Virus record (IMG/VR): IMGVR_UViG_3300020385_000010
Reading direction: 5' to 3' (one strand)
DNA: 64,000 nt
Source of the DNA: an uncultured virus (IMG/VR IMGVR_UViG_3300020385_000010)
Lineage: Duplodnaviria; Heunggongvirae; Uroviricota; Caudoviricetes
Part shown: positions 1-64,000 of the stretch, piece by piece
Numbering within the stretch: the stretch's first letter is position 1
Layout: each line of letters starts with the position of its first letter
Notes under the pieces: generated by a model
Database searches by the model: none
Told to the model about the DNA's origin: nothing
What the model saw: the letters and a program-made list of their open reading frames with translations, nothing else
Made by a program: the position numbers and the translations under genes

Positions 1-3000
1 ATCTGATGGTAAGTACTCTAAAGAGCTTCCTATGGAGTCTCAGTTAGAAACCATTAAAGATGTTATCGCAAATAACGAAGCAAAGTATTCTAATCTAAAC
101 TCAAGAGTTCAGCTACAAGAGCATATTGTTCTTAACGACAAACTTAAGAGTAAGGTTATTAATAAGATAGACGAAACAGATTCTTCTATACAGCGAAGAG
201 CTAAACGTTTTGTTAAAAAAGATGATAACGCTATACTATTTTCTGATGTACAAGATACTCCAGAAAACATAGAAAACAAAGCTAATAGAAAGTTAGCCCT
301 TAACAGAGAGCTAAACGAAAACTATGCAAAACTAATTCGACCTATCTTACAGGAAATTGCTGAAAAAAACGAACTAGGAACAAGGTCTACTGCATATATG
401 GAAGCAGCAAGACTGTTTTCAAAAAAGAGCTTTAAAGAGGGGATAAAAAATGTAATGAGGTTTTATTACACTAACCCTATTATGGTGCAACAGGCAAAAG
501 GAAAAGGCCTAAATATGAATGCATTTGAGGCTTTAATGAACTCAGCTGCAGTATCTGTTAATGAAAGTACAGGGTTAGTAGAATACAAAGACGAAGATGA
601 TGTAGATGCTTTCCTTTTACAAATTGGAGATAGAGATAAGACAAACGAAAAATACAATGAGTATAAGAAAGAATTTTTAATAGAAGATATTGTTTTAGAT
701 GGTAATGAATTTGATTCATCTAACAAATCTTTATTAGACTTACAACTTCTTAATGTTTTATCTGAAAGCGACAGTACTGACGACTTTATAAACAGAATAG
801 AAAAGCTTAAAGAATTTGATGAAGACTATGCTTTATTGTATAGGTTCAAAGAGTTTATAAAGAAAAACGGAATTACAGGTAGAGAGTTACATGACTTGTA
901 TCATGAGATGTCTAGCTTTACATATCAGTCTATGGTTATGTTTGAAGATGGCGGTATTGTTGAGCCATTAAACATACAAGATTCATATGATATAAGAAGA
1001 CATTTAGAACAAAAGACATTTTCTGCGTTTAATTTATTTCAAGGAGATAAAAAGTTTACTGTTTCCTTACTAAAAAAGAAGGAAGACACCTTAGATTACA
1101 TAGAGAAAGGAAAGGGCACTAAATCTAAATCTTTTAAGAAGATAAATAAACAAGTAGGCGAAGTATACAAAAGACAAGATTTTGCAGAAAAGCTTATAAA
1201 CCTTTACAACAACTACAACAAGCAGTCTGAAGAAGATTTAATAAACTTTGCTTTAGGTATATCTTTAGGTGAGCAACTCGGTAATGATACATTATTTGAC
1301 CAAATACAAAACCTAAAAGGCAGAAAGTTTTTTGACAAGAAAACGGGTCAAATAGTAAGCGTAAAAGAATTACTATCTAAAGATAGAGTTAGAGAACTTA
1401 TAGTAGACTCGTTATCTATTAATATCACAAACGATACAGGTAATAGAAGAGTAAATATGTCGTCTAAAGAAGTAGCTAGCTCTATAGTTTATTTTAACTC
1501 TGACGGCTCTCCTGTAATGACATGGGACAACCCTAAAATAGAATTTATAAAAGATTTTCTTTTACCACAAGGGAAAGGAATTTGGGAAGAGATACCAAGA
1601 GATTTACAAATAGAAATATTAAAAGACAACAGAGGTAGTGCTTCACACACTATATCGTACTTTAAACAAAATCAAACACCTTTAGCTGTAGATAGTACTA
1701 TATCTATGCAGTTTAACACTATGGATGGACATGAGGTGTTTTTAGACTCTGTTTTACATTCTCATTATATACAAAATACAAATAGAAAGTCTTCCTTAAT
1801 AAAGATACTTAGCAAGAAAGGAGAAAGCCTTGTAGACCCTACGATGAAAAAGAATAACATGCATCGTAACCTAGAGCAGGTAGAAAAGTTGTTAAAGACC
1901 GATAGAGAAAAGTTTGTAGAGTTTTTTGGTGACAACATATATGGTCAGGTATTATTAGCTGGCGGTAGTATAGAGTTAGCATTGTTAGTAGGAGATAAAG
2001 TTTTAGGTAAAAAAGCTAGCGAGATAACTGCAGAAAATATAGACAAAAACGATTTTGAGCTAATAGAAAAAGCTGTTAAAAGTAAAACCCCTACTTATCC
2101 ACAGGTTATATTTGACCACTCTGATAAGAGTAAAAGGTATTACGCTAAGAATGCTATTACTATAACATCATTAAAAGACGGTTATGCACAGCTAAAAAAC
2201 ATAAGGCTTAAAGTAAGAGCTGACATGGAAGCTTTAATGCAAAAGCATAATACAACAGACTTTAATGCTTGGGAGTTTTTATCTATAGAGCAAGCTCATA
2301 TGATTGAGCAAGAGGTAGGTACATTATTTGGCCCTGGGCAGTTTAGAACTAAACCAGGAAAAGGAAAGGTAAAAACAGGTAAATCTCCTTGGGGGTTAAT
2401 GTTAGACGTGTTTAAAACTGCTAACGATAAATCATTTGCTAGCGAAGAATACCATAAAGATTTTGCTAGAAAAAGACTACTAGGAGGTGAAGGTATAAAA
2501 GTTTCTAAAAAACAGTTAGAACTTACTGAACTTGCATCTGTTAATTACACTGTTAATAAGTTTTACCTACAAGGACTATATGGTAATTGGTATGAAGGAA
2601 AAGACTTTACAGATAAAAACAAAAGAAACACTTTATTTAGTGCTCCACACGTAGCATCATTTAATGAAGGAAGAGTAGAGGTTGTAGGTTTTAATGATGC
2701 TAAAGTAACAATAGACGGTAAAACAAAAGATGTTACTGATGGTGGTGGTTATGTTACACAAGCAATGGCTGACAAGCTTATGCAAAAGCATGGTATCTTT
2801 ACAGGTGTTGATGGTTCTTTTAAAATAGTAGGTGGTGGACAAAACATAGATAATAAAAAGATGTCGCAAAAATTTGGCGATAGAAGTCTTTACTATATGA
2901 AAGGCCACGTTACTATATTGACAGAGCAAGAAGCTAAAGGCTCTTCGTTAGAAGGCGTATATAATGCTTTAAAAGCAAGAGAAGAAAGAGTAGGAGATGA

Positions 3001-6000
3001 GGTTATGGTTGTTGCTTATCCATCATCTGTTGCAAAGAAAGGGTTTAGAGATGGCGTTAACTCGTTGTCTTTAAAAGAGTGGAGTGAAATGAACGCAGAC
3101 GAAGTTAACAGCTTCCAGGACTCTTTTTCGTATGACGAGCCATCAGGACTATATGGATATAATGGACAAAACTTTGGTGTACAAGTTGAAATAGATAAAG
3201 AAGGTAAGAGTGCTACGATAGCAAAACAAGCTATATCTACAGTTGCTGCTATGCTTGGTATTAAAGACCCAGCAGTAAAAGCAAAGGTGCTTAAGGCTTT
3301 AGAGTTTTATGTAGAGCATAAGAATTTAAAGTACGAAGAAAACTTAAAAGATAAGCCTGTTAAAGATGCTGTATTAGAAACTTTAGACAGCGATGTTAAC
3401 TCTCCTATATTAATGCACTTAAATGATAAAGGGTTTATAAATAACCCTGCATTTGACTTTGTTGTAGAAGAAATATTCTCAGCAATTTATAAGAAGGAAA
3501 GAAACAAGCCTAGAGCAAATGGTACTCAAGCTATACAGAAATCAGATATAGCAATAGGATATGACCTTGAGGGTAAAGATATTAAGGTTACTAAGATTAG
3601 TAAAGTTAGTGAGGTTAAAAAAGGTACATCAGAGCTATTTAAGTCTAATCCAGAATTAGCTAAAATTGGTACAATAGAAGAATACTCAGCCTTTTTAGAA
3701 ACAGTATTCCCTAATAGTAAGGTAAAGGATGTAGTTTACCATGGTAGCCCAGAGTTTTTTAATGAATTTAAGAAATCTAAATTAGGTTCATACACAGGTG
3801 CTGCTTCAGCAAAACAAGGATTTTTCTTTGCTAGCTCAAGAGAAGTTTCTAAGTCGTACCTAGATAAAAGAGGTCAGACCGTCCAACTAAAAGAATACAT
3901 AAAACTTAAGTATGGTGAGGATGTTTACAATAAAATTGTCAGAGGGTTTAATTATGTTGCCTCTGGTTTAGCCGAGAAAGTATTAGGGTATAAACCTGAA
4001 AGAGTTACTCCTAATAATGATTTAGATGACACTTATGGTATAAAGTTAGAAGACGGAAGTATTTTATACGACAATGGAGATTACAACGGCTCAGACCCTA
4101 AAGGTATTTTTTTAAGAGATTATATACTTAGAGAGAGTCATTTAGAATCTAGACATGATACGGATGCTGGAGCTTATATAAATAAAGATAGAGGTATTAC
4201 TGATGCTCCTTTTGAAAGTCTTTTTATTAAACCCTTTATTATAAACGCAGAAAATCCATCTACTACATCAGATGAAGGTAAAACTTATAGAGAGGAAACT
4301 TATAACGAAAGAATAAATAAAGCTAAAGAAGAAGGTAATGATAGCGTAATTATTGAAGATACTTACGATAGCAAAACTCAAACTAAACCAGAAGATGTTT
4401 TCATGGTTTTTGAGCCAAGCCAAATTTACGAGTTAGGTTCAGAAAAAGACATACAAAGATTTAAAGATTTTGTAAAAGCAGAACAACAAAGTGTGACTAC
4501 AATTGGAGAGTTAGGAAAAGACTTTGTTGCCACTACTGATAACAACTTAAGAGGTTTTGCTGAGAAGTTAGACCCTAATAACCCTGGTAGATATTTACCT
4601 GCAGAGGTAATAATGTCTACTAAGATGGCTGAAAAGTTAGGATTACAAGAAGGAGATGTGTTTATAGCTACTCGTATACCTACTACTACAGCAAGTTCTC
4701 AAATAGCAGTTGTATTAAAATCAACCTTAGACTCAAATGATAATACTATAATAGCTCACCAATCGGTAGCTGACATTATGGGCTTTGACTTTGATGGTGA
4801 TATATTCCATATAAACGCTAAAGATAGCAGCGTATCCGATAGAGCTATAGGTTTAACTGATAGAATAGATACTACTCCGTCTAAAATTGCACTTAACAGA
4901 TATGTAGATGCAATGATAGAATTACTAACAGATGTTACTGTAGTAGATACAATTCTTAAGCAGTCAGTAGACTTTAAGAATATACAAGAAAAGACTATAG
5001 CAGAGTTAGGATTAGATAAAGAAGGACAGTTAAATGATTTTGTTTTTGAGGATACAACTAAAATGTTTGCTCAGACAAAAGGTAATCAAGATATGATTGG
5101 TATTATCTGTGCTACAAATTCTGCTATGAACCATTTAGGAATATCTAATGGTAAACTTTCTATTGCGTCATTAACAGAAGGTGGTAAGAAAGAGTTATCA
5201 GATATTTCTATAACATATAAAGGAAAGGAATATAATTCTTTATCAGGAGATATTACTGCAAACGAAATAAGCACTATACAAAAACATGGTATATGGGCTA
5301 ACTTAGTATTAGATGATGGTAAGTATGGTAATAGAGCAAGATTTGGTTTTAACGAAGTAACTGCAAATGCTTTTGTTGTTTTACTTAGAATGGGAATTGC
5401 ACCAGAGATAGTTTCTAAAGTAATGACTAACGAAACTGTAGTAGAAGAGCTACAAGCAGCAAAAGACGCGACTGCTTACAATGCTTGGGAATTTTTACAG
5501 TACAATTCAAAAGGAGATGTATCAGCAAGTTTAGATAATATACTAACAGGAGATATAGCTGACATAGAAAGTTTTGCTATGATGATGACACTTTTATCTA
5601 AAGACATGTTTAACATAAGCCAAATGGCTGACCCTACTAAAATGATTAAAGGTGGGATGTTATCTACTTTAAATAAGTATCAAAGATTTAGAGCATCTTT
5701 AGGTAATCAAAAAGGATTAGTATCTGCGTTCCAAAATAATCCTATACTATTAGATAATATAGAGTCAGTAAAAGAGTATTTAAGAAAGTCTACTACTGAG
5801 TCTATAAGCACTAATAATGGCTACGCAGAGAAATACTTAAACTATGATGAGAAGTTTGCAAAAGAACTAGGAAGCTCTATACTATTTGAAGACAAAAACA
5901 AAAGCTTCCAAAGTCAAGGTACTAGAGGTACAAGATTAAATCATACACACGAACCATTATTAAAAGCATCTTTAATAAAAAGAGCTTTAATGCATAACAC

Positions 6001-9000
6001 TAACTCTGAATTTCAGATAAGTGAAATAATAAACAGCATTATTACTGGTAAGAAAGAAGACGGTACGCCTATTTTTGAGCTATATGACGTTGATGCAGAA
6101 GAAAAGTATACTATAGATAGCTTTTATGTAGATAGCGAAGGAAACGAAAGAACAGAGTTCGAACAAGTATCGCTATTGAATAAGATATTTAAAGATGCAT
6201 ATAATGGTTTACAAACAACACGCTTTAGTAGACTAGTAAGAGAAGATATAACAGAAGTAGAAGTAGACGGTAATAGAATAGAAAGAGTATCGTATAGAGT
6301 TAATGAATCTGAATTAGCACTAATAACTACTCCTGAACAAATAACAGCTACCTCTGCTGAGTTTAATAAACTACCTAAGCACATACAAGACGCTTTGTTG
6401 TTAGTAGATTTATTAGATAACGGCTTTGGTGTAACAAATAAGCCTATATTTATTCTTATGGGTGATAGAGCATTGTCAATGGTTGATGGTATGTTTGCAA
6501 ACCTTAAGGATGCGAATGTAAGTAATTATGATAGTGATACCAATGTCAAGTTAAATAAGGACGACGGTACTGTTGTTCCGTTGATGCACGTAGTAGTAGA
6601 GACAGAAGACCCTAATACTAAGAGAAGAATTATAAAGCCTACTGATGTAAGTGGTTTTATAAACGATAAGGATAGAGTACAAGTAACTGAAGCAGATATA
6701 CAGCTACAAGAGGAGAGGTTTAACTCTGTTTACTTAGATATTATTAATAGAGCTGACAAAGAGTTTATAGAGGGTTCTGAATTGTTTTCTATAGTATATA
6801 CTACTAATGATACTACTTTAGATAAGTTTGGTAAGAAGGTAGGAGAAAAGGGAGAAGTGTTTACTTCTTCTGATTATTGGAAGGCTGATAAGGTTGTATT
6901 AATAGATAAGCAGTATGTAGGTAGGAACAATGCTTTTAGATTGAAGCAAGGTTTTTATGCTCCGTCTTATGAATTTAACTTAAGCTCTTTAAGATTATAT
7001 AAGCTTAATGCATATCAAAAACTTAATGACCAGAAGTCTACAGCTAAAGTAGATAATAATGGTCAAGGCATTATAGCGTTCCAAGAAAAGACTATTAGAA
7101 CAGGAAACATTAAGGGTGTTGGTATTGCTATGTCGGAAGACGAGTTTGGTATATATGAAGGTATCTTGCCTCACGGTATAAACAGAAAGGCTGACTTAGA
7201 CCCTAACACACAAGAAAACATAATTGCTAGATTAGAAATAGAATATCAATTCTACGAGCAGTCTATCAATAAAGTTAACGATATATACAACGAGATTAAA
7301 GAAGGTACTCAGATAGAAGATGTAGACTATGGGGTGTACAATAAAGACAACAAGGACGCTTCTGATAGAAACTTTAAATCTGTAGAAAAAGATTACATAA
7401 AAGCACAAGACGCTTTAGTTACTAACAAGGTTAAATTAAAGTTTAATCAAGGAAACCCTAAAGAGTCTGTAGTAGAAAGAAGTATACACAGGTTAGCCTC
7501 TGCCCCACTACAAAGATATTTAGAATATCATTTTGGTAGACATATAGCGGGTAAGCAAATATCTGACTGGGAAATAGATAACCCTAACACTACTTATATA
7601 CAAGAAATAGCAGGTAGAGATGGTTTAAACAAAGACATATCTGCTTTAGAGATGTGGGCTTCTCCTGGTGACTTTGGTAGAGATAAACCTACTGTAGGCT
7701 TTATTAATAAGATAATGCGTGAAGAGCATAACAAGCACATTCACAACATGAATAAGGTTACTAAGGAAATGAACAACGCCTTAGATGAGTTATTTAAGTT
7801 ACATTACTCAGGTACTGTATCTAGATTCTTAGCTAAAGGTGCAATGAAGTTTTCTAGTATAGCTGGATACTCTTTATCTAACAAGCTGTTTGGCAATATG
7901 GTAGAGAGTGTTTCTTATTTACAAGAATTTGAAAGACCTAACGAAGGTACTCCTTACTACAAGTATCAATCAGAAACAAGACTTAGACAAGACTTATTTA
8001 AGTCTGAAACAAGAAAGTACACTGATGAGTATGGCAAGGTCGAAGAGTATCAGTTCTATACAGGCTTAGATTATAAAGCTATAGAAAGAGCAGGGCTACA
8101 AGACGCGGAGATTAAATACCTAGAGATGTATGTTAAATACACAGGCTTCTTTAGTAGTATGGTAGAGAACCAAGCTTTATATGCAGGTAAGTCTTTACGT
8201 GGTGCTAACTACGTTCCTGCTTTGAAATCAGGTAGATATGAAACCCTAATGCGTAGAGGTCTATTTGGTATGTACTTTAGAATGAAACAAGGAGATGTTA
8301 ATCTATCTAATGTAAGAATAAAAGCTACTAATCCTTTAACGGGGTCTGTTCAGACTTTATCTTACAACGACTGGAAGAGTATCTTTATGCATGGTCCAGA
8401 AGAAATTATAGACGCATATACGTTTGATAAAACTATTGGCGACTATGTACTTCAATCTACAGGTAAGGGTGTTAAGCTAAGCGGTAAGGAAAGAATTTTA
8501 AAGTTTAGAGCTATTACTAAAAAGGCTGAACAATTATATCGTAGAGGTGAAGATGATGCTGGCAATAAAATAGAGCAGCAATCTGATGTAAATGAGGATG
8601 TTGACTTTAACCGCCACCTTACTACAAGGTCAGGTCGTTCTGCTTTCTTTGCTACACATAACATTCATTATGCATTACGAGAGTATGTAAAGAAAATGAC
8701 TTTCGATTATGGTAACACATATGAGGCAGGGGATATACGTTACAGATTAGTCTGGGACCCTAAGACACAAGAGATGAAGGTCAATGACAAAAAAGATGAA
8801 AGCGCAGAGCGTTATAATCATAAAGGTTTTCAAGAAAAGAAATACCTTATAGATGCAGCTACTGCATTCTTAAGAGGTGATAAATTCTTTAAGACAGAAG
8901 ATATGTCTAAAGCTGCTAACCCTAATGCTGTTAGATTCTTAAATGACGTTGTTAAGAAAGCTTTTATAGAAGGAGAAAGAGGTAAAACTCTAACAGGATT

Positions 9001-10132
9001 TGATACAGAGGCAGGTGCTATTAAGTTCTTTGTCAACTGGACTATGTATGTTGCTTTAGGTTTTAACATACCTGCAGCTATTGGAAACGTAGCTATAGGT
9101 AAATACAACACCTACAGACAAAGAGGCGGCAAAGAAGTACTTAAAGGCGAAATGAGATACTTTGGTGTAGGTAAAGACGGAAGATATAGTCATAACGATT
9201 TTCGTAAAGGAAGAGCTATGATGAATGAATTCGGAATACTTACATACCAAGCTAGTGAATTAGCTGAAGGTGTAGGAGGAAGCTCTATAGGTAACTTAAT
9301 ATTCTTCCCTATGGTAACTGCTGAAAACTGGATACAACGTGCTGCGTTCTTAGGAAGCTTAACTCAAGAACAATGGGATGCTTATACTATAGATGAAAAG
9401 ACAGGTGACTTGAAGTTTGTAGGTGACGCAGAGCATGAGATAACTCCAGATGTATATAGAAAACTAGAACGCGAAGTAACATCTGTACAAGGTCGTGGTT
9501 ATTCTGAGATAGAACAAAGACTAGCACAAACTTACGCTTTAGGTTCTATGGCTATGCAATTCAAAAGATGGTTCCCTACATTTATAGCAGACAGATTTAA
9601 GAAAGAGCATATAGATGATTTAGGAACTATGCGTATAGGTACTATGACTGCAGCAGCAGACTTCATAAAAAGAATGAGAGATGAAAAGATAGCTACTGGT
9701 AGTAAGGAATGGTTCTCTGAGTATAACAAGTTAGAGAAGCACAGAAAGGACGCAATAGTAAAACTTATCAGAGGTACTAAAGGTATTGCTCTTATATCAC
9801 TACTTTTAGCTTTAGTTAAAGGCTTTGGTGATGATGATGATGAGAATACAAAAGCAGGTGCTACATTCTTAGAAAAGTTACTAGGCGATGTATTGTTAAT
9901 AGCAAATGTTCCTAGACTAACATATATGGCTAACATCCCTGCGTTAAAGACTTTTGAAAACTTATCTTTAGCTACTTATAATTTAGCTGTTCAATCAGAA
10001 TATCAGCGTAAAAGTAAATACGGTAGAAAAGGAGATTTAAGGTATCAATCTTATTTAGCGCAACTTATGCCTAAAGTTATAAGAAAACCTTTGCTTGGAC
10101 AGAAGGATTCAAAGAAAAGAAAAATTAGATAA
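1..10132 (+). CDS. Giant virion-packaged DNA-dependent RNA polymerase, crAss/phi14:2 gp66-like (5'-truncated)
   Basis: At least 3366 aa; the frame is open from base 2, so the true start is probably upstream of the window. Catalytic GFDFDGD (DFDGD at nt 4787-4801) is preceded by TRIPT; the second-barrel motifs TDGGGYVT and MKGHV are present. Context is a crAss-like virion module. Confidence 0.9.
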   Translation, partial: SDGKYSKELPMESQLETIKDVIANNEAKYSNLNSRVQLQEHIVLNDKLKSKVINKIDETDSSIQRRAKRFVKKDDNAILFSDVQDTPENIENKANRKLALNRELNENYAKLIRPILQEIAEKNELGTRSTAYMEAARLFSKKSFKEGIKNVMRFYYTNPIMVQQAKGKGLNMNAFEALMNSAAVSVNESTGLVEYKDEDDVDAFLLQIGDRDKTNEKYNEYKKEFLIEDIVLDGNEFDSSNKSLLDLQLLNVLSESDSTDDFINRIEKLKEFDEDYALLYRFKEFIKKNGITGRELHDLYHEMSSFTYQSMVMFEDGGIVEPLNIQDSYDIRRHLEQKTFSAFNLFQGDKKFTVSLLKKKEDTLDYIEKGKGTKSKSFKKINKQVGEVYKRQDFAEKLINLYNNYNKQSEEDLINFALGISLGEQLGNDTLFDQIQNLKGRKFFDKKTGQIVSVKELLSKDRVRELIVDSLSINITNDTGNRRVNMSSKEVASSIVYFNSDGSPVMTWDNPKIEFIKDFLLPQGKGIWEEIPRDLQIEILKDNRGSASHTISYFKQNQTPLAVDSTISMQFNTMDGHEVFLDSVLHSHYIQNTNRKSSLIKILSKKGESLVDPTMKKNNMHRNLEQVEKLLKTDREKFVEFFGDNIYGQVLLAGGSIELALLVGDKVLGKKASEITAENIDKNDFELIEKAVKSKTPTYPQVIFDHSDKSKRYYAKNAITITSLKDGYAQLKNIRLKVRADMEALMQKHNTTDFNAWEFLSIEQAHMIEQEVGTLFGPGQFRTKPGKGKVKTGKSPWGLMLDVFKTANDKSFASEEYHKDFARKRLLGGEGIKVSKKQLELTELASVNYTVNKFYLQGLYGNWYEGKDFTDKNKRNTLFSAPHVASFNEGRVEVVGFNDAKVTIDGKTKDVTDGGGYVTQAMADKLMQKHGIFTGVDGSFKIVGGGQNIDNKKMSQKFGDRSLYYMKGHVTILTEQEAKGSSLEGVYNALKAREERVGDEVMVVAYPSSVAKKGFRDGVNSLSLKEWSEMNADEVNSFQDSFSYDEPSGLYGYNGQNFGVQVEIDKEGKSATIAKQAISTVAAMLGIKDPAVKAKVLKALEFYVEHKNLKYEENLKDKPVKDAVLETLDSDVNSPILMHLNDKGFINNPAFDFVVEEIFSAIYKKERNKPRANGTQAIQKSDIAIGYDLEGKDIKVTKISKVSEVKKGTSELFKSNPELAKIGTIEEYSAFLETVFPNSKVKDVVYHGSPEFFNEFKKSKLGSYTGAASAKQGFFFASSREVSKSYLDKRGQTVQLKEYIKLKYGEDVYNKIVRGFNYVASGLAEKVLGYKPERVTPNNDLDDTYGIKLEDGSILYDNGDYNGSDPKGIFLRDYILRESHLESRHDTDAGAYINKDRGITDAPFESLFIKPFIINAENPSTTSDEGKTYREETYNERINKAKEEGNDSVIIEDTYDSKTQTKPEDVFMVFEPSQIYELGSEKDIQRFKDFVKAEQQSVTTIGELGKDFVATTDNNLRGFAEKLDPNNPGRYLPAEVIMSTKMAEKLGLQEGDVFIATRIPTTTASSQIAVVLKSTLDSNDNTIIAHQSVADIMGFDFDGDIFHINAKDSSVSDRAIGLTDRIDTTPSKIALNRYVDAMIELLTDVTVVDTILKQSVDFKNIQEKTIAELGLDKEGQLNDFVFEDTTKMFAQTKGNQDMIGIICATNSAMNHLGISNGKLSIASLTEGGKKELSDISITYKGKEYNSLSGDITANEISTIQKHGIWANLVLDDGKYGNRARFGFNEVTANAFVVLLRMGIAPEIVSKVMTNETVVEELQAAKDATAYNAWEFLQYNSKGDVSASLDNILTGDIADIESFAMMMTLLSKDMFNISQMADPTKMIKGGMLSTLNKYQRFRASLGNQKGLVSAFQNNPILLDNIESVKEYLRKSTTESISTNNGYAEKYLNYDEKFAKELGSSILFEDKNKSFQSQGTRGTRLNHTHEPLLKASLIKRALMHNTNSEFQISEIINSIITGKKEDGTPIFELYDVDAEEKYTIDSFYVDSEGNERTEFEQVSLLNKIFKDAYNGLQTTRFSRLVREDITEVEVDGNRIERVSYRVNESELALITTPEQITATSAEFNKLPKHIQDALLLVDLLDNGFGVTNKPIFILMGDRALSMVDGMFANLKDANVSNYDSDTNVKLNKDDGTVVPLMHVVVETEDPNTKRRIIKPTDVSGFINDKDRVQVTEADIQLQEERFNSVYLDIINRADKEFIEGSELFSIVYTTNDTTLDKFGKKVGEKGEVFTSSDYWKADKVVLIDKQYVGRNNAFRLKQGFYAPSYEFNLSSLRLYKLNAYQKLNDQKSTAKVDNNGQGIIAFQEKTIRTGNIKGVGIAMSEDEFGIYEGILPHGINRKADLDPNTQENIIARLEIEYQFYEQSINKVNDIYNEIKEGTQIEDVDYGVYNKDNKDASDRNFKSVEKDYIKAQDALVTNKVKLKFNQGNPKESVVERSIHRLASAPLQRYLEYHFGRHIAGKQISDWEIDNPNTTYIQEIAGRDGLNKDISALEMWASPGDFGRDKPTVGFINKIMREEHNKHIHNMNKVTKEMNNALDELFKLHYSGTVSRFLAKGAMKFSSIAGYSLSNKLFGNMVESVSYLQEFERPNEGTPYYKYQSETRLRQDLFKSETRKYTDEYGKVEEYQFYTGLDYKAIERAGLQDAEIKYLEMYVKYTGFFSSMVENQALYAGKSLRGANYVPALKSGRYETLMRRGLFGMYFRMKQGDVNLSNVRIKATNPLTGSVQTLSYNDWKSIFMHGPEEIIDAYTFDKTIGDYVLQSTGKGVKLSGKERILKFRAITKKAEQLYRRGEDDAGNKIEQQSDVNEDVDFNRHLTTRSGRSAFFATHNIHYALREYVKKMTFDYGNTYEAGDIRYRLVWDPKTQEMKVNDKKDESAERYNHKGFQEKKYLIDAATAFLRGDKFFKTEDMSKAANPNAVRFLNDVVKKAFIEGERGKTLTGFDTEAGAIKFFVNWTMYVALGFNIPAAIGNVAIGKYNTYRQRGGKEVLKGEMRYFGVGKDGRYSHNDFRKGRAMMNEFGILTYQASELAEGVGGSSIGNLIFFPMVTAENWIQRAAFLGSLTQEQWDAYTIDEKTGDLKFVGDAEHEITPDVYRKLEREVTSVQGRGYSEIEQRLAQTYALGSMAMQFKRWFPTFIADRFKKEHIDDLGTMRIGTMTAAADFIKRMRDEKIATGSKEWFSEYNKLEKHRKDAIVKLIRGTKGIALISLLLALVKGFGDDDDENTKAGATFLEKLLGDVLLIANVPRLTYMANIPALKTFENLSLATYNLAVQSEYQRKSKYGRKGDLRYQSYLAQLMPKVIRKPLLGQKDSKKRKIR
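3616..4476 (+). other. ADP-ribosyltransferase-like (ART-PolyVal type) domain inserted in the RNA polymerase
   Basis: VVYHGS...FNEF...GFFFASSREVSKSY...INAENP...GNDSVIIEDTYD...FMVFEPSQI matches the ART-PolyVal pattern; boundaries approximate. Confidence 0.75.
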
Positions 10133-10138
10133 ATTGAC

Positions 10139-10146
10139 TATATTTG
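10139..10146 (+). promoter_or_regulatory. Bacteroidota sigma70-type -7 element
   Basis: TATATTTG fits TAnnTTTG; intergenic, about 20 nt before the ATG at 10168. Confidence 0.6.
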
Positions 10147-10167
10147 TTACACAGATAAAACTATATA

Positions 10168-10509
10168 ATGGGAAATATTAACGAGGCACATAGACATAGT
10201 ACAGGTGCTGGTAAAATATTAGTATTAGACGCTAGTGATGGTAGTAACAAAACCTACACTAGGTCTACACATGGAGAGGCTAACATGATACAATGCGTGA
10301 CAGCTGTAACGCTTACATCTTACACTATAGGTAATCAAGTTGGCGGTGGTGACACACTAACAACTGCAGGAATTTCTTTTCCAGCAGGAGCATCTATACC
10401 TTGCAATATATCAACTTTTGTATTAGCAAGCGGACAATGCATTGTGCATTTATCTTCAAAACTTAATTTAGGAATAACCACATTACCTACGGGTATAAAA
10501 AGTGAATAA
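10168..10509 (+). CDS. Small beta-rich virion protein, paralog 1
   Basis: 113 aa; shares STGxGxIL, TYTRSTHG, FPAG, PC and GxCIV with the next ORF. Confidence 0.6.
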   Translation: MGNINEAHRHSTGAGKILVLDASDGSNKTYTRSTHGEANMIQCVTAVTLTSYTIGNQVGGGDTLTTAGISFPAGASIPCNISTFVLASGQCIVHLSSKLNLGITTLPTGIKSE

Positions 10510-10520
10510 ACAAAAATAAA

Positions 10521-10847
10521 ATGGCAAACGTAAACGATTATTTTAGAGCAAGTACAGGGTCAGGAAGAATCCTTACTCTTTTAAGTTCAAGTACAAATAC
10601 GTACACAAGAAGCACACATGGTAAAGCTTTGATGATACAAGTTTTAGATGATGTAACTTTCTCTGCATACACGCATAATAACGCTTCAGGTGTTGCTATT
10701 GCTAACAACATTACATTCCCTGCTGGAACATTAGTTCCTTGCGATGTATCTACCTTTACGTTAAGCTCTGGTAGTTGTATTGTATATTTAGCAGGTAAAG
10801 TAAGTGCAGGCTTTACAACATTTGGTGACGGTATAAAAGCAGAATAA
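10521..10847 (+). CDS. Small beta-rich virion protein, paralog 2
   Basis: 108 aa tandem paralog of 10168..10509. Confidence 0.6.
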   Translation: MANVNDYFRASTGSGRILTLLSSSTNTYTRSTHGKALMIQVLDDVTFSAYTHNNASGVAIANNITFPAGTLVPCDVSTFTLSSGSCIVYLAGKVSAGFTTFGDGIKAE

Positions 10848-10862
10848 TTAAACACATAAGAT

Positions 10863-13800
10863 ATGCCTTTATTTGGTAATTTAATGCGCACAGGGTTAAG
10901 TATGTTTAGTCCTGGTGGCGTAAAAAACATTGTAAGAAAAGGATTAGAACTTTGGTATAAAGGCGACAAAACACAGCCACCTTTAGGTGAAGAAAAAGTA
11001 ATTAATGGTAGGTTTTTGTTAGGGCCTGAAATAATTACTAACAGTGATTTTTCAACCTCTGGTAGTATTGATAATAACTCGCACACTTTAGGTTTCCAAA
11101 ATTCAGGTGGTATTACGGGTGGGGTTACTATAAGTAATAGTGAGTTAATTTTAGTAGGAGATACTGGGGCTCGAGAGGATTATGGTAGAGCTTTTATAAC
11201 AAACGGTGTAGATTCAACATCCGTTGTAACTAGTGGTAAAACATACAAATTTACATATACTGTATCCTCCGCCTCAGGAACTATTCAGTTTGGTTATCAT
11301 AATGGTGGTTGGAATGAGGGTAGTTTAAGCCACACTGTTGGGACTCATACCTACTACATTACTCAAGCATCTGGCACTACCTTTATAATAAAAAATAATG
11401 GTGATGGAGGTATTTTAAAGCTCAGTAGTATATCACTAAAACAAACAAACTATAACGACAACTGGAGTTTTAAAGATTCTAAATTTGTTTCTTTAAATAA
11501 TGGAGCGTTTAGAGTAGATAATACTACAGGGAACCAAAGCGGTGGGCCTTTTCAAAACATAGGTTTAGTTGTAGGTAGAGAATATCAAGTTTCTGCAACT
11601 TTAAAATTAATAAGTAGCACTTCAGAATCTAATGGTGCATATACTGTTTTTTCTTCTAGGAGTGCAGGAAATAATCAAGTATCAATATATACAGGTAGTT
11701 CTTTAGTAAATGGAGGAGATGCTGTTACAAAAACTTTTACTTTTACCCCTACAGAACCAAATAATGTATCTATTCAATTTTCTGTAGATGAAGCAGAAGC
11801 TGTTTTTGAAATAAGCAATGTTTCAGTTAAAGAAATATCAAACTCTATTCGAGACTACTCGCTAAAAGGTAATGATGGTGTTTTACATTCTGGTATAGCA
11901 TTATCTTTTTCAGGTGACGATTATATAGATATAGATTATTGGAAATCTAAAGCTATAAATTCTAACACTAAAGCAGCTTTTGCTGTTTGGTTTTATGCTG
12001 ATGATGTTTCTACGTCTGAGTTTATTTTTGGGGCAAACGCTGGTAGTGGAATTAACTTTTACCTTGGTGTACATAGTGGTAAATTAGAATTAGGATGGGG
12101 AAGCTCTGGCTGGACGAATGACGGTAATTCAATTGCTGTATCAAGTAACACTTGGTATAGAGCTGTAGTAGTGGTTGGTGGTTTAACTTGTAGAGTGTAT
12201 CTTAATGGCGAGCTAGCTTTTAGCAAAACAAATGGAGACACTCCTTTTACTTTGCATAGCTCTGGTATAAGTATTGGCTGTCAAGGTGATGGTGTTGGTG
12301 ACCATTACAACGGCAAACTAGCAGACTTCCAAATATATGACAAAGCTTGGACAGCTTCAGATGTTGCTTACGACTACAATAACCCTGACAAAGATGTGTT
12401 TGATGGTAGCAGTAATATCTCTCCAATAAACTGTACAGCTTTATATAGGTTAAATGAGGGTGCTGGAATATCAGTTGTAGATTCTAAACCTGTCTTAGGT
12501 AATATTGTAAATATTAATTCAGATTTTTCAACTCCAAGTAGTTTACTAACTGGTGGTGGGCATGAATCAGGATGGCTTAATGCTGGTGTTGCTTATGCAG
12601 GAACAGCTAATATAAGCAATGGTCAATTAACTTTAGCGGCAAGAGCTTCAGATTCAAAGATAGCTTTTGTATACGCTACTAATGGTTCTTCAACTAGTTT
12701 TTTAAATATAGGCTCTGTTTATCAGCTGTCTTACACTATAGATGAAATTGTTGGTAGTTTAGAAATGGATTTTTATAGCGATGAAGGTACTTGGAAAGAT
12801 TTAACTAGCGACCAAATGACTGTAGGTACTCATACTTTAATTTTTAGAGCTGCAGGTACAAACTTTGCTATAAGACAAAAAACATACGGCTCAATAGTTA
12901 AGCTTAGTAATATTGCTGTAAGAGAAATTCTACCTACTAGTATTTATAATGAAGATTTAAATGGCACGTCGTTAACACCTAGTGATGAGCTAGTAGCTAA
13001 CAATAGTTTTACTGCAGACTCAAATTGGTTTAAAGGAACAGGTTGGACTATATCGGGAAACAAGGCATTAGGCGCTGCTGGAAGTACGTCTGATTTAGTA
13101 ACGTTAGCTAACGTTGTAGAAAACCATACTTGGTATGATGTGTCTGTAGATGTACTTGCTGCAAGTGGTAGTGGTGCAGAATTATCTGCGTACATTAATC
13201 AAGGCCTTAACAGGGTTCAGTTTTATGCTAACGCTGCTGATGGCAACATTACTTCAAGCACTGTTATTTCATTTAAAGCTTACTCAAGGTGGGATGCAAA
13301 TCAAGCATCTTCTTCACAAGCTGGTGATTATAAGGATATAGTAATTCGTAAAAACAGCACAGCAGTATGTGAGATAGCATCAATATCTGTTAAAAAATCT
13401 GTATGGCAGTATACACAGCCATATATACCTCAATTTGCTGCTTCGTCTTACTCTAAAAAATTAATGTTTAATAAGTTAGATGAAAAAGTAGACTTAGGTA
13501 GTAATGTAACTTTTGCCGCAGATAATGAAGCTTTTACTTTATCTTTCTTTTATCAGCATACTAGCGACAATGTAGGTCAAGCTTATATTTTACAAAAAGA
13601 CACATCTAATTATATAGCCTTAAACGAACTTTCTAATAAAATTTATTGGAAACTTGGAGGTAATTTTATTGGTGATGATGCTGGTGATTATATTGACATA
13701 GATGATTTAGAAGATTTTAAAACGCATTATATAACTATAACAAGAGCTTCAGGAAATAATCCAGTTGTAAAAGTATATATAAACGGAACCTTACAAAAAA

Positions 13801-15167
13801 CTGTTAGCGCTAGCTCCAATCAAGATGGTGCTATAGAATATAGATATATTGGCCACAATCCTACTCACATTAATTTATCAGAAACATTTTTTATAGATGA
13901 AATAAGTACGTTTAACAAAGAGCTTTCTAGCAGTGAAGTTCAAGAGTTGTTTAATAGCGGACAAATTTTAGACGCTAGAGACCATAGTACTTTCTTAGGT
14001 AGTGAAATAGTTGATAAGGGAGATTTCACTGGTATCACACAAGCGGAGAGTACTAATGGTACGGATTGGACTACAAGTGTAGGGTGGACTATTAGTGGTG
14101 GTAAAGCTGCTGTAGATAATTCTTCAAGTACCCCTTTAACTCAAACGTCATTCGGGGTAATAAGTGGAAAAACATACAATGTAAGTTTTGAAATTAGTGA
14201 TTATGTTTCAGGAAGTTGTCAACTACAATTTGGGGGTAGTCAAGTAGTAATTAATAGAGCAGCAAATGGTGTTTATAACTCGACAGTTATTTCTTCAGTA
14301 ACAAACACTACCCTTTATGTGTATGGGTATGGTAATTGTGAATTAAAAATAGACAACATATCAGTAAAAGAAGTAAAGCTAAGCGGTTACTGGAGAAACA
14401 ACGGTTTACAAACTTGGTCTGATTTATCTCCTAATGTAAACGATGCTACAGTAACGCCTCACGCAGACTCTTTATGTTTATACTTGCAAGAATCTGTTGT
14501 AAAAGGAAAAGATGTATATGGCTTACCAATGAACAGAGTAAAAGAAAAAGGTTTACAAATAGATAGTCTTTCCTATATACATACAGGTAATACATTTCAA
14601 GATGTATATAGAAATAGTTTTACTATACAGATGTGGTTAAAGCCGCAAGATGGTAACCCATCAGGTCAGCAATATATTTATGGTGCAGAAGACGGTCAGT
14701 CTAGAGTTGCTATTTATTTAGGCACTAATGGCGATATTATATCGCAATTTCAAGCAGGTACATCTAGTTCGCTTGTTGAAACTAAACCATCTAGTAGCCC
14801 TTTTTCTAACGGCTTAAGCCCTTGGGTTCATGTAACATTTGTATATACAGAAGGCTCTAATACAGCAGTATATATAAACGGTGCATCTGTTGCTGTTAGT
14901 GACGCAACTCCACCAGAATCTAGCTTTAACGCTATTACATTTGCAGATGCAACCTTAATAGGTAGCATAAGCTATAATGGTGCTGATATATACGGACACA
15001 CTGCTCTTTCTACATCAACAAATCAATATGAAGGTAAGGTGGATGAAGTTAAATTATATTCTATTGCTTTAACTTCTGTACAAGTAAAACAAAATTATGA
15101 TGCAGAAAAAATAAATCACAGCAATACAAGTGTATGGTCTGACGATTTTGATTCAAGCTTTATATAA
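10863..15167 (+). CDS. LamG/concanavalin-A-like lectin multi-domain tail or receptor-binding protein
   Basis: Three LamG-like segments (e.g. WYRAVVV...VYLNG...GKLADFQIYDKAW; GKVDEVKLYSIALT) interleaved with jelly-roll modules ending in SNVSVKE-like motifs. Confidence 0.8.
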   Translation: MPLFGNLMRTGLSMFSPGGVKNIVRKGLELWYKGDKTQPPLGEEKVINGRFLLGPEIITNSDFSTSGSIDNNSHTLGFQNSGGITGGVTISNSELILVGDTGAREDYGRAFITNGVDSTSVVTSGKTYKFTYTVSSASGTIQFGYHNGGWNEGSLSHTVGTHTYYITQASGTTFIIKNNGDGGILKLSSISLKQTNYNDNWSFKDSKFVSLNNGAFRVDNTTGNQSGGPFQNIGLVVGREYQVSATLKLISSTSESNGAYTVFSSRSAGNNQVSIYTGSSLVNGGDAVTKTFTFTPTEPNNVSIQFSVDEAEAVFEISNVSVKEISNSIRDYSLKGNDGVLHSGIALSFSGDDYIDIDYWKSKAINSNTKAAFAVWFYADDVSTSEFIFGANAGSGINFYLGVHSGKLELGWGSSGWTNDGNSIAVSSNTWYRAVVVVGGLTCRVYLNGELAFSKTNGDTPFTLHSSGISIGCQGDGVGDHYNGKLADFQIYDKAWTASDVAYDYNNPDKDVFDGSSNISPINCTALYRLNEGAGISVVDSKPVLGNIVNINSDFSTPSSLLTGGGHESGWLNAGVAYAGTANISNGQLTLAARASDSKIAFVYATNGSSTSFLNIGSVYQLSYTIDEIVGSLEMDFYSDEGTWKDLTSDQMTVGTHTLIFRAAGTNFAIRQKTYGSIVKLSNIAVREILPTSIYNEDLNGTSLTPSDELVANNSFTADSNWFKGTGWTISGNKALGAAGSTSDLVTLANVVENHTWYDVSVDVLAASGSGAELSAYINQGLNRVQFYANAADGNITSSTVISFKAYSRWDANQASSSQAGDYKDIVIRKNSTAVCEIASISVKKSVWQYTQPYIPQFAASSYSKKLMFNKLDEKVDLGSNVTFAADNEAFTLSFFYQHTSDNVGQAYILQKDTSNYIALNELSNKIYWKLGGNFIGDDAGDYIDIDDLEDFKTHYITITRASGNNPVVKVYINGTLQKTVSASSNQDGAIEYRYIGHNPTHINLSETFFIDEISTFNKELSSSEVQELFNSGQILDARDHSTFLGSEIVDKGDFTGITQAESTNGTDWTTSVGWTISGGKAAVDNSSSTPLTQTSFGVISGKTYNVSFEISDYVSGSCQLQFGGSQVVINRAANGVYNSTVISSVTNTTLYVYGYGNCELKIDNISVKEVKLSGYWRNNGLQTWSDLSPNVNDATVTPHADSLCLYLQESVVKGKDVYGLPMNRVKEKGLQIDSLSYIHTGNTFQDVYRNSFTIQMWLKPQDGNPSGQQYIYGAEDGQSRVAIYLGTNGDIISQFQAGTSSSLVETKPSSSPFSNGLSPWVHVTFVYTEGSNTAVYINGASVAVSDATPPESSFNAITFADATLIGSISYNGADIYGHTALSTSTNQYEGKVDEVKLYSIALTSVQVKQNYDAEKINHSNTSVWSDDFDSSFI

Positions 15168-15190
15168 ACATAAATAAATAAACAAATAAA

Positions 15191-15526
15191 ATGGCTAAAG
15201 GAGATTACACGAATTCAGATACTAGAAATAAGTATAAAAATTTAGTTAAAGAACAAAGTTTAACTAAAGTTACTGTTGCTTCTACTGAAAAAAGAGATAG
15301 AGCAGAGCTTTTAGATATGGTAGAAGAACTTTTTTACAATGGAAATCAAAATATTACAGCAGAAAAGTTAAGAGCTTTTTGTCATATTTTAATTAAATCA
15401 GTTCAAAATAGTTCTGATGACGCTATAACCTTAGATGCAAATACTGTTGCTGGTGGCTTACCTACTTCACGCCCTATTACTCGTGGTTTATTATGGAGCG
15501 ATAGAGGTACAGTTAAAGTTTCGTAA
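15191..15526 (+). CDS. Hypothetical virion/tail-associated protein
   Basis: 111 aa; C-terminal LPTSRP..GLLWSDRGTVKVS resembles phage fibre ends. Confidence 0.5.
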   Translation: MAKGDYTNSDTRNKYKNLVKEQSLTKVTVASTEKRDRAELLDMVEELFYNGNQNITAEKLRAFCHILIKSVQNSSDDAITLDANTVAGGLPTSRPITRGLLWSDRGTVKVS

Positions 15527-17112
15527 TGTCAGAGAAAATAGATATACAGATTGTCAATGAGCAGCCTACTTTATCCTTTAAAGATAGCAGTGTTGTTTTG
15601 TCATTAGAAGACTCTAGTAGTCCTTCTTTGGCTTTTACAAACTCTTCTGTTAACTTATCTATCGGAAACTCTATAGCACCTTCATTAGCATTAAATGGTG
15701 GCGCTACATCTATTAATCTGAGCGTTGGAAATTCTAGTAATGAAATTCAGTTAGTAGCTACTGGTACTCCAGGTCCTAAAGGTGCTGATGGAAGTGGTAG
15801 CGGAGGTGGCAGCTTAAACACAGAGGACGTACAAGACTTAGTTGGAGCTATGTTTACAGGAAATACTGAAACAAGAATATCTGTTGAGTATAAAGATGAA
15901 GACGGTACTATAGACCTTGTTGTAGATGATATGACTACTAATACTATTCCAGATGCTACTAATGTAGCTGCAGCAGGTGCTTTAATGAATTCTGAAGTAA
16001 CAAATTTAGCACAAGTAAAATCTTTTTCTTCTGCTAATTACGCTACTGCAGCACAAGGAGCTAAAGCAGATTCAGCACAGCAACCACCAAGTGAAGGTGT
16101 GTTTGAAAATGGAGATAAAAATAAATTAGATGGTATAGAGACAGGTGCAGAAGTTAATGTACAGAGTGATTGGAGTTCCTCAAGTGGAGACAACCAAATA
16201 CTTAATAAACCTGCTATACCTGTAGATTTAGATGATTTATCTGATGTAGATTTTAGTACTTCTTCACCTCAAGTTGACCAAGTCTTAATGTTTAATGGAA
16301 TTAAATTTGTAGCAGCAGACGAGGGAAGCACATTTGCTTTTGTTTGGAATAGTGTAGAGTATAACAATAACGCTAATGACATAACAGACACAACTACAGC
16401 TGGAAATATAGCTGATACTATATTAATTGGAAGTGGAAATCATATTACCAGTAGCTCAGTAACTTTAAATTTTCAAAATGCTGTAAGCTCAAAATTTACT
16501 TCTGGAGTGAATGGTTCTGACAACTTAGGGCTTTCAACACAAGCCTGGAGCGGAAGTATGACTAGTAGAGCTAATTTATCGTTTGACCAATCAAATCAAA
16601 GAGCGACAGCAAGCACAGGAACTATAAACCTACCTTTTCCTAGTAACTTAAGCAGTACTTCTTACAACAGAATTAAAGTAAGGTTTCAATATGATGGTAG
16701 CAATAAAAGCAATCAACTAAGTTATTCGTACAAAAATTACATGTACCTTGGAAAACATACTGACGACTCTCCAACAAATAGTGAGCTACAAAGTTTTCAA
16801 AAAAAATCTTTTATAGACAACGGTACGTCTAATACAGAAGATATATCAGCATTTGGTATTACTCTAAACGGCACAAGTCAACATCTTCAATTCTGGTACC
16901 CAGCTAGAATAACAAATAATACACCTTCGTTTCTGGTGGGGGAATCCTCTACGTCTTTAAGTGGGGAACCTTGGACCGTTATAGATAGTGGTAATACTAT
17001 TTCTCATATAAACTCAGCTGGTTTTACAGAACCATATAAAGGATGGAAAAGTCCAAACCCTTTAAGTAATTCAGGGGGAGTAAGCACTTGGTACGTACAA
17101 GTAATTTTTTAA
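15526..17112 (+). CDS. Tail fibre-like protein
   Basis: Short collagen-like GTPGPKG; EDVQDLVGAM, KLDGIETGAEVNVQSDW and LDDLSDVD fibre motifs. Confidence 0.7.
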   Translation: MSEKIDIQIVNEQPTLSFKDSSVVLSLEDSSSPSLAFTNSSVNLSIGNSIAPSLALNGGATSINLSVGNSSNEIQLVATGTPGPKGADGSGSGGGSLNTEDVQDLVGAMFTGNTETRISVEYKDEDGTIDLVVDDMTTNTIPDATNVAAAGALMNSEVTNLAQVKSFSSANYATAAQGAKADSAQQPPSEGVFENGDKNKLDGIETGAEVNVQSDWSSSSGDNQILNKPAIPVDLDDLSDVDFSTSSPQVDQVLMFNGIKFVAADEGSTFAFVWNSVEYNNNANDITDTTTAGNIADTILIGSGNHITSSSVTLNFQNAVSSKFTSGVNGSDNLGLSTQAWSGSMTSRANLSFDQSNQRATASTGTINLPFPSNLSSTSYNRIKVRFQYDGSNKSNQLSYSYKNYMYLGKHTDDSPTNSELQSFQKKSFIDNGTSNTEDISAFGITLNGTSQHLQFWYPARITNNTPSFLVGESSTSLSGEPWTVIDSGNTISHINSAGFTEPYKGWKSPNPLSNSGGVSTWYVQVIF

Positions 17113-17115
17113 TAT

Positions 17116-18009
17116 ATGCCTAAATTAAGTAGTGTAATAGAACAAGTATCTGGTGACTTTAAAATGGTTAAAGGTCAGGACGTTGATATTAATTCAGCTG
17201 AAGACTTTAATGATAACATAGTTGATGCAGATACAATATTAGTTGATGATGGAGACCTTGGAAGTAAATCTTCAACTAAGAAATCTACTATGAGTAGACT
17301 TTGGACTTACATCTTAGGAAAAATAACTTCTGTGTTTCTTGTAGATGAAGACAACATGTCTTCTAATTCTGACGTTAAGTTTCCAACACAACAGTCCGTA
17401 AAAGCATATGTTGACTCTAAACCTGACCTAACAGTAAATGGTGCAGGAACTATAGACGCTAATAATGTACCTACGTTGAATCAAGATACTACAGGTAATG
17501 CTGCAACAGCAGACGCTTTAACATCTGGTAGTAAAGTTATAACAGGAGGTTTATCTGTAACAACAGAGTTTTCTTCACCTAGAAGAAAATTTGTTAGAAC
17601 AGCTTCTGCAACTCATTTCGATGTTCAAGGAGATGTACTTTATTTTGGAAGTGGAAGTACAACTCAAGGAGACCTTTGCTACCTAAAAGAAGATGGGTCT
17701 TGGGGTCAAGCAGACGCTGATGGTGCAGCGGTAGGGGATGATGCAGATAGAGATGCAATGGGAATGCTAGCTATAGCTTTAGGAACAGACCCAGATATAA
17801 ATGGTATGCTAATTAAAGGTATAATTACTATGGCTTCAGATATGGGTGACGTAGGTAATCCTATTTATATTAAAACTACTGCTGGGGGTATGTCTCATGT
17901 TGCACCAGGTGCAAGTGGTGATTTTGTAAGGGTGGTTGGTTATTGCTTAGATGATAACAATGGTATAATGTATTTTAATCCTGATAATACTTGGGTAGAA
18001 ATAGCTTAA
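17116..18009 (+). CDS. Tail fibre or decoration protein
   Basis: DEDNMSSNSD.KFPTQQSVKAYVD and LNQDTTGNAATA fibre motifs; C-terminal cement-like domain. Confidence 0.65.
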   Translation: MPKLSSVIEQVSGDFKMVKGQDVDINSAEDFNDNIVDADTILVDDGDLGSKSSTKKSTMSRLWTYILGKITSVFLVDEDNMSSNSDVKFPTQQSVKAYVDSKPDLTVNGAGTIDANNVPTLNQDTTGNAATADALTSGSKVITGGLSVTTEFSSPRRKFVRTASATHFDVQGDVLYFGSGSTTQGDLCYLKEDGSWGQADADGAAVGDDADRDAMGMLAIALGTDPDINGMLIKGIITMASDMGDVGNPIYIKTTAGGMSHVAPGASGDFVRVVGYCLDDNNGIMYFNPDNTWVEIA

Positions 18010-18010
18010 C

Positions 18011-18571
18011 ATGGCATATAAAGACGAAACATTAGTATTTGAAAGTGATAAAGTTTATTACTCTATAGCAGGGGAAACTTTTGAGGTAATGATGGATTGG
18101 GAGTCTTCTATAATGGAGGCTTCTGCTAATTATGTATGCTCTAATGGAGGAGATATATTAGAAATAGGATTTGGTATGGGTATATCTGCGGATTATATTC
18201 AAGCTAATTCTATCAACTCTCATACTATTGTGGAATGTCATCCACAAGTATTAGAGAAAGCTAAAGATTGGGCTTTAGACAAACCTAACGTAACTATAGT
18301 AGAAGGTGAATGGTTTAATATAAAAAACTCTTTATCAACTTATGATGGAGTTTTTTATGATACATTTGGTGAGGAAGACTGGAGTTTATTTGGGAGTAAT
18401 ATAAAGTCGTTAGTTAAATCTAAAGCTAAAGTAACTTGGTGGAATAACAATCCTAGTGCAACTACGATTCATAATATTAGTGGAGTTGAGTATGAAATTA
18501 TAGATGTAAAACCTACGTCTAACAATTACTTTAATTCAAATAAATACTATTTACCTAAAAAAGAATATTAA
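18011..18571 (+). CDS. Class I SAM-dependent methyltransferase, GAMT/Rmt2-like
   Basis: VMMDWESSIM, motif I ILEIGFGMGIS, HTIVECHP and YDGVFYDTF. Confidence 0.8.
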   Translation: MAYKDETLVFESDKVYYSIAGETFEVMMDWESSIMEASANYVCSNGGDILEIGFGMGISADYIQANSINSHTIVECHPQVLEKAKDWALDKPNVTIVEGEWFNIKNSLSTYDGVFYDTFGEEDWSLFGSNIKSLVKSKAKVTWWNNNPSATTIHNISGVEYEIIDVKPTSNNYFNSNKYYLPKKEY

Positions 18572-19257
18572 TGCCTACTATATACGCAGCTACAACAGAT
18601 GGAGTTATTAACTCAGGTATTCAAAGTTCTTGGAGCAATGCTAGAGGTGCGACAACAGGTACTGTAAGTAATCCTAATGCAACTTTTATGTTTACAGCTT
18701 TAGGGGCGTCTATATTTTCAGGTAGAGGGGCAGTCACTTATAAAGTCTGGAGAAGTTTTTTTGATTTTGACACTTCTGCGATAACAAGCGCAATATCTTC
18801 AGCGACTTTAAAGTTATATTTTTCAAACAATGTAGGTAATGGTAATGCAATTGTTGTTCATAGTACCGCATTTACTGGTAGTAGTGGTACATTAGCTGCA
18901 GGCGATTTTAAAAATTTAGATTTTAACACTCCGTATTCAGGACAAATAGATACTTCGTCAACAGGATTAACTAGTATCACACTTAATGCTGCAGCGTTAT
19001 CATACATGCAGAATAACGATAAACTTAAAATTGCTGTAATAAACTATAAGTATGATTATGATAACCAATCACCTGCAAGTACAACTGGGCACCATGTAGG
19101 ATTAAGATATGCTAATTACACTGGGACAAGCTCAGACCCTCAAATAGATTATACAACATCTAGTTACGGTAATACAGTAGTAGGTGCGCCTGGTGGTGCT
19201 ATAAATAGAGTAAATGGAATATTAACATCAAGTATTAGTAAAGTAAACGGAATTTAA
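18571..19257 (+). CDS. Virion structural protein with a DNRLRE-like beta-sandwich domain
   Basis: RSFFDFDTSAI...ISSATLKLY...DPQI pattern; Ser/Thr/Gly-rich. Confidence 0.5.
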   Translation: MPTIYAATTDGVINSGIQSSWSNARGATTGTVSNPNATFMFTALGASIFSGRGAVTYKVWRSFFDFDTSAITSAISSATLKLYFSNNVGNGNAIVVHSTAFTGSSGTLAAGDFKNLDFNTPYSGQIDTSSTGLTSITLNAAALSYMQNNDKLKIAVINYKYDYDNQSPASTTGHHVGLRYANYTGTSSDPQIDYTTSSYGNTVVGAPGGAINRVNGILTSSISKVNGI

Positions 19258-19267
19258 ACATTATATA

Positions 19268-19684
19268 ATGGCAACTACAATTTACACAGACATAGCAAAG
19301 AACGTAGACATTGTTTCTCGAAAGAGTGATTCATTTGTTCTTAAGCTAACCATTACAGACTCAGCTAATGCTGCGTTTAATTTAACTAGCTATACAGCTA
19401 AGTTTTATATTAAAGACTCTAGCAATACAATTGTAGCTGGTGCTCAAACAGGTACTACATCTAACGATAAAATACAAGACGACGATACTCCTATACATGG
19501 TATTTCTGTAGATGGAAGTACAGGAGCTTTAGACACAACAGGAATATTGTACGTGACTATACAATCAGGTTTGATGGGTATAGACAAGGGTACATATAAA
19601 TATGATTTAGAGCTTACAAGTAGTAGCTCAATAGTAACAACATGGATGTATGGTAAAATTAAAATTGTAGAAGATGTATCTTAG
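19268..19684 (+). CDS. Ig-like (BppU-type) tail adaptor protein
   Basis: DSFVLKLTITD..FNLTSYTA...GTYKYDLEL...GKIKIVEDVS. Confidence 0.6.
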   Translation: MATTIYTDIAKNVDIVSRKSDSFVLKLTITDSANAAFNLTSYTAKFYIKDSSNTIVAGAQTGTTSNDKIQDDDTPIHGISVDGSTGALDTTGILYVTIQSGLMGIDKGTYKYDLELTSSSSIVTTWMYGKIKIVEDVS

Positions 19685-19823
19685 CGAAGACAAAAATTCA
19701 GAAGAAAAGAATAAAGAAATTGCAAGACAACAATGGGAGTCTTGGATTGTAGATTTAGAAGAACAAGAACAGCCAGATGCTTGCGGTATAGATGATGACG
19801 ACTGCGAAGCTTGTGGTTCATAA
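19674..19823 (+). CDS. 49-aa acidic micro-protein ending ACGIDDDDCEACGS (not in the ORF track)
   Basis: Hand translation MYLSEDKNSEEKNKEIARQQWESWIVDLEEQEQPDACGIDDDDCEACGS; it fills the gap between neighbouring genes. Confidence 0.7.
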   Translation: MYLSEDKNSEEKNKEIARQQWESWIVDLEEQEQPDACGIDDDDCEACGS

Positions 19824-19833
19824 ATAGTAAGTA

Positions 19834-20046
19834 ATGAAAATATTTAAAGACGATAATAATTGGAACGAAAAAGCTATAGTAGGTTTTATAGCTTTTGCAG
19901 TTATGTGTATGATTATGATTGCTGACCTTGTTACAGGCTGGGTAGGTACAGATTTAGTAATTAACGAGTTTGTTTATGACTCTTTTGTTTGGGTTGTTCT
20001 AGGGTGCTTTGGCATTTCTGGCGTAGAAAAATTTGCTAAGAAATGA
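19834..20046 (+). CDS. Small two-TM membrane protein (holin-like)
   Basis: Two hydrophobic stretches and a basic C-terminus (EKFAKK). Confidence 0.55.
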   Translation: MKIFKDDNNWNEKAIVGFIAFAVMCMIMIADLVTGWVGTDLVINEFVYDSFVWVVLGCFGISGVEKFAKK

Positions 20047-22283
20047 AAAGAATACTTTATATACTATTACTTTCTGGTCTGACATCTAACGCTCAAGATA
20101 GCGTGTTTGTTGACTGCATAGGAACTGAAGCTCCAATTAATTGGTTAGGTGATGGTTATTGTGATAATGGTGCGTATACATGGAACGGTAGTGCTATTAA
20201 TTTTAACTGCGAAGAGTTTGGTTATGACGCAGGAGATTGCCCTTTACCTATAGATACAGTTTATGGTTGTATAAATATGTTAGCATTAAACTATGTTCCT
20301 GAAGCAACAATTGATGATGGTTCATGCGAGTTTCCTGTATTTGGATGTACAGACCCAGAGGCTCCTAACTTCAACCCTTGGGCGCAAGCAGATGATAACA
20401 GCTGTGTTGGTGTAAGCTGTTCTGACGGTGAAGCTAAAATGATTTTAGAACTTACGTTAGACCAATACCCTAGCGAAACGGGGTGGATATTAACAGACAT
20501 AACTACAGGACAACCTGTAGATAATGTAGTGGCAGGAGAGTATTCTTATGAGCAATCTAATCAAACTATTATATACGACTTATGTGTACCTGAAACTGGT
20601 GTAGAACTTATATTAAGTGATATATACGGTGATGGTTTAGAGGGTTCTTTATATAACAGCACAGATGGAGGCTTTGTAATGCTTGGAGACGCAGAGCCTT
20701 GTGGTAGCTTAGATACGTTATGGGTATTAGAAGACGCTGCCTTTGGTAGTGCTGCATACTCAGGACCTATATGGTTACAACAGTGCGATATACCTGCACT
20801 TGAAGGATGCACTAACAACTCTTATATAGAGTTTAATCCAGATGCAAACTTTGATGACGGTTCTTGCGAAACATTACATACATTAGGGTGTATAGACGAA
20901 AATGCTTTTAATTACAACCTAAACGCTACATTAAACGAGGTTATACCTGTCTGCGAGTACACTCTTATTATAGAGGATGACGCAGCTGATGGTTGGGGAG
21001 ATTGTTATATAGGGATAGCGCAAGAAGACAGCATACTTGGGACATATACAATGGGACCAGGAGAATATTCACAACAGTTTGACATAACATTATATACAGA
21101 TAAACCAGTTAAGGTTTATTATTTTGAAATAGCTAGCTCACAAACTCCCCCTGCAGAAGTCGCTTTCCAGACTATGCACAATTCATTTAGACTTATTAAC
21201 TCATCAGGTGACATAACGCTACAAGGCGGGATGTATCCATTTGCTGATAATGGAGTTGGAGCTTTACAAGCTTATGCACCACCTTTTTGGCATGTGTACC
21301 ATAGTATTCCTTATTGCGGAGATTATTGTGTACCAAAAGTATATGGGTGTACGGATGAACAATCTTTAAACTACGATGCAACAGCAAATACCAATGATGG
21401 TGGCTGTATAGACGTTATACAAGGTTGTACCGCACCCTTCGCATTTAACTACGACTCTATCGCAAATGTTGACGATGGAAGTTGTGTCGCTATAATATAT
21501 GGTTGTATGGACTCTAGCGCTTGGAATTACAATCCTTTTGCTAATACTGCAGAAGAATCTTGCCTACACTTTGGTTGTATGGATTTATTAGCTGATAACT
21601 ATGACCCTATAGCTAATGTAGAGCTTGAAGGAGCTTGTTTTACAACAGTTCTTGGTTGCACTGACCCAGAAGCTTTTAATTATAATATAGACGCTAACAC
21701 AGAGGATTTTAGTTGTATTCCTTTTATTTATGGATGCATGGATTCTACAGCGTTTAATTATGATGCAAATGCAAACGCAGGAGCAGAATGTGAAATGATT
21801 GTAGAAGGGTGTATGAACACTGATGCGTACAACTATGACGCATTTGCTAATACAGATGCTGAGTGTTTATACGATGCAGGTTGTATTGATGGGCCTGGTA
21901 TACCATATTGGCTAAACGATACATGTTATGCTTGGGTAATTATGGTAGACCCTTTTTGCTGTAACAACGAGTGGGATGAAAAATGTCAGCAACTATATTG
22001 GTCTTGCAGCTCAGATAGTGAGTTAGACACTAGAGATTTGTTAAGAGGACATAATGTAGTTATATATCCTGTTCCAGCTAAAGACTTATTAAACATATTA
22101 ACTAACGGTAAGTTTAGTGCAATTGTATATAATTCGTTAGGAAAGATTGTAATTAAAATTAAAGAAAGCCAAACTCAAGAAGGGTTAAATCAGCTAGATG
22201 TAAGTCTTTTAGAATCAGGTGTATACTATTTTAGCGTAACATATGATGGAGTTACAACTACTAAAAGCGTATTAAAGAGATGA
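20043..22283 (+). CDS. Secreted Cys-rich repeat protein with a T9SS type A C-terminal sorting domain
   Basis: Signal peptide ending SNA-Q; an LNR-like WLGDGYCD...GDC motif; about 11 GCx[D/N]xxAxN[Y/F] repeats; C-terminal IYPVPAKD...IVYNSLGK...LDVSLLESGVYY...TKSVLKR. Confidence 0.85.
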   Translation: MKRILYILLLSGLTSNAQDSVFVDCIGTEAPINWLGDGYCDNGAYTWNGSAINFNCEEFGYDAGDCPLPIDTVYGCINMLALNYVPEATIDDGSCEFPVFGCTDPEAPNFNPWAQADDNSCVGVSCSDGEAKMILELTLDQYPSETGWILTDITTGQPVDNVVAGEYSYEQSNQTIIYDLCVPETGVELILSDIYGDGLEGSLYNSTDGGFVMLGDAEPCGSLDTLWVLEDAAFGSAAYSGPIWLQQCDIPALEGCTNNSYIEFNPDANFDDGSCETLHTLGCIDENAFNYNLNATLNEVIPVCEYTLIIEDDAADGWGDCYIGIAQEDSILGTYTMGPGEYSQQFDITLYTDKPVKVYYFEIASSQTPPAEVAFQTMHNSFRLINSSGDITLQGGMYPFADNGVGALQAYAPPFWHVYHSIPYCGDYCVPKVYGCTDEQSLNYDATANTNDGGCIDVIQGCTAPFAFNYDSIANVDDGSCVAIIYGCMDSSAWNYNPFANTAEESCLHFGCMDLLADNYDPIANVELEGACFTTVLGCTDPEAFNYNIDANTEDFSCIPFIYGCMDSTAFNYDANANAGAECEMIVEGCMNTDAYNYDAFANTDAECLYDAGCIDGPGIPYWLNDTCYAWVIMVDPFCCNNEWDEKCQQLYWSCSSDSELDTRDLLRGHNVVIYPVPAKDLLNILTNGKFSAIVYNSLGKIVIKIKESQTQEGLNQLDVSLLESGVYYFSVTYDGVTTTKSVLKR

Positions 22284-23377
22284 AAAGATTATTAAAAAAA
22301 GTTACGCCTGCAATAGCTTATATGTTTTTTTGGTTAGGTATGGCTGTAGCGTGGACTATATTATTTATACTTATATCAACTAATAGTAGCGCACAAGGGT
22401 TACATAAAATATTTAAGTATTCTACTGTATATACTGCAGTAAATGGAGGTACGTCATTAAGTGATAATCAAATCTGGTCTGTAACATCTGGAGCTTTAGA
22501 AGAAAACATTATACAAACTCCCTTTGATTATACTTTATCCATAGGTATTAGAAAAATAAAACGATTTGGATATGAGAACAGAGCCAACACTTTTTATAAT
22601 GGTACGGAAAATTCTTACTCAGATGCCGCTACAATTGGTAGAGTTGATGGTTTTGAATATTTATTTGAAGCTGACTTTGTAAGGCGTTTAGGTATTAACT
22701 ACACTAATCAACATCATTTTGTAAGATATGTTGCTGACAAGTGGGTTAGTAAAGTAGAGTATTTAGAAGATGGATTTGCAGACATAAAATACTTTGAAGC
22801 ATCAGAGAGGTTTAGATTAAAAGTAAGGGCTGGCAAGCTTTCGCTTAACGGGGGTTTAGTTCAAAGACTTGCCGAACCTTACGGTTTTGACCCCTTAGCA
22901 GACTGGGTATTAGATAACGGTACTTTACATTATACATACCTAGCTCTGCAAGAAGGGTACAACATCACTCTAGGGGGAGAGTATTTTTCTCCTGACGGAC
23001 AGCTTGTAGCTAACAGCCAAGAGGTATGGGAAGAGGTTGTAATACCTGAAGTTATAAATAATTATGTAGAAAAACAAAGAAACTCTATAAAAAATATAGT
23101 AGAATATTCTTTTGTATTAGGGTTTGATTATTATCATTTTACAAAAGATTTTTGGTTACATAGCTGGGGTAATGTTATGCCATACCACGTAAACACTAGG
23201 AGTGCGTACTCATACTACGAATTTAATGAAGGTCAATGGGTTGACTACTCAGGTGGGTTAATCTTTGGGTATAAGTTTAACAAAAGTTTAGGTATATTTG
23301 TAGAGGGTAAGTACAATAAATACTGGAATAGAAAATGGCACAACTTTAGTGTAGGTTTTAATTATGTAATATTTTAA
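22280..23377 (+). CDS. Putative outer-membrane beta-barrel protein
   Basis: Signal peptide ending SSA-Q; alternating aromatic beta strands; C-terminal BAM-type signature FSVGFNYVIF. Confidence 0.65.
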   Translation: MKRLLKKVTPAIAYMFFWLGMAVAWTILFILISTNSSAQGLHKIFKYSTVYTAVNGGTSLSDNQIWSVTSGALEENIIQTPFDYTLSIGIRKIKRFGYENRANTFYNGTENSYSDAATIGRVDGFEYLFEADFVRRLGINYTNQHHFVRYVADKWVSKVEYLEDGFADIKYFEASERFRLKVRAGKLSLNGGLVQRLAEPYGFDPLADWVLDNGTLHYTYLALQEGYNITLGGEYFSPDGQLVANSQEVWEEVVIPEVINNYVEKQRNSIKNIVEYSFVLGFDYYHFTKDFWLHSWGNVMPYHVNTRSAYSYYEFNEGQWVDYSGGLIFGYKFNKSLGIFVEGKYNKYWNRKWHNFSVGFNYVIF

Positions 23378-23380
23378 AAA

Positions 23381-23665
23381 ATGACAAAAGAATTAAGTGA
23401 AGAAACATCTTTTAATATAAGCTTAAAAACATTAGCTGGAATAGCAGTTCTTATATTTACCCTAGTAGGTATGTGGTTTACTCTTCAAAATGATATAGCA
23501 GAAGCTAAAGAATTACCTCTCCCTCTCGACCCTGAGATTACACGCATGGAGTATGACATGAAAGACCAGTTAATTCGCCAAACAATTATGTCTACACAAG
23601 ACGATGTTAAAGAAATAAAAACACAAATGCTGAGGATGGAAGATAAGATTGACCAATTAAAATAA
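23381..23665 (+). CDS. Single-TM protein with C-terminal coiled coil
   Basis: TM LAGIAVLIFTLVGMWF, then a heptad-rich tail. Confidence 0.6.
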   Translation: MTKELSEETSFNISLKTLAGIAVLIFTLVGMWFTLQNDIAEAKELPLPLDPEITRMEYDMKDQLIRQTIMSTQDDVKEIKTQMLRMEDKIDQLK

Positions 23666-23669
23666 GGTT

Positions 23670-24011
23670 ATGAAAAAAATAATTAGTATATTCCTGCTGT
23701 TTTTATCAACAAACGTTTGTTCACAAGATTTCCCTAGCGGGTTACATGTAGTAGAATTTAATGCTAGTTTTAATTCTGCAAACGCAATAGCTTGGTTGCC
23801 TAAGCTTACAGATTGCGAAACACAGCGTGTTGATATAGCAGCTGACTCAAGATGGGCAAGCGAATATAAAATAGTAGTAGTACCTACATTAGTTGTATTT
23901 AATAACAACGAAGAGATTAAAAGATTTCAAGCCAACATTATGATGACTATGGAGGCTACTAAAAAAGAAGTACAAGAGTCTATAGATGGTATAATAATGG
24001 AAGCATTTTAA
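23670..24011 (+). CDS. Exported thioredoxin-fold protein lacking CxxC
   Basis: Signal peptide; VVEFNASFN, RVDI, YKIVVVPTLVVFNNNEEIKRF thioredoxin pattern. Confidence 0.7.
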   Translation: MKKIISIFLLFLSTNVCSQDFPSGLHVVEFNASFNSANAIAWLPKLTDCETQRVDIAADSRWASEYKIVVVPTLVVFNNNEEIKRFQANIMMTMEATKKEVQESIDGIIMEAF

Positions 24012-24014
24012 TAA

Positions 24015-24482
24015 ATGAGACTAAGTAAGAATTTTACGTTATCAGAAGTTACTAGAAGTAACACTGCTAAAAGATTAAGTATAGATAATACTCCAAAGAA
24101 CGCTCACTTAAAAAGTATGCAGCGTCTTATAACTAATCTTATACAACCTATGCGTGATGAGATTGGCCCTATTAGGATTACATCAGGTTATCGTAGCCCA
24201 GAATTGAATCGTGCTATAGGAGGAAGTAAAAAATCACAACATAGTAAAGCTGAAGCTGTTGACATACAGTTTTGGTCTAAAGGTCAAATGGATAACAAAG
24301 TTATTTATGATTGGGTTATTAAATCTAATATAGAATTTGACCAAATGATAAATGAATTTGACTTTGCTTGGATACATATATCATTAAAAGAAAAAAATAA
24401 TAGAAAAGAAATATTAGAAGCATATAAAGATAAAGATGGTGATACCTCTTATAGATATGCTGATACATATACTACACTATGA
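24015..24482 (+). CDS. Peptidase M15 family endolysin
   Basis: ITSGYRSPELNRAIGG..SQHSKAEAVD...WIHIS zinc ligands. Confidence 0.9.
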   Translation: MRLSKNFTLSEVTRSNTAKRLSIDNTPKNAHLKSMQRLITNLIQPMRDEIGPIRITSGYRSPELNRAIGGSKKSQHSKAEAVDIQFWSKGQMDNKVIYDWVIKSNIEFDQMINEFDFAWIHISLKEKNNRKEILEAYKDKDGDTSYRYADTYTTL

Positions 24483-24865
24483 GTAAATTATTAAACTTTT
24501 TAGGTGGAGGAGTTGTTAAGCAGGTCGGTGATGTGCTTGATAATTTAACTACATCTAAAGAAGAAAAACTAGAAGCTCAACGTAAGATAAAAGAAGTTCT
24601 TATGCAAGCCGAATCTCAGGCACAACAAGAAGTCACAAAGCGATGGGAAGCTGACATGAAGTCTGATAACTGGCTTTCTAAGAACATAAGACCTTTAATT
24701 TGTATATTCTTAACGGCAATGTTTGTTGTTATATCTATATTTGATGGAAATGCAGGGGGTTTCAAAATAGCTCCAGCATATGTTCCGATTTATCAAACAC
24801 TTTTAATAACTGTATATGGAGCTTACTTTGCTGGAAGGTCTATAGAAAAGATTAGAAAGAAGTGA
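24479..24865 (+). CDS. Holin, 3TM (GTA-type) family
   Basis: RWEADMKSDNWLSKNIRP...YFAGRSIEK. Confidence 0.8.
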   Translation: MSKLLNFLGGGVVKQVGDVLDNLTTSKEEKLEAQRKIKEVLMQAESQAQQEVTKRWEADMKSDNWLSKNIRPLICIFLTAMFVVISIFDGNAGGFKIAPAYVPIYQTLLITVYGAYFAGRSIEKIRKK

Positions 24866-25242
24866 TTGAATACTTAATTATACATTCTACAGGAACAGAG
24901 AAAGAATATGTGCCTGAGAAAAAAGAATATAATTTAAGCGTATCTTGCGATATAGTCCACTTTAATGGACAGCTTTCAAGGTACAAAGCGGAGTCAGAGC
25001 ACCCATCTAGTAACGAGACTTACAAGCATATAGCATACATAGGTGGCAAACTTGATGGCAAAGCATCTGATACCGCTACCTGGAAGCAATACGATAGCCT
25101 AGAGCACGTAGTGATGTATCACCTACTATATAATCAAAATTTAAAAGTAGGATGTTCATCACTTTTTTTTGATACCTCAGCAGGGATAGATGTAAGAAAG
25201 TGGTTAGAAGATATAGGAGTTAATTTAAAAAATATAATGTAA
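24862..25242 (+). CDS. Degenerate N-acetylmuramoyl-L-alanine amidase-like protein
   Basis: IEYLIIHST, HIAYIGG and T.KQYDSL resemble T7-lysozyme-type amidases; later catalytic motifs look eroded. Confidence 0.5.
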   Translation: MIEYLIIHSTGTEKEYVPEKKEYNLSVSCDIVHFNGQLSRYKAESEHPSSNETYKHIAYIGGKLDGKASDTATWKQYDSLEHVVMYHLLYNQNLKVGCSSLFFDTSAGIDVRKWLEDIGVNLKNIM

Positions 25243-25388
25243 TGCGAAGACTAGAAATAGGTTTATATACAGGTATTCTTTTTGGTTTTAGAACTTTTGA
25301 GCCATCTGAGACTCACCCATACTGGGAGCACCATTTTTACCTACCTCTTTTTTATTTTGCTTTTTTATTTGAACCAAAAGAACTTTAG
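25242..25388 (+). CDS. 48-aa hypothetical protein (not in the ORF track)
   Basis: MRRLEIGLYTGILFGFRTF...YLPLFYFAFLFEPKEL; overlaps the previous stop (TAATG). Confidence 0.55.
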   Translation: MRRLEIGLYTGILFGFRTFEPSETHPYWEHHFYLPLFYFAFLFEPKEL

Positions 25389-25390
25389 TA

Positions 25391-25669
25391 ATGGCAAGAA
25401 ATACATTAGCTGGAAAAAGTAAAGGTAAAAGCAAAAGCGCAAAGTACTACGCTGCAAATCCTGAGGCTAAAAAAAAGAAACAGGCTTACGATAAAGCATA
25501 TCATTCTACACCTGAGCGTAAAAAGTATAGAGCTAAGCTAAACAAAGCTAACAGAAAGGCTAAGACTTACGGAAATAAAGACGGTAAAGATATGTCTCAC
25601 ACTAAAAAAGGTAAGTTAGTAAAAGAAAAGCAATCTAAAAATAGAGCAAGAAATCGTGGAAAAAAATGA
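25391..25669 (+). CDS. Small basic protein, remotely HNH-like
   Basis: Lys/Arg-rich; GKDMSH...SKNRARN. Confidence 0.55.
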   Translation: MARNTLAGKSKGKSKSAKYYAANPEAKKKKQAYDKAYHSTPERKKYRAKLNKANRKAKTYGNKDGKDMSHTKKGKLVKEKQSKNRARNRGKK

Positions 25670-26966
25670 TAAAATCAGGGAGTACTTAATAAACATGCCT
25701 GAAAAGCTTCGGAAAGATTATTCTGAAACTGCAAAAAAGTTTGATAGTACATACGAACAAGTAAGAAGTATTGCAAGACGCTTAAGATTGCAATTTGAAA
25801 ATCAATTTGAAATAAGTCAAAACTCATCTATTAATGATGAGAAAATAACTAAGAATGAACAAAAAGATTCTTTAGTTATTTCTGTTGAAGACAGTAAAAG
25901 AGTTAAATCTCTTGATGACCTTATAAAAAACTGCAGTGTAGATTTAGATACCTGGGAAGTTGATTGGTTTGATATAGGTACATATGAAGTTACGGGGTTT
26001 GATAACGACAGGAAGCCTGTTACCGTAACAATGTATAGAACTAAAGCTAAGTTTAAGAAGATTAACATCTGGGAAAATTTAACTAAATTAAGGGAAGATT
26101 TAAAACAAGACTTATTCGAAACTTTTTCATCCTATGCATTTAAACCTACTTTTAAAAATAATACAAAAGATGAAGAAGGATATTTGCTTGAAATTGGGGC
26201 ATACGACTTGCATCTTGGTAAGTTGGGCATTGACGGTGATGATTATTCTCTTGATGTGGCTAGGACTAGGCTTCACAATGCTATTGATTCCCTTTTTCAC
26301 AGAGCGAGAGGATTCAAAATCGAAGAAATAGTATTTGTAGTAGGTAATGATTTCTTAAATATAGATAAAGCTAATCCATTTGCTTCTACTACTAAAGGTA
26401 CGCCACAAAACAATTCTGTTTCTGCTTATGACGCTTATAGGTATGGTAGAAAGTTGCTAGTTGAATGTATCAATATGCTCTCTTCTCTTGCTCCTGTTCG
26501 GGTTGTCGTAATCCCAGGTAATCATGATGAGGAATCTATGCTACATATGGGTGATGCACTAGAAGCTATATACGAAAAAACAGAGCACATAACTGTAGAC
26601 AACAGCAGACCTTTAATGAAAGGATATGTATACGGAGAGTGCTTACTTATATTCGACCACGGACATAGAGTAAAGAACTATAAGAATTTAGCCTCTGTAA
26701 TCTCTCAACGCTTTCGTGAGGTATGGAGTAAAGTAAAACACATTGAAGTCCATAGAGGACACCTACATAGCCTTAAAACGAATATTATGGGACAAGTAGA
26801 AGAACTCAATGGTATTGCAGTAAGGCACTTAGGAAGTATGTCACCTACTGACCAATGGCATGATGATAGTGGATATATATCTTCACATAAGAGAGCACAT
26901 GCATTTATATGGCACAAGACTAAAGGAATGCAGTGCGAGTACTACTACAACGTACCTATTAAATAA
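25656..26966 (+). CDS. Calcineurin-like metallophosphoesterase with N-terminal HTH-like region
   Basis: DLHLG, GNDF, GNHD, HGH and GHLH motifs; GTG start. Confidence 0.85.
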   Translation: MEKNDKIREYLINMPEKLRKDYSETAKKFDSTYEQVRSIARRLRLQFENQFEISQNSSINDEKITKNEQKDSLVISVEDSKRVKSLDDLIKNCSVDLDTWEVDWFDIGTYEVTGFDNDRKPVTVTMYRTKAKFKKINIWENLTKLREDLKQDLFETFSSYAFKPTFKNNTKDEEGYLLEIGAYDLHLGKLGIDGDDYSLDVARTRLHNAIDSLFHRARGFKIEEIVFVVGNDFLNIDKANPFASTTKGTPQNNSVSAYDAYRYGRKLLVECINMLSSLAPVRVVVIPGNHDEESMLHMGDALEAIYEKTEHITVDNSRPLMKGYVYGECLLIFDHGHRVKNYKNLASVISQRFREVWSKVKHIEVHRGHLHSLKTNIMGQVEELNGIAVRHLGSMSPTDQWHDDSGYISSHKRAHAFIWHKTKGMQCEYYYNVPIK

Positions 26967-26992
26967 CTACTGTGCATTGCTTATGGGTAAAC

Positions 26993-27020
26993 AAAAAGCT
27001 ACTTGCGTAGCCTCTTATTT
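26993..27020. terminator. Short hairpin at the convergence of the two arms
   Basis: GCTAC-TTGC-GTAGC flanked by AAAA and CTCTTATTT. Confidence 0.4.
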
Positions 27021-27327
27021 AGTTTACAGTTTCTAAGGCAGACTCTTCTTTACCTGCTTTCTTCATTTCGTTTTGAAAATTCTGAAACTCCATGTAAGCG
27101 TTATATACATGCTCTACATTTGCTTCTTTATCTATCCACTTAGTGAACTCAATACATTGGTCTAAAGCAAAGTTATATCTAAACGCTTCTATCATTAAAC
27201 TGAAAGCCATTTTCTGCTCATCAGTAAATTTCATAACCGTATCGTTGTATATCTTTTGGCACTTATTATAATGTGCTTCTCGCTCTTTCTGAGCTTTAGT
27301 TAGCGATTCTTTCTTAGACTTACTCAT
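27019..27327 (-). CDS. Hypothetical protein
   Basis: 102-aa ORF in the minus-strand operon. Confidence 0.6.
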   Translation of the reverse strand: MSKSKKESLTKAQKEREAHYNKCQKIYNDTVMKFTDEQKMAFSLMIEAFRYNFALDQCIEFTKWIDKEANVEHVYNAYMEFQNFQNEMKKAGKEESALETVN

Positions 27328-27460
27328 ATCTTATTCTTTTTTTTAGGGCGTCCAGGCTTACGTTTATTCTGTACTTTAGCTTTAGATACCTTTTTACTAC
27401 TCTTAGGGACTTCCCTTTTCTTACAGCATTCTGTACTGCGGTTTTTATTATTCCTTTCAT
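27320..27460 (-). CDS. Small basic helical protein in an overlapping frame
   Basis: MKGIIKTAVQNAVRKGKSLRVVKRYLKLKYRINVSLDALKKRIRYE; HTH-like periodicity. Confidence 0.45.
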   Translation of the reverse strand: MKGIIKTAVQNAVRKGKSLRVVKRYLKLKYRINVSLDALKKRIRYE

Positions 27461-27545
27461 TTTCTTTTTTAATGTTGCTATACACTGCATATTCATAATA
27501 AGCGTATGCACCTATAACTATTACTACTAATAAAACAAATTCCAT
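27324..27545 (-). CDS. Small membrane-anchored basic protein with AT-hook-like KRKPGRPKK
   Basis: N-terminal hydrophobic helix, A-rich leader, ATGA coupling to the next gene. Confidence 0.55.
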   Translation of the reverse strand: MEFVLLVVIVIGAYAYYEYAVYSNIKKENERNNKNRSTECCKKREVPKSSKKVSKAKVQNKRKPGRPKKKNKI

Positions 27546-27563
27546 AATTTTGGTTTTTTAAAA

Positions 27564-27849
27564 GTATTAGGGGGGTTGCATGGACGACCAAATCTCAACT
27601 TCCCCCCCGAATACAAGAACAACCTAGCCCATATTGCTTAAAGCTAGGATTTAGCATATGTAGCACTCACGCAGCCCACTCTCGTATGTTGTGCAGCACT
27701 CACGTAGCTTGCTCACGTATTATACTCTCTGAAAACATTTAAATTCCAAAAACTCTTAATAAGTAAAAACAGAGAGTTCGACCAAGCTGATTTAAACATG
27801 TAGCACACGTACTACGCTTGGTCTATAGAGTTGTAACCGACTTGTTACA
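27564..27849 (-). ncRNA. Candidate structured RNA or leader
   Basis: Five consecutive hairpins plus a 33-nt tandem repeat in a gene-free 300-nt gap; strand assumed from the flanking genes. Confidence 0.5.
27655..27720. repeat. Two-copy 33-nt tandem repeat
   Basis: catatgtagcactcacgcagcccactctcgtat / gttgtgcagcactcacgtagcttgctcacgtat, 24/33 identical; a partial third copy lies near 27786-27810. Confidence 0.7.
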
Positions 27850-27851
27850 TA

Positions 27852-28148
27852 TTAAGAGTTAGGTCGTAACTCCTCTTCAAATCTATCATTAGTGTATCCA
27901 CACTGTGCAATTGGTGCAACATCTATAACTTTTATTTCGCATCCTTCTCTTTTTTGATGCTCTTTTTTAAGCCTGTTAAGCATGCTACTATTATATGCAG
28001 GGTTGTTTAACAGCTCTATGCTGTCTCCTATACTTACTTCCCTGCTGCTATGCACCTCGCATTTCTCTTTCAAGACGGTCTGCCCTCGTCTCTTTCCGTA
28101 GTACCTCACTTGGTACTTTATTAGGTTGAAGAATATTGGCATTTTCAT
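27852..28148 (-). CDS. Hypothetical protein
   Basis: 98-aa ORF. Confidence 0.55.
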   Translation of the reverse strand: MKMPIFFNLIKYQVRYYGKRRGQTVLKEKCEVHSSREVSIGDSIELLNNPAYNSSMLNRLKKEHQKREGCEIKVIDVAPIAQCGYTNDRFEEELRPNS

Positions 28149-28629
28149 ATTGAAATAATTTAATGTTTTTAAATATAACGCTATATATGTTTTCTACTCT
28201 AGTGGACTTAGCTCTGTTATGAGATACTGCAGTTTCTAACATATCTCTGGTTTTAAATAACTCAGGTATGCATTCTTCATCTACACATTTTTTAAGTACA
28301 CTTATGTAGTCATCATACATACTGTCGTTTATATAATGGTATCCATGTATAACTGTAGCGTGGTCTCTTTTAGTTAACAAACCTATAGCTTCTAATGTTA
28401 AAGTAGTTTTAGTTCTTAATGCGTAGTGTAGAAGATGTCTAGCTAAAACGTTCTGTCTTTTTCTAGACTTTAACATTTCTTCCTTTTCTACTCCCATTAA
28501 ATCTTCGACTAATTTAAAACATATTTTTTTATATTTACTATTATTATGGTTTTCTAATGAAACTCTTGCCATTCTTTGTTCAAAAGTTTCTCTTGACCTT
28601 ACGTAATTTTTTTCTTTATTTCTTTTCAT
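28048..28629 (-). CDS. DnaA domain IV (C-terminal HTH)-containing protein
   Basis: SRKRQNVLARH...TLEAIG...RDHATVIHG is the DnaA_C signature; no AAA+ domain. Confidence 0.8.
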   Translation of the reverse strand: MKRNKEKNYVRSRETFEQRMARVSLENHNNSKYKKICFKLVEDLMGVEKEEMLKSRKRQNVLARHLLHYALRTKTTLTLEAIGLLTKRDHATVIHGYHYINDSMYDDYISVLKKCVDEECIPELFKTRDMLETAVSHNRAKSTRVENIYSVIFKNIKLFQYENANILQPNKVPSEVLRKETRADRLEREMRGA

Positions 28630-28990
28630 AATCCCCTGATTCTATTAACCGTCCTTGTTTTGCACCAAAGTATAACCAAGCTGTGTATTGCTTGTCGTCT
28701 ACTAATACAGGTACTCTTTTTCTTCTGTAAAATACTGGATGACCTTCTAACATATCTAAGTCTTCTTTTGTTGCAGAGTTTACCTCATACAACTCTCCTA
28801 TAACTTGATGTATTTTTTCATCTTCATACAAGAAAGGTATGCTGGTATGATACAGTGCATACTTTTCTTTAGTTTTACCTAGACCTATCTTTCTTGATTT
28901 ACGAATTAAAGAGTGGTTGTGATGACCACTCCTTAATGTTCCGTAAACAAATACAAGTTCTCTTCGTTTAAACTTAGTTATATCTCGCAT
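28616..28990 (-). CDS. Gamma-glutamylcyclotransferase (AIG2-like)
   Basis: VFVYGTLR, GELYEV, LDMLEG.P..YRR, AWLY. Confidence 0.9.
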   Translation of the reverse strand: MRDITKFKRRELVFVYGTLRSGHHNHSLIRKSRKIGLGKTKEKYALYHTSIPFLYEDEKIHQVIGELYEVNSATKEDLDMLEGHPVFYRRKRVPVLVDDKQYTAWLYFGAKQGRLIESGDYEKK

Positions 28991-29781
28991 ATCCCTCCAT
29001 AGTTAGCTTCACATTCTGAAGGCTTAGCGTTAATACATTTTTTATAATCAGATAGACCAACGCTAAAACTTATTCGGCCCTTGTCAAGAGATGTTCTACT
29101 AAGTTTATATATACCTACAGACATAGGTCCGTTCTTACTAACAGCTATAAAGTAAAAGTCTTTCATACCTGTACCGTGTAAATAGAATGCTGCTTGCTGG
29201 TATATGTTATACTTCTCAGCAAACTCTACAAACGATTCTTTATCAGTGTTTTGCATTGTCTTGACATCTACTATGTACCCGTCTTTTTCATTTATGTAAT
29301 CTATCTTAGCTTTACATAATGTTTCGTGTACTATATTTCTCCAGAAAAATATCTTTTCTGCCTCACCTCCTGATAAAAGATTCATCGCCCCTTCATGTCT
29401 TAATAAAGCTGCGTGCATAGCAGTAATTTTATTATACTGATTGGTTGTAAGTATTTCTTTTTCTCCATGCTGTTCAGCAAACTCTGCATACATTTCTTTG
29501 CCTGCCTTTGTTCGCTTGTCTACGCTAGGTGCTACAGCATACCTGCCATCAAACTCTTCGTTCTCTAACACTAAACAATGAAACGCTGAACCTATAAGGA
29601 ACGCTTCGCTTGTTGGTGTTTCTCCGTCTAGATAATAAAAGAATTCTTTAGGACATTTCTTCATTGCTACCTTAAGCATTGAGTTGGTTGCATACTTCCT
29701 GTCTGCAAAGTATGTATCATCGTTGTATATATAACTATCCTCTAAAGGTTCTACCTCTCTGCTTCCTTTTATTTGTATCAT
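28978..29781 (-). CDS. PD-(D/E)XK exonuclease, RecE/Exo VIII (DUF3799)-like
   Basis: GSAFHCLVLE, CKAKID, IVDVKT, YQQAAFY. Confidence 0.85.
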   Translation of the reverse strand: MIQIKGSREVEPLEDSYIYNDDTYFADRKYATNSMLKVAMKKCPKEFFYYLDGETPTSEAFLIGSAFHCLVLENEEFDGRYAVAPSVDKRTKAGKEMYAEFAEQHGEKEILTTNQYNKITAMHAALLRHEGAMNLLSGGEAEKIFFWRNIVHETLCKAKIDYINEKDGYIVDVKTMQNTDKESFVEFAEKYNIYQQAAFYLHGTGMKDFYFIAVSKNGPMSVGIYKLSRTSLDKGRISFSVGLSDYKKCINAKPSECEANYGGICEI

Positions 29782-30011
29782 AACAATGTGTATTTAGCTA
29801 CTGTTGTTTGTTTACGGCTACCGTCTTTGTTTGTCCAACGTGTTGCCACTTGTGCGTTTTCTGTTTGTATATTATGCCCCTCTTCTTTAAGGATGAATAT
29901 ACTTGCTGATAATCTAGTGTTACCTAAATCTCTTATTGCTTCTAAGGATGTAATACTTTTGTATTCCTTAAGGTATTCTAGTAACCTACTTTTATGTGTT
30001 TGTCTAGCCAT
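29778..30011 (-). CDS. Winged HTH protein
   Basis: ITSLEAIRDLGNTRLSASIFILKEEGHNI. Confidence 0.75.
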   Translation of the reverse strand: MARQTHKSRLLEYLKEYKSITSLEAIRDLGNTRLSASIFILKEEGHNIQTENAQVATRWTNKDGSRKQTTVAKYTLL

Positions 30012-30469
30012 TATACGTTCCCTCCATAGTTTTCGTTATTAACATCATATCTTGTTTCGCTGTCTGATTCAGATTTATTCATGTGTTTACATGATGGATT
30101 ATCTAATCCTATACCGTATTCAAGAGTAGCATCTTTAAATTTATTATCTAAAGATTGTTCCCACTTACCTGTGTTATCTTCTAACCACTCCATAGTATCT
30201 TCTAATGGTAAATCTTTAGGTAGTTCTATTGTTATCTTAGCTACCTTATGATATACTCTGCGTTCTGTAATTGTAACACTACGCATACCAAAGTTTTTTA
30301 TTTCGTTAGTTAATAAAGCTCTGTTAAGCTCAGCCATATTACTAACTTGCTTTTCAACAGGTCTGTTACGATTGTATTGTTCTATAAGAAATTCTACGTG
30401 TTCTTTACTTCTCATATTAAGTGGGTTACCTTTTTCCCACCCCCACTGTATTGGTTTATTGTTTTCCAT
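30011..30469 (-). CDS. Hypothetical protein
   Basis: 152-aa ORF coupled to its neighbours. Confidence 0.6.
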   Translation of the reverse strand: MENNKPIQWGWEKGNPLNMRSKEHVEFLIEQYNRNRPVEKQVSNMAELNRALLTNEIKNFGMRSVTITERRVYHKVAKITIELPKDLPLEDTMEWLEDNTGKWEQSLDNKFKDATLEYGIGLDNPSCKHMNKSESDSETRYDVNNENYGGNV

Positions 30470-30911
30470 TTTTTAAAACTTTAATAATTACTCCAGGATT
30501 TTCTTTATCGACTCTATAGCCACTAAAGTGTGGTACTATTATGTCGCAGTTATCATCTTCTATCCAATCATACTTAACCATAAGGTCTTGTACTGTTTGT
30601 GCTGGATTTATATAATCAAACTTTCTCTTACTGCTTCTTAAGAAAAACATATCTATATGTAAAGGTAAGTGGTGTTCGATATTTGTCCCGCCTAGTACCT
30701 TGGCGACCTGTTTATCGAACTCTTCTTTAAGCTTTATATAATGTTGTTTAGTATTCTTAATGTAAGTACGAGTTGTCTTGCTGTGTATCAGCATTTTACC
30801 TGTCCACTGTTTGCTATTCTTGCTTGACGGGACGTTGTAAGGAATATATATACCTTTAATTGATTGATTCATGTGGGTCTGGGATATAAACTTGTAACTC
30901 TTCAGCGGCAA
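30456..30911 (-). CDS. RusA-like Holliday junction resolvase
   Basis: VPSSKN, RKFDYIN..QTVQDL...IEDDN, DKENPGV. Confidence 0.75.
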   Translation of the reverse strand: MPLKSYKFISQTHMNQSIKGIYIPYNVPSSKNSKQWTGKMLIHSKTTRTYIKNTKQHYIKLKEEFDKQVAKVLGGTNIEHHLPLHIDMFFLRSSKRKFDYINPAQTVQDLMVKYDWIEDDNCDIIVPHFSGYRVDKENPGVIIKVLKNGKQ

Positions 30912-31275
30912 ATTGTTTTATCTTTTCTATATAGATAATCATCTGCTTGTTATTTATTTTAGTAGTACTTTTTACTGTGTCATACAGCTTACCATTAACT
31001 TCTTTTTTAGTTCTTAAGTAAAGACCTTTCATTAATTCATGAGTGTCATCTTTGTTGAACCCTGTGTATTCTGATAATAGCTTTATAACTACACCCCAAT
31101 AATATTGATTTAGTGGGTTGCTTCTGTTTGGTTGGTACTCTTTCATAGTTACTTCTATTGCTTTGCCTTCGTATCTTTTAGCGTCCTCAAGAAATCTATC
31201 TTTATGTTTAAAGGTAACTCTTCCATCTATTACAGATGCTAAATGTTTTAACTTCATAATAAAATTGTACGACAA
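30856..31275 (-). CDS. NinB/Orf-like recombination protein
   Basis: RSNPLNQYYWG, HELMK, STTK, IPDP. Confidence 0.75.
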   Translation of the reverse strand: MSYNFIMKLKHLASVIDGRVTFKHKDRFLEDAKRYEGKAIEVTMKEYQPNRSNPLNQYYWGVVIKLLSEYTGFNKDDTHELMKGLYLRTKKEVNGKLYDTVKSTTKINNKQMIIYIEKIKQFAAEELQVYIPDPHESIN

Positions 31276-31320
31276 GCGAGAGCCTATGAATCAACATAGT
31301 ATGCCCTTGGCTTGCCGTAC
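31267..31320 (-). terminator. Long hairpin downstream of the SSB-like gene
   Basis: Minus strand GTACGGCAAGC...GCTTGTCGTAC (one G-U pair) followed by AATTTT. Confidence 0.45.
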
Positions 31321-31330
31321 AGTTTATATA

Positions 31331-31873
31331 TTAGAATGGTAAATCAGAACCTTGTGTAGGTGCTGAACCATTAGATTGCATGTGTGCATTGTATGCATTT
31401 TGATAAGCCACAAGGTCGTCGCCTGTTAGCGGCTTATTCATTGAAGGTGTATAAGTTAAAGGTGCACCTACTTTGCCTGACGTTTTGTAGTCAAAAGCTT
31501 TTCTTACAGTTGGTATACCCGTATCCTTATCGTTCATCCAGTATTCTCTTTCAGTTAATACTATCTGAAATTTATTACCTTTAATAGAGTTCATAGATGC
31601 AGGTACATTTTCAAATGTTGTAGCTCCTGCGTTAGTAAGAAACTTTTTAAAGATTTCTGTTCTTACCTTAGCTGCAGCTGCGCTAGTGTTAGCGTCTACA
31701 CCATTAAACTTTACATAGGACTTACTCCCACTTTCGTTTTCACATACGACCTCCACATAAGGTAGGCCGTTGTTAGTTAACTTTTCTTCAAATGACGCCA
31801 TCTTTACTGTATGTACGCCTGCTCCTAACATCGAAGTGTTAGAGACTGTTGCTGTTTTCAAGTTTGGAAACAT
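31331..31873 (-). CDS. Putative single-stranded DNA-binding protein (DUF669-like)
   Basis: OB-like N-terminus, acidic C-terminal SDLPF, directly after the Sak4-like gene. Confidence 0.7.
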   Translation of the reverse strand: MFPNLKTATVSNTSMLGAGVHTVKMASFEEKLTNNGLPYVEVVCENESGSKSYVKFNGVDANTSAAAAKVRTEIFKKFLTNAGATTFENVPASMNSIKGNKFQIVLTEREYWMNDKDTGIPTVRKAFDYKTSGKVGAPLTYTPSMNKPLTGDDLVAYQNAYNAHMQSNGSAPTQGSDLPF

Positions 31874-31890
31874 AGTTTTAATTTAATTGA

Positions 31891-32526
31891 TTATGAATAA
31901 TATTCTTCGCACTTTTCTATAACCTGTGCAAGGTCGTTATCTATATATAGCTCATCAAACATACCCATTGGGCTTTTTGCTGAGTCTTTACCTAATGACT
32001 GAGTTCTAAATCTGTGGTTCATCTTACCATCAGACAAATGATTGTCTGTAAATAAGCATACTACAAATTCTTTCTCAACACGTTTCTTCCATCTGTTACC
32101 ATCTACTGCAACAAATCTTTCTTGAACCCCGTCTTCACCATCGTAAGCTCCATCTATAGCTAAGAATATTACATTCTTATCTGTGTTCTTACTAAGGTTT
32201 AGGATACGGTCTATCTCTTTGTTATAGAATGACCACACATCAAAGCCTTTAAATCTTACATCAGCTTCTCTGTATACCATTTCTATAAGAGAGGTAAATG
32301 ATTCTACTACAATAGTATCAATGTCTTTAGATGTCATAGCTTTATCTAAAGCTGCATTGAATGTATTTAAATCAGGTACAGGTACATTCTTGAATTTGTT
32401 TGCACCTCTAAATGGTAGTTGTTTTCTTTCTGTATTTAATACAGCTGTTCTTTCTGCGTTTAAATTACGCAAGGATGTTGACTTACCTGAGCCACTCTTT
32501 CCTACTACAATAATGTTTGGTTTCAC
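31891..32526 (-). CDS. AAA_24/Sak4-like ATPase (recombinase)
   Basis: Walker A GKSGSGKST, IVVES, AKSPMGMF..YIDNDL. Confidence 0.85.
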   Translation of the reverse strand: MKPNIIVVGKSGSGKSTSLRNLNAERTAVLNTERKQLPFRGANKFKNVPVPDLNTFNAALDKAMTSKDIDTIVVESFTSLIEMVYREADVRFKGFDVWSFYNKEIDRILNLSKNTDKNVIFLAIDGAYDGEDGVQERFVAVDGNRWKKRVEKEFVVCLFTDNHLSDGKMNHRFRTQSLGKDSAKSPMGMFDELYIDNDLAQVIEKCEEYYS

Positions 32527-32756
32527 TTTTCTTTTGTTTTTAGTTGTAAATAATCTTCTACTGTTAATTTGTCTTCCCGTCTTTTGCCTGCTCTTTTACT
32601 GCAAACAAACTTCATATATCCACGTATCATAACTAACTTATCTTCAGAGAGTTGATTGTCTATCTCTGTAAAAGTTTCATTAATAACTTGTTTGATAATG
32701 CTTTGGGAAACGTTAAGCTCTTTAGCTATGTCAGCTATGATTTCATTAGTGGTCAT
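32523..32756 (-). CDS. HU/IHF-like DNA-binding protein
   Basis: MTTNEIIADIAKEL...VMIRGYMKF. Confidence 0.75.
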   Translation of the reverse strand: MTTNEIIADIAKELNVSQSIIKQVINETFTEIDNQLSEDKLVMIRGYMKFVCSKRAGKRREDKLTVEDYLQLKTKEK

Positions 32757-32776
32757 TACTAGTTCATTTGGTCTTC

Positions 32777-32784
32777 CAAAGATA
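32777..32784 (-). promoter_or_regulatory. Bacteroidota -7 element
   Basis: TATCTTTG on the minus strand, about 20 nt before the HU-like start. Confidence 0.55.
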
Positions 32785-32794
32785 CAAAAAATTG

Positions 32795-34099
32795 TTAATA
32801 AAAACCAACATCTTCATCTATTTCTTTGAACTTGGTAAGGAAATCTACAAAGTGTAAGAACCTACTACCTACACCTATATTTCTACCTTTAGCAAATATA
32901 ATTTCTGCTAAACCTTTGACGCTCTGACCTTTCTCGTCTTCTTCAAACCCATAGTATTCTGGTCTGTATACAAGCGTAACTACATCAGCTGCCTGCTCTA
33001 TCTCACCTGACTCACGCAAATCTCCAAGCGTAGGTCTACAGCCTTGTCGTTTTTCTACACCTCTTGATAGCTGTGATAATGCTATAACAGATATGTCTAA
33101 CTCTTTAGCTATATTTTTAAGGGAACGAGCTATAACAGATACCTCCTGCTCTCTGTTCCTACCTTTAGCGTGGTTACTAACCAACTGCAGATAATCAATC
33201 ATCACTAGCTTTACCTTTTTAGTAATTACATACTGCCTTATTCTATTTAACAGGTAACGCAAGCTTGTTTTGCTGCACTCATCTATATATAAAGGTAACT
33301 TCTCTAGGCTAGCCATGTTCTTATGAATCAATGACCATTCATTGTCTGAGATGTTACCCTCCATTAGTTTTTTATTACTAATTTCTGCACTACTAGAGAT
33401 TAATCTTTTAACCATCTGATTAGTAGACATTTCATATGAGAATACAGCAGTAGGTATACCTGATACTGCAGCATTGTAAGCAAAAGCTAAAGCAAGACTT
33501 GTCTTACCCATAGATGAAGCACCACCTACTATAACTAAGTCCTGCTTTTTCCATCCACCTGTAAATTCATCTAAGTTCTGAAAGCCTGTAGGTATACCAG
33601 TAATACCTTTGGTTGAACAGCTTACCTCTATTTCTTGTACAGCACTTTTAATATGGTCTACCATATCTTTAATACCTGTATAAGTAGTTGAGTCTAAAGA
33701 GTTAACAGACTTTATTAAATCATCTATAGGTTGAGATGTTATATCCTTATAAGCATCATTTATATATTTAGTGCAACACTCGTAAAGAGTTTTCTTCTTG
33801 GCGTTGTTAGATAATGTGCTTATAATTTTATCTATGTTTGTAAAATAAGAATCAGTTGATATAACTGAAGCTATAACATAGGCAATGTTATCTATATGTT
33901 TTAGATGTTCAGCAGCTTTAATGTAATCAAAGGTGTTACCCTGCTGGTACTCAGCATCTATATGAAGATATAAAGCTTTGTATATAGGGTCGTCAAATAT
34001 AGAAGCTGATAGAATATCACAATTGTCGTAATATAAACTTCTTTTGTTTACAAGTATACTAAGAAGTTGCTTTTCTAAACTGACGCTATCTTGTTTCAT
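32795..34099 (-). CDS. dnaB: Replicative DNA helicase
   Basis: GIPTGF, GASSMGKT, IDYLQL, LSQLSR, DLRESGEIEQAAD, AKGRN. Confidence 0.95.
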   Translation of the reverse strand: MKQDSVSLEKQLLSILVNKRSLYYDNCDILSASIFDDPIYKALYLHIDAEYQQGNTFDYIKAAEHLKHIDNIAYVIASVISTDSYFTNIDKIISTLSNNAKKKTLYECCTKYINDAYKDITSQPIDDLIKSVNSLDSTTYTGIKDMVDHIKSAVQEIEVSCSTKGITGIPTGFQNLDEFTGGWKKQDLVIVGGASSMGKTSLALAFAYNAAVSGIPTAVFSYEMSTNQMVKRLISSSAEISNKKLMEGNISDNEWSLIHKNMASLEKLPLYIDECSKTSLRYLLNRIRQYVITKKVKLVMIDYLQLVSNHAKGRNREQEVSVIARSLKNIAKELDISVIALSQLSRGVEKRQGCRPTLGDLRESGEIEQAADVVTLVYRPEYYGFEEDEKGQSVKGLAEIIFAKGRNIGVGSRFLHFVDFLTKFKEIDEDVGFY

Positions 34100-34514
34100 C
34101 TTTACTTCTATTTAAAGTTACTGATTTAGGTTTAACAAATGGCGTTTCATCTGTCCATCGCTCATTCTTTATCCATCTTACAGCATCCTGAAACTGTGGA
34201 CTAAACTCTTTCTGTTGTTCTAGATATTGCTTGTACTTTTTCTGCATATCTAGCTGAAGAATAATTTCTTCAAACAAAACTTTATCAGGATTTAGTTTAT
34301 TCCACTGCTCTTTTGCCTGCTTTTTAAGCCGTTTAAGAGGATATTCTTTCCAAAATGTATCAAAAGACTGTGTAAGCCACTGCTTATCTCTGCTGTTTGC
34401 TTTATCTTTCTTAAGAACCTTAACCGCATTTATAACAATGGGGTTATTAGGGTCATAGATAAGCAATAGCCGTACACAATCTTTCAATGCATTTATAATA
34501 CTTAGTTCAGACAT
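34086..34514 (-). CDS. Phage replication initiator-like protein (C-terminal domain)
   Basis: FDTFWKEYP.K..K..A..QW.KL...RWIKNERWTDE; immediately upstream of dnaB. Confidence 0.65.
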   Translation of the reverse strand: MSELSIINALKDCVRLLLIYDPNNPIVINAVKVLKKDKANSRDKQWLTQSFDTFWKEYPLKRLKKQAKEQWNKLNPDKVLFEEIILQLDMQKKYKQYLEQQKEFSPQFQDAVRWIKNERWTDETPFVKPKSVTLNRSKDETR

Positions 34515-35401
34515 ATACCTTTATCAACTAATTCTTTAATAATCATGTTAAAAGCTTTCTTAGTAAAAGCCTGTGAGCTACCTGTAAGCATTTCGTAGTC
34601 AGAACTATGGTTGGTTTCATACTCATGCGTTAGATAGTGCGTAAGACCATTAAACAAGCCGTAGTAATTATTACCTTTACTTTCTGTTTCAACCCAAATA
34701 CTTTCTGTTAGCTTTTCACGCCTAGCTATAGTAGTACGACGCACATTTTTAATGTCTGTCTTTGCTACAATATCCATAAACTTAGACTTGAAATCATCAG
34801 AGTATGTATGGTCAGCCATGATAGTGAATAACCTTAACAAGCCGTCTGCATTTCTTTTTATCAAACCATTCAGCTTTTGTGTTACATCGCTTGATATTTG
34901 CTTTGTATGTTTAAGCACATGGTTGTTGTCAACATCAGCCATTAGTGTAGCAAACATGTTAGAACAACTATGCATACGTGTTGATATACCATATGTAAGT
35001 CGCTGACTACCATCATGAGAAGATAGTGCGTAAAGGTATAAATCCATAGAGTCAGATGCAAATGGTATGTCTATAACGTTTGTTAGCTTGATAAAGAAGA
35101 ATACCTTTTTACCACCTCCAAACATACCACATTTAGATTGACTTAAATCATATGTGTCAGGGTTTAATCTATCTATAATGCTATCTAACAGCTCTTCATT
35201 CTGTTTGATAGTATACTTGCTACCTACTGGGCTAAGAGCTTTCCCTGTTTTATCATTTACTGTACATGAAAAATCTGTATCATATGTGCCATCGTATACA
35301 CCTATGTATTGCATTTTACGTTTGCTAACGGTAAAGTCTAACCCTCCGCTAGCTAATAATTCTTCTTTATTCATCTGTGTTTTCTCTAATTGTTTCTTCA
35401 A
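34502..35401 (-). CDS. DUF932 family protein
   Basis: GLDFTV, VGSKY..KQNEE, GGKKVF, SHDGS, CSN, KHT, FNGLTHY. Confidence 0.8.
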   Translation of the reverse strand: MKKQLEKTQMNKEELLASGGLDFTVSKRKMQYIGVYDGTYDTDFSCTVNDKTGKALSPVGSKYTIKQNEELLDSIIDRLNPDTYDLSQSKCGMFGGGKKVFFFIKLTNVIDIPFASDSMDLYLYALSSHDGSQRLTYGISTRMHSCSNMFATLMADVDNNHVLKHTKQISSDVTQKLNGLIKRNADGLLRLFTIMADHTYSDDFKSKFMDIVAKTDIKNVRRTTIARREKLTESIWVETESKGNNYYGLFNGLTHYLTHEYETNHSSDYEMLTGSSQAFTKKAFNMIIKELVDKGICLN

Positions 35402-35555
35402 TAACTGATTCTTGTGCCTGTATTTCTTTATACCATTGCTCTTCCTGCTCTCTTCTTTCTGCTTCTATAAGCATTGCGTCTACATAATGCTTTTCGTATA
35501 AATATTCTAGGCGTGCTTCTTCTTGCTCAATGGCAAGGTCTTTCATTCTACCCAT
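35367..35555 (-). CDS. Small acidic protein
   Basis: Starts MGRMKDLAIE; 62 aa. Confidence 0.6.
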   Translation of the reverse strand: MGRMKDLAIEQEEARLEYLYEKHYVDAMLIEAERREQEEQWYKEIQAQESVIEETIRENTDE

Positions 35556-35688
35556 TCTTAATAATTTTTTCAGCTTCTATTATAGCTCGTTCATACTTCT
35601 TCCATTTCTTGCTACCTATTTTCATTACATCAAACCTTACAGTGCTGACCATATTTAATAGGATACTAATAACTTCTTTCTGTGTCAT
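35548..35688 (-). CDS. 46-aa hypothetical protein (not in the ORF track)
   Basis: MTQKEVISILLNMVSTVRFDVMKIGSKKWKKYERAIIEAEKIIKNG; fills the gap. Confidence 0.55.
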   Translation of the reverse strand: MTQKEVISILLNMVSTVRFDVMKIGSKKWKKYERAIIEAEKIIKNG

Positions 35689-35690
35689 GA

Positions 35691-36545
35691 TTAAAATATA
35701 TATCTAATTGTGTTCCAAGGTATTACACTAGAATGCAAGTCTTTAAACTGTTGTATGTATTTAGACTTTAAGCCTAACTTGTATCTAATGTTAGTACCAC
35801 CGTATTGTGAAGTTTTAGTTTCTTGAATGTCTGGTCTCCATAAATGTTGTTCAGCATCTTTATGATTAACTAAATTGTTTTTATGTTTACCTTCGTTGTG
35901 TGTAAGAAATATAACTTCAGCTTTAACCTTGTCTTTGTTGCTAACATAATAGTTAACAGTGTTAAACAAGTCTTCGTAATCCTTTAGCCAATTGTCGTAT
36001 ACAATGACAGGACTAAAGTTAATATGTACATCATAACCTGCAGCTATAAAGAAATCTATAGCTTGTATTCTATCTATTATCTTAGATGTATTAGGTTCGT
36101 GTATGTCAGACATATTCTGTGGCATAAGGCTAAATCTAATTCTAACTTTACCTTGCGGGTCGTAATCTGAAAGCCTTTTGTTTACATATTTAGTAGCAAA
36201 ACTACCCATTGCAATAGGATGATTCTTAAAGAAATCAAATATGCTTGGCCAATTATAATACCTGGCATGCAGTGCAAAGTCTTCGTTACAACTGATGTCG
36301 TATGTAGTATACTCTGCATGTGTTTGATTAGGTTTATCTACTGGTGTAAAGTATGCATGATTGTTTATTTCTGTAAGTATATCGTTTATATTTGTAGCTA
36401 CAGTTAAACCATCAGGTTTGTGTCGCTTCATATAACAATATGAACAATTATATAAACAACCATAGCCAAAAGATGGAGATATAAAATCTGTACTTCGACC
36501 TGACTTTCTAATTGTAAATGTTTTTCTTGTTACTTTTTCTACCAT
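35691..36545 (-). CDS. Spore photoproduct lyase-like radical SAM enzyme
   Basis: GCLYNCSYCY, FATKYVN, RIRFSLMP, EPNTSKIIDRI, GYDVHINFSPVI; start probably MVEKV at 36545. Confidence 0.85.
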   Translation of the reverse strand: MVEKVTRKTFTIRKSGRSTDFISPSFGYGCLYNCSYCYMKRHKPDGLTVATNINDILTEINNHAYFTPVDKPNQTHAEYTTYDISCNEDFALHARYYNWPSIFDFFKNHPIAMGSFATKYVNKRLSDYDPQGKVRIRFSLMPQNMSDIHEPNTSKIIDRIQAIDFFIAAGYDVHINFSPVIVYDNWLKDYEDLFNTVNYYVSNKDKVKAEVIFLTHNEGKHKNNLVNHKDAEQHLWRPDIQETKTSQYGGTNIRYKLGLKSKYIQQFKDLHSSVIPWNTIRYIF

Positions 36546-36562
36546 AGTTAAAGATTTAATAA

Positions 36563-36652
36563 TATATAATAGGCGCACATCTAATTTGTCAGGCTCGCAC
36601 TAGTGAGACGGTCTTAAAAGAAGGTACACTACCTCTTCTTACCTATTATATA
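36563..36652 (-). promoter_or_regulatory. Multibranch stem-loop in the leader of the SPL-like gene
   Basis: 11-bp perfect closing stem TATATAATAGG/CCTATTATATA with two internal hairpins. Confidence 0.45.
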
Positions 36653-36653
36653 A

Positions 36654-38084
36654 TCATAAGGTATTACCAAACTTCTTAGCTCTGTTCTGGCAATATGACC
36701 AGACAGATTCGTAAAGCTTGTCGTTCAAACTATATCTAATAACTTCATGTAAAGACAATTTAGTTTTAGACATACCTGATACCCAAATTCTACGCTGTTG
36801 ATTTTCAGTAAACCTTACCATTGACATACAAACTAACAACCAATTGTATATCTTATCAAAATCTGTTGTGCCACCATGAGGTCTAAACTCTACAGTATTA
36901 GTACCTGTAGTAGTAGAGTAGTTAGTCATGTTAACCCAACTGTATCTCTGACTATTGTAATGTCCGCCAGGATGATACTTTTTCTTATTGTAATCTTTAT
37001 TTATAGCATAGCCTGTAAGAAACTTACCTAACTTATCTTTGTAGTTATGAAAGTCTATTTCATTTACATGGCTTGGTAGAAATTTACAATAAGAATTGTC
37101 TTGCCTAGATGATGGAAACATTTTGAATACATCACTTTGAATAGCATAAGATAATCTTAGCAGCATAATAGAGAAGCGTCTATTAAATATAGCTCCGCCT
37201 ATATGCACATGTACACCACAACTTCTGTCAACAAGTCCACCGCTATCTGATATATGTTCACATATATTTTTAAGCTCATGTACACCTTTGTTGCCATGAA
37301 GTACGCCTGATACATATTCTAAGCCACTGATAGAGCCGTCGTCTACAGCTTTAAGATTTAGATTACCTGTGTAACCATTGAAGTCGTTACAAGTTTCTAA
37401 TTCTACACCAAATGTGTAGTTCATACTAGACACTAGATTCTTTCTTCTATCTTTAGACTGTGTGTAAGTGTTATCAAATTTTTCATTAGAATCAGATGAG
37501 TGACAAGCACAAGGGTCTTCTTCATGATAATAACGGTCACAACAATCACTATAATAATAGTTGCAACTGTTTGCTACATCAGAGCTTACAAAGTAAGTAC
37601 CATCTTCAGCGCATATGTAATCGCAGTTTTCATGAAAGTAACCTTCTTCATTTCTACTAAAATATCCAAATATGGAGTTAGACCTAAGAATCCAAACATC
37701 TGTATTGTCTATTGATTCATCTCTAACTATATCATTAGAGCCTTCTAATTCTAACGCAAAGCAATCATCATAAACAAACACTCTTCTTGTGTATTCATCA
37801 ACCCAATTTAGAAATCTTTTACAAACATCAACTTCTACTTCGTCTAATCTTGAGAGTACATTAGTATTATTAAACAATATGCTATCCCAGATATTACTTA
37901 AAAAGCTAGCATCGTCTGTTCTTTGTCTACGATGATTAGTCATACAATCTAATAGTATATTATACTCAGCATCATTGTAACCTATCTCATCTATATCGTA
38001 TTCACGCATACTGCTTGATACATTAGATACTTGAATTGTTCTGCGAGTTGTTACAATAGAGTTTAGTGGGTTACATTCTGGCAT
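36654..38084 (-). CDS. COOH-NH2 ligase (amidoligase_2 family)
   Basis: TFGVELET, DDGSI, LEYVS, CGVHVHIG, RYSWVN, TVEFR; Cys-rich N-terminal region. Confidence 0.85.
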   Translation of the reverse strand: MPECNPLNSIVTTRRTIQVSNVSSSMREYDIDEIGYNDAEYNILLDCMTNHRRQRTDDASFLSNIWDSILFNNTNVLSRLDEVEVDVCKRFLNWVDEYTRRVFVYDDCFALELEGSNDIVRDESIDNTDVWILRSNSIFGYFSRNEEGYFHENCDYICAEDGTYFVSSDVANSCNYYYSDCCDRYYHEEDPCACHSSDSNEKFDNTYTQSKDRRKNLVSSMNYTFGVELETCNDFNGYTGNLNLKAVDDGSISGLEYVSGVLHGNKGVHELKNICEHISDSGGLVDRSCGVHVHIGGAIFNRRFSIMLLRLSYAIQSDVFKMFPSSRQDNSYCKFLPSHVNEIDFHNYKDKLGKFLTGYAINKDYNKKKYHPGGHYNSQRYSWVNMTNYSTTTGTNTVEFRPHGGTTDFDKIYNWLLVCMSMVRFTENQQRRIWVSGMSKTKLSLHEVIRYSLNDKLYESVWSYCQNRAKKFGNTL

Positions 38085-38227
38085 AACTTTAAAGTATTAT
38101 CAATTGCTTTCTTTAAATCATCTATATCCTTGTTGTTTCCAACGCGTTCTTCAAGCTTGTCTATAGCTTGAGATAATTCTTGTGCAAATTCTGAATCTGC
38201 ACAGAGTATAAGTAGTTTTTCCATCAT
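38063..38227 (-). CDS. 54-aa hypothetical protein (not in the ORF track)
   Basis: MMEKLLILCADSEFAQELSQAIDKLEERV...; fills the gap between the GATase and the ligase. Confidence 0.5.
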   Translation of the reverse strand: MMEKLLILCADSEFAQELSQAIDKLEERVGNNKDIDDLKKAIDNTLKLCQNVTH

Positions 38228-38229
38228 AA

Positions 38230-39204
38230 TTATTGGTATATTTCTTGTTCAACTAATTCTATGAACCTTTCAACTTTAGCTATGTCGTTTGAAGATATAG
38301 AATTAAATTCTTTTATTTCTTTAAACAAATCTGACACAACATCTAAGCCTTCAGCCATAACTTCATACCAATCTTCTGAATACCAGTCTATTGTATCTGT
38401 TTCTTTAACTTCAGGCTTAGTATCTTGCTTAGCTTCAGGCTCTATATTCCAAGACCTATTCCAAGCATCATCATCAGCTTTACTCCAAGAGGTTAACCCA
38501 GCTGTACCCCAACCATTATATGAAGACTGTTTTCCATAGTCATACCAATTTTTACCTTCATATTTAGGTGCAGTAACAGGTATTTTAATAGACTCAACAA
38601 GCTCACCTGTAGGACTATATACAAATAACTTATCTTTAGTTACTTCTTTTACTTTGCTTTTGTCTTCTGCAATTGCTAATAGGCCTTCTTCTAATGAGCT
38701 AAAGTATATACCTTGGTCTGTTCTTAGCCTAAACAATGGATTGTTTCTTCTATAAACATATAGTTGCCCGTCGCTTTGTGTCCAAACAGCATTGATTGTG
38801 CCGCTGTGTTTACCCAACGTTGCATAGTCATTAGTTTTATTTAATAAACTATATATAGCTTTAGAGTCAACATCTACATCGGGAAGGTTTTCTTCTTCCA
38901 GAAGCTCTTCGTAGTTACTCAACACACCATTATGCACACCGATATATTTACCGTTAACATAAGGATGAGTGTTCTCAGCAGTTTTAACACCATGAGTTGC
39001 GTAGCGTGTATGTCCAATAAACAACTCTGCATTGTTTATATCAAGCATATGTAATAAGTTACCTGATTTCTCAGTACACTTGTAGATTTTACCATCTATA
39101 AAAGCACCTGAAGAGTGACCACCACGACTGTCGTTGTCATGCATTAGATACATAAGTTTATTAATCGGTGTATCTTGCCCGATATATGCTACAATTCCAC
39201 ACAT
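38230..39204 (-). CDS. Class II (Ntn) glutamine amidotransferase
   Basis: MCGIV, RGGHSSG, GHTRYATHG, HPY, HNGVLSNY, VDSKAI. Confidence 0.92.
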   Translation of the reverse strand: MCGIVAYIGQDTPINKLMYLMHDNDSRGGHSSGAFIDGKIYKCTEKSGNLLHMLDINNAELFIGHTRYATHGVKTAENTHPYVNGKYIGVHNGVLSNYEELLEEENLPDVDVDSKAIYSLLNKTNDYATLGKHSGTINAVWTQSDGQLYVYRRNNPLFRLRTDQGIYFSSLEEGLLAIAEDKSKVKEVTKDKLFVYSPTGELVESIKIPVTAPKYEGKNWYDYGKQSSYNGWGTAGLTSWSKADDDAWNRSWNIEPEAKQDTKPEVKETDTIDWYSEDWYEVMAEGLDVVSDLFKEIKEFNSISSNDIAKVERFIELVEQEIYQ

Positions 39205-39251
39205 AATTTCTATAATTTAATTTGGTTGTTAGTTTAGGGACTGTGCATCCC

Positions 39252-39263
39252 CGTGATAGTGAA
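39252..39263 (-). promoter_or_regulatory. Repeated early-region motif TTCACTATCACG, copy 1
   Basis: Identical 12-mer at 40554-40565; 10-nt core at 41418-41427. Confidence 0.55.
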
Positions 39264-39321
39264 AAAAAATACACTAAGAGTGCGATTAGATGGTATACCA
39301 AATTCTGCACTCAAAGTGTAT
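39262..39321 (-). terminator. Intrinsic terminator-like hairpin after the ncRNA candidate
   Basis: ATACACT..GAGTGC/GCACTC..AGTGTAT followed by a T8 run on the minus strand. Confidence 0.65.
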
Positions 39322-39329
39322 GTAATAAT

Positions 39330-39715
39330 AATAACAACGCGATTTAGCAGGGAACTACCCCTAAATAGACTACCACTGGTTTTTATACCTCACAAATTCA
39401 GTATCCACTCACGGCCTTGGCAGGCTAACCTCATGCATTACTGCACCTTGGTTTACACGCATCTACGTGCCTCATCGTGACTAAGTAAAGGCAATGGTGT
39501 GCCTTGTTCAACTTAGTATGATACCTATCTACACAATTAGTTTTTTGTTTAGAACGTCTATTAATACAGTTATCCTGCTAAGGACTCGTTTACCTAAAGA
39601 TTTATAGGCAAATTTGCACGCGACTGCAACTGTATCCTTACCGACCTTGCTGGACCACAATCGTTGTAAGAACTAAATCTCCTTTACAGTTTCGAACCTG
39701 TAAAGTGTTGTTATT
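39330..39715 (-). ncRNA. Candidate large (about 390 nt) structured non-coding RNA
   Basis: 9-bp end-to-end closing stem, many nested helices, GUAA tetraloop, no credible ORF, followed by a terminator. Confidence 0.65.
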
Positions 39716-39857
39716 TTTTTAATATATCGACAATTTTGTCGAAGTTTTTTGTACATTCTTGTACTAGACTTAGAGCTTTCTTTGTAATCTTCTCTAATTC
39801 TTTTATACGTGCTTCCATAGCAAGTATTCTCTGATGGTTAAAGTCGTCATTGCTCAT
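39711..39857 (-). CDS. 48-aa coiled-coil protein (not in the ORF track)
   Basis: MSNDDFNHQRILAMEARIKELEKITKKALSLVQECTKNFDKIVDILKK; ATGA-coupled to the upstream gene. Confidence 0.55.
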   Translation of the reverse strand: MSNDDFNHQRILAMEARIKELEKITKKALSLVQECTKNFDKIVDILKK

Positions 39858-40276
39858 AACTTAAAATCAGCTGTAATTAAACCTGTATCAGGATGAACAG
39901 TAATAACTGTACCGTTATCGTATCTTGCAATGAAAGGTTTCTTTGCATCTACTCTACCTGTACGAATAGATGGATATGTAGGTCCAACTTCAGGCATAGC
40001 TACTATATTAGTGCGACTGCTTGCTTTTAACTTGTTGTTAATTTTAGCTGTCTTTGCCTTATCCTTTGGACCTTTAACAAGCTTGTAATACAATTGCGAA
40101 TACGCTTTATCGTAATGCTTGTTGTTTTTCTTGTTAATAGTACGTTTAATGATACGTGGTTGTAAATCGTCTACCGATTGAGGTATAATCTCTTTACCAT
40201 TCTTTTTAATGTGTACTCTGTTTTTTTGGAAGTTCTTGAGTATCTGCTGAACAACCATTTCTTTAGTTATTTTCAT
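39854..40276 (-). CDS. Basic hypothetical early protein
   Basis: 140-aa ORF, ATGA coupling. Confidence 0.6.
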   Translation of the reverse strand: MKITKEMVVQQILKNFQKNRVHIKKNGKEIIPQSVDDLQPRIIKRTINKKNNKHYDKAYSQLYYKLVKGPKDKAKTAKINNKLKASSRTNIVAMPEVGPTYPSIRTGRVDAKKPFIARYDNGTVITVHPDTGLITADFKL

Positions 40277-40491
40277 ATCTTCAATAATTTAGCTTCAAGT
40301 TTGTTCATTTGCTTAGTACCTAAAGACCTTGTTGGTTCCTGCATATAATCTCTTATACCTCTTGCAGTACTAATTTGTTCTTGATACGCAGCATTGCGTT
40401 CAGCTGCTTCCTGTTGCTTTTCTCTTTTACGAACAGCAAACTTTCCGTTACCTGAGTAACGATACATTACTTTTTTTTCTAATCCGACCAT
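40273..40491 (-). CDS. Hypothetical early protein
   Basis: 72-aa ORF. Confidence 0.55.
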   Translation of the reverse strand: MVGLEKKVMYRYSGNGKFAVRKREKQQEAAERNAAYQEQISTARGIRDYMQEPTRSLGTKQMNKLEAKLLKI

Positions 40492-40553
40492 AAGGCTTTC
40501 AATTTAGAGTTAATTAATATTAAAATGATAATCTTTGTGAAACTACTCTGCAT

Positions 40554-40565
40554 CGTGATAGTGAA
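40554..40565 (-). promoter_or_regulatory. Repeated early-region motif TTCACTATCACG, copy 2
   Basis: Intergenic; like copy 1 it is followed by (G)ATGCA on the minus strand. Confidence 0.55.
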
Positions 40566-40652
40566 TTCGGCTGAGGCGTGGGCTGTGTCGTGTGCCTGCC
40601 TCAAGCAGACATTATATGTGAGCTTGCGAACTCCTAAAGAAGATACATTAGT

Positions 40653-40683
40653 AAAAAAAAGTAGGGCGTGTTTCAGCCCTACT
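40653..40683 (-). terminator. Intrinsic terminator
   Basis: AGTAGGGC/GCCCTACT stem followed by a T run on the minus strand, right after the stop at 40688. Confidence 0.75.
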
Positions 40684-40687
40684 AATA

Positions 40688-41314
40688 TTATCTACGAATA
40701 ATAGCTCTCTTACGTGTGTTAGAGTTACCATTATTTTCATTATTCATACGCTCTGCATATTTAGCATCAGCAAGATGAACTTTACCGTTACGGGTTGCAA
40801 ATACACCGATAGAATAATCTATGCTACACATATATTTACAATAGCTATCAAAATCATTGACCTCGTCAATGTGAGTTGGATAGCTTAATCCTGCTTGACT
40901 AAAGATAGCATAAAGCTTTTTGATAGATGCATCTAATATTTTATAATCAGATAAGCTATCAAAGGTTTCGTGCTTTTCTATAAAACCGTCCCTTGTTTTA
41001 TCAAGGTATGCTACAGAGAGTGGAAACTCTTTGTTATAGGCTTTATAATCTGCATTAGTCTTTGGTAAATCTTTATGATTCATAAAGATAAATGTGTCTG
41101 TTATATTTGTAAGGCCTTGGCCGTTAAATATAATAGACTGATTAAAGGTATTTTTAGCATTATCTAAAGATGGAAATCTAAAGTTAAAGACTGTGTTACC
41201 TTTATCGGTTAAAGCAATTGAATTTAAAACTGCTTTGTGCGTCCCTACATGTTCAGTTGTTAGTTGAGACGGAATGAGTGCGTTGCACTCCATTGGTTTT
41301 TCGGTTCTTTTCAT
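40688..41314 (-). CDS. Hypothetical early protein
   Basis: Start probably MKRTEK at 41314 (the track extends to 41371). Confidence 0.6.
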   Translation of the reverse strand: MKRTEKPMECNALIPSQLTTEHVGTHKAVLNSIALTDKGNTVFNFRFPSLDNAKNTFNQSIIFNGQGLTNITDTFIFMNHKDLPKTNADYKAYNKEFPLSVAYLDKTRDGFIEKHETFDSLSDYKILDASIKKLYAIFSQAGLSYPTHIDEVNDFDSYCKYMCSIDYSIGVFATRNGKVHLADAKYAERMNNENNGNSNTRKRAIIRR

Positions 41315-41432
41315 AATTGAAAGAAAGATTAAATTAATAAAAGCTTTGCATCTAACAACACAAAGCAACAAACATTACTTGGAAGAAAGCCTGCTTTAGC
41401 AGGCAAAAAAAGAAGAGGTGATAGTGACTACG

Positions 41433-41681
41433 CTATTGATTGCGTAGTCTTATCAAATCTCTTTTATGGTTGGCATTCTCTTGCTGAAGCCTGTCGCAGT
41501 TATCTAAAATCTTTTTTTGGATAGATTTTAGTGCAACGACTTGTTGTTGCAGAGATGCAACCTCGTCGTGATTTAGACGAATGTCGTGTGCACGCTTTAG
41601 GCGTGTGTACGCGACACTATAAATCACATTAGCTATTAACAAGCTAAAGAAACAAATTTGAGTGAAAGCTAATTCAGACAT
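41433..41681 (-). CDS. Small TM plus coiled-coil early protein
   Basis: 82 aa; first gene of the minus-strand arm. Confidence 0.55.
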   Translation of the reverse strand: MSELAFTQICFFSLLIANVIYSVAYTRLKRAHDIRLNHDEVASLQQQVVALKSIQKKILDNCDRLQQENANHKRDLIRLRNQ

Positions 41682-42600
41682 AATAAAAAGTTTATGATTA
41701 ATAATTAACCAAGGCTTAAGGGCATAGCTTGAGTGCTATGATACCCTACCCTTGGTAGTACAGCTTGCTTTTCAGGCGTACTAAACCCCTATTCAATGTA
41801 CCAATTGAAATTTATGTACCCCTGCAGAGGTGGTGCTTGGTTGGAGCACTCTTACTTTATTTATATTAGATTGGAAATAAAAGAATAAGCTACTAACATG
41901 CGAAGCACTCTCGTGTATACTTTAGCCTGCTTATTCTTTTTTAATATTGTTTGCAAAAGAGATAGCTTTAGCTATCAGCACTTATGATAGTGGATAACTT
42001 TATAGCTGTTGCAATGTTTTAAATGATACGCAAGTATCATAATAGCGACGTGAGTCGCTTGACAATGTCAATTATTTGTTGTAACTTTGGTGGGTAAGTG
42101 GATAAGCATGCAGGTTAGCTACTGCAAACTATTAAATGTAACAAGCCACGCAAGACACAACAAATAACAGATGGAAAGAGAGCCTGCTTGCAGGCGACAG
42201 ACTGTTAATCAGTTGATAGTTAGCAAGATAGCACGGAAGCTTGCTGTAGAGCTAACGCAGATAACATAAGAAATGGTACTGATATTGGCTGATATGGATG
42301 TAAAGGTGTGTAGGAAGATGTTCGTACACACACATTCACGAACAGATTTAGTATTACCTAAAGCTGTGGTAGAGCTGTTAGTTTAGGACGAAGCGTAGGC
42401 AAAGGAAGCCGACAGAGCTTTTTGTAGCAAACCCGTAGGGGTTGAGAAAAAAACGACAGAGGCGGGGGAGTTATCACATAGACATCCGTATTTATACAGC
42501 AATAAAAAATTTTAGGGGGGTGGGGTGTGTACTTTTCTCTCAGAATAATTCTAAAAAAATTTTACTATGTTTGTAGCATTAACTTTAATAAAGGATAGCT
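41682..42600. other. Large divergent non-coding control region (candidate origin, genome end or early promoters)
   Basis: About 0.9 kb without ORFs; more than ten hairpins, two TTATCCACT 9-mers, G-runs, TAnnTTTG at 42082 and 42566. Confidence 0.6.
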
Positions 42601-42789
42601 ATGCATAATAAGAAAGTAAAGAAAGGTAAGTTTAAAGCCAAGGTTAAGAAGGTAGCTCAGAAGGTTAAGAACAAGTTCAGAGAGGTTGTAACAAAAGATA
42701 CCACACGTCCAGTAGTAAATACTCTACTTAAGTATAAGAAAGGTGGTATGATGTCTTACAAGAAAGGCGGTACAATCCAACACGACTAG
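42601..42789 (+). CDS. Small basic protein with YKKGG repeats
   Basis: 62 aa; preceded by TATGTTTG (42566-42573) and followed by a terminator-like hairpin. Confidence 0.65.
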   Translation: MHNKKVKKGKFKAKVKKVAQKVKNKFREVVTKDTTRPVVNTLLKYKKGGMMSYKKGGTIQHD

Positions 42790-42833
42790 AATATAATAAT
42801 ACATTAATATTAAGGTTTGGTTTTTTTGGTTGT

Positions 42834-42870
42834 AAGAGGGAGTGAAGCTTAGGTGGTAGCTCCCTTTTTC
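42834..42870 (+). terminator. Intrinsic terminator
   Basis: AGGGAG...CTCCCT followed by TTTTC. Confidence 0.55.
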
Positions 42871-42893
42871 TATTCTATTAATTTTTAATATCT

Positions 42894-43208
42894 TTGTGTA
42901 TGCAAAAAACCAAAAGTAAGTACGGCAGAATTGAAACGATGCCTAACGGAAAAATCTATGGGGTTGTTAATGTAACAACACTAGATGAAGAACAGGAGTA
43001 TAAAGTATTAAGTGATTATATTGATTTAGGGTATGTTATCCTAAGTAATGAGTATAAGTTTTGCGGGGGCACAACAGGGTATATAATTTATCATTATTAT
43101 GATACCGCATCCAACACAACAACAAGCGAGGAGTTAGACACCATTGAGCATGGTGTATTTGTAATGAAGACAGAATTAAAAAAGTATGTACCTAATTCAG
43201 GTAAATAA
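42894..43208 (+). CDS. Hypothetical protein
   Basis: 104-aa ORF; TATCTTTG at 42889-42896 suggests the real start is further downstream. Confidence 0.5.
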   Translation: MCMQKTKSKYGRIETMPNGKIYGVVNVTTLDEEQEYKVLSDYIDLGYVILSNEYKFCGGTTGYIIYHYYDTASNTTTSEELDTIEHGVFVMKTELKKYVPNSGK

Positions 43209-43719
43209 AACAGGGAATGCAATTGAGGATGACGGAGTTCTGGCAGTAAAGGAGTTTGCTGAAGTATTGCATTTGAGAGGCTATGGAAACAAAGCGCTGC
43301 TGTGGGTGGCACTTGTTTGTGATTATGATTCCCCTTATAAACACTTTGTTGAGAAGGAAAGGATAAGAGTAGTATCCAAAGACTTATACGGAACGTATGA
43401 GTGGAAGGGTATAAAATTGCAAAAAATTGCTGACGCAATTAGTAAGTATAAAGAGCTTCAGTTCGACCCCCTGGACGCGCAGCTCGTTGCCTTCAACGAA
43501 AAGATAGACGAGTTTACTATGCTTATGAAAAGAACTCGTATCACTATAGATAATGCTGCTGATATGCAAAAGGTGATGATTGGTATAGAAAAAATACTAG
43601 GTACAAGACAAAAAGTACTTGACTCTATAGAAAGAAGAGGGGAAAGAACTAAGATTGTTGGTCAGGCAGAGCTAAGTTATCTAGAGAAAACCAACAGCGT
43701 AAACAAAAATAATGGCTAA
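43186..43719 (+). CDS. Putative terminase small subunit or conserved pre-terminase protein
   Basis: Helical 177-aa protein with DYDSPY, directly upstream of terL. Confidence 0.5.
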   Translation: MYLIQVNKTGNAIEDDGVLAVKEFAEVLHLRGYGNKALLWVALVCDYDSPYKHFVEKERIRVVSKDLYGTYEWKGIKLQKIADAISKYKELQFDPLDAQLVAFNEKIDEFTMLMKRTRITIDNAADMQKVMIGIEKILGTRQKVLDSIERRGERTKIVGQAELSYLEKTNSVNKNNG

Positions 43720-45514
43720 CATCAAGCTTTATCAGCCATTAATCCATGAAGGAACTCCAGACTTAAATCCTGAAAGCGTTGCCTATAGAGAATTTTGGGA
43801 CGAACAGATAGATAGATGTAAAAATGGGTTTAAGCCTAAAGGTCTAGACAGAATATCTGGTAAACACTACTACTATTTAAATTTCTATAAGATACTTGGT
43901 AACTCAGGTGGCGATGGAAATAGAAAAACATTGATTGCTCCTTGGTATAGAGATATGGATAAGGAGTATTTCGACCTATTTGAGACTTGTAAGCAAGAAG
44001 AAAAGGGGATGATTGTAATTAAAGCCAGGGATAAAGGGTTTAGTTATATGAATTCTGGTATGTTAGCACATGAATTTACCTTTTATCCATTTAATGAGGT
44101 AGGTATTGCAGCAGGTTTACAGGTAACAGCCAACTCTTTCTTTGATAAAGTGAAGAAAGGACTCTTTAATCAACACCCTAACTTTAGACATTCTATACTT
44201 AAGGACGCAGATGAGACCTTACGCTCTGGATATAAGAAGAAAAACAGAGATGGTAAGTGGGAAGTAGGTGGTTTTCAGTCAGTTGTACACTGTAGAACGA
44301 TGAGTAACCCCGAAGTATTCAAAGGTGAGCGTTTATCTCTTATGGTATTTGAAGAAGCAGGGGAGTTCAAGGAGCTGTTAAATGCATATATGTCATCTAA
44401 GGCATGCTTTATGGATGGTAATTTGCAGTTTGGTGTACCTGTTATTGGTGGTACAGGTGGTGATATAGAGGCATCTTCTAAAGATTTCATGGAAATGTAT
44501 TATAATGCTGAGGCATTTAATCTTATTCCTATGTTTATACCTGCTACTAAATGTTACCATGGGTTCTTTAATGTAAAGAATGGTGTATCTGATGTGGATG
44601 GGGCGCAAGAATCTTTGATGAAAGACAGGGAACAGCTTAAATCTTCTGGTAATCAAAAGGGTTTTAATTTACATCTACAAAACTATCCTTTGTCTGTAGA
44701 AGAAGCTTTCCTTCAGACTAAATCTTCAAGGTTTAACGTTGGAAAAATAAATTCCCAAAGAAGTGATATATTAGCAAATGAAAGTTATAGTGGTCAAATA
44801 CAGCAAGGAAGACTAGAGTGGAATGATGAAGAAATCATGAGTGTACACTGGGTTTTAGACCCAAATGGACCTTATAAAATCCTTGCTCATCCGATGCCTG
44901 AATATGACGGTTTAGACATAGGAGGTATTGACTCATACGACCAAGACGTCGCTGAGGCGTCAAGTTCGTTAGGTAGTTGTATAATCTTTAGAAGGTTTTA
45001 CAACATGGATATAGCAGGCAATTATGTTATTGCTGATTACACAGATAGACCCAAGACGGCAGAAGAATTTTGGGATGGTTGTCTTAAGTTGGCTGTATAC
45101 TATAATTCAAAGATGCTAGTCGAGTATACAAAGATTGGTATACTAGATTATTTTAAAAGAGCAGGGGGATTAAAATATTTAAAAGAAAGACCTGCAACTG
45201 CACACTCACCTAAAACCGTAAATAGAAATAGATACGGTATACAGATGAATAAACATACCAAGGCGGTAATGGAGCAGTATATGGAAAAGTATATAGAGGA
45301 GAGCTGTGGAGATATATGGTTTATTGAATTGCTAGATGAATTAGCAAATTATGGATTAAGAAATACGGATAGGGCGATAGCGTTTGGTTTGTGCATGATT
45401 CATGATATAGATATATATCAACAGCAAGTGAAGCTAAGGGAACAAGCAACCAAACAAGTTGGTTTTATATATTATAAAAGAGAAAATGGTAGATTAATAC
45501 CTTACAAAGCATAA
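43712..45514 (+). CDS. terL: Terminase large subunit
   Basis: HYYYLNF, KARDKGFSY (Walker A variant), FEEAG, GGTGG, nuclease GGIDSYD and NTDRAIA. Confidence 0.95.
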   Translation: MANIKLYQPLIHEGTPDLNPESVAYREFWDEQIDRCKNGFKPKGLDRISGKHYYYLNFYKILGNSGGDGNRKTLIAPWYRDMDKEYFDLFETCKQEEKGMIVIKARDKGFSYMNSGMLAHEFTFYPFNEVGIAAGLQVTANSFFDKVKKGLFNQHPNFRHSILKDADETLRSGYKKKNRDGKWEVGGFQSVVHCRTMSNPEVFKGERLSLMVFEEAGEFKELLNAYMSSKACFMDGNLQFGVPVIGGTGGDIEASSKDFMEMYYNAEAFNLIPMFIPATKCYHGFFNVKNGVSDVDGAQESLMKDREQLKSSGNQKGFNLHLQNYPLSVEEAFLQTKSSRFNVGKINSQRSDILANESYSGQIQQGRLEWNDEEIMSVHWVLDPNGPYKILAHPMPEYDGLDIGGIDSYDQDVAEASSSLGSCIIFRRFYNMDIAGNYVIADYTDRPKTAEEFWDGCLKLAVYYNSKMLVEYTKIGILDYFKRAGGLKYLKERPATAHSPKTVNRNRYGIQMNKHTKAVMEQYMEKYIEESCGDIWFIELLDELANYGLRNTDRAIAFGLCMIHDIDIYQQQVKLREQATKQVGFIYYKRENGRLIPYKA

Positions 45515-45518
45515 AATT

Positions 45519-47810
45519 ATGAACGGAAGTTACCCAAAGCAGCTAGTATCAGAGGCTGAAAAAAATGATGAGTGGTGCGAAAAGAATTTAGATTCTATAG
45601 CAAAAAACTTAGAAACCTCTAATGAGTCTTTGATAAATGAAAAAAATAAAGATATAAACAATTATATGCTTTATAATGGTCATGTGAATATGAAAGACTA
45701 TGAATATATCACAGACCAATATGGTGTTCCTTACCCTGCTACACTAAATAACTTCCCTATTACTAAAAATAAAATTGACCTTCTTGTAAACGAAGACTTA
45801 AAGCGACCAATAGATAAGAAAGTATCTGCTGTTAATAAAGATGCTGCTTTAAGAAAAGAGAAGTTTAAGATTTCTCTTATAGCTAACAATCTACTGCAAG
45901 AAATAAACGCAGATATAGAAGGTGAGCTTGGTATGGAGTTGGAGATGGATAACAAAGAGTTTCCTATTCCAGACGACATTGATGAGTTTATGAGATATGA
46001 ATACAAGGAAGTTATTGAAGAGGTAGTAAATGACGGACTTGAATATCTTACACGTAAGTATAGATTTAAAGACTTGTTTAAAGACGGCTTTAGAGATATG
46101 CTTGTTACAGGTAAAGAAATATATAAGGCTTACATTAAAGATGGAGACCCTTATGTTCGTAGAGTAGACCCTAGAAGTTTTGTATACGATAAATCTATAG
46201 AGAGTGATTATATAGAAAATGCGCAATGGGCAGCAGAAGAAAGATGGCTAACTGTAAACGAAGTTCTTGACGAGTTTAGAGATTCATTGTCTAAAGACGA
46301 TGTTCGTGAAATTGAAGAGATGCGTCAGCTAGTATCTGCTGATGACTTATCAAGATACAACAACACTATAGAGTGGGTAGACTATGATGCTGATAAAGGA
46401 GTTCGTATTCGTATAATATCAGCTGAGTGGAAATCTATTAAAGCTATTAAGTTTAAAATATCAGAAAACAAATACAATCCTGAGTTTCCATTTAAAAAAG
46501 TGGTTAAAGATGATTACAAGCCACGTAAAAATGAAAACATAGAAACAAGATATGTAGATGATATTTGGGAAGCTACTAAGATAGGTGGTAAGATAATGGT
46601 TAATGCACGTAGACGGCCTAACCAAGTTCGTTCTGTAGATGATGCAGGTACTACACCTCTTTCATATATAGGTGTAATACATAACCATAATACAGGTAAG
46701 TATCACTCTATGGTAGACTTAATGCGTCATGTACAGATGTTATATAACATTGTTATGTATCATATAGAACTTACTATGGCTAGAGCTGGTGGTAAAGCTG
46801 TTATATATGATGTTGCACAAATGCCTACTAACATTGGTATGGATATGCAGACAGTTATGTACCACCTAAAGAATGATGGTATCATACCTATTAATAGTCA
46901 GTCAGAAGGAATGGAGGGTAATACATTTAATCAATTCCAATCTGTAGACTTTACCCTTTCTAATTCTGTTCAACAACTTATTAACCTTAAGATGATGTTA
47001 GAACAGACTGCTGGACAAATCACTGGAGTGTCTCCACAAAGAGAAGGCGCTGTTGAGCAGTATGAGTATGTAGGTAATGTACAGCGTTCTGTTGTGCAGT
47101 CTTCATTAGCAACTGAAGGATGGTTTCACCAACATAATGAATTAAAGAAGTTAGTCTTTGAAAGGCTAGCTAACTTAATGAAGCTTGCTTGGGCAGGCGG
47201 AAAAAAGGCAGGATACATTTTAGGAGATGGCGGTTACGCTTTCTTAAATGTACTTCCTGATGTAGCTTTAAATGATTACGGAGTATTTGTAGGTGATGGT
47301 GGAAAAGATGATGCTATGAAGCAAATGCTACAACAAATGTCGCAAGCTGCCCTGCAAAGTGGAACAATTAATATGCTTGATGTAATTAAAGTTCTTAAGG
47401 CTGATACAATGACAGAAGCAGAGCATATACTAGAGAGAGGTATTGAAGCTATGCAGAAACAACAACAATCTATGCAAGAACAGCAAATGCAAATGCAACA
47501 AGCTGAGTCTGAGGCTAAACAAGCAGACAAAGAGTTTGAGATGCAGAAAGCACAGCTAGATGTTGAAGGTAAAGTTAAAGTTGCAGAGATTAATGCACAA
47601 GCTAGAATAGAGGCTCAAGAAATTGCTTCTCAAGCCGATAGAGATATAGATGATGTTCGTGAAAAAGGAAAGCTTCAATCAAAAGCTATTGATGCAGACA
47701 TTCAAAGTCAGATGGCTGAAAAGAAATCAGAATCTGATAGAAAAATGATGGCAGAAAAAGCTAAACACGACAAGGAAATAGCATCAAAAAAAGTAAAGGA
47801 AAAAAAGTAA
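45519..47810 (+). CDS. Portal protein
   Basis: 763 aa after terL; RRVDP, ITGVSPQREG, Gln-rich C-terminal coil. Confidence 0.9.
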   Translation: MNGSYPKQLVSEAEKNDEWCEKNLDSIAKNLETSNESLINEKNKDINNYMLYNGHVNMKDYEYITDQYGVPYPATLNNFPITKNKIDLLVNEDLKRPIDKKVSAVNKDAALRKEKFKISLIANNLLQEINADIEGELGMELEMDNKEFPIPDDIDEFMRYEYKEVIEEVVNDGLEYLTRKYRFKDLFKDGFRDMLVTGKEIYKAYIKDGDPYVRRVDPRSFVYDKSIESDYIENAQWAAEERWLTVNEVLDEFRDSLSKDDVREIEEMRQLVSADDLSRYNNTIEWVDYDADKGVRIRIISAEWKSIKAIKFKISENKYNPEFPFKKVVKDDYKPRKNENIETRYVDDIWEATKIGGKIMVNARRRPNQVRSVDDAGTTPLSYIGVIHNHNTGKYHSMVDLMRHVQMLYNIVMYHIELTMARAGGKAVIYDVAQMPTNIGMDMQTVMYHLKNDGIIPINSQSEGMEGNTFNQFQSVDFTLSNSVQQLINLKMMLEQTAGQITGVSPQREGAVEQYEYVGNVQRSVVQSSLATEGWFHQHNELKKLVFERLANLMKLAWAGGKKAGYILGDGGYAFLNVLPDVALNDYGVFVGDGGKDDAMKQMLQQMSQAALQSGTINMLDVIKVLKADTMTEAEHILERGIEAMQKQQQSMQEQQMQMQQAESEAKQADKEFEMQKAQLDVEGKVKVAEINAQARIEAQEIASQADRDIDDVREKGKLQSKAIDADIQSQMAEKKSESDRKMMAEKAKHDKEIASKKVKEKK

Positions 47811-47818
47811 TATATTTG
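47811..47818 (+). promoter_or_regulatory. Bacteroidota -7 element for the scaffold/MCP genes
   Basis: TATATTTG, same 8-mer as at 10139. Confidence 0.6.
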
Positions 47819-47843
47819 TAACGCAGGAAATAAACTTAAAATC

Positions 47844-48920
47844 ATGGCAGAAGAAAGCAAAATTATTGATGAAGTAGTTTCTCAAGCAGAAGAAACTCAA
47901 CAGACAACAGAAAATAGTAACGAGACCGAAGCAAAAGCATTTGATGCTAGTGCGTTCACTGGTTACGATAAAAGTAAAAAAGGTAATACACTTGACAAAG
48001 AAGCACTCAAAGACGATGGCGCAGATGAACCGAATGAGCAAGTTGAGGAGGTTCAAGACAATGCAGAGCCAGAAGAGCAACCTGCAGAGTCGGATAGCTT
48101 TTCTTGGGACGATGTTAAGACCGAAGAGAAACAAGTAGAAGCCGAAAAAGCTACTGAAGTAGAAGCTGAAGAAGATTGGGACGAGGCAGAACAAACTGCT
48201 AAAGAACCAGAACCGCAAGCTGCTGCTACAGAAATTGACTGGTCAGAGATGGGTCAAGAGCTTAATGTAAATGCAAACACAAAAGAAGAGTTTGTAGCAC
48301 AGGTTAAGCAAATGATGGAAAATCCTGTAAAGGACAATGACGTAGTAGGAAATCTAAAAGAATATTTAGATATGTCCGACAGAGATTTAGTTATTGCAGA
48401 TTTAAAAGCTGCTAACTATGACGATGACTACGTTAACGATACGGTTGATAGAATGGAAGATGCTGGTCTTATTAAAAGAGAAGCAACAACTATTCGTCAC
48501 CAACTTAACAAGCATATTATGACTGAACGTCAGAATTTGCAAAAGGCTGAGAAAGAAAAAACCGAAGCTGCACAGAAAGAGTCTGTGGAGTCTAGAAAGA
48601 ATTTACAGAAGTTGATTAAAGGAAAGGATGAATTCTTTGGTGGTAAAGTTTCTCAGAATGAAAAAAAGAACTTATATAATTACATTATAAAAGGCGATTT
48701 TGCCGAGGATATTTTTAGCAATCATGCCAATGTTGCGGATGCTGCCTTCCTATGGCGAAATAAAGAAAAGATTTTCAAAATGATGAGAACGCAAGGCGTT
48801 GAACAAGGAAAATCGTCGGTATTAAATGGAATCACATCTCCAAGCAGTAACACTCGAAACTCGAAAAGTTACAAGCCAAAGAGTGATAAATTTGACCCAA
48901 GTGCCTTTTCAAAAAAGTAA
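47844..48920 (+). CDS. Putative scaffolding protein
   Basis: Acidic N-terminus and coiled coil; between portal and MCP. Confidence 0.65.
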   Translation: MAEESKIIDEVVSQAEETQQTTENSNETEAKAFDASAFTGYDKSKKGNTLDKEALKDDGADEPNEQVEEVQDNAEPEEQPAESDSFSWDDVKTEEKQVEAEKATEVEAEEDWDEAEQTAKEPEPQAAATEIDWSEMGQELNVNANTKEEFVAQVKQMMENPVKDNDVVGNLKEYLDMSDRDLVIADLKAANYDDDYVNDTVDRMEDAGLIKREATTIRHQLNKHIMTERQNLQKAEKEKTEAAQKESVESRKNLQKLIKGKDEFFGGKVSQNEKKNLYNYIIKGDFAEDIFSNHANVADAAFLWRNKEKIFKMMRTQGVEQGKSSVLNGITSPSSNTRNSKSYKPKSDKFDPSAFSKK

Positions 48921-48964
48921 TTATAAGTTAATAAATTATTTTTTAACATAAAAATTTACTTAAA

Positions 48965-50368
48965 ATGGCTAATATTTATAGCGGACAATATGGTAAAGAG
49001 ACTACTAGCGAAAATGCGTTAGTAACTAACTTACTTAAATATCCAGAGATTGCTGCAAAATTAATTGAGCAGTATCCACGATTCTCCCTTACTTACCTAT
49101 TAAATGGATTAGGTTTTAACGCAGGAGAAAAAATTATCGGTGACTATGCTTTCGAATGGAAAGTTCAAGGTCGTTACCGCAAACCAGGTGTTTTAAATGC
49201 AACTTTTGATGGAGCAACTGCAGGCTCAACGTTTACTGCGGTTTTAAAGCACGGTTCAGGAAATTACGGAGATAACTTAAATGTTAACGATGTAGTTCGT
49301 TTCAAAGATGGTTCTACTGCTATGGTAACAGATGTACCTTCAGCAAGTGGTTCTACTAATACTGTAACGTTTAGAGCAATTGATTCTACTGTAGCTGCTG
49401 GTTCTGCTGCTGCTGCAGGTGATATTATCGGTTGTATTGGTAATGCATTTAACCAAGGGTCTTTAGCATCTGAGGTTGGACAAAACTACAGCTACCCAGA
49501 TACTTACAAGAACTGGTTAACTCTTTCTCGTAAGAAATGTAAAATCATGGGTACTGACCTTACTGATGTAACTTGGATTGAAAACAATGGTCACAGACTT
49601 TGGTACTTTACTAAAGAGCAACAAATGACTGACCAATTCATGTACGAGCTTGAATTGAACCGATGGTATGGTAAGAAAACTATGGCTGGTGATTCTAGTT
49701 TCCCTGGAGCTAGAGGTACAGCTACTTCAGGTCTTCCAATTATGGGTGACGGGCTACTTGCTCAAATTGACGCTTCTAACCAAGCAACTTATACTGCTGG
49801 TGCATTATCAGAAGAAGATATTGTAAACTATATCGGTGTTCTTTCTAAGAATGCTTTATCTCCTGAAGGAAATGTATGGACTGTGTACACTGGTACTCAA
49901 GGACGTATCGACTTCCACAGAGCGATGAAAGACTTACTAGTATCTGGTGGTGCTGGTGGTGCTGAGATGATGGCTAAAGGTGGTTCTTCTGTATCACTAG
50001 GTGCTAACTTCTCTGAATACAATGTACTTGGAAACAAGATGGTATTAGCTTACTGTCCTGTATTTGATGACCCTAACTTACACTCTGCTACTTCAGCTAC
50101 ATTTGATTCTTCAAATGAGTCTGGTAAAATGGTATTCTTAGACATGGGTCAGCAACAAGGTGTTGCTAATGTTGAGCTTATTGCTAAAGGTGCTGAAGGA
50201 ATGTCTCGTAACTTCGTTAAGAAATACGTTCCTGGTATGGTTAACCCTTATGACTATAGCTCTATGATGGCTGCTTCAGGTGATGACTTCTTCGAGTGTC
50301 AGATTTTAACTGAATCTGGTATTATCGTAAGAAACCCATTATCTTGTGGTATCTTATCTAACTCGTAA
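48965..50368 (+). CDS. Major capsid protein, crAss-like
   Basis: 467 aa, strongly biased codons, FEWKVQG, YTGTQG, PVFDD; followed by a terminator. Confidence 0.88.
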   Translation: MANIYSGQYGKETTSENALVTNLLKYPEIAAKLIEQYPRFSLTYLLNGLGFNAGEKIIGDYAFEWKVQGRYRKPGVLNATFDGATAGSTFTAVLKHGSGNYGDNLNVNDVVRFKDGSTAMVTDVPSASGSTNTVTFRAIDSTVAAGSAAAAGDIIGCIGNAFNQGSLASEVGQNYSYPDTYKNWLTLSRKKCKIMGTDLTDVTWIENNGHRLWYFTKEQQMTDQFMYELELNRWYGKKTMAGDSSFPGARGTATSGLPIMGDGLLAQIDASNQATYTAGALSEEDIVNYIGVLSKNALSPEGNVWTVYTGTQGRIDFHRAMKDLLVSGGAGGAEMMAKGGSSVSLGANFSEYNVLGNKMVLAYCPVFDDPNLHSATSATFDSSNESGKMVFLDMGQQQGVANVELIAKGAEGMSRNFVKKYVPGMVNPYDYSSMMAASGDDFFECQILTESGIIVRNPLSCGILSNS

Positions 50369-50383
50369 TTTAAAATTTATAAC

Positions 50384-50410
50384 AGGAGGTAGCAATACCT
50401 CCTCTTATTA
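50384..50410 (+). terminator. Intrinsic terminator after MCP
   Basis: AGGAGGTA-GCAA-TACCTCCT then CTTATTA. Confidence 0.7.
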
Positions 50411-50431
50411 TTAACTTATAAAAAAAATAAA

Positions 50432-50746
50432 ATGGCTGAAAAATTTATATATGCTGTAGTAGCTGATGATAATGCTACTGCATGGCCTTTAAGCAAATTA
50501 ATTGATATTCGGTATGTTAACACTACTAGTATTGATTTATTTTTTGAAGGAAAAGTAGGTGCTGATTCTGCAGATAAACTACAATTAACTACTGTAGCTG
50601 GAAAATCTAACCCTTTAATGCAAGAATTATGTGATGTTTTTTACAATCACAAATCTGGTGCTATTATTAAAATAGGAGATAATGTTAAAAGTGAATTTGT
50701 AAGCAGTAGTATTTCTGCTATAGCAAGTATAACTTTAGCTAGTTAA
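50432..50746 (+). CDS. Small virion protein, paralog A1
   Basis: Shares K[F/Y]xY...PLS[K/R]L..I with 50769..51077. Confidence 0.55.
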   Translation: MAEKFIYAVVADDNATAWPLSKLIDIRYVNTTSIDLFFEGKVGADSADKLQLTTVAGKSNPLMQELCDVFYNHKSGAIIKIGDNVKSEFVSSSISAIASITLAS

Positions 50747-50768
50747 TAATATTTAAAAATTTAACAAA

Positions 50769-51077
50769 ATGGCAAAAGATAAATATTTATACTTTAACGA
50801 CATTGTAGGTTCTACAAAAAGAACTGTTGTACCTTTAAGTAGACTTCATCATATTGATGTAGGAGCTTCAACGGTTACTATGGTATTTGATAATCACCAA
50901 GATTCTACAGAAAATGATGCGGCAACTGTTTCTATTGCTCTAACAACTGGAGCTGATGAAGAAGAAATAACTTTAGAACAAATTGCAAAACTTTGCGCAA
51001 ACCATAGAGGTGGATGCCTGGATATTCGAACCGCATTAAGTAAGGTAACCGAAATAGCAATTACAGAGGTTCCATAA
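50769..51077 (+). CDS. Small virion protein, paralog A2
   Basis: See the previous ORF. Confidence 0.55.
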   Translation: MAKDKYLYFNDIVGSTKRTVVPLSRLHHIDVGASTVTMVFDNHQDSTENDAATVSIALTTGADEEEITLEQIAKLCANHRGGCLDIRTALSKVTEIAITEVP

Positions 51078-51110
51078 TTAATTAACAAAATTTAAAAAAA
51101 ATAAATAAAA

Positions 51111-51545
51111 ATGAAAGACGTATTTACAGTAAAACGTTCCGCTGATGGCGATGATGTTTTAAAAAGCCTGAATGGTCACATTCAAAATGTAATTTCAGTT
51201 TCTTCTGCAGCTGACTATAATTTAGAAGATGTAGAATCGGGTTCAGTCATTGTTTTAACTAAAGGTGGCGTAACAACAGTTACACTACCTGCTGCATCAA
51301 AAGGATTGAATTACAGAATAATTATGGGAAGCGCTCAAAATCATGTTATTGATGGAGGGGCTACATTAATTCAAGGAGATATATTGGATTTTACTAATGC
51401 TACTACTTTAGCCAGAACTTCTGTTGCTAATAAAAGTAGTATTACAACGGCTAATACAGCAATTGGCGACCATTTAGATTTTTTATCTGACGGTGTTAAT
51501 TGGTATGTTACTGGCTTACTAAATGATACTCCTACTTTAGCGTAG
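51111..51545 (+). CDS. Capsid decoration-like protein
   Basis: SGSVI...TVTLPAA..GLNY...GD.L.F.SDGVNWYV. Confidence 0.6.
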   Translation: MKDVFTVKRSADGDDVLKSLNGHIQNVISVSSAADYNLEDVESGSVIVLTKGGVTTVTLPAASKGLNYRIIMGSAQNHVIDGGATLIQGDILDFTNATTLARTSVANKSSITTANTAIGDHLDFLSDGVNWYVTGLLNDTPTLA

Positions 51546-51562
51546 ATAATTAATATACTCAT

Positions 51563-51588
51563 CCCCTCTTCGGAGGGGGTGTTTTACT
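51563..51588 (+). terminator. Intrinsic terminator
   Basis: CCCCTC-TTCG-GAGGGG followed by GTGTTTTAC. Confidence 0.75.
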
Positions 51589-51595
51589 TGTTAGC

Positions 51596-52510
51596 ATGAA
51601 TGCAAAAATTATAGTTCCGTTTAAAGATACTGGAGGCAAGGAAATGATTACATCTCCTAGCAATAGAGATATAGTCGGTAGTAGTTTAGGTAATTGGAGT
51701 CAAGTAAATACAACAACTATAGTCGCTTTATATGGTGCTATATTTGCAACTATAACTTCTACTTCAAATGCACAAGGAGTTGAGTTAGGTTATACTTTTT
51801 TAGAACCTATTCACATAGGTATGACTTATAATGTTTCTTGTTTTTTAGCTGTAACTAATACTGATGGCAATACAGGTAATCATTATCAATTTTCATTTGG
51901 TAATGCTTTTTCTAGTGGATTTAATTTATCTGCGCCTGAAAGCGCTACAAATAAAGAATCTGCAGATTTAGTAGCAACAAGTAAAACATCTAATTTAAAA
52001 TTACAAAAAGAATATGCTGCAAATCCTAGTCAAGCTTTTTTCGCAAGAGAATTTAGAGTTACAGAAAAATGCTTTACTAGAGTTATAGATAGAAGTGAAA
52101 ATGATACTTTATTTTATGTAGAGTCTTATGGAACTTTAGATACTTCAAGTAGTCCTATTGGAGTTTTAGGTGGGGCAACATGTATTAAAATAGTTCTTCC
52201 ACCTCCTTTTTTAGGTGCTTATTATGAATTTGTAGTTTCTAATTCAATTACGAAACTAAATGGAACTGTTGGTACGTTAAATAAACCAATTATATTTGTA
52301 GCTACTTCTTCTAAAGGCGAAGAAGGAGCAACAATTATAAGTTATAATGTCCATGAAACAGAAGGAGCAATAAATGTAGGAACAGGTAAAACTTCTGTAA
52401 CAATAGGAAGGGCAGCTAATAATACAGTAGGAGATAATTTAAGATTTACTTCTGATGGAACGAATTGGTTTTGCATAGGAAGTACAGATTTAGCAAGTTT
52501 TGAAGCATAA
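51596..52510 (+). CDS. Decoration-like protein with an extra jelly-roll domain
   Basis: C-terminal IVLPPP..G...VGDNLRFTSDGTNWF is paralogous to 51111..51545. Confidence 0.55.
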   Translation: MNAKIIVPFKDTGGKEMITSPSNRDIVGSSLGNWSQVNTTTIVALYGAIFATITSTSNAQGVELGYTFLEPIHIGMTYNVSCFLAVTNTDGNTGNHYQFSFGNAFSSGFNLSAPESATNKESADLVATSKTSNLKLQKEYAANPSQAFFAREFRVTEKCFTRVIDRSENDTLFYVESYGTLDTSSSPIGVLGGATCIKIVLPPPFLGAYYEFVVSNSITKLNGTVGTLNKPIIFVATSSKGEEGATIISYNVHETEGAINVGTGKTSVTIGRAANNTVGDNLRFTSDGTNWFCIGSTDLASFEA

Positions 52511-52511
52511 T

Positions 52512-52652
52512 ATGAGTAGTTATAAAAAAATATACAAAGTAGTAGATGGTAAGGTTGTTGAAGTACAACCTAAAAAGCATAAACTACAAACAAAAATTAA
52601 AGTCAAAGGACCAGGCTTAAATTGGTCTTATAAATCAGGAAGTAAAGTTTAA
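52512..52652 (+). CDS. 46-aa basic protein (not in the ORF track)
   Basis: MSSYKKIYKVVDGKVVEVQPKKHKLQTKIKVKGPGLNWSYKSGSKV. Confidence 0.5.
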   Translation: MSSYKKIYKVVDGKVVEVQPKKHKLQTKIKVKGPGLNWSYKSGSKV

Positions 52653-52668
52653 ATTAAAGAAAGTAAAA

Positions 52669-53421
52669 ATGGAAACAAAGCAAACAATTGTTTATGCATG
52701 TAGCAAGCCTACAAAAATGAATTATGTATTTTTTGGAAACTACAAAGATAAAACAGGTAGATTACACGAATACATGGACATTAACGGTATGGAACACAGA
52801 GGATTCTCTCACACCCAACCAACTCTCTCGTTAGATATTTCACACGAATCACACAGACTGTTAGATGAGTTTTTAGCAACACATCCATTAGTTATGAATG
52901 GTAAGTGGACAAGAACTGACATTAGAGAAAAGCAAACAAAAGAAACAAAAACTGTATTAGACTCAGCTCAAGCTATTATTGAGGCAGCTAAAATGAATAC
53001 TAAAGATGTATTTGATTTTGCTAAATTAGCAGGGTTTGGTAACAACTCTAACGCAGACGTACTAAGAGCTAAGATTATAAAGTTAGCACAAGAAGATGCT
53101 AATAAGTTTATGGCTATACATTTTGACCCAGAGAAGTCTTATAGAACATTTATTGTAGATGCTTTAAAGTCAAAAAAATTGTCATATGAAAATGCTACTT
53201 TTATGTACGGAAAGGAAGCTATTGGACTTAACGAAGAGCAAGTTATTGTTTGGTTAAAAGAAAACAAAGACATTTATGCAATCTTACGACAGGAACTGCG
53301 TGGTGGTCAACCTTCGATTGAACAAAGAAAACCGATTGAAGTCAAATCACAGCAAAAGAAAGAAGTTGAAGCAGAAGTTAGAAGCGAGAAGACTAAAACA
53401 CAGGCTAAACAAGGCAAGTAA
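52669..53421 (+). CDS. Conserved crAss-like capsid-module protein (gene 75-like by position)
   Basis: Position after MCP; IGLNEEQVIVWLK..N motif. Confidence 0.55.
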   Translation: METKQTIVYACSKPTKMNYVFFGNYKDKTGRLHEYMDINGMEHRGFSHTQPTLSLDISHESHRLLDEFLATHPLVMNGKWTRTDIREKQTKETKTVLDSAQAIIEAAKMNTKDVFDFAKLAGFGNNSNADVLRAKIIKLAQEDANKFMAIHFDPEKSYRTFIVDALKSKKLSYENATFMYGKEAIGLNEEQVIVWLKENKDIYAILRQELRGGQPSIEQRKPIEVKSQQKKEVEAEVRSEKTKTQAKQGK

Positions 53422-53434
53422 AAAATAAAACAAT

Positions 53435-53929
53435 ATGGCTAGTACTATAACACCAGCAACATTAACAGTTAAAATATCAGAATCTGTCATATTAAATGGT
53501 TCTGAGCAAGGTAACACTAACACTATAACTGTTAGTAATATTAATGAAATATCAAGAGAAATATTTCATTGCGATACATCTGAAAATAATTTGCTTTGGT
53601 TTATAGACGAAATAGCATCAGCTGATACTGGTAGCGGGCATAATAGATTTCTTAGAAATAAAGTTATGTATGTTAGAATAACAAATTTAGATGACACTAA
53701 CTATGTTACTTTAACTGTTAGAAATCACAGCGATGATGAATTTGCTATAAAATTAAGTGCTGGTGCTTCTTTTATTGTAAATGGAGCAAGTAGTACTGCT
53801 GTTAATAACATTTTTGATGCTAGTGGTAATGCAATAAGCCCTGCTTCAACTTTGGGAGATTTATATAGTATTAATGGCCTTGCAAACACTGCTAATTGTG
53901 ACTTAGAAATGTTTGTAGCAAGTATTTAA
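53435..53929 (+). CDS. Structural protein, paralog B1
   Basis: TLTVKISESVILNG, YVRITNLDD, CDLEMFVA. Confidence 0.65.
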   Translation: MASTITPATLTVKISESVILNGSEQGNTNTITVSNINEISREIFHCDTSENNLLWFIDEIASADTGSGHNRFLRNKVMYVRITNLDDTNYVTLTVRNHSDDEFAIKLSAGASFIVNGASSTAVNNIFDASGNAISPASTLGDLYSINGLANTANCDLEMFVASI

Positions 53930-53944
53930 TTAAATTAAAATAAA

Positions 53945-54643
53945 ATGGCAACAACTTTATCTTCATCTACCTTAACTGTTAAATTAACAGAATCTATTTT
54001 ATTAAATGGAATAGACCAAGGTGGAACAAATACTTTAGCTATTTCTGGCATAAAACAAGTGCATAAAAGAATAATAACTATGCCTTTCGATGATGTTAGC
54101 GACCCTATTGATGCTGCAGAAAGAAAATTACTTCATATTACTAGTAGCCGCGCAGCTGGACAATATGTAGTTGCAGATATAAGGTACGTTAGAATAACTA
54201 ATTTAGATAATTCTGTAGCAGTTAATATAAGGCTTCAAGGTGCTAATTTTGCTGATACAACTATTACTGGCGCTACATATAACAATCAGACTGCTATTAC
54301 ACATAGTTCTAATTCAGCTGTAGAACTTGGTATGAGTGTTACAGGAGATGGAATACCAGAAGGAGCTCGTGTTGCATCAATTACAAGCAATACAGCATTT
54401 GTGTTAAGCGCCGCAACTACTGGTGGTCTAAAAGAAAACAAGACTTTAGCTTTAACAGCAGGATTTAAACAAAGATTAGACCCTGGTTGTAGTATGTTGT
54501 TTACAAGCAGCTCTACTACAGGTTTAGTAGGTTATGCAAAAAACGAAAATTTACTTGCAGGTACTTTAGAAGATTTAACAGAAATTCATGCAGAAACAAC
54601 AACAGCTGCTTGTGATTTAGAACTTTTTATAGCAACCGTATAG
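53945..54643 (+). CDS. Structural protein, paralog B2, with an inserted beta domain
   Basis: Same motifs as B1 plus a roughly 65-aa GMSVTG.GIP insert. Confidence 0.65.
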   Translation: MATTLSSSTLTVKLTESILLNGIDQGGTNTLAISGIKQVHKRIITMPFDDVSDPIDAAERKLLHITSSRAAGQYVVADIRYVRITNLDNSVAVNIRLQGANFADTTITGATYNNQTAITHSSNSAVELGMSVTGDGIPEGARVASITSNTAFVLSAATTGGLKENKTLALTAGFKQRLDPGCSMLFTSSSTTGLVGYAKNENLLAGTLEDLTEIHAETTTAACDLELFIATV

Positions 54644-54644
54644 T

Positions 54645-55244
54645 ATGGCAGTAGCGTTAACAGGTAGTTCAGGTATGTATGCTCGTATTAGGCAACTAAT
54701 AGACCGAGAAGATGCAGCTTATTTTACTGATACAGAACTAGGAAAGTTTTTAGAATCTGCAGTAGATGAGTTTGTAAATCAGTATTATGGAGTATTTGAA
54801 GTTAATCAAGAGGTTAGGGATAAGTTACAAAGCTTAGTCGCTAAAAATACAGTTTCTTTCCCTGGTAGCACTTTAGAATATGCAGTAAGTAGTTTAACAG
54901 ATTATATGAGATTACTTAGTGCAACATTAACTAATGACCCTAAAACAAGAGTTAAAATAATTCAGTTAAGTGATTTGTCTGCTTATCTATCTGACCCTTT
55001 TAACAAAGCTACAGATGAAGCGCCAGTTATGTATATGGAAGGTAGCAAACTACACCTTTTAGGACCATCTAAAACAACAAGTGTAGATGTTTATCATCTT
55101 AAATATACTAATACATTTAGTAATTTACCAAATCACACATATGAAGAATTATGTAATATAACAGCTCGTAGAATCTTGGCGACATTGGGAGACCCAAGAT
55201 ACGAAATTCAAGCAAGAGAAACGACTGCTGAAAAACGAGGTTAA
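54645..55244 (+). CDS. Tail ring/head-tail adaptor protein
   Basis: YFTDTELGKFL, LP.HTYEEL; crAss-like gene order. Confidence 0.65.
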   Translation: MAVALTGSSGMYARIRQLIDREDAAYFTDTELGKFLESAVDEFVNQYYGVFEVNQEVRDKLQSLVAKNTVSFPGSTLEYAVSSLTDYMRLLSATLTNDPKTRVKIIQLSDLSAYLSDPFNKATDEAPVMYMEGSKLHLLGPSKTTSVDVYHLKYTNTFSNLPNHTYEELCNITARRILATLGDPRYEIQARETTAEKRG

Positions 55245-55270
55245 AGATGCTTTTTGCTCCCTGCTTTCTT

Positions 55271-55308
55271 GAAAGGGTAGTGTAGGGAAACTTACCTACC
55301 CTTTCTTT
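55271..55308 (+). terminator. Stem-loop or terminator
   Basis: GAAAGGGTAG...CTACCCTTTC followed by TTT. Confidence 0.6.
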
Positions 55309-55321
55309 AAAATAAAAGAAT

Positions 55322-55981
55322 ATGGCAACATTAAATGAAATAGCATACAACATTAGAAACATCGCAGAAGGTGGCGTAGCTTCTGATGACTCTAATATTA
55401 CATTAAGACAGACTAAGTATATGGTACATTACCATCGTGCTAATCTTCTTCTTCAGTACACAGACAATGGTCGTAAGACTTCTGATGTTATGTATCAGGT
55501 TGATAAGATGGTTCCAAGCAAGAATGGAGTTGATTTAAAGGCTTTTATAGGCTTTAATGACAATCGCTCTATAAGAAGTATAGCTTTAAGGTCTACAAGC
55601 GATAAGAACGAAGATTTTGAGTTATTGCCTTTATTTAAAGAGCACGATAAAATGTTTGCTCAAAATTCTAGATTTATTAAACACGCTGCAAAAAAATATG
55701 CTACTATTCAAAGTGGCAAATTGTATGTTTACGAAGGTTCAGATATATTTAATAGCAGTAGTTATGAGTTAGAGGTTACGGCTATATATTCAAATCCTAC
55801 TCAAATTGATAGCTATATAGATGATGACACTACTCAGTATCCATTACCTCAAGAGTTGATAAGTATACTAACAGAAACTATATTAGCAAAAGAATTTAGA
55901 ATGATTCTTGGTATTCCTTCTGATACACCAAACGACCAAAGAGATGAGAAAACAGAAAGAAAGAAAGCTGGAGCTAAATAG
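55322..55981 (+). CDS. Tail ring protein
   Basis: TLNEIAYNI, YHRANLL, YSNP, YPLP, DTPND. Confidence 0.7.
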   Translation: MATLNEIAYNIRNIAEGGVASDDSNITLRQTKYMVHYHRANLLLQYTDNGRKTSDVMYQVDKMVPSKNGVDLKAFIGFNDNRSIRSIALRSTSDKNEDFELLPLFKEHDKMFAQNSRFIKHAAKKYATIQSGKLYVYEGSDIFNSSSYELEVTAIYSNPTQIDSYIDDDTTQYPLPQELISILTETILAKEFRMILGIPSDTPNDQRDEKTERKKAGAK

Positions 55982-56414
55982 TTATAAAGGCAAGTATGTT
56001 ACTTTAAAAGACATACACGCTAATATAAAAGACAAGGTAAAAGTACAGGGAGCTTGGGTAAAAAAGAAAAACGATTACAGGGATAGAGAGCTTACTTATA
56101 AAGAATACTATGGTATTATATCAAAGTATTTTGAAAAGGTTATAAACGAAGTAGCAGTAGAAAGAGAAGAATATAGGCTTCCTAATAAAATGGGTAGAAT
56201 ATATATAAAGAAGTTAGAGCATAAAAGACCTTTTCATTTAAGAATAGATAGAGAGGCGAGCAAAGAAGCAGGAGAGTATGTTTGGTATAAAGTCCCAATA
56301 CTTGACGACTATTATAACAAACTTGTTTGGAATAGACACCAAAGGTATAAACGATATAAAATCTTACCTTTGAATAAATTTAAGAAATTGATAAAAAAAG
56401 TAAAAGAATACTAA
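55908..56414 (+). CDS. IHF-like protein of the crAss structural module
   Basis: YKEYYGII, YRLPNKMGRIYIKK; position before the tail tube gene; start probably 55944. Confidence 0.6.
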   Translation: MVFLLIHQTTKEMRKQKERKLELNSYKGKYVTLKDIHANIKDKVKVQGAWVKKKNDYRDRELTYKEYYGIISKYFEKVINEVAVEREEYRLPNKMGRIYIKKLEHKRPFHLRIDREASKEAGEYVWYKVPILDDYYNKLVWNRHQRYKRYKILPLNKFKKLIKKVKEY

Positions 56415-56415
56415 T

Positions 56416-57060
56416 ATGCAAGGTCAGTCTAAAATAAGTGTAAAGCAGGTTGTTAGTGCGGTAATTAGAAACTTAGGTATTCAAGATGCCGCTAAAGAAT
56501 TCCATACATTTGTTGAGTGGGCTTTTGAAGCAGAAAAAAAGATAGGTTCTTATTGCACTTTTTTACAAAAAGAAGAAACTTTAAATGTAGCAAATAAAAA
56601 AGCAGCATTACCAAGCGACTTTTTAGAGTTAGTAGATATAAAGAATTCTGTTAATATTTATTATACGCCTACTACAAAGTCTTTTTCAGAAAAACTAACT
56701 AATTATACATCTTCTTACAAATACTACGTTAAAACAGGTTATATACACACTACAGGAGAAGACTCTCAAATAGATGTAGTATATATGGCTTTAGAAACTG
56801 ATGTAGAAGGTTATCCTACTATATTGGCTAATCATGAAGATGCTATAGCGTCTTACATTATGTATAAATACAAAGCAAGAGATTATTATAATCAAAAGCT
56901 TCCTAGATATATTTATGTAGACCTAAAAAGAGAGTGGAATCGTTTATGTGCACAAGCACGTGGTAACGACAATATGCCTACTAAAAATCAGTGGCGACAA
57001 ATATCTAAATATTGGAACTCTCTTGTACCTGTTAAACCATCACAAGGACTTTTTGATTAA
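56416..57060 (+). CDS. Tail tubular (ring) protein
   Basis: EWAFEA..KIG, LPSDF, TDVEGYPTI, AIASYI, W...CAQARG. Confidence 0.7.
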   Translation: MQGQSKISVKQVVSAVIRNLGIQDAAKEFHTFVEWAFEAEKKIGSYCTFLQKEETLNVANKKAALPSDFLELVDIKNSVNIYYTPTTKSFSEKLTNYTSSYKYYVKTGYIHTTGEDSQIDVVYMALETDVEGYPTILANHEDAIASYIMYKYKARDYYNQKLPRYIYVDLKREWNRLCAQARGNDNMPTKNQWRQISKYWNSLVPVKPSQGLFD

Positions 57061-57062
57061 TT

Positions 57063-60000
57063 ATGGCACAAAAAAAACCTAATACATTTATGAAAGGTAT
57101 GGCATCAGACCTTGATGCACATGCTATTCCATCAGAAAATTATCAAGAAGCTGTTAATGCTAGAATAGTTAGTAGAAGTGATAATTTATTTTCTTTAAAG
57201 AATATTCCAGGCATGAAAGAAATGCCTCCAATAGGAGTTGGTGGATTTAAGATAAAACAAAAAAACGGGTTTTTAAAAGGTGTAGGAAATAGCACTACAG
57301 ATGCATTTTTATATCAAGCTCCTAGACATATAAAAAAGTTTAATGTAACTATAACTTATGTAGGTGGCACTACTGCAACAGGTTCTTATGAGTGGTCAGC
57401 ATATAAAACTAGCAATAGTATAATTAGAGCAACTCAAAAAGGTCACAAAGATGTAAATAAAACTAATTACACTAACATAGAGTATACTAACAATCAGTAT
57501 ATGGGGTTTTTGTACCAGGCTATAACATCGGTTCCTGACATTAATACATATTACGATATATCCCTTAAAGTTCCTTCATCAACTTACTCATCTTTTGAAG
57601 CAGAAATTTGGTTTACACAAAAAATAGGAGTAAAAGAAATAAGCTCTATAAGTGTTGCTTTTGATGTAGGTACAACAGACCCTAAAAATATTGTACCTAA
57701 CAATAGCTCTTATTTTAAGGTAAACTCAACATTTGGGTCAGGAGATAGTATTTCAGATGTACTTGAAACTACTAATGGAGCAGCTTTTACATATGACACG
57801 AATCAAGACCAGTTTGGTTATTTTGGTAAATGTATTATACAAGACAACAAATCTTTTAAGGTACTAGATGGAGCTGTCCATGCAAATCCAGGGTTTATAG
57901 CTAACCTTAATTCAGTAATCTATTCGGTTTATATAGTCTGCGAAAATTGGGGTACTAATGATGAAATAGAAGTTATAATTGGAGACACGACAACCATTAT
58001 AGGCGGCACTGATGTAAACGGCTTAGGTGCAGCGTTAGCTAATGCTACAAAAATTGTAACAGGGACTGGTAGTAATGCAAGCGTGCCTTTTGAATTTAAA
58101 GCTAAGGATGGTACTTTAACTGTAAGACATTTTTCTATTAAAGCAGCTGGAGGCTCTTATACTCTTGCAGAAGATACTTTTTGGGAAACAGAAACATTTA
58201 CCAAGACTTATACATTAATAGATATGTGTGAGTTTTCTGAATATTTATGTGTACTAGCTCATCATAAAACAAATGATGATGCTGTGTTTAAATTTGAATT
58301 TGACACAACAGGTTCTTGTACTAATATACAACCACTAATATTTGGAGATTTTGGATTTAATGCTAAGACTTCTATAAGGTTAGCTAAAATAGAAGAAAAT
58401 GATGCATATGAAAGAATATATTGGACAGATGGAGTTAATCCATTAAGAGGTTTAAATATATTAGGAGACCATGAGTATTACGCAAAATTAGCAGAAACAG
58501 GTTTAAATGTAATACAAACAGGAAATTTACAACCTCCAGTAGTAAATTCTATTATTCAAGGTGGGGCTTTACCATGTGGTAGTTATTCTTATTGTTATAG
58601 GTTAATGACGGGAGACGGAAAAATGTCTACTGTATCTCCTATATCTAACCCTGTTTCTGTATACGCTACTAATAAATCAAATCAAGCTCACGCTATTCAA
58701 GGTGGTGACCTAGATACTATTAGTGGAAAGATAATTTCTTTAGGCGTGTCTAATATAGATACTACATTTACAAGAATACAGGTAATAGCAATAAGATTTA
58801 TTTCTCAAGAAGGAGCAGCTATATGTTCTGTAATTGCTGATGAAAAAGTATTTGGAGATACTATGGAATTTTTTCACACAGGGAATAGTCCTGAAATTCC
58901 ATTAACATTATATGAGGTGTTAGCTCAAGGAAAAACTTGGGATAGCTGTAAAACTTTAGCTATAAAAGACAATAGACTATTCGCAGGTAACCTAACTAAT
59001 ACAAGTTACGATTTAGGTCTTACATCAACATCTTTTAGGGTTGTTTCTTATAGAAATGCTGGAGTTGATGGAGCTTATCAAACTTGGGACTACGCTGCTA
59101 ACGGTTATGATATACCTGATTCAGATGAACTAGGAAAAGGATTGTTTGCTCCTGACCACTATATGTTACCTGATGACGCTACAGTTAGTACAAATAAATA
59201 TAGGTATATAAAATTGTATGACGGTACAGGGACTACTGGACAAACTAATGATTCTAATTCAGCAAGAGTGTTTGGTTATGAAACACCTAATTTTGGTAGC
59301 AAAACCACTGATATAGGAGTAAGAGTAACTTTTGGAATGAAAGAATTTACATTAGATGATGATGTAAATAATTACTATAGAGGCCAAACAGAAAATGGAA
59401 AGTATGCTACTGCACCTTTCTATGGACCTAATTCACCAAACGAAGATTCTTTAGACGGATTTTACAATAACTATAAAAACCCGTTGTTTGCTCAAAATTA
59501 CACTGGGTATATGCGTGGAGAAATATATCGTTTTGGTATACAGTTTTATGATAAAGGAGGAGAGTCTACGTTTGTTTACCCTATAGGTGATATTCGTATG
59601 CCTGATATGTCTGCTGAATATAGAGAGTTAAGAAATGATGGTGAAGTATATAGCGCTTTAGCTAGCGTTTCTCTTACAAGTGGCGTGTATAATAATACAG
59701 ACGCTACAATAACACATGCAGGTAGTACGGATATAAGAGTAGGTATGTCCGTAACAAGTGATAAGGCTGGAATACCAGCTAATTCTTATGTTGCTTCAAT
59801 TACAAGTAATACAGTATTTGAATTAAATGCTGCCGCTGAATCTAGTCAAACTGGTTGTGTGTTATCCTTATCAACATCTGGCACAACATTAGATAGCGAT
59901 TTACCTAAAACATATCTTACTTGTAATGACAAAGGTAAAGGGTATATATTATTTCCAGAGTTTCGTGTAAAACTACCTAACTCTATTAGGTCTAAAATAT

Positions 60001-62666
60001 CAGGATACTCTATAGTAAGAGTTCATAGAGATGCTACAAATAGTACAGTTCAGTTTTCTGGAGCAATGAATCAAACAATGTATTATGCAAACAGTTCTGA
60101 TAATGGTATTAGAAAAAATAAAATATGTAATACAGGTTTTCCTCAAGTAAGTTTGGATTTTAATAGTACAAATGGAGAAGTTGGAGGGTCAGGTGAGTTA
60201 GGTGCTAATGCTACTTTAATAAACCCAAATTTACATACTATAGACACGCCAGAAGCTTTGTTTGGAACATTTGATTATAATTTTCAAAGCAATGACTATG
60301 TAAAAGTTTGCGGTGTATTAAACGCTTTTTTAGGCGAAGACTCTCCTGTTTTACATACAGATAACAATGAATTAAATATATTAAGAGCAGACGACGAAAA
60401 CAAATATTATGGTGGTGGATATTTAACTACAGGTCTTGGTACAGAGCATGCATCAACTAGAAGTAATACATTTTACAGTAAATATTATATAGATGATACT
60501 TTAAAATCAGGACTTAATTTAATTACTCCAAGCAGATATACTTTTGACGACTTAGGGTCAGGAACATTCGGTGTTTATCAAGAATTAACTTATGCATCAA
60601 AAGTAGGTCAAGGAGAAGAGGTAATTAGTTCTAAACTTGGTGATGCAAATATTAGTCATAATTATAGAAATGGTTGTGGTAATGTAAGCATGAGTAGATT
60701 AAGACTTGGTTATGGTAATACTGATGGTACAACTAAATGGTATAATACTAGCCTAAATGGTTATAGACCTGGGGATTATGACCGCAATATGCTTAATAAT
60801 ACTTCTGTATTAGCTGCAACTAGAGGAGGTTTAGATGGTATAGATACAAATGCTTACATATATGGTAAGCAAGAAATACAGCGTTCAGATTTAACTGGCA
60901 ACCCAAAACTATTTGTAGCACAAAAATTATTATGTAAAGTTTATAGACGTTTTAGCTCAGCTACATTATACGGAGGCTCAAGTGAATCTTCTTATGAGAA
61001 TCAAAAATACAACGCTACAGGAACGTATAATTTTGATTTAGATACTTACGAAGCACAAAATGCAGCTAATAGTGGAAACTCTAGTACGGTATATTATCAC
61101 CCTGTTTTTGGTGGAGATACTTTTGTTACATTATTTGGGTTAAGTAAAAATGTTAATCCTAACATGGAAGAAAACAGAACATATGCTCATGGCGCTGCAA
61201 TAGTATTTCCTGTAGAAACAAGAATAAATACAGACCTTCGTTGGGGTGATTATTTTGGTGCTCCTAACGCTATTTCTTCTATGGATATAGAATACGAAGT
61301 TAAAGTAAGAGTTCCTAGTACAGAACCATCAACTCACTATGGAGGCGCTACTCAATATGAATATGTAACAGAAACAAGAACAAGAACTCAAACAGGTGGT
61401 TCTGCTTTAATGCTAGCTTTTCAAGACGAATATTTATATAACAATACTTATAATGTAAATAATTCGTTAAAGTCTTTTTCACAAAAACCATCTACATTTG
61501 TAGAGGTTAATGATTTTAAAAACGTTATTGCGGCTTCTAACCTAAAGTTAGCAGGTGATTTTATGGACGCATTTTCTAGGTTTGACGTTAACGAGTTCTT
61601 TGAAGTAGATATGGCTCAAGGTCCTGTATACAATTTGTTTAATTTTAAAAACGAATTATTTGTTATACAGAAAGACGCAGTAGGTTTGTTATCTGTTAAC
61701 CCTAGAGCTTTAATATCAGCAGAAGGTGCACCTATACAAGTTGCTACAGGAAGTGGAAATGTAATGCAAAGAATAGATTATTTAGATACAAAATACGGAA
61801 GTCAACATTACAATAATGGTGTAACAACAAATAAAGGTTTGTATTGGTTTGATGATAATCAATCAGCATTTTGCATGTTACAATACTCAGGAAAAGGGGC
61901 AGGTGTTACTGATATATTAGAAACTACACATAATAGCAATTTGTTATTCTCTTTAAGAAATTATCAAGTTAACGATAACCCTAAAGAAGTTTCTGAAAGA
62001 TTAATAGACCAAAGAGGTAAAACTTTTAGCAAGCGCTCAGCAAAAACTAACATTTCTAGTGTAGGTGGTGTACATTTATATTGGAATCAACTATACAATG
62101 AAGTAGGTTTATGTATTACTGGTTTAAATACTGCTCCTAACTATATGCACATAGTTTATGACGAGTTGTTAGGAGTTATATCTTCTAAGCGCTCTTATAA
62201 AACAGTAGCAAGTTGTTCATATAATGGTAGATTGTATTCATTAGGTTATGAAGGTAATTCAGCTAATCTGTCAAAATACAATCTTTTCTTGCACGACGAA
62301 AGTAGTACATATAATAATTTTTATGATGTGCAATCAGGTTCTAATTTTAAAGTTAAATTTGTATGCAATGAAGATGTGTTTACTACTAAAGTATTTGACA
62401 AATTAGTAATGTATTTGACAGGAAATCAAAATTCAGCAAAATTAACTAAATTTACATTCACAGATTCACTAGGTAATACAGAAACTTTAACTGACCTTAC
62501 ACACGCTAAAATGAAGATGGGTAAACATATAATACCAATTAGGTCTAAAACTTCTTCTACAAGGTTAAAAGGAGACTTTATAACTATAGAGGCAGAGTGT
62601 AGTGGAACAACAGAAGAAATAGAAATATTTAGTGCCTTAACTCACTTTAGAAAAATGCAATTATAA
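57063..62666 (+). CDS. Tail stabilization (muzzle) protein
   Basis: NTFMKGM..D, IYWTDG.NP, IKDNRLFAGN, YMRGEIYRFGI, FGGDTF, YGSQH. Confidence 0.85.
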   Translation: MAQKKPNTFMKGMASDLDAHAIPSENYQEAVNARIVSRSDNLFSLKNIPGMKEMPPIGVGGFKIKQKNGFLKGVGNSTTDAFLYQAPRHIKKFNVTITYVGGTTATGSYEWSAYKTSNSIIRATQKGHKDVNKTNYTNIEYTNNQYMGFLYQAITSVPDINTYYDISLKVPSSTYSSFEAEIWFTQKIGVKEISSISVAFDVGTTDPKNIVPNNSSYFKVNSTFGSGDSISDVLETTNGAAFTYDTNQDQFGYFGKCIIQDNKSFKVLDGAVHANPGFIANLNSVIYSVYIVCENWGTNDEIEVIIGDTTTIIGGTDVNGLGAALANATKIVTGTGSNASVPFEFKAKDGTLTVRHFSIKAAGGSYTLAEDTFWETETFTKTYTLIDMCEFSEYLCVLAHHKTNDDAVFKFEFDTTGSCTNIQPLIFGDFGFNAKTSIRLAKIEENDAYERIYWTDGVNPLRGLNILGDHEYYAKLAETGLNVIQTGNLQPPVVNSIIQGGALPCGSYSYCYRLMTGDGKMSTVSPISNPVSVYATNKSNQAHAIQGGDLDTISGKIISLGVSNIDTTFTRIQVIAIRFISQEGAAICSVIADEKVFGDTMEFFHTGNSPEIPLTLYEVLAQGKTWDSCKTLAIKDNRLFAGNLTNTSYDLGLTSTSFRVVSYRNAGVDGAYQTWDYAANGYDIPDSDELGKGLFAPDHYMLPDDATVSTNKYRYIKLYDGTGTTGQTNDSNSARVFGYETPNFGSKTTDIGVRVTFGMKEFTLDDDVNNYYRGQTENGKYATAPFYGPNSPNEDSLDGFYNNYKNPLFAQNYTGYMRGEIYRFGIQFYDKGGESTFVYPIGDIRMPDMSAEYRELRNDGEVYSALASVSLTSGVYNNTDATITHAGSTDIRVGMSVTSDKAGIPANSYVASITSNTVFELNAAAESSQTGCVLSLSTSGTTLDSDLPKTYLTCNDKGKGYILFPEFRVKLPNSIRSKISGYSIVRVHRDATNSTVQFSGAMNQTMYYANSSDNGIRKNKICNTGFPQVSLDFNSTNGEVGGSGELGANATLINPNLHTIDTPEALFGTFDYNFQSNDYVKVCGVLNAFLGEDSPVLHTDNNELNILRADDENKYYGGGYLTTGLGTEHASTRSNTFYSKYYIDDTLKSGLNLITPSRYTFDDLGSGTFGVYQELTYASKVGQGEEVISSKLGDANISHNYRNGCGNVSMSRLRLGYGNTDGTTKWYNTSLNGYRPGDYDRNMLNNTSVLAATRGGLDGIDTNAYIYGKQEIQRSDLTGNPKLFVAQKLLCKVYRRFSSATLYGGSSESSYENQKYNATGTYNFDLDTYEAQNAANSGNSSTVYYHPVFGGDTFVTLFGLSKNVNPNMEENRTYAHGAAIVFPVETRINTDLRWGDYFGAPNAISSMDIEYEVKVRVPSTEPSTHYGGATQYEYVTETRTRTQTGGSALMLAFQDEYLYNNTYNVNNSLKSFSQKPSTFVEVNDFKNVIAASNLKLAGDFMDAFSRFDVNEFFEVDMAQGPVYNLFNFKNELFVIQKDAVGLLSVNPRALISAEGAPIQVATGSGNVMQRIDYLDTKYGSQHYNNGVTTNKGLYWFDDNQSAFCMLQYSGKGAGVTDILETTHNSNLLFSLRNYQVNDNPKEVSERLIDQRGKTFSKRSAKTNISSVGGVHLYWNQLYNEVGLCITGLNTAPNYMHIVYDELLGVISSKRSYKTVASCSYNGRLYSLGYEGNSANLSKYNLFLHDESSTYNNFYDVQSGSNFKVKFVCNEDVFTTKVFDKLVMYLTGNQNSAKLTKFTFTDSLGNTETLTDLTHAKMKMGKHIIPIRSKTSSTRLKGDFITIEAECSGTTEEIEIFSALTHFRKMQL

Positions 62667-63712
62667 TGCCTATACCAAATAAAATAACAAGCCCTGTTGC
62701 TAAAACTTTTATGAACCCTAAAAGTATTCCATTAGAATTTCAAAGACCTATATTGTCTTTAGATGCTTTTAACAACGTTTATACAGGTAGAGCAAATGTG
62801 GGTGCTAAATATAATGTAAACCCTAATCTTCAGTTGAGTGCAGGAGTTTCTATGCACACACCTACATATCAAAAAAATTTAACAACAATTCCAGGGCAAG
62901 AAAAGTTTGGTATTTCTCAATTCAACACAGGATTAAAATACACTTTTGATAAAGGTGGCTATGTTAAAAAGTATTATAATGGTGGTGATGTCGGCATAGA
63001 TTTAAGTCAATATAATAGCGCTTCTTCAGGAAGTTATTCTTGGGACGCTCCTGCTGCTGATTTTGTAACAGCTGACGCAGGAAATACAGGTGGAGGTGGC
63101 CCTAACATGGGTAATGTAAGTTCAGGATTAAGCGCAGTATCTTCAATAGCATCAGCACTTGATAATGACCCAAATAGTTTTGGTGCTGCAGATACTATAG
63201 GGACTGTAGCACAATTTGCTTCTATGGGAGCTGCAGCAGGCCCTATTGGAGCTGGTGTTGGTGCTCTCGTAGGTGGTGTAGTAAGTATTTTTAAGAAAAG
63301 ACAGCAAGATAAAGCTAACGCTAAAGCTGAGAGAGAAAGAAAAAAGAAAATAAGAGTTGCTGAAAAGAAAGAACATTTATCATCAATACAAGATGATAGA
63401 ATGGCTGAAGCAGAGTCTTCTGCTAAAGCACAAGGTGAATTGCTAGCTACAGCTAAAAGCTTATCATCTACTAGTGCAGGAAAATACTTTTACAACAAAG
63501 GTGGTATGACGCAAGGTGCTTACAACCACTCTACTAACCCATTAACTGTTGTAGATAAATATGGTAACAATACAGGTATGGAGTTAACAGGTGGTGAAGG
63601 AGTATTTGATAAACCTGCAATGAATAGAATTAAAGCATTTGCTAAAGGAGGAAACTTTCAGCAATTAGGTCAATTCGTAAGCAACGAAATGCAAACTTGG
63701 AAACATAAATAG
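62666..63712 (+). CDS. Putative internal cargo/ejection protein
   Basis: Gly/Ala-rich GAAAGPIGAGVGALVGG segment, coiled coil, repeated [Y/F]xxGG, ELTGGE. Confidence 0.55.
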   Translation: MPIPNKITSPVAKTFMNPKSIPLEFQRPILSLDAFNNVYTGRANVGAKYNVNPNLQLSAGVSMHTPTYQKNLTTIPGQEKFGISQFNTGLKYTFDKGGYVKKYYNGGDVGIDLSQYNSASSGSYSWDAPAADFVTADAGNTGGGGPNMGNVSSGLSAVSSIASALDNDPNSFGAADTIGTVAQFASMGAAAGPIGAGVGALVGGVVSIFKKRQQDKANAKAERERKKKIRVAEKKEHLSSIQDDRMAEAESSAKAQGELLATAKSLSSTSAGKYFYNKGGMTQGAYNHSTNPLTVVDKYGNNTGMELTGGEGVFDKPAMNRIKAFAKGGNFQQLGQFVSNEMQTWKHK

Positions 63713-63714
63713 TT

Positions 63715-64000
63715 ATGGGTAATTGGAATAGCGCTTACGCCTTGAGCGCAAAAAATGAAGGCAATATTTCTACAGACAAAAATGATACTGGAAACATCTT
63801 TAATCTAGGCGGTACAGAGATGTTTGTAGGAACAAGATATGGTCAGACATTTGAAAACTGGATAGCATATAAGAAAAAGAAAAAACCAACTACTAAAACA
63901 GAATTTGAGTCACTAAAAAAAGAGTTTGGAAAGGTTTCTAAAGAAGATGTAAAGGCATCTTTTAAAGCGCAGTATTGGGATAAATATAATTTAGACAAAA
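63715..64000 (+). CDS. GH108-like lysozyme domain protein (3'-truncated)
   Basis: MGNWNSAYALSAKNEGNISTDKNDTGN...GTRYGQT...FKAQYWDK; open to the window end. Confidence 0.6.
   Translation, partial: MGNWNSAYALSAKNEGNISTDKNDTGNIFNLGGTEMFVGTRYGQTFENWIAYKKKKKPTTKTEFESLKKEFGKVSKEDVKASFKAQYWDKYNLDK

Follow-up and report, generated by a model that had tools for sequence, protein, structure and literature searches.

Cognate outer-membrane barrels of T9SS cargo are known for type B CTD proteins, which have PorP/SprF-like partners, and PorV acts as a shuttle. Phage-encoded T9SS cargo has already been published: in the available excerpts, crAss-like gut phage contigs carry T9SS sorting-domain ORFs (de Jonge et al. 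2019, PMC6949934) and variable genes of Cryophage encode T9SS type A cargo (Bellas et al. 2020, PMC7468147). The initial annotation of the locus studied here stated that T9SS cargo is normally host-encoded, which holds as a rule but needs to be qualified by these printed cases. With regard to lysis, the excerpted part of a spanin survey reports that no spanin was found in 91 of 677 phages, Bacteroidota phages among them (Kongari et al. 2018, PMC6139136).

We analyzed a stretch of 64,000 nucleotides (the window) from an uncultured marine crAss-like phage, in which eight packed ORFs span positions 19674 to 24865, all on the plus strand (Table 1). The layout is exactly as first described, including the 4-nt ATGA-type overlaps (20043/20046, 22280/22283, and 24479/24482) and the run into the endolysin and holin genes, the remaining intergenic gaps measuring 3 to 10 nt. 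The barrel, the 94-aa TM protein and the thioredoxin fold, here called the trio, lie just upstream of the lysis genes. Conservation over 80 related viral loci marks the block as a gene set far beyond chance. In an RNA library, all genes were covered alike on both strands, DNA carry-over being a possible source. The best explanation of the block is that it consists of two linked but separable modules, the cargo and the trio, in a phage with a Bacteroidota host.

Table 1. Features of the block and the ORF that follows it
Feature	Coordinates	Strand	Family or basis
49-aa acidic ORF, Cys cluster at C-terminal end	19674..19823	+	
70-aa protein, two TM segments	19834..20046	+	
746-aa secreted T9SS cargo (candidate)	20043..22283	+	Por_Secre_tail, TIGR04183
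365-aa outer-membrane beta-barrel	22280..23377	+	AF2 model
94-aa single-TM helix protein	23381..23665	+	hydropathy
113-aa CxxC-less thioredoxin fold	23670..24011	+	PF00085
M15 peptidase endolysin, 155 aa	24015..24482	+	Peptidase_M15_3, phrog_894
Holin, 128 aa	24479..24865	+	phrog_3427, GTA_holin_3TM
126-aa ORF overlapping holin 3' end	24862..25242	+	phrog_822 (weak)

The cargo carries a genuine type A T9SS sorting domain, placed at residues 674 to 745. The HMM search was positive with both Por_Secre_tail from Pfam (42.8 bits, cut-off 27, residues 674 to 741) and TIGR04183 (35.4 bits, cut-off 23), and the C-terminal domain of the AF2 model resembled the solved T9SS CTD 8glk_D (TM 0.77, rmsd 2.5), with further matches to the solved CTDs 8qb1_A and 7pq4. 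The sorting domain is preceded by a leader ending in SNA-Q, about 11 Cys repeats and two beta-sandwich domains. Ten NY-type repeats were recovered by a strict pattern and an eleventh, degenerate one was recognized by eye in the translation at residues 255 to 275, in agreement with the earlier count of about 11 Cys-rich acidic repeats; the protein contains 39 Cys, 15.0% D+E and 2.4% K+R. Among homologues ranging from 710 to 1114 aa, the sorting domain was kept in all 39 complete sequences, reaching the cut-off in 37 of them, and a hydrophobic leader ending in a small residue plus Q was found in 44 of 46 unique N-termini. The gene is strain-variable, the assembly being broken at it in a DNA run. 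Since the cargo is acidic, bears disulfide-type repeats and varies in length and between strains, its sequence points to an exposed protein that serves as a coat, as an adhesin or to mask receptors. It would be made late, cross the inner membrane via Sec using its leader and be recognized through its type A CTD by the host T9SS, which would place it on or outside the cell.

As in the excerpted descriptions of phage T9SS cargo, the sorting domain is of type A, specific to Bacteroidota-type hosts, the gene is strain-variable and a hijack of the host T9SS is presumed. In contrast to the cases described there (glycoside hydrolase, PA14, BACON; PMC6949934, PMC7468147), the passenger is an acidic Cys-repeat protein that belongs to no known family. 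Its conservation extends over a large marine clade, all 39 homologues being tagged, and its gene is joined in one operon to those of an outer-membrane barrel and the lysis proteins. We considered it very improbable that the cargo is instead a virion fibre or decoration protein whose sorting-domain-like end is a mere Ig-like fold. The gene does come after tail-fibre genes, its Cys repeats match a cyanophage "virion structural protein" gene (56% identity over 43 residues, E 3e-5), and its BFVD matches include crAss-like structural proteins, with low TM scores. However, the Sec-type leader seen in nearly all N-termini would remove the protein from the cytoplasm, where virions are assembled, and a domain with scores above two curated cut-offs and with structural similarity to solved T9SS CTDs is hard to reconcile with a generic fold.

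The annotated leaders SNA-Q (746 aa), SSA-Q (365 aa) and VCS-Q (113 aa) are all present, and in the alignments the hydrophobic N-termini are variable up to a small residue followed by Q, directly after which conservation begins. The cargo and barrel leaders are thus supported as Bacteroidota-style, and the phage would use the host T9SS and BAM. The export routes and topologies given here for the cargo and the trio proteins are predicted from sequence.

In line with the first reading of the locus, the model of the 365-aa protein is a beta-barrel of outer-membrane type; its family is phage-only. Its AF2 model (pLDDT 73.8, pTM 0.65) has about 14 strands, a helical insertion (residues 205 to 269) and a conserved low-confidence loop (94 to 122), and the protein ends in FNYVIF, G359 being invariant. 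Foldseek returned 54 matches at an E value of at most 0.001, all of them outer-membrane barrels, as were the best VIA-align matches, 4pr7_A (Z 13.4), 3kvn_A (13.2) and 2wjr_A (12.8). No family was found for it in Pfam, NCBIfam or PHROGs, while 3682 relatives were collected. It presumably enters the outer membrane through the host BAM. As in type B CTD/PorP-SprF systems, the barrel gene directly follows the cargo gene; unlike in those systems, the sorting domain is of type A, the barrel also occurs in genomes without tagged cargo, and it had no match to PorP/SprF or PorV families at an E value of at most 0.1. PorV itself (6h3i_F, 8gl6_F) came low in the structural ranking (Z 7.0, the best match having 13.4).

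The 94-aa protein has a short N-terminus, one hydrophobic segment (residues 10 to 36 by hydropathy) and, after it, a conserved helical stretch of about 58 residues, and matched only phrog_12220, weakly (E 0.007). It would be anchored in the inner membrane with the conserved helix in the periplasm; this periplasmic part is short to bridge the periplasm alone, which speaks against a function in lysis. The 113-aa protein scored 19.8 bits with Pfam Thioredoxin (PF00085), below the cut-off of 23.5, whereas all five distant homologues scanned were above it (29.4 to 37.4 bits). The description as a CxxC-less thioredoxin was borne out: CxxC was absent from 12 of 12 aligned members, in all of which other residues take the place of both active-site Cys (WAxWNxxN or FNASFN). 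The protein thus shares with the PF00085 family the fold and the cis-Pro loop (VPT, with P72 and T73 invariant), and differs from thioredoxins in lacking the active-site Cys, in its predicted export to the periplasm, where the redox-dead fold would sit, and in being phage-only. We rejected a lipoprotein, since the Cys in its leader is not conserved. Alignments of the 94-aa and 113-aa proteins contained no conserved periplasmic Cys, a further observation that does not favor lysis.

The loss of the redox Cys alongside an invariant cis-Pro loop, which in thioredoxins is the peptide-binding site, fits a scheme in which the barrel alone is the effector, as a leaky pore or a lipid- or LPS-cleaving enzyme, and the TM protein and dead thioredoxin are targeting or folding helpers. 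Conserved polar residues do line one face of the barrel strands, and LpxR, a 12-strand enzyme, scores well in the structural comparison (Z 11.8). However, the structural matches fail to tell enzymes from porins, host chaperones may be sufficient without dedicated helpers, and we regard this scheme as distinctly unlikely.

We compared the gene content of the 80 closest viral loci (close set), 80 loci with a barrel about 33% identical (distant set) and, as a whole-genome test, 10 genomes of at least 94% completeness related by terminase. All 80 close loci contained each of the three trio genes; the 94-aa gene started at most 13 nt past the barrel gene in 79 of these, and of the 67 loci with an M15 gene, 59 had a gap of at most 22 nt between the thioredoxin-fold and M15 endolysin genes. 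Of the 80 distant loci, all had the barrel, 70 the TM protein and 65 the thioredoxin fold, several misses falling at locus ends. The near-complete genomes were all-or-none, the same nine carrying the three genes and the tenth carrying none. Only one of the ten had a Por_Secre_tail ORF, and eight of the nine trio-bearing genomes lacked a sorting-domain ORF anywhere, indicating that the cargo is a facultative, strain-variable neighbour and the trio is independent of it. In these genomes, co-occurrence extends to the trio but not to the cargo, and the proposal that the four exported proteins form one complex was not supported.

As a rival explanation, that proposal, in which the four proteins form one surface structure with the cargo on its own barrel and serve to mask receptors, exclude superinfecting phages or let infected cells and debris adhere, appeared unlikely. 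The cargo gene was found in 78 of 80 close loci (the two misses being contig ends), lying directly upstream of the barrel in this clade, and in 78 of 80 it overlaps the barrel gene, its stop codon overlapping the barrel start in the phage studied here; in the second, distant clade another type of secreted protein, also acidic and Cys-rich, comes after the barrel. These two features fit a surface-display role equally well. The length range of the cargo and the assembly break are as for an exposed protein under diversifying pressure, and a cargo with its cognate barrel recalls the type B CTD pairs. On the other hand, nearly all trio-bearing genomes lack a sorting-domain ORF, the distant-clade secreted protein shows no CTD (none by Pfam; hhalign probability 0.3%), other lineages (L079, L081) have the cargo downstream of the trio instead, and the barrel is nearer to generic 12- to 14-strand barrels (Z 13) than to PorV. 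Exclusion in particular would fit poorly with late expression in a probably lytic phage.

The trio is phage-only. A search of 185,579 species genomes gave only seven matches, all on MAG contigs with mixed labels, two of which had phage-type neighbours, while the trio is very common in ocean viral DNA. It had no match in cultured phages or described families, and nothing was found on it in the literature.

Both adjoining lysis genes were assigned by family matches, the endolysin to Peptidase_M15_3 (62.5 bits) and phrog_894 (2e-37), and the holin to phrog_3427 (7.6e-29) and GTA_holin_3TM (32.2 bits, cut-off 24.8), whose homologues in Nonlabens and Vibrio phages carry a holin annotation. The endolysin beside the trio changes type, from M15 here to PG_binding_1 plus Amidase_2 in locus L083, linking the trio to lysis rather than to one enzyme. 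A holin was present in all 10 near-complete genomes; the nine with the trio all have it downstream on the strand of the trio, at 1 to 1.4 kb from the thioredoxin-fold gene in six and 5 to 7 kb away in three. Some distant-clade loci have the holin on the opposite strand; this and the larger distances weigh against the lysis reading. The 126-aa ORF, a possible second lysis protein, weakly matched the phrog_822 amidase (E 0.0017) and occurred in 5 of 80 related loci. The 49-aa ORF, found by tblastn in only 4 of 80 and above no cut-off in Pfam, NCBIfam or PHROGs, is probably outside the module. The 70-aa protein (hydropathy segments 11 to 43 and 46 to 64) is of holin/antiholin size, has no PHROG or Pfam family and was found in 49 of the 80 loci in the close set and 44 of the 80 in the distant set, with 69 to 94% identity and at varying positions.

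The one genome without any trio gene is G015 (61.6 kb, terminal repeats, 100% complete), and inspection by eye of the surroundings of its holin revealed no lipoprotein or TM coiled-coil substitute. Either the trio is dispensable for G015 or something unseen replaces it, and its absence from a complete genome counts against an essential role. It also accords with the notion that the genes are morons unrelated to lysis, such as a porin boosting nutrient uptake or an envelope change in a long infection, as does the finding that the best structural matches of the barrel are the small substrate-specific porins KdgM, NanC and Tsx. We judged this improbable, since the trio closes the late structural operon, next to holin and endolysin, and is not found among early genes, and since a plain porin would not need inner-membrane and periplasmic partners linked to it all-or-none.

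Overall, the data favor a lysis-linked role for the trio. No canonical spanin pair had been noticed, and in line with this, none of the ORFs in the six frames of the window matched the lipobox pattern. As with the two-component spanins (lambda Rz/Rz1) described in the excerpted survey (PMC6139136), holin and endolysin are accompanied by genes for an outer-membrane partner and for a small inner-membrane protein whose N-terminal TM is followed by a helical periplasmic part, here in a phage without other candidates for outer-membrane disruption. Unlike spanins, the trio has a 365-aa beta-barrel without lipobox instead of a short lipoprotein as outer-membrane partner, it invariably includes a third, periplasmic protein with a thioredoxin fold, and its proteins have no conserved periplasmic Cys. 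No sequence similarity to spanin families was found, and a beta-barrel anchor misfits the lipid-anchored membrane-fusion model of spanins. Tentatively, and with somewhat less than even confidence, we propose that the trio is an envelope-spanning set acting at outer-membrane disruption. We infer that its three proteins contact each other; made together with holin and endolysin, they would act at the last step of lysis, destabilizing the outer membrane after the wall has been cut, and would substitute for the missing spanin. If this is true, the trio would represent an undescribed way of breaking the outer membrane.

Eight ORFs follow one another on the + strand between positions 19674 and 24865, spaced by 4-nt overlaps or by gaps of 3 to 10 nt, at the end of the structural operon and 3' of the tail-fiber genes. 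They encode a 49-aa protein, a 70-aa protein, a 746-aa protein carrying a type IX secretion system (T9SS) sorting domain (the cargo), a 365-aa modeled beta-barrel, a 94-aa transmembrane (TM) protein, a 113-aa thioredoxin-fold (Trx) protein, an M15 endolysin, and a holin. The barrel, TM, and Trx genes, here called the trio, constitute a conserved unit that is separable from the cargo. The close clade comprised 186 stretches in a viral contig collection, and in the best 80, which were analyzed, each trio gene was present in 80/80, the cargo in 78 (the 2 misses start at contig ends), the M15 endolysin in 67, and the holin in 62. The gap between the barrel and TM genes was at most 13 nt in 79 of these 80 loci, and in 18 of them the TM and Trx genes were separated by an extra gene for a 100-aa protein. 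A distant clade of 96 stretches was reached via a barrel of about 33 to 35% identity; of the best 80, all had the barrel, 70 the TM protein, and 65 the Trx fold, and cargo-like tblastn matches occurred in 5 only, each lying some 5 kb 5' of the barrel gene. Among individual related loci, a tagged cargo lay upstream of the barrel in L083 (50.2 bits) and downstream of the trio in L081 (29.7 bits) and L079, and L084 and L085 had none among their upstream genes.

Linkage was also assessed in whole genomes. From 80 terminase relatives, 16 lay on contigs of at least 32 kb, and 10 of these had an estimated completeness of at least 94%. The three trio genes occurred together in the same 9 of these 10 genomes, and none of the three occurred in the tenth, G015; a Por_Secre_tail ORF was found in only 1/10 and a holin in 10/10. 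As the cargo is present, absent, or moved among loci and its tag is found in a single near-complete genome, we consider it a frequent but facultative neighbor. The initial annotation had united all four exported proteins in one surface complex built by the phage through host T9SS and BAM, a proposal at odds with a trio kept in 9/10 genomes and a sorting-domain ORF kept in 1. Such a surface-display complex is the main rival reading, and we regard it as unlikely; it is favored by the overlap of the cargo and barrel genes and by the distant clade, where another type of acidic secreted protein neighbors the barrel. In the six distant-clade loci inspected, the barrel was followed, some distance on, by a secreted protein of 182 to 305 aa with a cysteine motif resembling LDL-receptor A and with acidic repeats. 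Pfam found no sorting domain in it, and a shortened C-terminal domain (CTD) was rejected, since hhalign of the CTD profile (alignment A6) against alignment A4 gave a probability of 0.3%.

The trio is phage-only. A search of 185,579 prokaryote species genomes, one per species, returned only 7 matching loci, all on metagenome-assembled contigs labeled Alphaproteobacteria, Thaumarchaeota, or Flavobacteriales; the two longest showed phage-type neighbors (helicase, ribonucleotide reductase, QueC/QueE, and endolysin), and these contigs are most simply explained as mis-binned phage DNA. Barrel relatives numbered 3,682 at an E value of ≤1e-3 among protein clusters at 90% identity and 322 among clusters at 50% identity, and the 120 listed of the 3,682 bore only a metagenome or NCBI source label, without a functional name.

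We then considered the barrel itself, which has no Pfam, NCBIfam, or PHROGs family, as is true of its relatives (0/25 aligned members with a Pfam match). The AlphaFold2 model, built on a 25-row alignment, has about 14 strands (pLDDT 73.8, pTM 0.65) forming a closed antiparallel barrel, in agreement with the initial assignment. Its best structural matches were all outer membrane (OM) barrels, namely, KdgM (Z 13.4, rmsd 4.1, 164 residues aligned), the EstA beta-domain (Z 13.2), NanC (12.8), and LpxR (11.8), with 54 Foldseek matches at an E value of ≤0.001; likewise, its nearest named Atlas clusters, which are language-model neighbors, were OM barrel families only (scores 0.92 to 0.93). The BAM beta-signal is a C-terminal motif ending in an aromatic residue. 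The barrel ends in FNYVIF, a putative beta-signal with such an aromatic end, and in the 25-member alignment G359 is invariant, N361 is conserved in at least 90%, and the last aligned position is F or Y in 14 members. The T9SS protein PorV scored below the generic barrels (Z 7.0 for 6h3i_F; E 7.4e-4 for 8gl6_F), and no Pfam or NCBIfam match of the barrel to the PorV or PorP/SprF family was found at an E value of ≤0.1.

The 113-aa protein had been described as a thioredoxin lacking CxxC, and both parts of this description were upheld. The window protein scores 19.8 bits against PF00085, below the cut-off of 23.5, and its distant-clade homologues, which align with it along the whole length, score 29.4 to 37.4 bits, above the cut-off in 5/5 scanned, placing it by sequence in the thioredoxin-fold family. 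CxxC was missing from all 12 aligned members, and the cis-Pro loop was kept in all. As the leader cysteine is not conserved, the protein is not a lipoprotein. A search for longer Trx forms gave two matches, neither of them evidence of a real fusion: a 217-aa TM-Trx read-through product on a 701-bp contig retains the leader internally and appears to stem from the loss of a stop codon, and the second resembles a chimera whose N terminus is that of a TonB receptor. In the 94-aa protein, a single TM segment (residues 10 to 36) precedes a highly conserved helical, heptad-like tail. A Vibrio phage encodes a coil protein next to the homologous holin; it showed no significant similarity to the 94-aa protein (E 0.08), and no lipoprotein ORF was found embedded in its gene. 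Complex prediction with barrel residues 40 to 365 (alignment A1), TM protein residues 36 to 94 (A5), and, as the partner, Trx residues 20 to 113 (A3) gave scores of 0.01 and 0.02 (mark, 0.32), was run without controls, and speaks neither for nor against binding.

The trio had been placed beside the lysis genes, and this holds beyond the window. Here, the Trx gene lies 3 nt from the M15 endolysin gene, which itself overlaps the holin gene; the corresponding gap is at most 22 nt in 59 of the 67 M15-bearing loci among the best 80 of 186. In L083 the Trx gene is followed by that of a different endolysin, with PG_binding_1 and Amidase_2 domains, and a holin follows on the same strand in all nine trio-bearing genomes, at 1 to 1.4 kb in six and 5 to 7 kb in three. 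A two-component spanin likewise adjoins holin and endolysin, but its o-spanin is an OM lipoprotein with a lipobox, and none of the ORFs of at least 30 aa in the six frames of the window matched a permissive lipobox pattern. The window is therefore without a candidate o-spanin or u-spanin, in line with the initial remark that no canonical spanin pair is visible. In an i-spanin, a TM anchor at the N terminus is joined to a coiled coil in the periplasm; the 94-aa protein has its one TM segment and heptad-like tail, with only about 58 residues outside the membrane. According to Kongari et al. (PMC6139136), no spanin was found in 91 of 677 phages, including Bacteroides and Croceibacter phages.

The trio-less G015 is a complete, terminally repeated genome of 61.6 kb, which makes it a natural comparator. 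It also lacks the M15 endolysin, keeps the holin 3' of an exonuclease gene, and encodes a candidate lysin that matches phrog_1501 and has an H...GC motif (in L263, which is G015 1-9000), with no obvious substitute for the trio near the holin. G015 counts against an essential lysis role of the trio. A shorter relative of the extra 100-aa protein lies near this lysin. Other genes in the window could contribute further lysis factors, namely, the amidase-like ORF or the lysine-rich 92-aa protein that follow the holin; cationic peptides are known to be able to replace spanins (preprint 10.1101/515445). The 70-aa protein has two TM segments and no family match. Its copies in the two clades are 69 to 94% identical to it, including where barrel identity falls to about 33%, and its gene changes place within the module among related loci; candidate roles are those of a second holin, a pinholin, or an antiholin.

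Coordinates of the module genes and of other features in the window and in related loci
Feature	Coordinates	Location	Family match or remark
Giant ORFs of 3376, 1434, and 1867 aa	2-10132, 10863-15167, 57063-62666	structural module	virion-structural PHROG matches for two
Tail-fiber genes	15526-18009	5' of the module	phrog tail-fiber matches
Methyltransferase-like gene	18011-18571	among tail-fiber genes	Methyltransf_25, E 1e-4, below cut-off
70-aa protein	19834-20046	module, + strand	
Cargo	20043-22283	module, + strand	
Barrel	22280-23377	module, + strand	
TM protein	23381-23665	module, + strand	
Trx protein	23670-24011	module, + strand	
Weak amidase-like ORF	24862-25242	after holin	phrog_822, E 0.0017
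92-aa Lys-rich protein	25391-25669	after holin	extremely basic
Amidoligase-like gene adjoining glutamine amidotransferase-like gene	36654-39204	- strand	phrog_2443; phrog_4736
Extra 100-aa exported or membrane protein	L004 9379-9681; L063 9331-9633	between TM and Trx genes	phrog_29588; phrog_26616 'lipoprotein', E 1.9e-8, without lipobox Cys
Shorter relative of the extra protein	L263 981-1223	trio-less G015	

The cargo had been credited with a type A T9SS CTD, and HMM searches bore this out above both curated cut-offs (PF18962, 42.8 bits versus 27; TIGR04183, 35.4 bits versus 23). The sorting domain was detected in 39/39 complete homologues scanned, which range from 710 to 1114 aa, and reached at least 27 bits in 37 of them. 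The AlphaFold2 model has a mean pLDDT of 63.8, with 80 to 88 in the CTD blocks, and gives the CTD the predicted beta-sandwich fold of solved T9SS CTDs (8glk_D, TM-score 0.77, rmsd 2.5; 8qb1_A, 0.68; 7pq4, 0.62; probability 1.00 each); 8glk_D, on which the modeled CTD superposes, is a substrate CTD bound within the T9SS complex. Bacteroidota habitually have glutamine at +1 after leader cleavage. The cargo begins with a hydrophobic leader whose final small residue is followed by Q, as do 44 of 46 unique homologue N termini, indicative of a Sec-type leader whose cleavage is predicted from the residue pattern. The leaders of the exported proteins have a small residue and then Gln at their ends, exactly where conservation starts, which agrees with the Bacteroidota habit.

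The cargo passenger contains about 11 cysteine repeats, 39 cysteines, 15% acidic and 2.4% basic residues, and two beta-sandwich domains, and had no family match in Pfam, NCBIfam, PHROGs, the PDB sequence search, or the Atlas. The sole PDB sequence match was to the CTD and weak (E 0.028), the Atlas returned nothing but unnamed viral clusters (scores 0.85 to 0.89), and UniProt automatically names viral relatives as sorting-domain proteins. Since the middle domains gave only low-TM structural matches, no function can be read from them. In DNA run X3, five short contigs with loose ends cover 20520-23152, corresponding to the cargo gene and the beginning of the barrel gene, and single contigs flank this segment for 6.5 kb and 4.5 kb; the assembly break thus indicates a strain-variable island. 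In the best 80 of 186 loci, the cargo had a median identity to the window of 62.5%, and the trio proteins had higher values, namely, 82.7% (barrel), 80.9% (TM protein), and 74.5% (Trx fold). Overall, the cargo appears to be a separate, fast-evolving surface or secreted protein, probably exported by the T9SS. Phage-encoded T9SS cargo is already in print (PMC6949934 and PMC7468147).

The window encodes a terminase, a portal, a major head protein, and giant virion proteins, with the replication block on the opposite strand; its GC content is 31 to 39%, and it contains no tRNA genes. The terminase is closest to those of crAss-like phages of Bacteroides and of Cellulophaga phages (27 to 29% identity), and we therefore place the window in a distant marine crAss-like phage. 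The giant ORFs are comparable in size to the giant virion-borne proteins of crAss-like phages. Cultured-phage records gave no DNA match to the region or its parts and no protein match to the barrel, and the region is absent from the nearest genome record, G001. The amidoligase-, glutamine amidotransferase-, and methyltransferase-like genes are possible nucleotide or DNA modification genes.

Regarding transcription, contigs of RNA library X7 matched at ≥99% identity in 30/30 bins over 14000-30000, one of them spanning the barrel/TM gene junction; since the gene blocks of both strands were covered alike, this library may include DNA carry-over. Library X22 gave 2 short contigs, and library X21 gave none for the region. 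One RNA contig (27337-27805, - strand) has 17 T before 27337, a poly(A)-like tail on a minus-strand RNA. The tail lies inside the minus-strand ORF 27324-27545, 13 nt before the end that carries the stop codon (27324), and hints that at least part of that library's cover is real RNA. Promoter-like sites numbered 31 versus 52 expected by a sigma-70 consensus unsuited to this host and phage, and terminator-like sites numbered 6 versus 5.1 expected.

Our tentative reading, which we hold as possible, is that the trio is an envelope-spanning set made together with the holin and endolysin that destabilizes the OM as infection ends. The barrel would sit in the OM, the dead thioredoxin in the periplasm, and the helix protein in the inner membrane, and the cargo would act apart from them as a T9SS-exported surface or secreted protein. 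The data show the domains, the modeled folds, the linkage, and the distribution; export by Sec, BAM, and the T9SS, the topology, the contacts among the trio proteins, and the role in lysis are inferred. A broader proposal, which we consider doubtful, is that spanin-less ocean Bacteroidota phages finish lysis with a lipoprotein-free machine, composed of a phage-made OM barrel, a redox-dead Trx adaptor in the periplasm, and a helix protein anchored in the inner membrane, that would span the envelope and, after the wall is cut, break or open the OM, and that some lineages couple it to a T9SS-exported, fast-evolving surface protein.

We found no literature on the trio, subscription journals being outside the coverage of the search. 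The cargo is a large, conserved example of phage proteins apparently addressed to the host T9SS, and if the trio were a surface system, lytic phages would remodel the host envelope late in infection. The trio, restricted to phages and extremely common in marine viral DNA, is a concrete, clonable candidate for the passage of Bacteroidota phages through the OM at lysis. If it is a lysis device, it would represent a new mechanism and an annotation marker for thousands of ocean phage genomes, and if the three-part machine is true, a third class of OM disruptor beside the spanins and disruptin.

What the first reader, a model, noticed from the sequence alone, without database searches (positions are those of the whole stretch)
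39262..39715. About 390-nt highly structured non-coding RNA candidate upstream of the GATase-amidoligase operon
Seen (plus-strand coordinates): closing stem 39330-38/39707-15; helices 39682-89/39698-705, 39564-71/39628-35 (enclosing three small hairpins), 39480-86/39511-17 with 39488-93/39500-05, and TGCA-GTAA-TGCA (GNRA loop on the minus strand, 39434-45). A long-range 7-bp pairing 39364-70/39556-62 competes with a local stem 39342-47/39361-66. A terminator with T8 follows. Most G-U pairs favour the minus strand, though two favour plus. It does not read as tRNA or tmRNA. Inference: a large phage RNA in the spirit of ROOL/GOLLD, a ribozyme, or a switch controlling read-through into the ligase genes.
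Basis: partly seen in the sequence, partly recalled or inferred. Interest (0 to 1): 0.8.

Follow-up and report, generated by a model that had tools for sequence, protein, structure and literature searches.

The report
New, probably circular, phage RNA
A marine crAss-like phage carries a gene for a 392-base, tightly folded RNA that makes no protein, belongs to no catalogued RNA family, and turns up in ocean RNA data joined end to end, so it may be a natural RNA circle.

Summary
Window 39326-39717, minus strand, is an ORF-free 392-nt element. It folds better than shuffles (z -3.95 alone, -4.71 with flanks). It has relatives at 83-100% identity on 5 IMG/VR contigs and 17 of 32 metagenome loci. 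On 14 distinct copies, 117 predicted pairs are 99.4% paired and 20 show compensatory changes (0-5 in slid controls). G-U pairs (10.7% of cells) pick the minus strand. Rfam, ARAGORN, a phage blastn, a genome-collection pattern scan and a model search of 151 Flavobacteriaceae genomes find no known or cellular relative.

Homology stops at the foot of a 12-bp closing stem. In one marine metatranscriptome a 422-nt contig joins 39326 directly to 39717. The RNA is therefore a discrete 392-nt species, most simply a circle, though a library artefact is not excluded.

In relatives it is not tied to the GATase-amidoligase genes. It sits beside a fast-evolving 140-aa protein family, upstream or downstream, in the early operon. 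The "large phage RNA" reading is supported. The read-through switch is not. A ribozyme is untested.

Function is unknown. My best guess is a stable trans-acting scaffold or decoy made early in infection.

The parts
39326..39717 (-). The 392-nt structured RNA unit: the conserved element and the head-to-tail joined unit
   Evidence: Homology to relatives covers just this span. The consensus fold has 117 pairs. The contig joint runs from 39717 to 39326 and may lie one base further on.
39707..39718 (-). 5' strand of the closing stem. It pairs with 39327-39338. It contains the TAA stop of the 48-aa ORF.
   Evidence: 12 pairs, 88.7% of cells paired. Changes on both sides at 3 pairs: alignment columns 1/413, 3/411 and 9/405.
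39327..39338 (-). 3' strand of the closing stem
39682..39705 (-). 8-bp hairpin with the invariant loop GUUCGAAA, which looks like a T-loop (the T-loop likeness is recalled, not tested)
   Evidence: 3 of 8 pairs have compensatory changes. The loop is invariant in 14 of 14 sequences.
39433..39446 (-). Hairpin capped by a GUAA (GNRA) tetraloop
   Evidence: One pair is seen as AU, GC and GU.
39414..39425 (-). Invariant hairpin GCCU-GCCA-AGGC
   Evidence: Invariant in 14 of 14 sequences
39371..39381 (-). Invariant stretch AACCAGUGGUA, mostly single-stranded. It resembles a tRNA D-loop (recalled). It may dock on the T-loop hairpin (inferred).
   Evidence: Invariant in 14 of 14 sequences. The docking is inference only.
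39364..39370 (-). 3' strand of the long-range helix that pairs with 39556-39562 and closes the 3' domain
   Evidence: helix 10, 100% of cells paired
39262..39325 (-). Hairpin followed by T8: the likely intrinsic terminator of the early operon, outside the RNA unit
   Evidence: Sequence and fold. 94.5% identical to L005 3520-3574, which follows the 140-aa gene there.
39854..40276 (-). 140-aa basic protein (p140) with no known family. It is the usual neighbour of the RNA.
39711..39857 (-). 48-aa ORF that ends inside the first bases of the RNA unit. It is seen only in near-identical copies.
38230..39204 (-). Class-II glutamine amidotransferase, the first gene after the terminator. It is not linked to the RNA in relatives.

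Best explanation
This is the gene for a previously uncatalogued structured non-coding RNA of a clade of marine crAss-like phages.

Making the RNA:
- It is transcribed on the minus strand as part of the early leftward operon (inferred from gene order and from the shared terminator).
- It is then released at the foot of its 12-bp closing stem as a discrete 392-nt molecule, 39717 to 39326. Shown: a head-to-tail joint exactly at these ends in one metatranscriptome contig.
- The two ends lie across the stem from each other. In one of the two readings the joint allows, they leave a 2-nt 3' overhang.
- The simplest reading of the joint is that the ends are ligated into a covalent circle. This would be done by a host enzyme pair (a double-strand-specific cut, then an RNA ligase) or by the RNA itself. 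That step is inferred.

Shape: about 20 helices, compact and multi-branched, with an invariant T-loop-like hairpin, a GNRA tetraloop and long invariant single-stranded stretches.

Function: it acts in trans as a long-lived scaffold or decoy during host takeover, possibly with the neighbouring 140-aa basic protein. This is inference. It does not regulate the GATase-amidoligase genes.
For: Real, conserved structure:
- z -4.71 and -3.95 against shuffles.
- 14 distinct homologues, 117 pairs, 99.4% of 1638 cells paired.
- 20 pairs and 69 cells with changes on both sides. Shuffles give 9.9 and 19.4 (0 of 500 reach the observed values). Slid controls give 0-5 pairs and 33-40% paired.

Strand: 10.7% of the cells are G-U.

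Not coding: only short ORFs, and several 1-2-nt indels plus an 18-nt hairpin insertion among the homologues.

New family:
- 0 Rfam matches at gathering score over the window. Only 3 far-below-threshold matches at E up to 10.
- 0 tRNA or tmRNA genes.
- No blastn match in 50,697 phage records.

Discrete unit:
- Similarity to every relative starts and stops at the closing stem.
- Contig record 7 of run X2 (422 nt) reads 39542-39717 and then 39326-39571, with no letters in between.
- 422 = 392 + 30. That is what a closed cycle gives in an assembly with 31-letter words. The word length is recalled, not from a call.

Cassette-like behaviour: RNA identity does not track the neighbour's identity to the window.
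- L084: RNA 95.6%, p140 47.5%
- L083: 88.7% and 39%
- L100: 85.5% and 64%
- L005: 84% and 73%
The RNA lies upstream of p140 in L005, L062/L088, L100, L084 and L071. It lies downstream in the window/L069 and in L083 and L061.

Precedent: in the cultured marine crAss-like phage phi14:2, two long intergenic early transcripts are more abundant than most mRNAs and do not decline later. Their function is unknown (Drobysheva et al., bioRxiv 10.1101/2020.03.07.982082, passages read).
Against: - The joint rests on one contig in one run. Contigs give no depth at the joint, no strand and no ends. The tool warns that an RNA library can hold DNA. The joined form was not looked for in DNA runs.
- In run X4 a contig joins the RNA to the genomic upstream flank of an L078-like relative, matching 29 of 30 letters. 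Flank-attached forms therefore also exist.
- The family is shallow (83-100% identity). A scan of all column pairs found 187 perfectly compatible covarying pairs, and only 18 of them lie in the structure. Relatedness alone therefore produces much apparent covariation.
- The window encodes no RNA ligase, RtcB, RNase III or reverse transcriptase among the 61 ORFs scanned.
- The p140 link may be plain synteny. Of 11 p140 loci in IMG/VR, 8 lack the RNA.
- p140 has no informative fold match: 0 Foldseek matches at E <= 0.001, best VIA Z 3.8.
- Nothing here tests a function.
Confidence: 0.6

Rival explanations
1. The RNA is a stable but linear processed RNA. The head-to-tail joint is made in the tube, for example by reverse-transcriptase template switching between copies or by ligation during library preparation. 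The joint then marks the two true ends and no circle exists in cells.
For: Only one contig in one run shows the joint. Two other windows of this scan also reported abundant viral ncRNAs joined head-to-tail in metatranscriptomes. That could mean a general artefact of abundant small RNAs (unchecked notes). RNAs whose ends are held together by a stem are easy substrates for ligases (established knowledge, recalled).
Against: The joint is exact, with no extra letters between the two sides (table 5c). Template switching usually leaves untemplated bases (recalled). The library description names no ligation-based protocol, but it is uninformative.
Confidence: 0.27
2. It is a mobile, ORF-less intron-like element, either of a new class or too far from groups I and II to recognise. 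It splices itself out of the operon transcript and circularises. The conserved fold is then the splicing core, not a trans-acting function.
For: - It is a discrete cassette whose boundaries equal the RNA ends.
- It sits at different positions relative to p140.
- Its identity is out of step with the flanking gene.
- It shows a circular junction.
- Introns are common in crAss-like phages. One terminase match is split and annotated with a LAGLIDADG protein.
Against: - No Rfam group I or II match even at E up to 10.
- The unit ends in A or U, not G. The base before it is A, not U. It does not start with GUGYG (boundary rules recalled).
- It never interrupts a reading frame in the contexts seen. 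Splicing would therefore not be under selection, yet the fold is strongly conserved.
- Reading across the removed unit in the window only adds 13 codons of terminator sequence (my reading).
Confidence: 0.1
3. It is a cis-acting leader or switch: a riboswitch or attenuator for the GATase-amidoligase operon, or a 5' leader of the p140 gene.
For: In the window it lies just before a terminator and the GATase gene. In five contexts it lies 36-300 nt upstream of a p140 gene.
Against: - The GATase operon occurs without it in L002 and L004.
- It lies downstream of p140 in the window and in L083 and L061.
- No alternative terminator/antiterminator pairing is conserved.
- It is found as a separate joined unit.
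Confidence: 0.03

Closest known systems
Early long non-coding RNAs of Cellulophaga crAss-like phage phi14:2 (Drobysheva et al., bioRxiv 10.1101/2020.03.07.982082; passages read)
   Same: Marine crAss-like phage with a Bacteroidota host. Long ORF-free stretches among the first early genes. Transcripts reported as more abundant than most mRNAs and persistent. Function unknown.
   Different: No sequence or model similarity to the phi14:2 region. One of the phi14:2 stretches is a tmRNA by ARAGORN and near-threshold Rfam. The other does not fold better than shuffles (z 0.17). Whether the paper addresses circularity was not checked; only passages around four search terms were read.
GOLLD and ROOL, large ornate phage-associated RNAs (Rfam; cryo-EM paper PMC12286853 seen as search listing and abstract only)
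   Same: Several hundred nucleotides, many helices, carried by phages, no protein product, function unknown.
   Different: No match to their Rfam models. Smaller. Different hosts and habitat. Found with a head-to-tail joint. Oligomer formation not testable here.
tmRNA and tRNA-like RNAs
   Same: 5' and 3' ends pair in a stem. A hairpin loop resembles a T-loop and an invariant stretch resembles a D-loop (recalled consensus). About 390 nt. A related phage carries a tmRNA in its early region.
   Different: ARAGORN finds none, even when the unit is treated as circular, except junk at a 70% threshold. No Rfam tmRNA match. The T-like hairpin hangs on the 5' strand of the closing stem, not the 3' strand. 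There is no CCA end and no credible tag frame.
Circular RNAs from self-splicing introns (group I full-length circles; circles made by permuted group II introns). Recalled, not read here.
   Same: A discrete RNA of a few hundred nucleotides, released from a longer transcript and joined end to end.
   Different: No family match and no canonical boundary nucleotides. No conserved flanks, which a permuted intron would need. Not inside a gene.

Membership tests
Any Rfam 15 family (including GOLLD, ROOL, OLE, HEARO, IMES, 6S, RNase P, tmRNA and riboswitches) | Score at or above the family's gathering threshold against its covariance model | tested here: not met
   0 matches over the whole window. 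At E up to 10 on 39100-39900 there are only snR33 (20.5 bits, threshold 80), rli60 (19.5, threshold 60) and mir-500 (15.6, threshold 78).
tmRNA | tRNA-like domain with the T arm next to the 3' acceptor strand, plus a tag reading frame | tested here: not met
   ARAGORN finds 0 genes. Treated as circular it finds 0 at default and 80% thresholds, and only implausible calls at 70%. The T-like hairpin is on the 5' side of the closing stem.
Group I intron | Match to the core model; the unit ends in G; the upstream exon ends in U | tested here: not met
   No Rfam match. The unit ends in ...UUAUUA and is preceded by A. The boundary rule is recalled.
Group II intron | 5' GUGYG, a domain V hairpin, and a match to the domain V/VI model | tested here: not met
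   No Rfam match. The unit starts AAAAUAAC.
Small self-cleaving ribozymes (hammerhead, twister, pistol, hatchet, HDV-like, hairpin) | Match to a family model at or beside the two ends | tested here: not met
   No match in 39100-39900 at E up to 10. The flanks are not conserved among relatives.
Riboswitch or cis-regulatory leader | Fixed position upstream of the regulated gene across relatives | tested here: not met
   Upstream of p140 in five contexts and downstream in three. The GATase operon occurs without it.
Retron or DRT-type template RNA | Adjacent reverse transcriptase | tested here: not met
   No RT domain among the 61 window ORFs scanned against Pfam. The small flanking ORFs of relatives have no such hit either.
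Viroid-like or Obelisk-type RNA replicon | No DNA counterpart | tested here: not met
   The unit is encoded in the window, in 5 IMG/VR contigs and in 17 metagenome loci.
Covalently circular RNA (topology, not a family) | Junction-spanning molecules and resistance to exonuclease | tested here: inconclusive
   One contig of one run joins 39326 to 39717 exactly. No raw reads, no DNA control and no RNase R data.

The most novel reading that the evidence does not exclude
A dsDNA phage encodes a covalently circular, ornate non-coding RNA. It is cut out and closed at the tip of its own closing stem without any recognisable intron or ribozyme. That implies either a new self-circularising RNA or an undescribed bacterial cut-and-ligate pathway exploited by phages. 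The circle, exchanged as a cassette between phages, serves as an exonuclease-proof effector of host takeover.
Probability: 0.4. Interest if true: 0.92.

Novelty: new variant of a known kind. Interest (0 to 1): 0.8.

Why it matters
Large structured RNAs of unknown function are rare, and each new class has taught new RNA biology. This one has three useful properties:
- its ends are defined to within a base or two;
- its fold is supported by covariation;
- it is held in many ocean RNA data sets (17 runs of 10 studies hold part of the stretch searched).

If the circle is real, it would be, as far as my searches show, the first ornate circular RNA encoded by a tailed phage outside the intron world. 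The question of how bacteria or phages close RNA circles would become directly testable with a 392-nt substrate.

It also gives the unexplained early non-coding RNAs of crAss-like phages a second, better-defined example.

Tried and rejected
Searches for distant relatives:
- Eight IMG/VR scans, one metagenome scan and one genome-collection scan found only copies at 83-100% identity.
- 4 loci, 1, 15 and all 7 were chance matches, mostly inside genes. By my own arithmetic about 28 chance hits were expected for the pattern.
- 29 of the 31 loci showed no similarity to the RNA.
- L085 keeps a second short motif after the 18-mer but nothing else.
A 130-position model of the 3' domain found nothing in 11 relatives' loci (best E 0.13). 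In 151 Flavobacteriaceae genomes it gave one match at E 0.0074 per genome, which is chance level.

p140:
- No Pfam or PHROG family.
- AlphaFold model with pLDDT 77.8.
- 0 Foldseek matches at E <= 0.001. Best VIA-align Z 3.8.
- ESM Atlas gave nothing usable.

Run depths:
- In X2, X4 and X6 the contigs on the RNA have higher depth figures than contigs on the flanks: 125.5 against 3.3-5.4, 16.6-36.7 against 2.3-4.1, and 4.8-19.4 against 3.1. In X1 they do not (3.2 against 2.4-5.8).
- In X2 nothing covers the DNA immediately beside the unit.
- The tool states that contig depths and uncovered parts cannot rank expression, so I do not count these as evidence.

Other:
- Tertiary pairs: a scan of all column pairs is swamped by relatedness.
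- The window does not encode its own ligase, RtcB or RNase III.
- Comparison with the phi14:2 non-coding region 2905-3560 gave a local alignment score of 111 against 95 +/- 8 for shuffles, so no similarity.
- Literature: five searches found no paper describing this RNA or a phage-encoded circular ornate RNA. Supplements of the bioRxiv preprint are closed. They may hold the phi14:2 transcript coordinates.

Full report
**Setting.** The window is part of a distant marine crAss-like phage.
- Its large terminase is about 28% identical to those of gut and Cellulophaga/Flavobacterium crAss-like phages.
- Two tail-ring proteins hit the Pfam families CrAss_Ring_1 and CrAss_Ring_2. A 746-aa protein ends in a type-IX secretion sorting domain, which hints at a Bacteroidota host.
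- Genes from 27019 to 41681 run on the minus strand, away from a 1.2-kb ORF-poor divergent region.
- From that region the order on the minus strand is: 82-aa, 227-aa, 72-aa, 140-aa (p140, 39854-40276) and 48-aa (39711-39857) ORFs; the finding; a hairpin with T8 (39262-39325); a class-II glutamine amidotransferase that starts MCGI (38230-39204); a 54-aa ORF; an Amidoligase_2 protein; and a spore-photoproduct-lyase-like radical SAM protein.

- The gap holds only ORFs of 37-75 aa. Its G+C is 0.42 against 0.30-0.37 around it.
- The minus strand of 39205-39720 folds to -145.1 kcal/mol against -118.2 +/- 5.7 for 100 dinucleotide shuffles (z -4.71). The plus strand gives z -2.38. The 392-nt unit alone gives z -3.95.
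The exception is the proposed competing local stem.

**Relatives.**
- A blastn of the phage collection found nothing.
- Pattern scans of IMG/VR built from the RNA itself found it on five contigs, counting the window's own (checked).
- One scan of metagenome contigs with an invariant 18-mer returned 32 loci. 17 hold the RNA (15 full or nearly full, 2 cut by contig ends). 15 are chance matches.
- All copies are 83-100% identical to the window. In every one the similarity begins and ends at the closing stem.
- Nothing more distant turned up: not with a profile over all fetched loci, a covariance model of the 130-nt 3' domain, a pattern scan of 185,579 species genomes (7 loci, all chance) or the model on 151 Flavobacteriaceae genomes.

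**Structure.**
- On 14 distinct full-length sequences (A6, 414 columns) RNAalifold predicts 117 pairs in 20 helices.
- 99.4% of 1638 cells form standard pairs. 20 pairs and 69 cells carry changes on both sides. Shuffles give 9.9 pairs and 19.4 cells, and 0 of 500 reach the observed values. Sliding the partners by 1-3 columns gives 0-5 such pairs and 33-40% pairing.
- An 18-nt insertion in one relative simply lengthens a hairpin. One hairpin loop is swapped for a UUCG-type loop in others.
- 176 cells in 29 pairs are G-U. They would be A-C mismatches on the other strand, so the RNA is the minus strand, the same sense as the flanking genes.
- Caution: the family is shallow. A blind scan found 187 perfectly compatible covarying column pairs, of which only 18 lie in the structure. 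The slid controls and the helix context carry the argument, not the raw count.
- Invariant features: an 8-bp hairpin with loop GUUCGAAA; a GUAA tetraloop; the hairpin GCCU-GCCA-AGGC; and the mostly unpaired stretch AACCAGUGGUA. The first and last resemble the T-loop and D-loop of tRNA (recalled consensus) and might form an elbow-like contact. That is conjecture.

**Not a known family.**
- Rfam 15 gives no match at gathering scores over the whole window, and only three far-below-threshold matches at E up to 10.
- ARAGORN finds no tRNA or tmRNA, also when the unit is treated as circular.
- The boundary nucleotides are those of neither group I nor group II introns. No reverse transcriptase, RNA ligase, RtcB or RNase III is encoded among the 61 ORFs scanned.

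**A discrete, probably circular molecule.**
- Seventeen marine RNA runs from ten studies hold part of 38700-40500.
- Four were laid as contigs. In run X2 a 422-nt contig reads 39542-39717 and continues without any extra letter at 39326-39571: a joint that 'goes back 392'.
- The length is 392 + 30. That is what a closed cycle gives with 31-letter assembly words (word length recalled).
- The joint falls exactly where homology among relatives ends, at the top of the closing stem. That stem extends to 12 pairs with covariation in its outer part.
- The joint may lie one base further on. With the unit read as 39717-39326, the 5' end pairs with 39328 and leaves a 2-nt 3' overhang, the geometry of an RNase III cut (inference). 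Read as 39718-39327, the ends are blunt.
- No DNA contig among the 22 loci that hold the RNA (5 IMG/VR contigs, 17 metagenome loci) shows a tandem copy.
- Limits: one contig, one run, no raw reads, no DNA control, and contig depths that cannot be used to rank expression. In run X4 a contig runs from the RNA into the genomic upstream flank of an L078-like relative, so flank-attached molecules or DNA are present as well.
- Two unchecked notes from other windows of this scan report similar head-to-tail joints for other viral ncRNAs. That fits either a general biology or a general artefact.
- I put a natural circle at roughly even odds. A discrete 392-nt species, circular or not, is considerably more likely.

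**Context argues against the read-through switch.**
- Relatives L002 and L004 have the GATase, 54-aa and amidoligase genes but no RNA anywhere on their contigs.
- In L005 the RNA lies between a 225-aa gene and p140. The terminator homologue follows p140 and the GATase comes 1.6 kb later.
- The constant neighbour is the p140 family. A profile of it hits an ORF beside the RNA in 9 of the 10 distinct contexts with enough flank; L086 is the exception. p140 is upstream of the RNA in the window/L069, L083 and L061. It is downstream, 36-300 nt away, in L005, L062/L088, L100, L084 and L071.
- The reverse does not hold. Of 11 p140 loci in IMG/VR only 3 have the RNA.
- RNA identity and p140 identity to the window are out of step: 95.6% with 47.5%, 88.7% with 39%, 85.5% with 64%, 84% with 73%. 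The RNA therefore behaves as a cassette exchanged among phages.
- p140 is basic and has 31 marine relatives. It has no Pfam or PHROG family and no informative fold match.

**Precedent.**
- For the cultured marine crAss-like phage phi14:2, Drobysheva et al. (bioRxiv 10.1101/2020.03.07.982082, passages read) report two long intergenic regions among the early genes. They are transcribed above most genes from the first time point and do not decline. Their function is unknown.
- I fetched that region. One part (4031-4500) is called a tmRNA by ARAGORN and scores 46 bits against Rfam's threshold of 47. The other part shows no similarity to the present RNA and no excess folding.
- Abundant early non-coding RNAs may thus be a recurring trait of marine crAss-like phages. 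The present RNA is a new and structurally much better defined case.

**Mechanism, with odds.**
- Shown: a conserved fold, the strand, the boundaries, and a head-to-tail joint at those boundaries.
- Inferred: transcription within the early operon that ends at the shared terminator; excision at the foot of the closing stem; ligation into a circle by host enzymes or by the RNA itself; and a trans-acting role as a stable scaffold or decoy, perhaps with p140.
- The intron-like rival is weakened because the element never interrupts a frame yet is strongly conserved. The cis-regulatory rival is weakened by its shifting position.

Noticed in passing
window 41682-42893: A 1.2-kb ORF-poor region between the two divergent gene blocks, with G+C up to 0.44. 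Around 42050-42100 (minus strand) it holds a stretch of about 50 nt (ACCCACCAAAG..., then a TTGACATTGTCAA palindrome). Near-copies lie in the ORF-free regions of relatives L002, L004, L111 and L116. It may be an early promoter or an origin.
   Followed up: partly
L120 (phi14:2, NC_021806) 4031-4500: ARAGORN calls a 470-nt tmRNA (tag GSSVQKLAMVA*) and Rfam tmRNA scores 46 bits (threshold 47, E 1.4e-16). It lies inside the long intergenic region that the phi14:2 paper reports as an abundant early non-coding RNA of unknown function. The record carries no RNA annotation there.
   Followed up: partly
L002 about 1640-1740 and L004 about 1520-1620: Two relatives that lack the RNA share a conserved ORF-free block upstream of their early genes (…CCATCTCGGCCAAGATGAGCGAGTCAATGCACCGTGCAACCC…). 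The differences look compensatory. This is another candidate small RNA. It has no Rfam match at E up to 0.1.
   Followed up: no
L114 about 990-1150: Just upstream of a distant p140 homologue there is a T-arm-like GGTGGTTCGATTCCATC. It is followed by ATTCTTGA, which is complementary to TCAAGAAT about 140 nt upstream. This looks like a tRNA-like element with a long insertion. ARAGORN calls nothing.
   Followed up: no
window 35691-39204 and 28616-28990: A GATase, a 54-aa ORF, an Amidoligase_2 protein and an SPL-like radical SAM protein form a conserved cassette, also present in L002, L004 and L005. A gamma-glutamyl cyclotransferase (GGACT) gene lies 7 kb away. Together they resemble the amidoligase peptide- or metabolite-modification systems described in phages (recalled).
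   Followed up: no
window 39854-40276 and alignment A5: The last 35 or so residues of p140 come in two unrelated versions (…PFIARYDNGTVITVHPDTGLITADFKL, or …AKKLVVNLSSTMTCTIQDNGLITVDFK). They are combined with N-terminal domains of very different identity, so the protein is a mosaic.
   Followed up: no
window 32-10132: A 3366-aa ORF with no PHROG match at E <= 1e-5, at the end of the structural block. By position and size it may be the virion-packaged RNA polymerase of crAss-like phages. Untested.
   Followed up: no
L078 723-869 and window 39711-39857: In two different contexts a 48-aa ORF ends exactly on the invariant UAA of the RNA's closing stem. tblastn with the window's 48-aa protein did not hit L078. 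This may be chance in AT-rich sequence, or translation may run into the stem.
   Followed up: no
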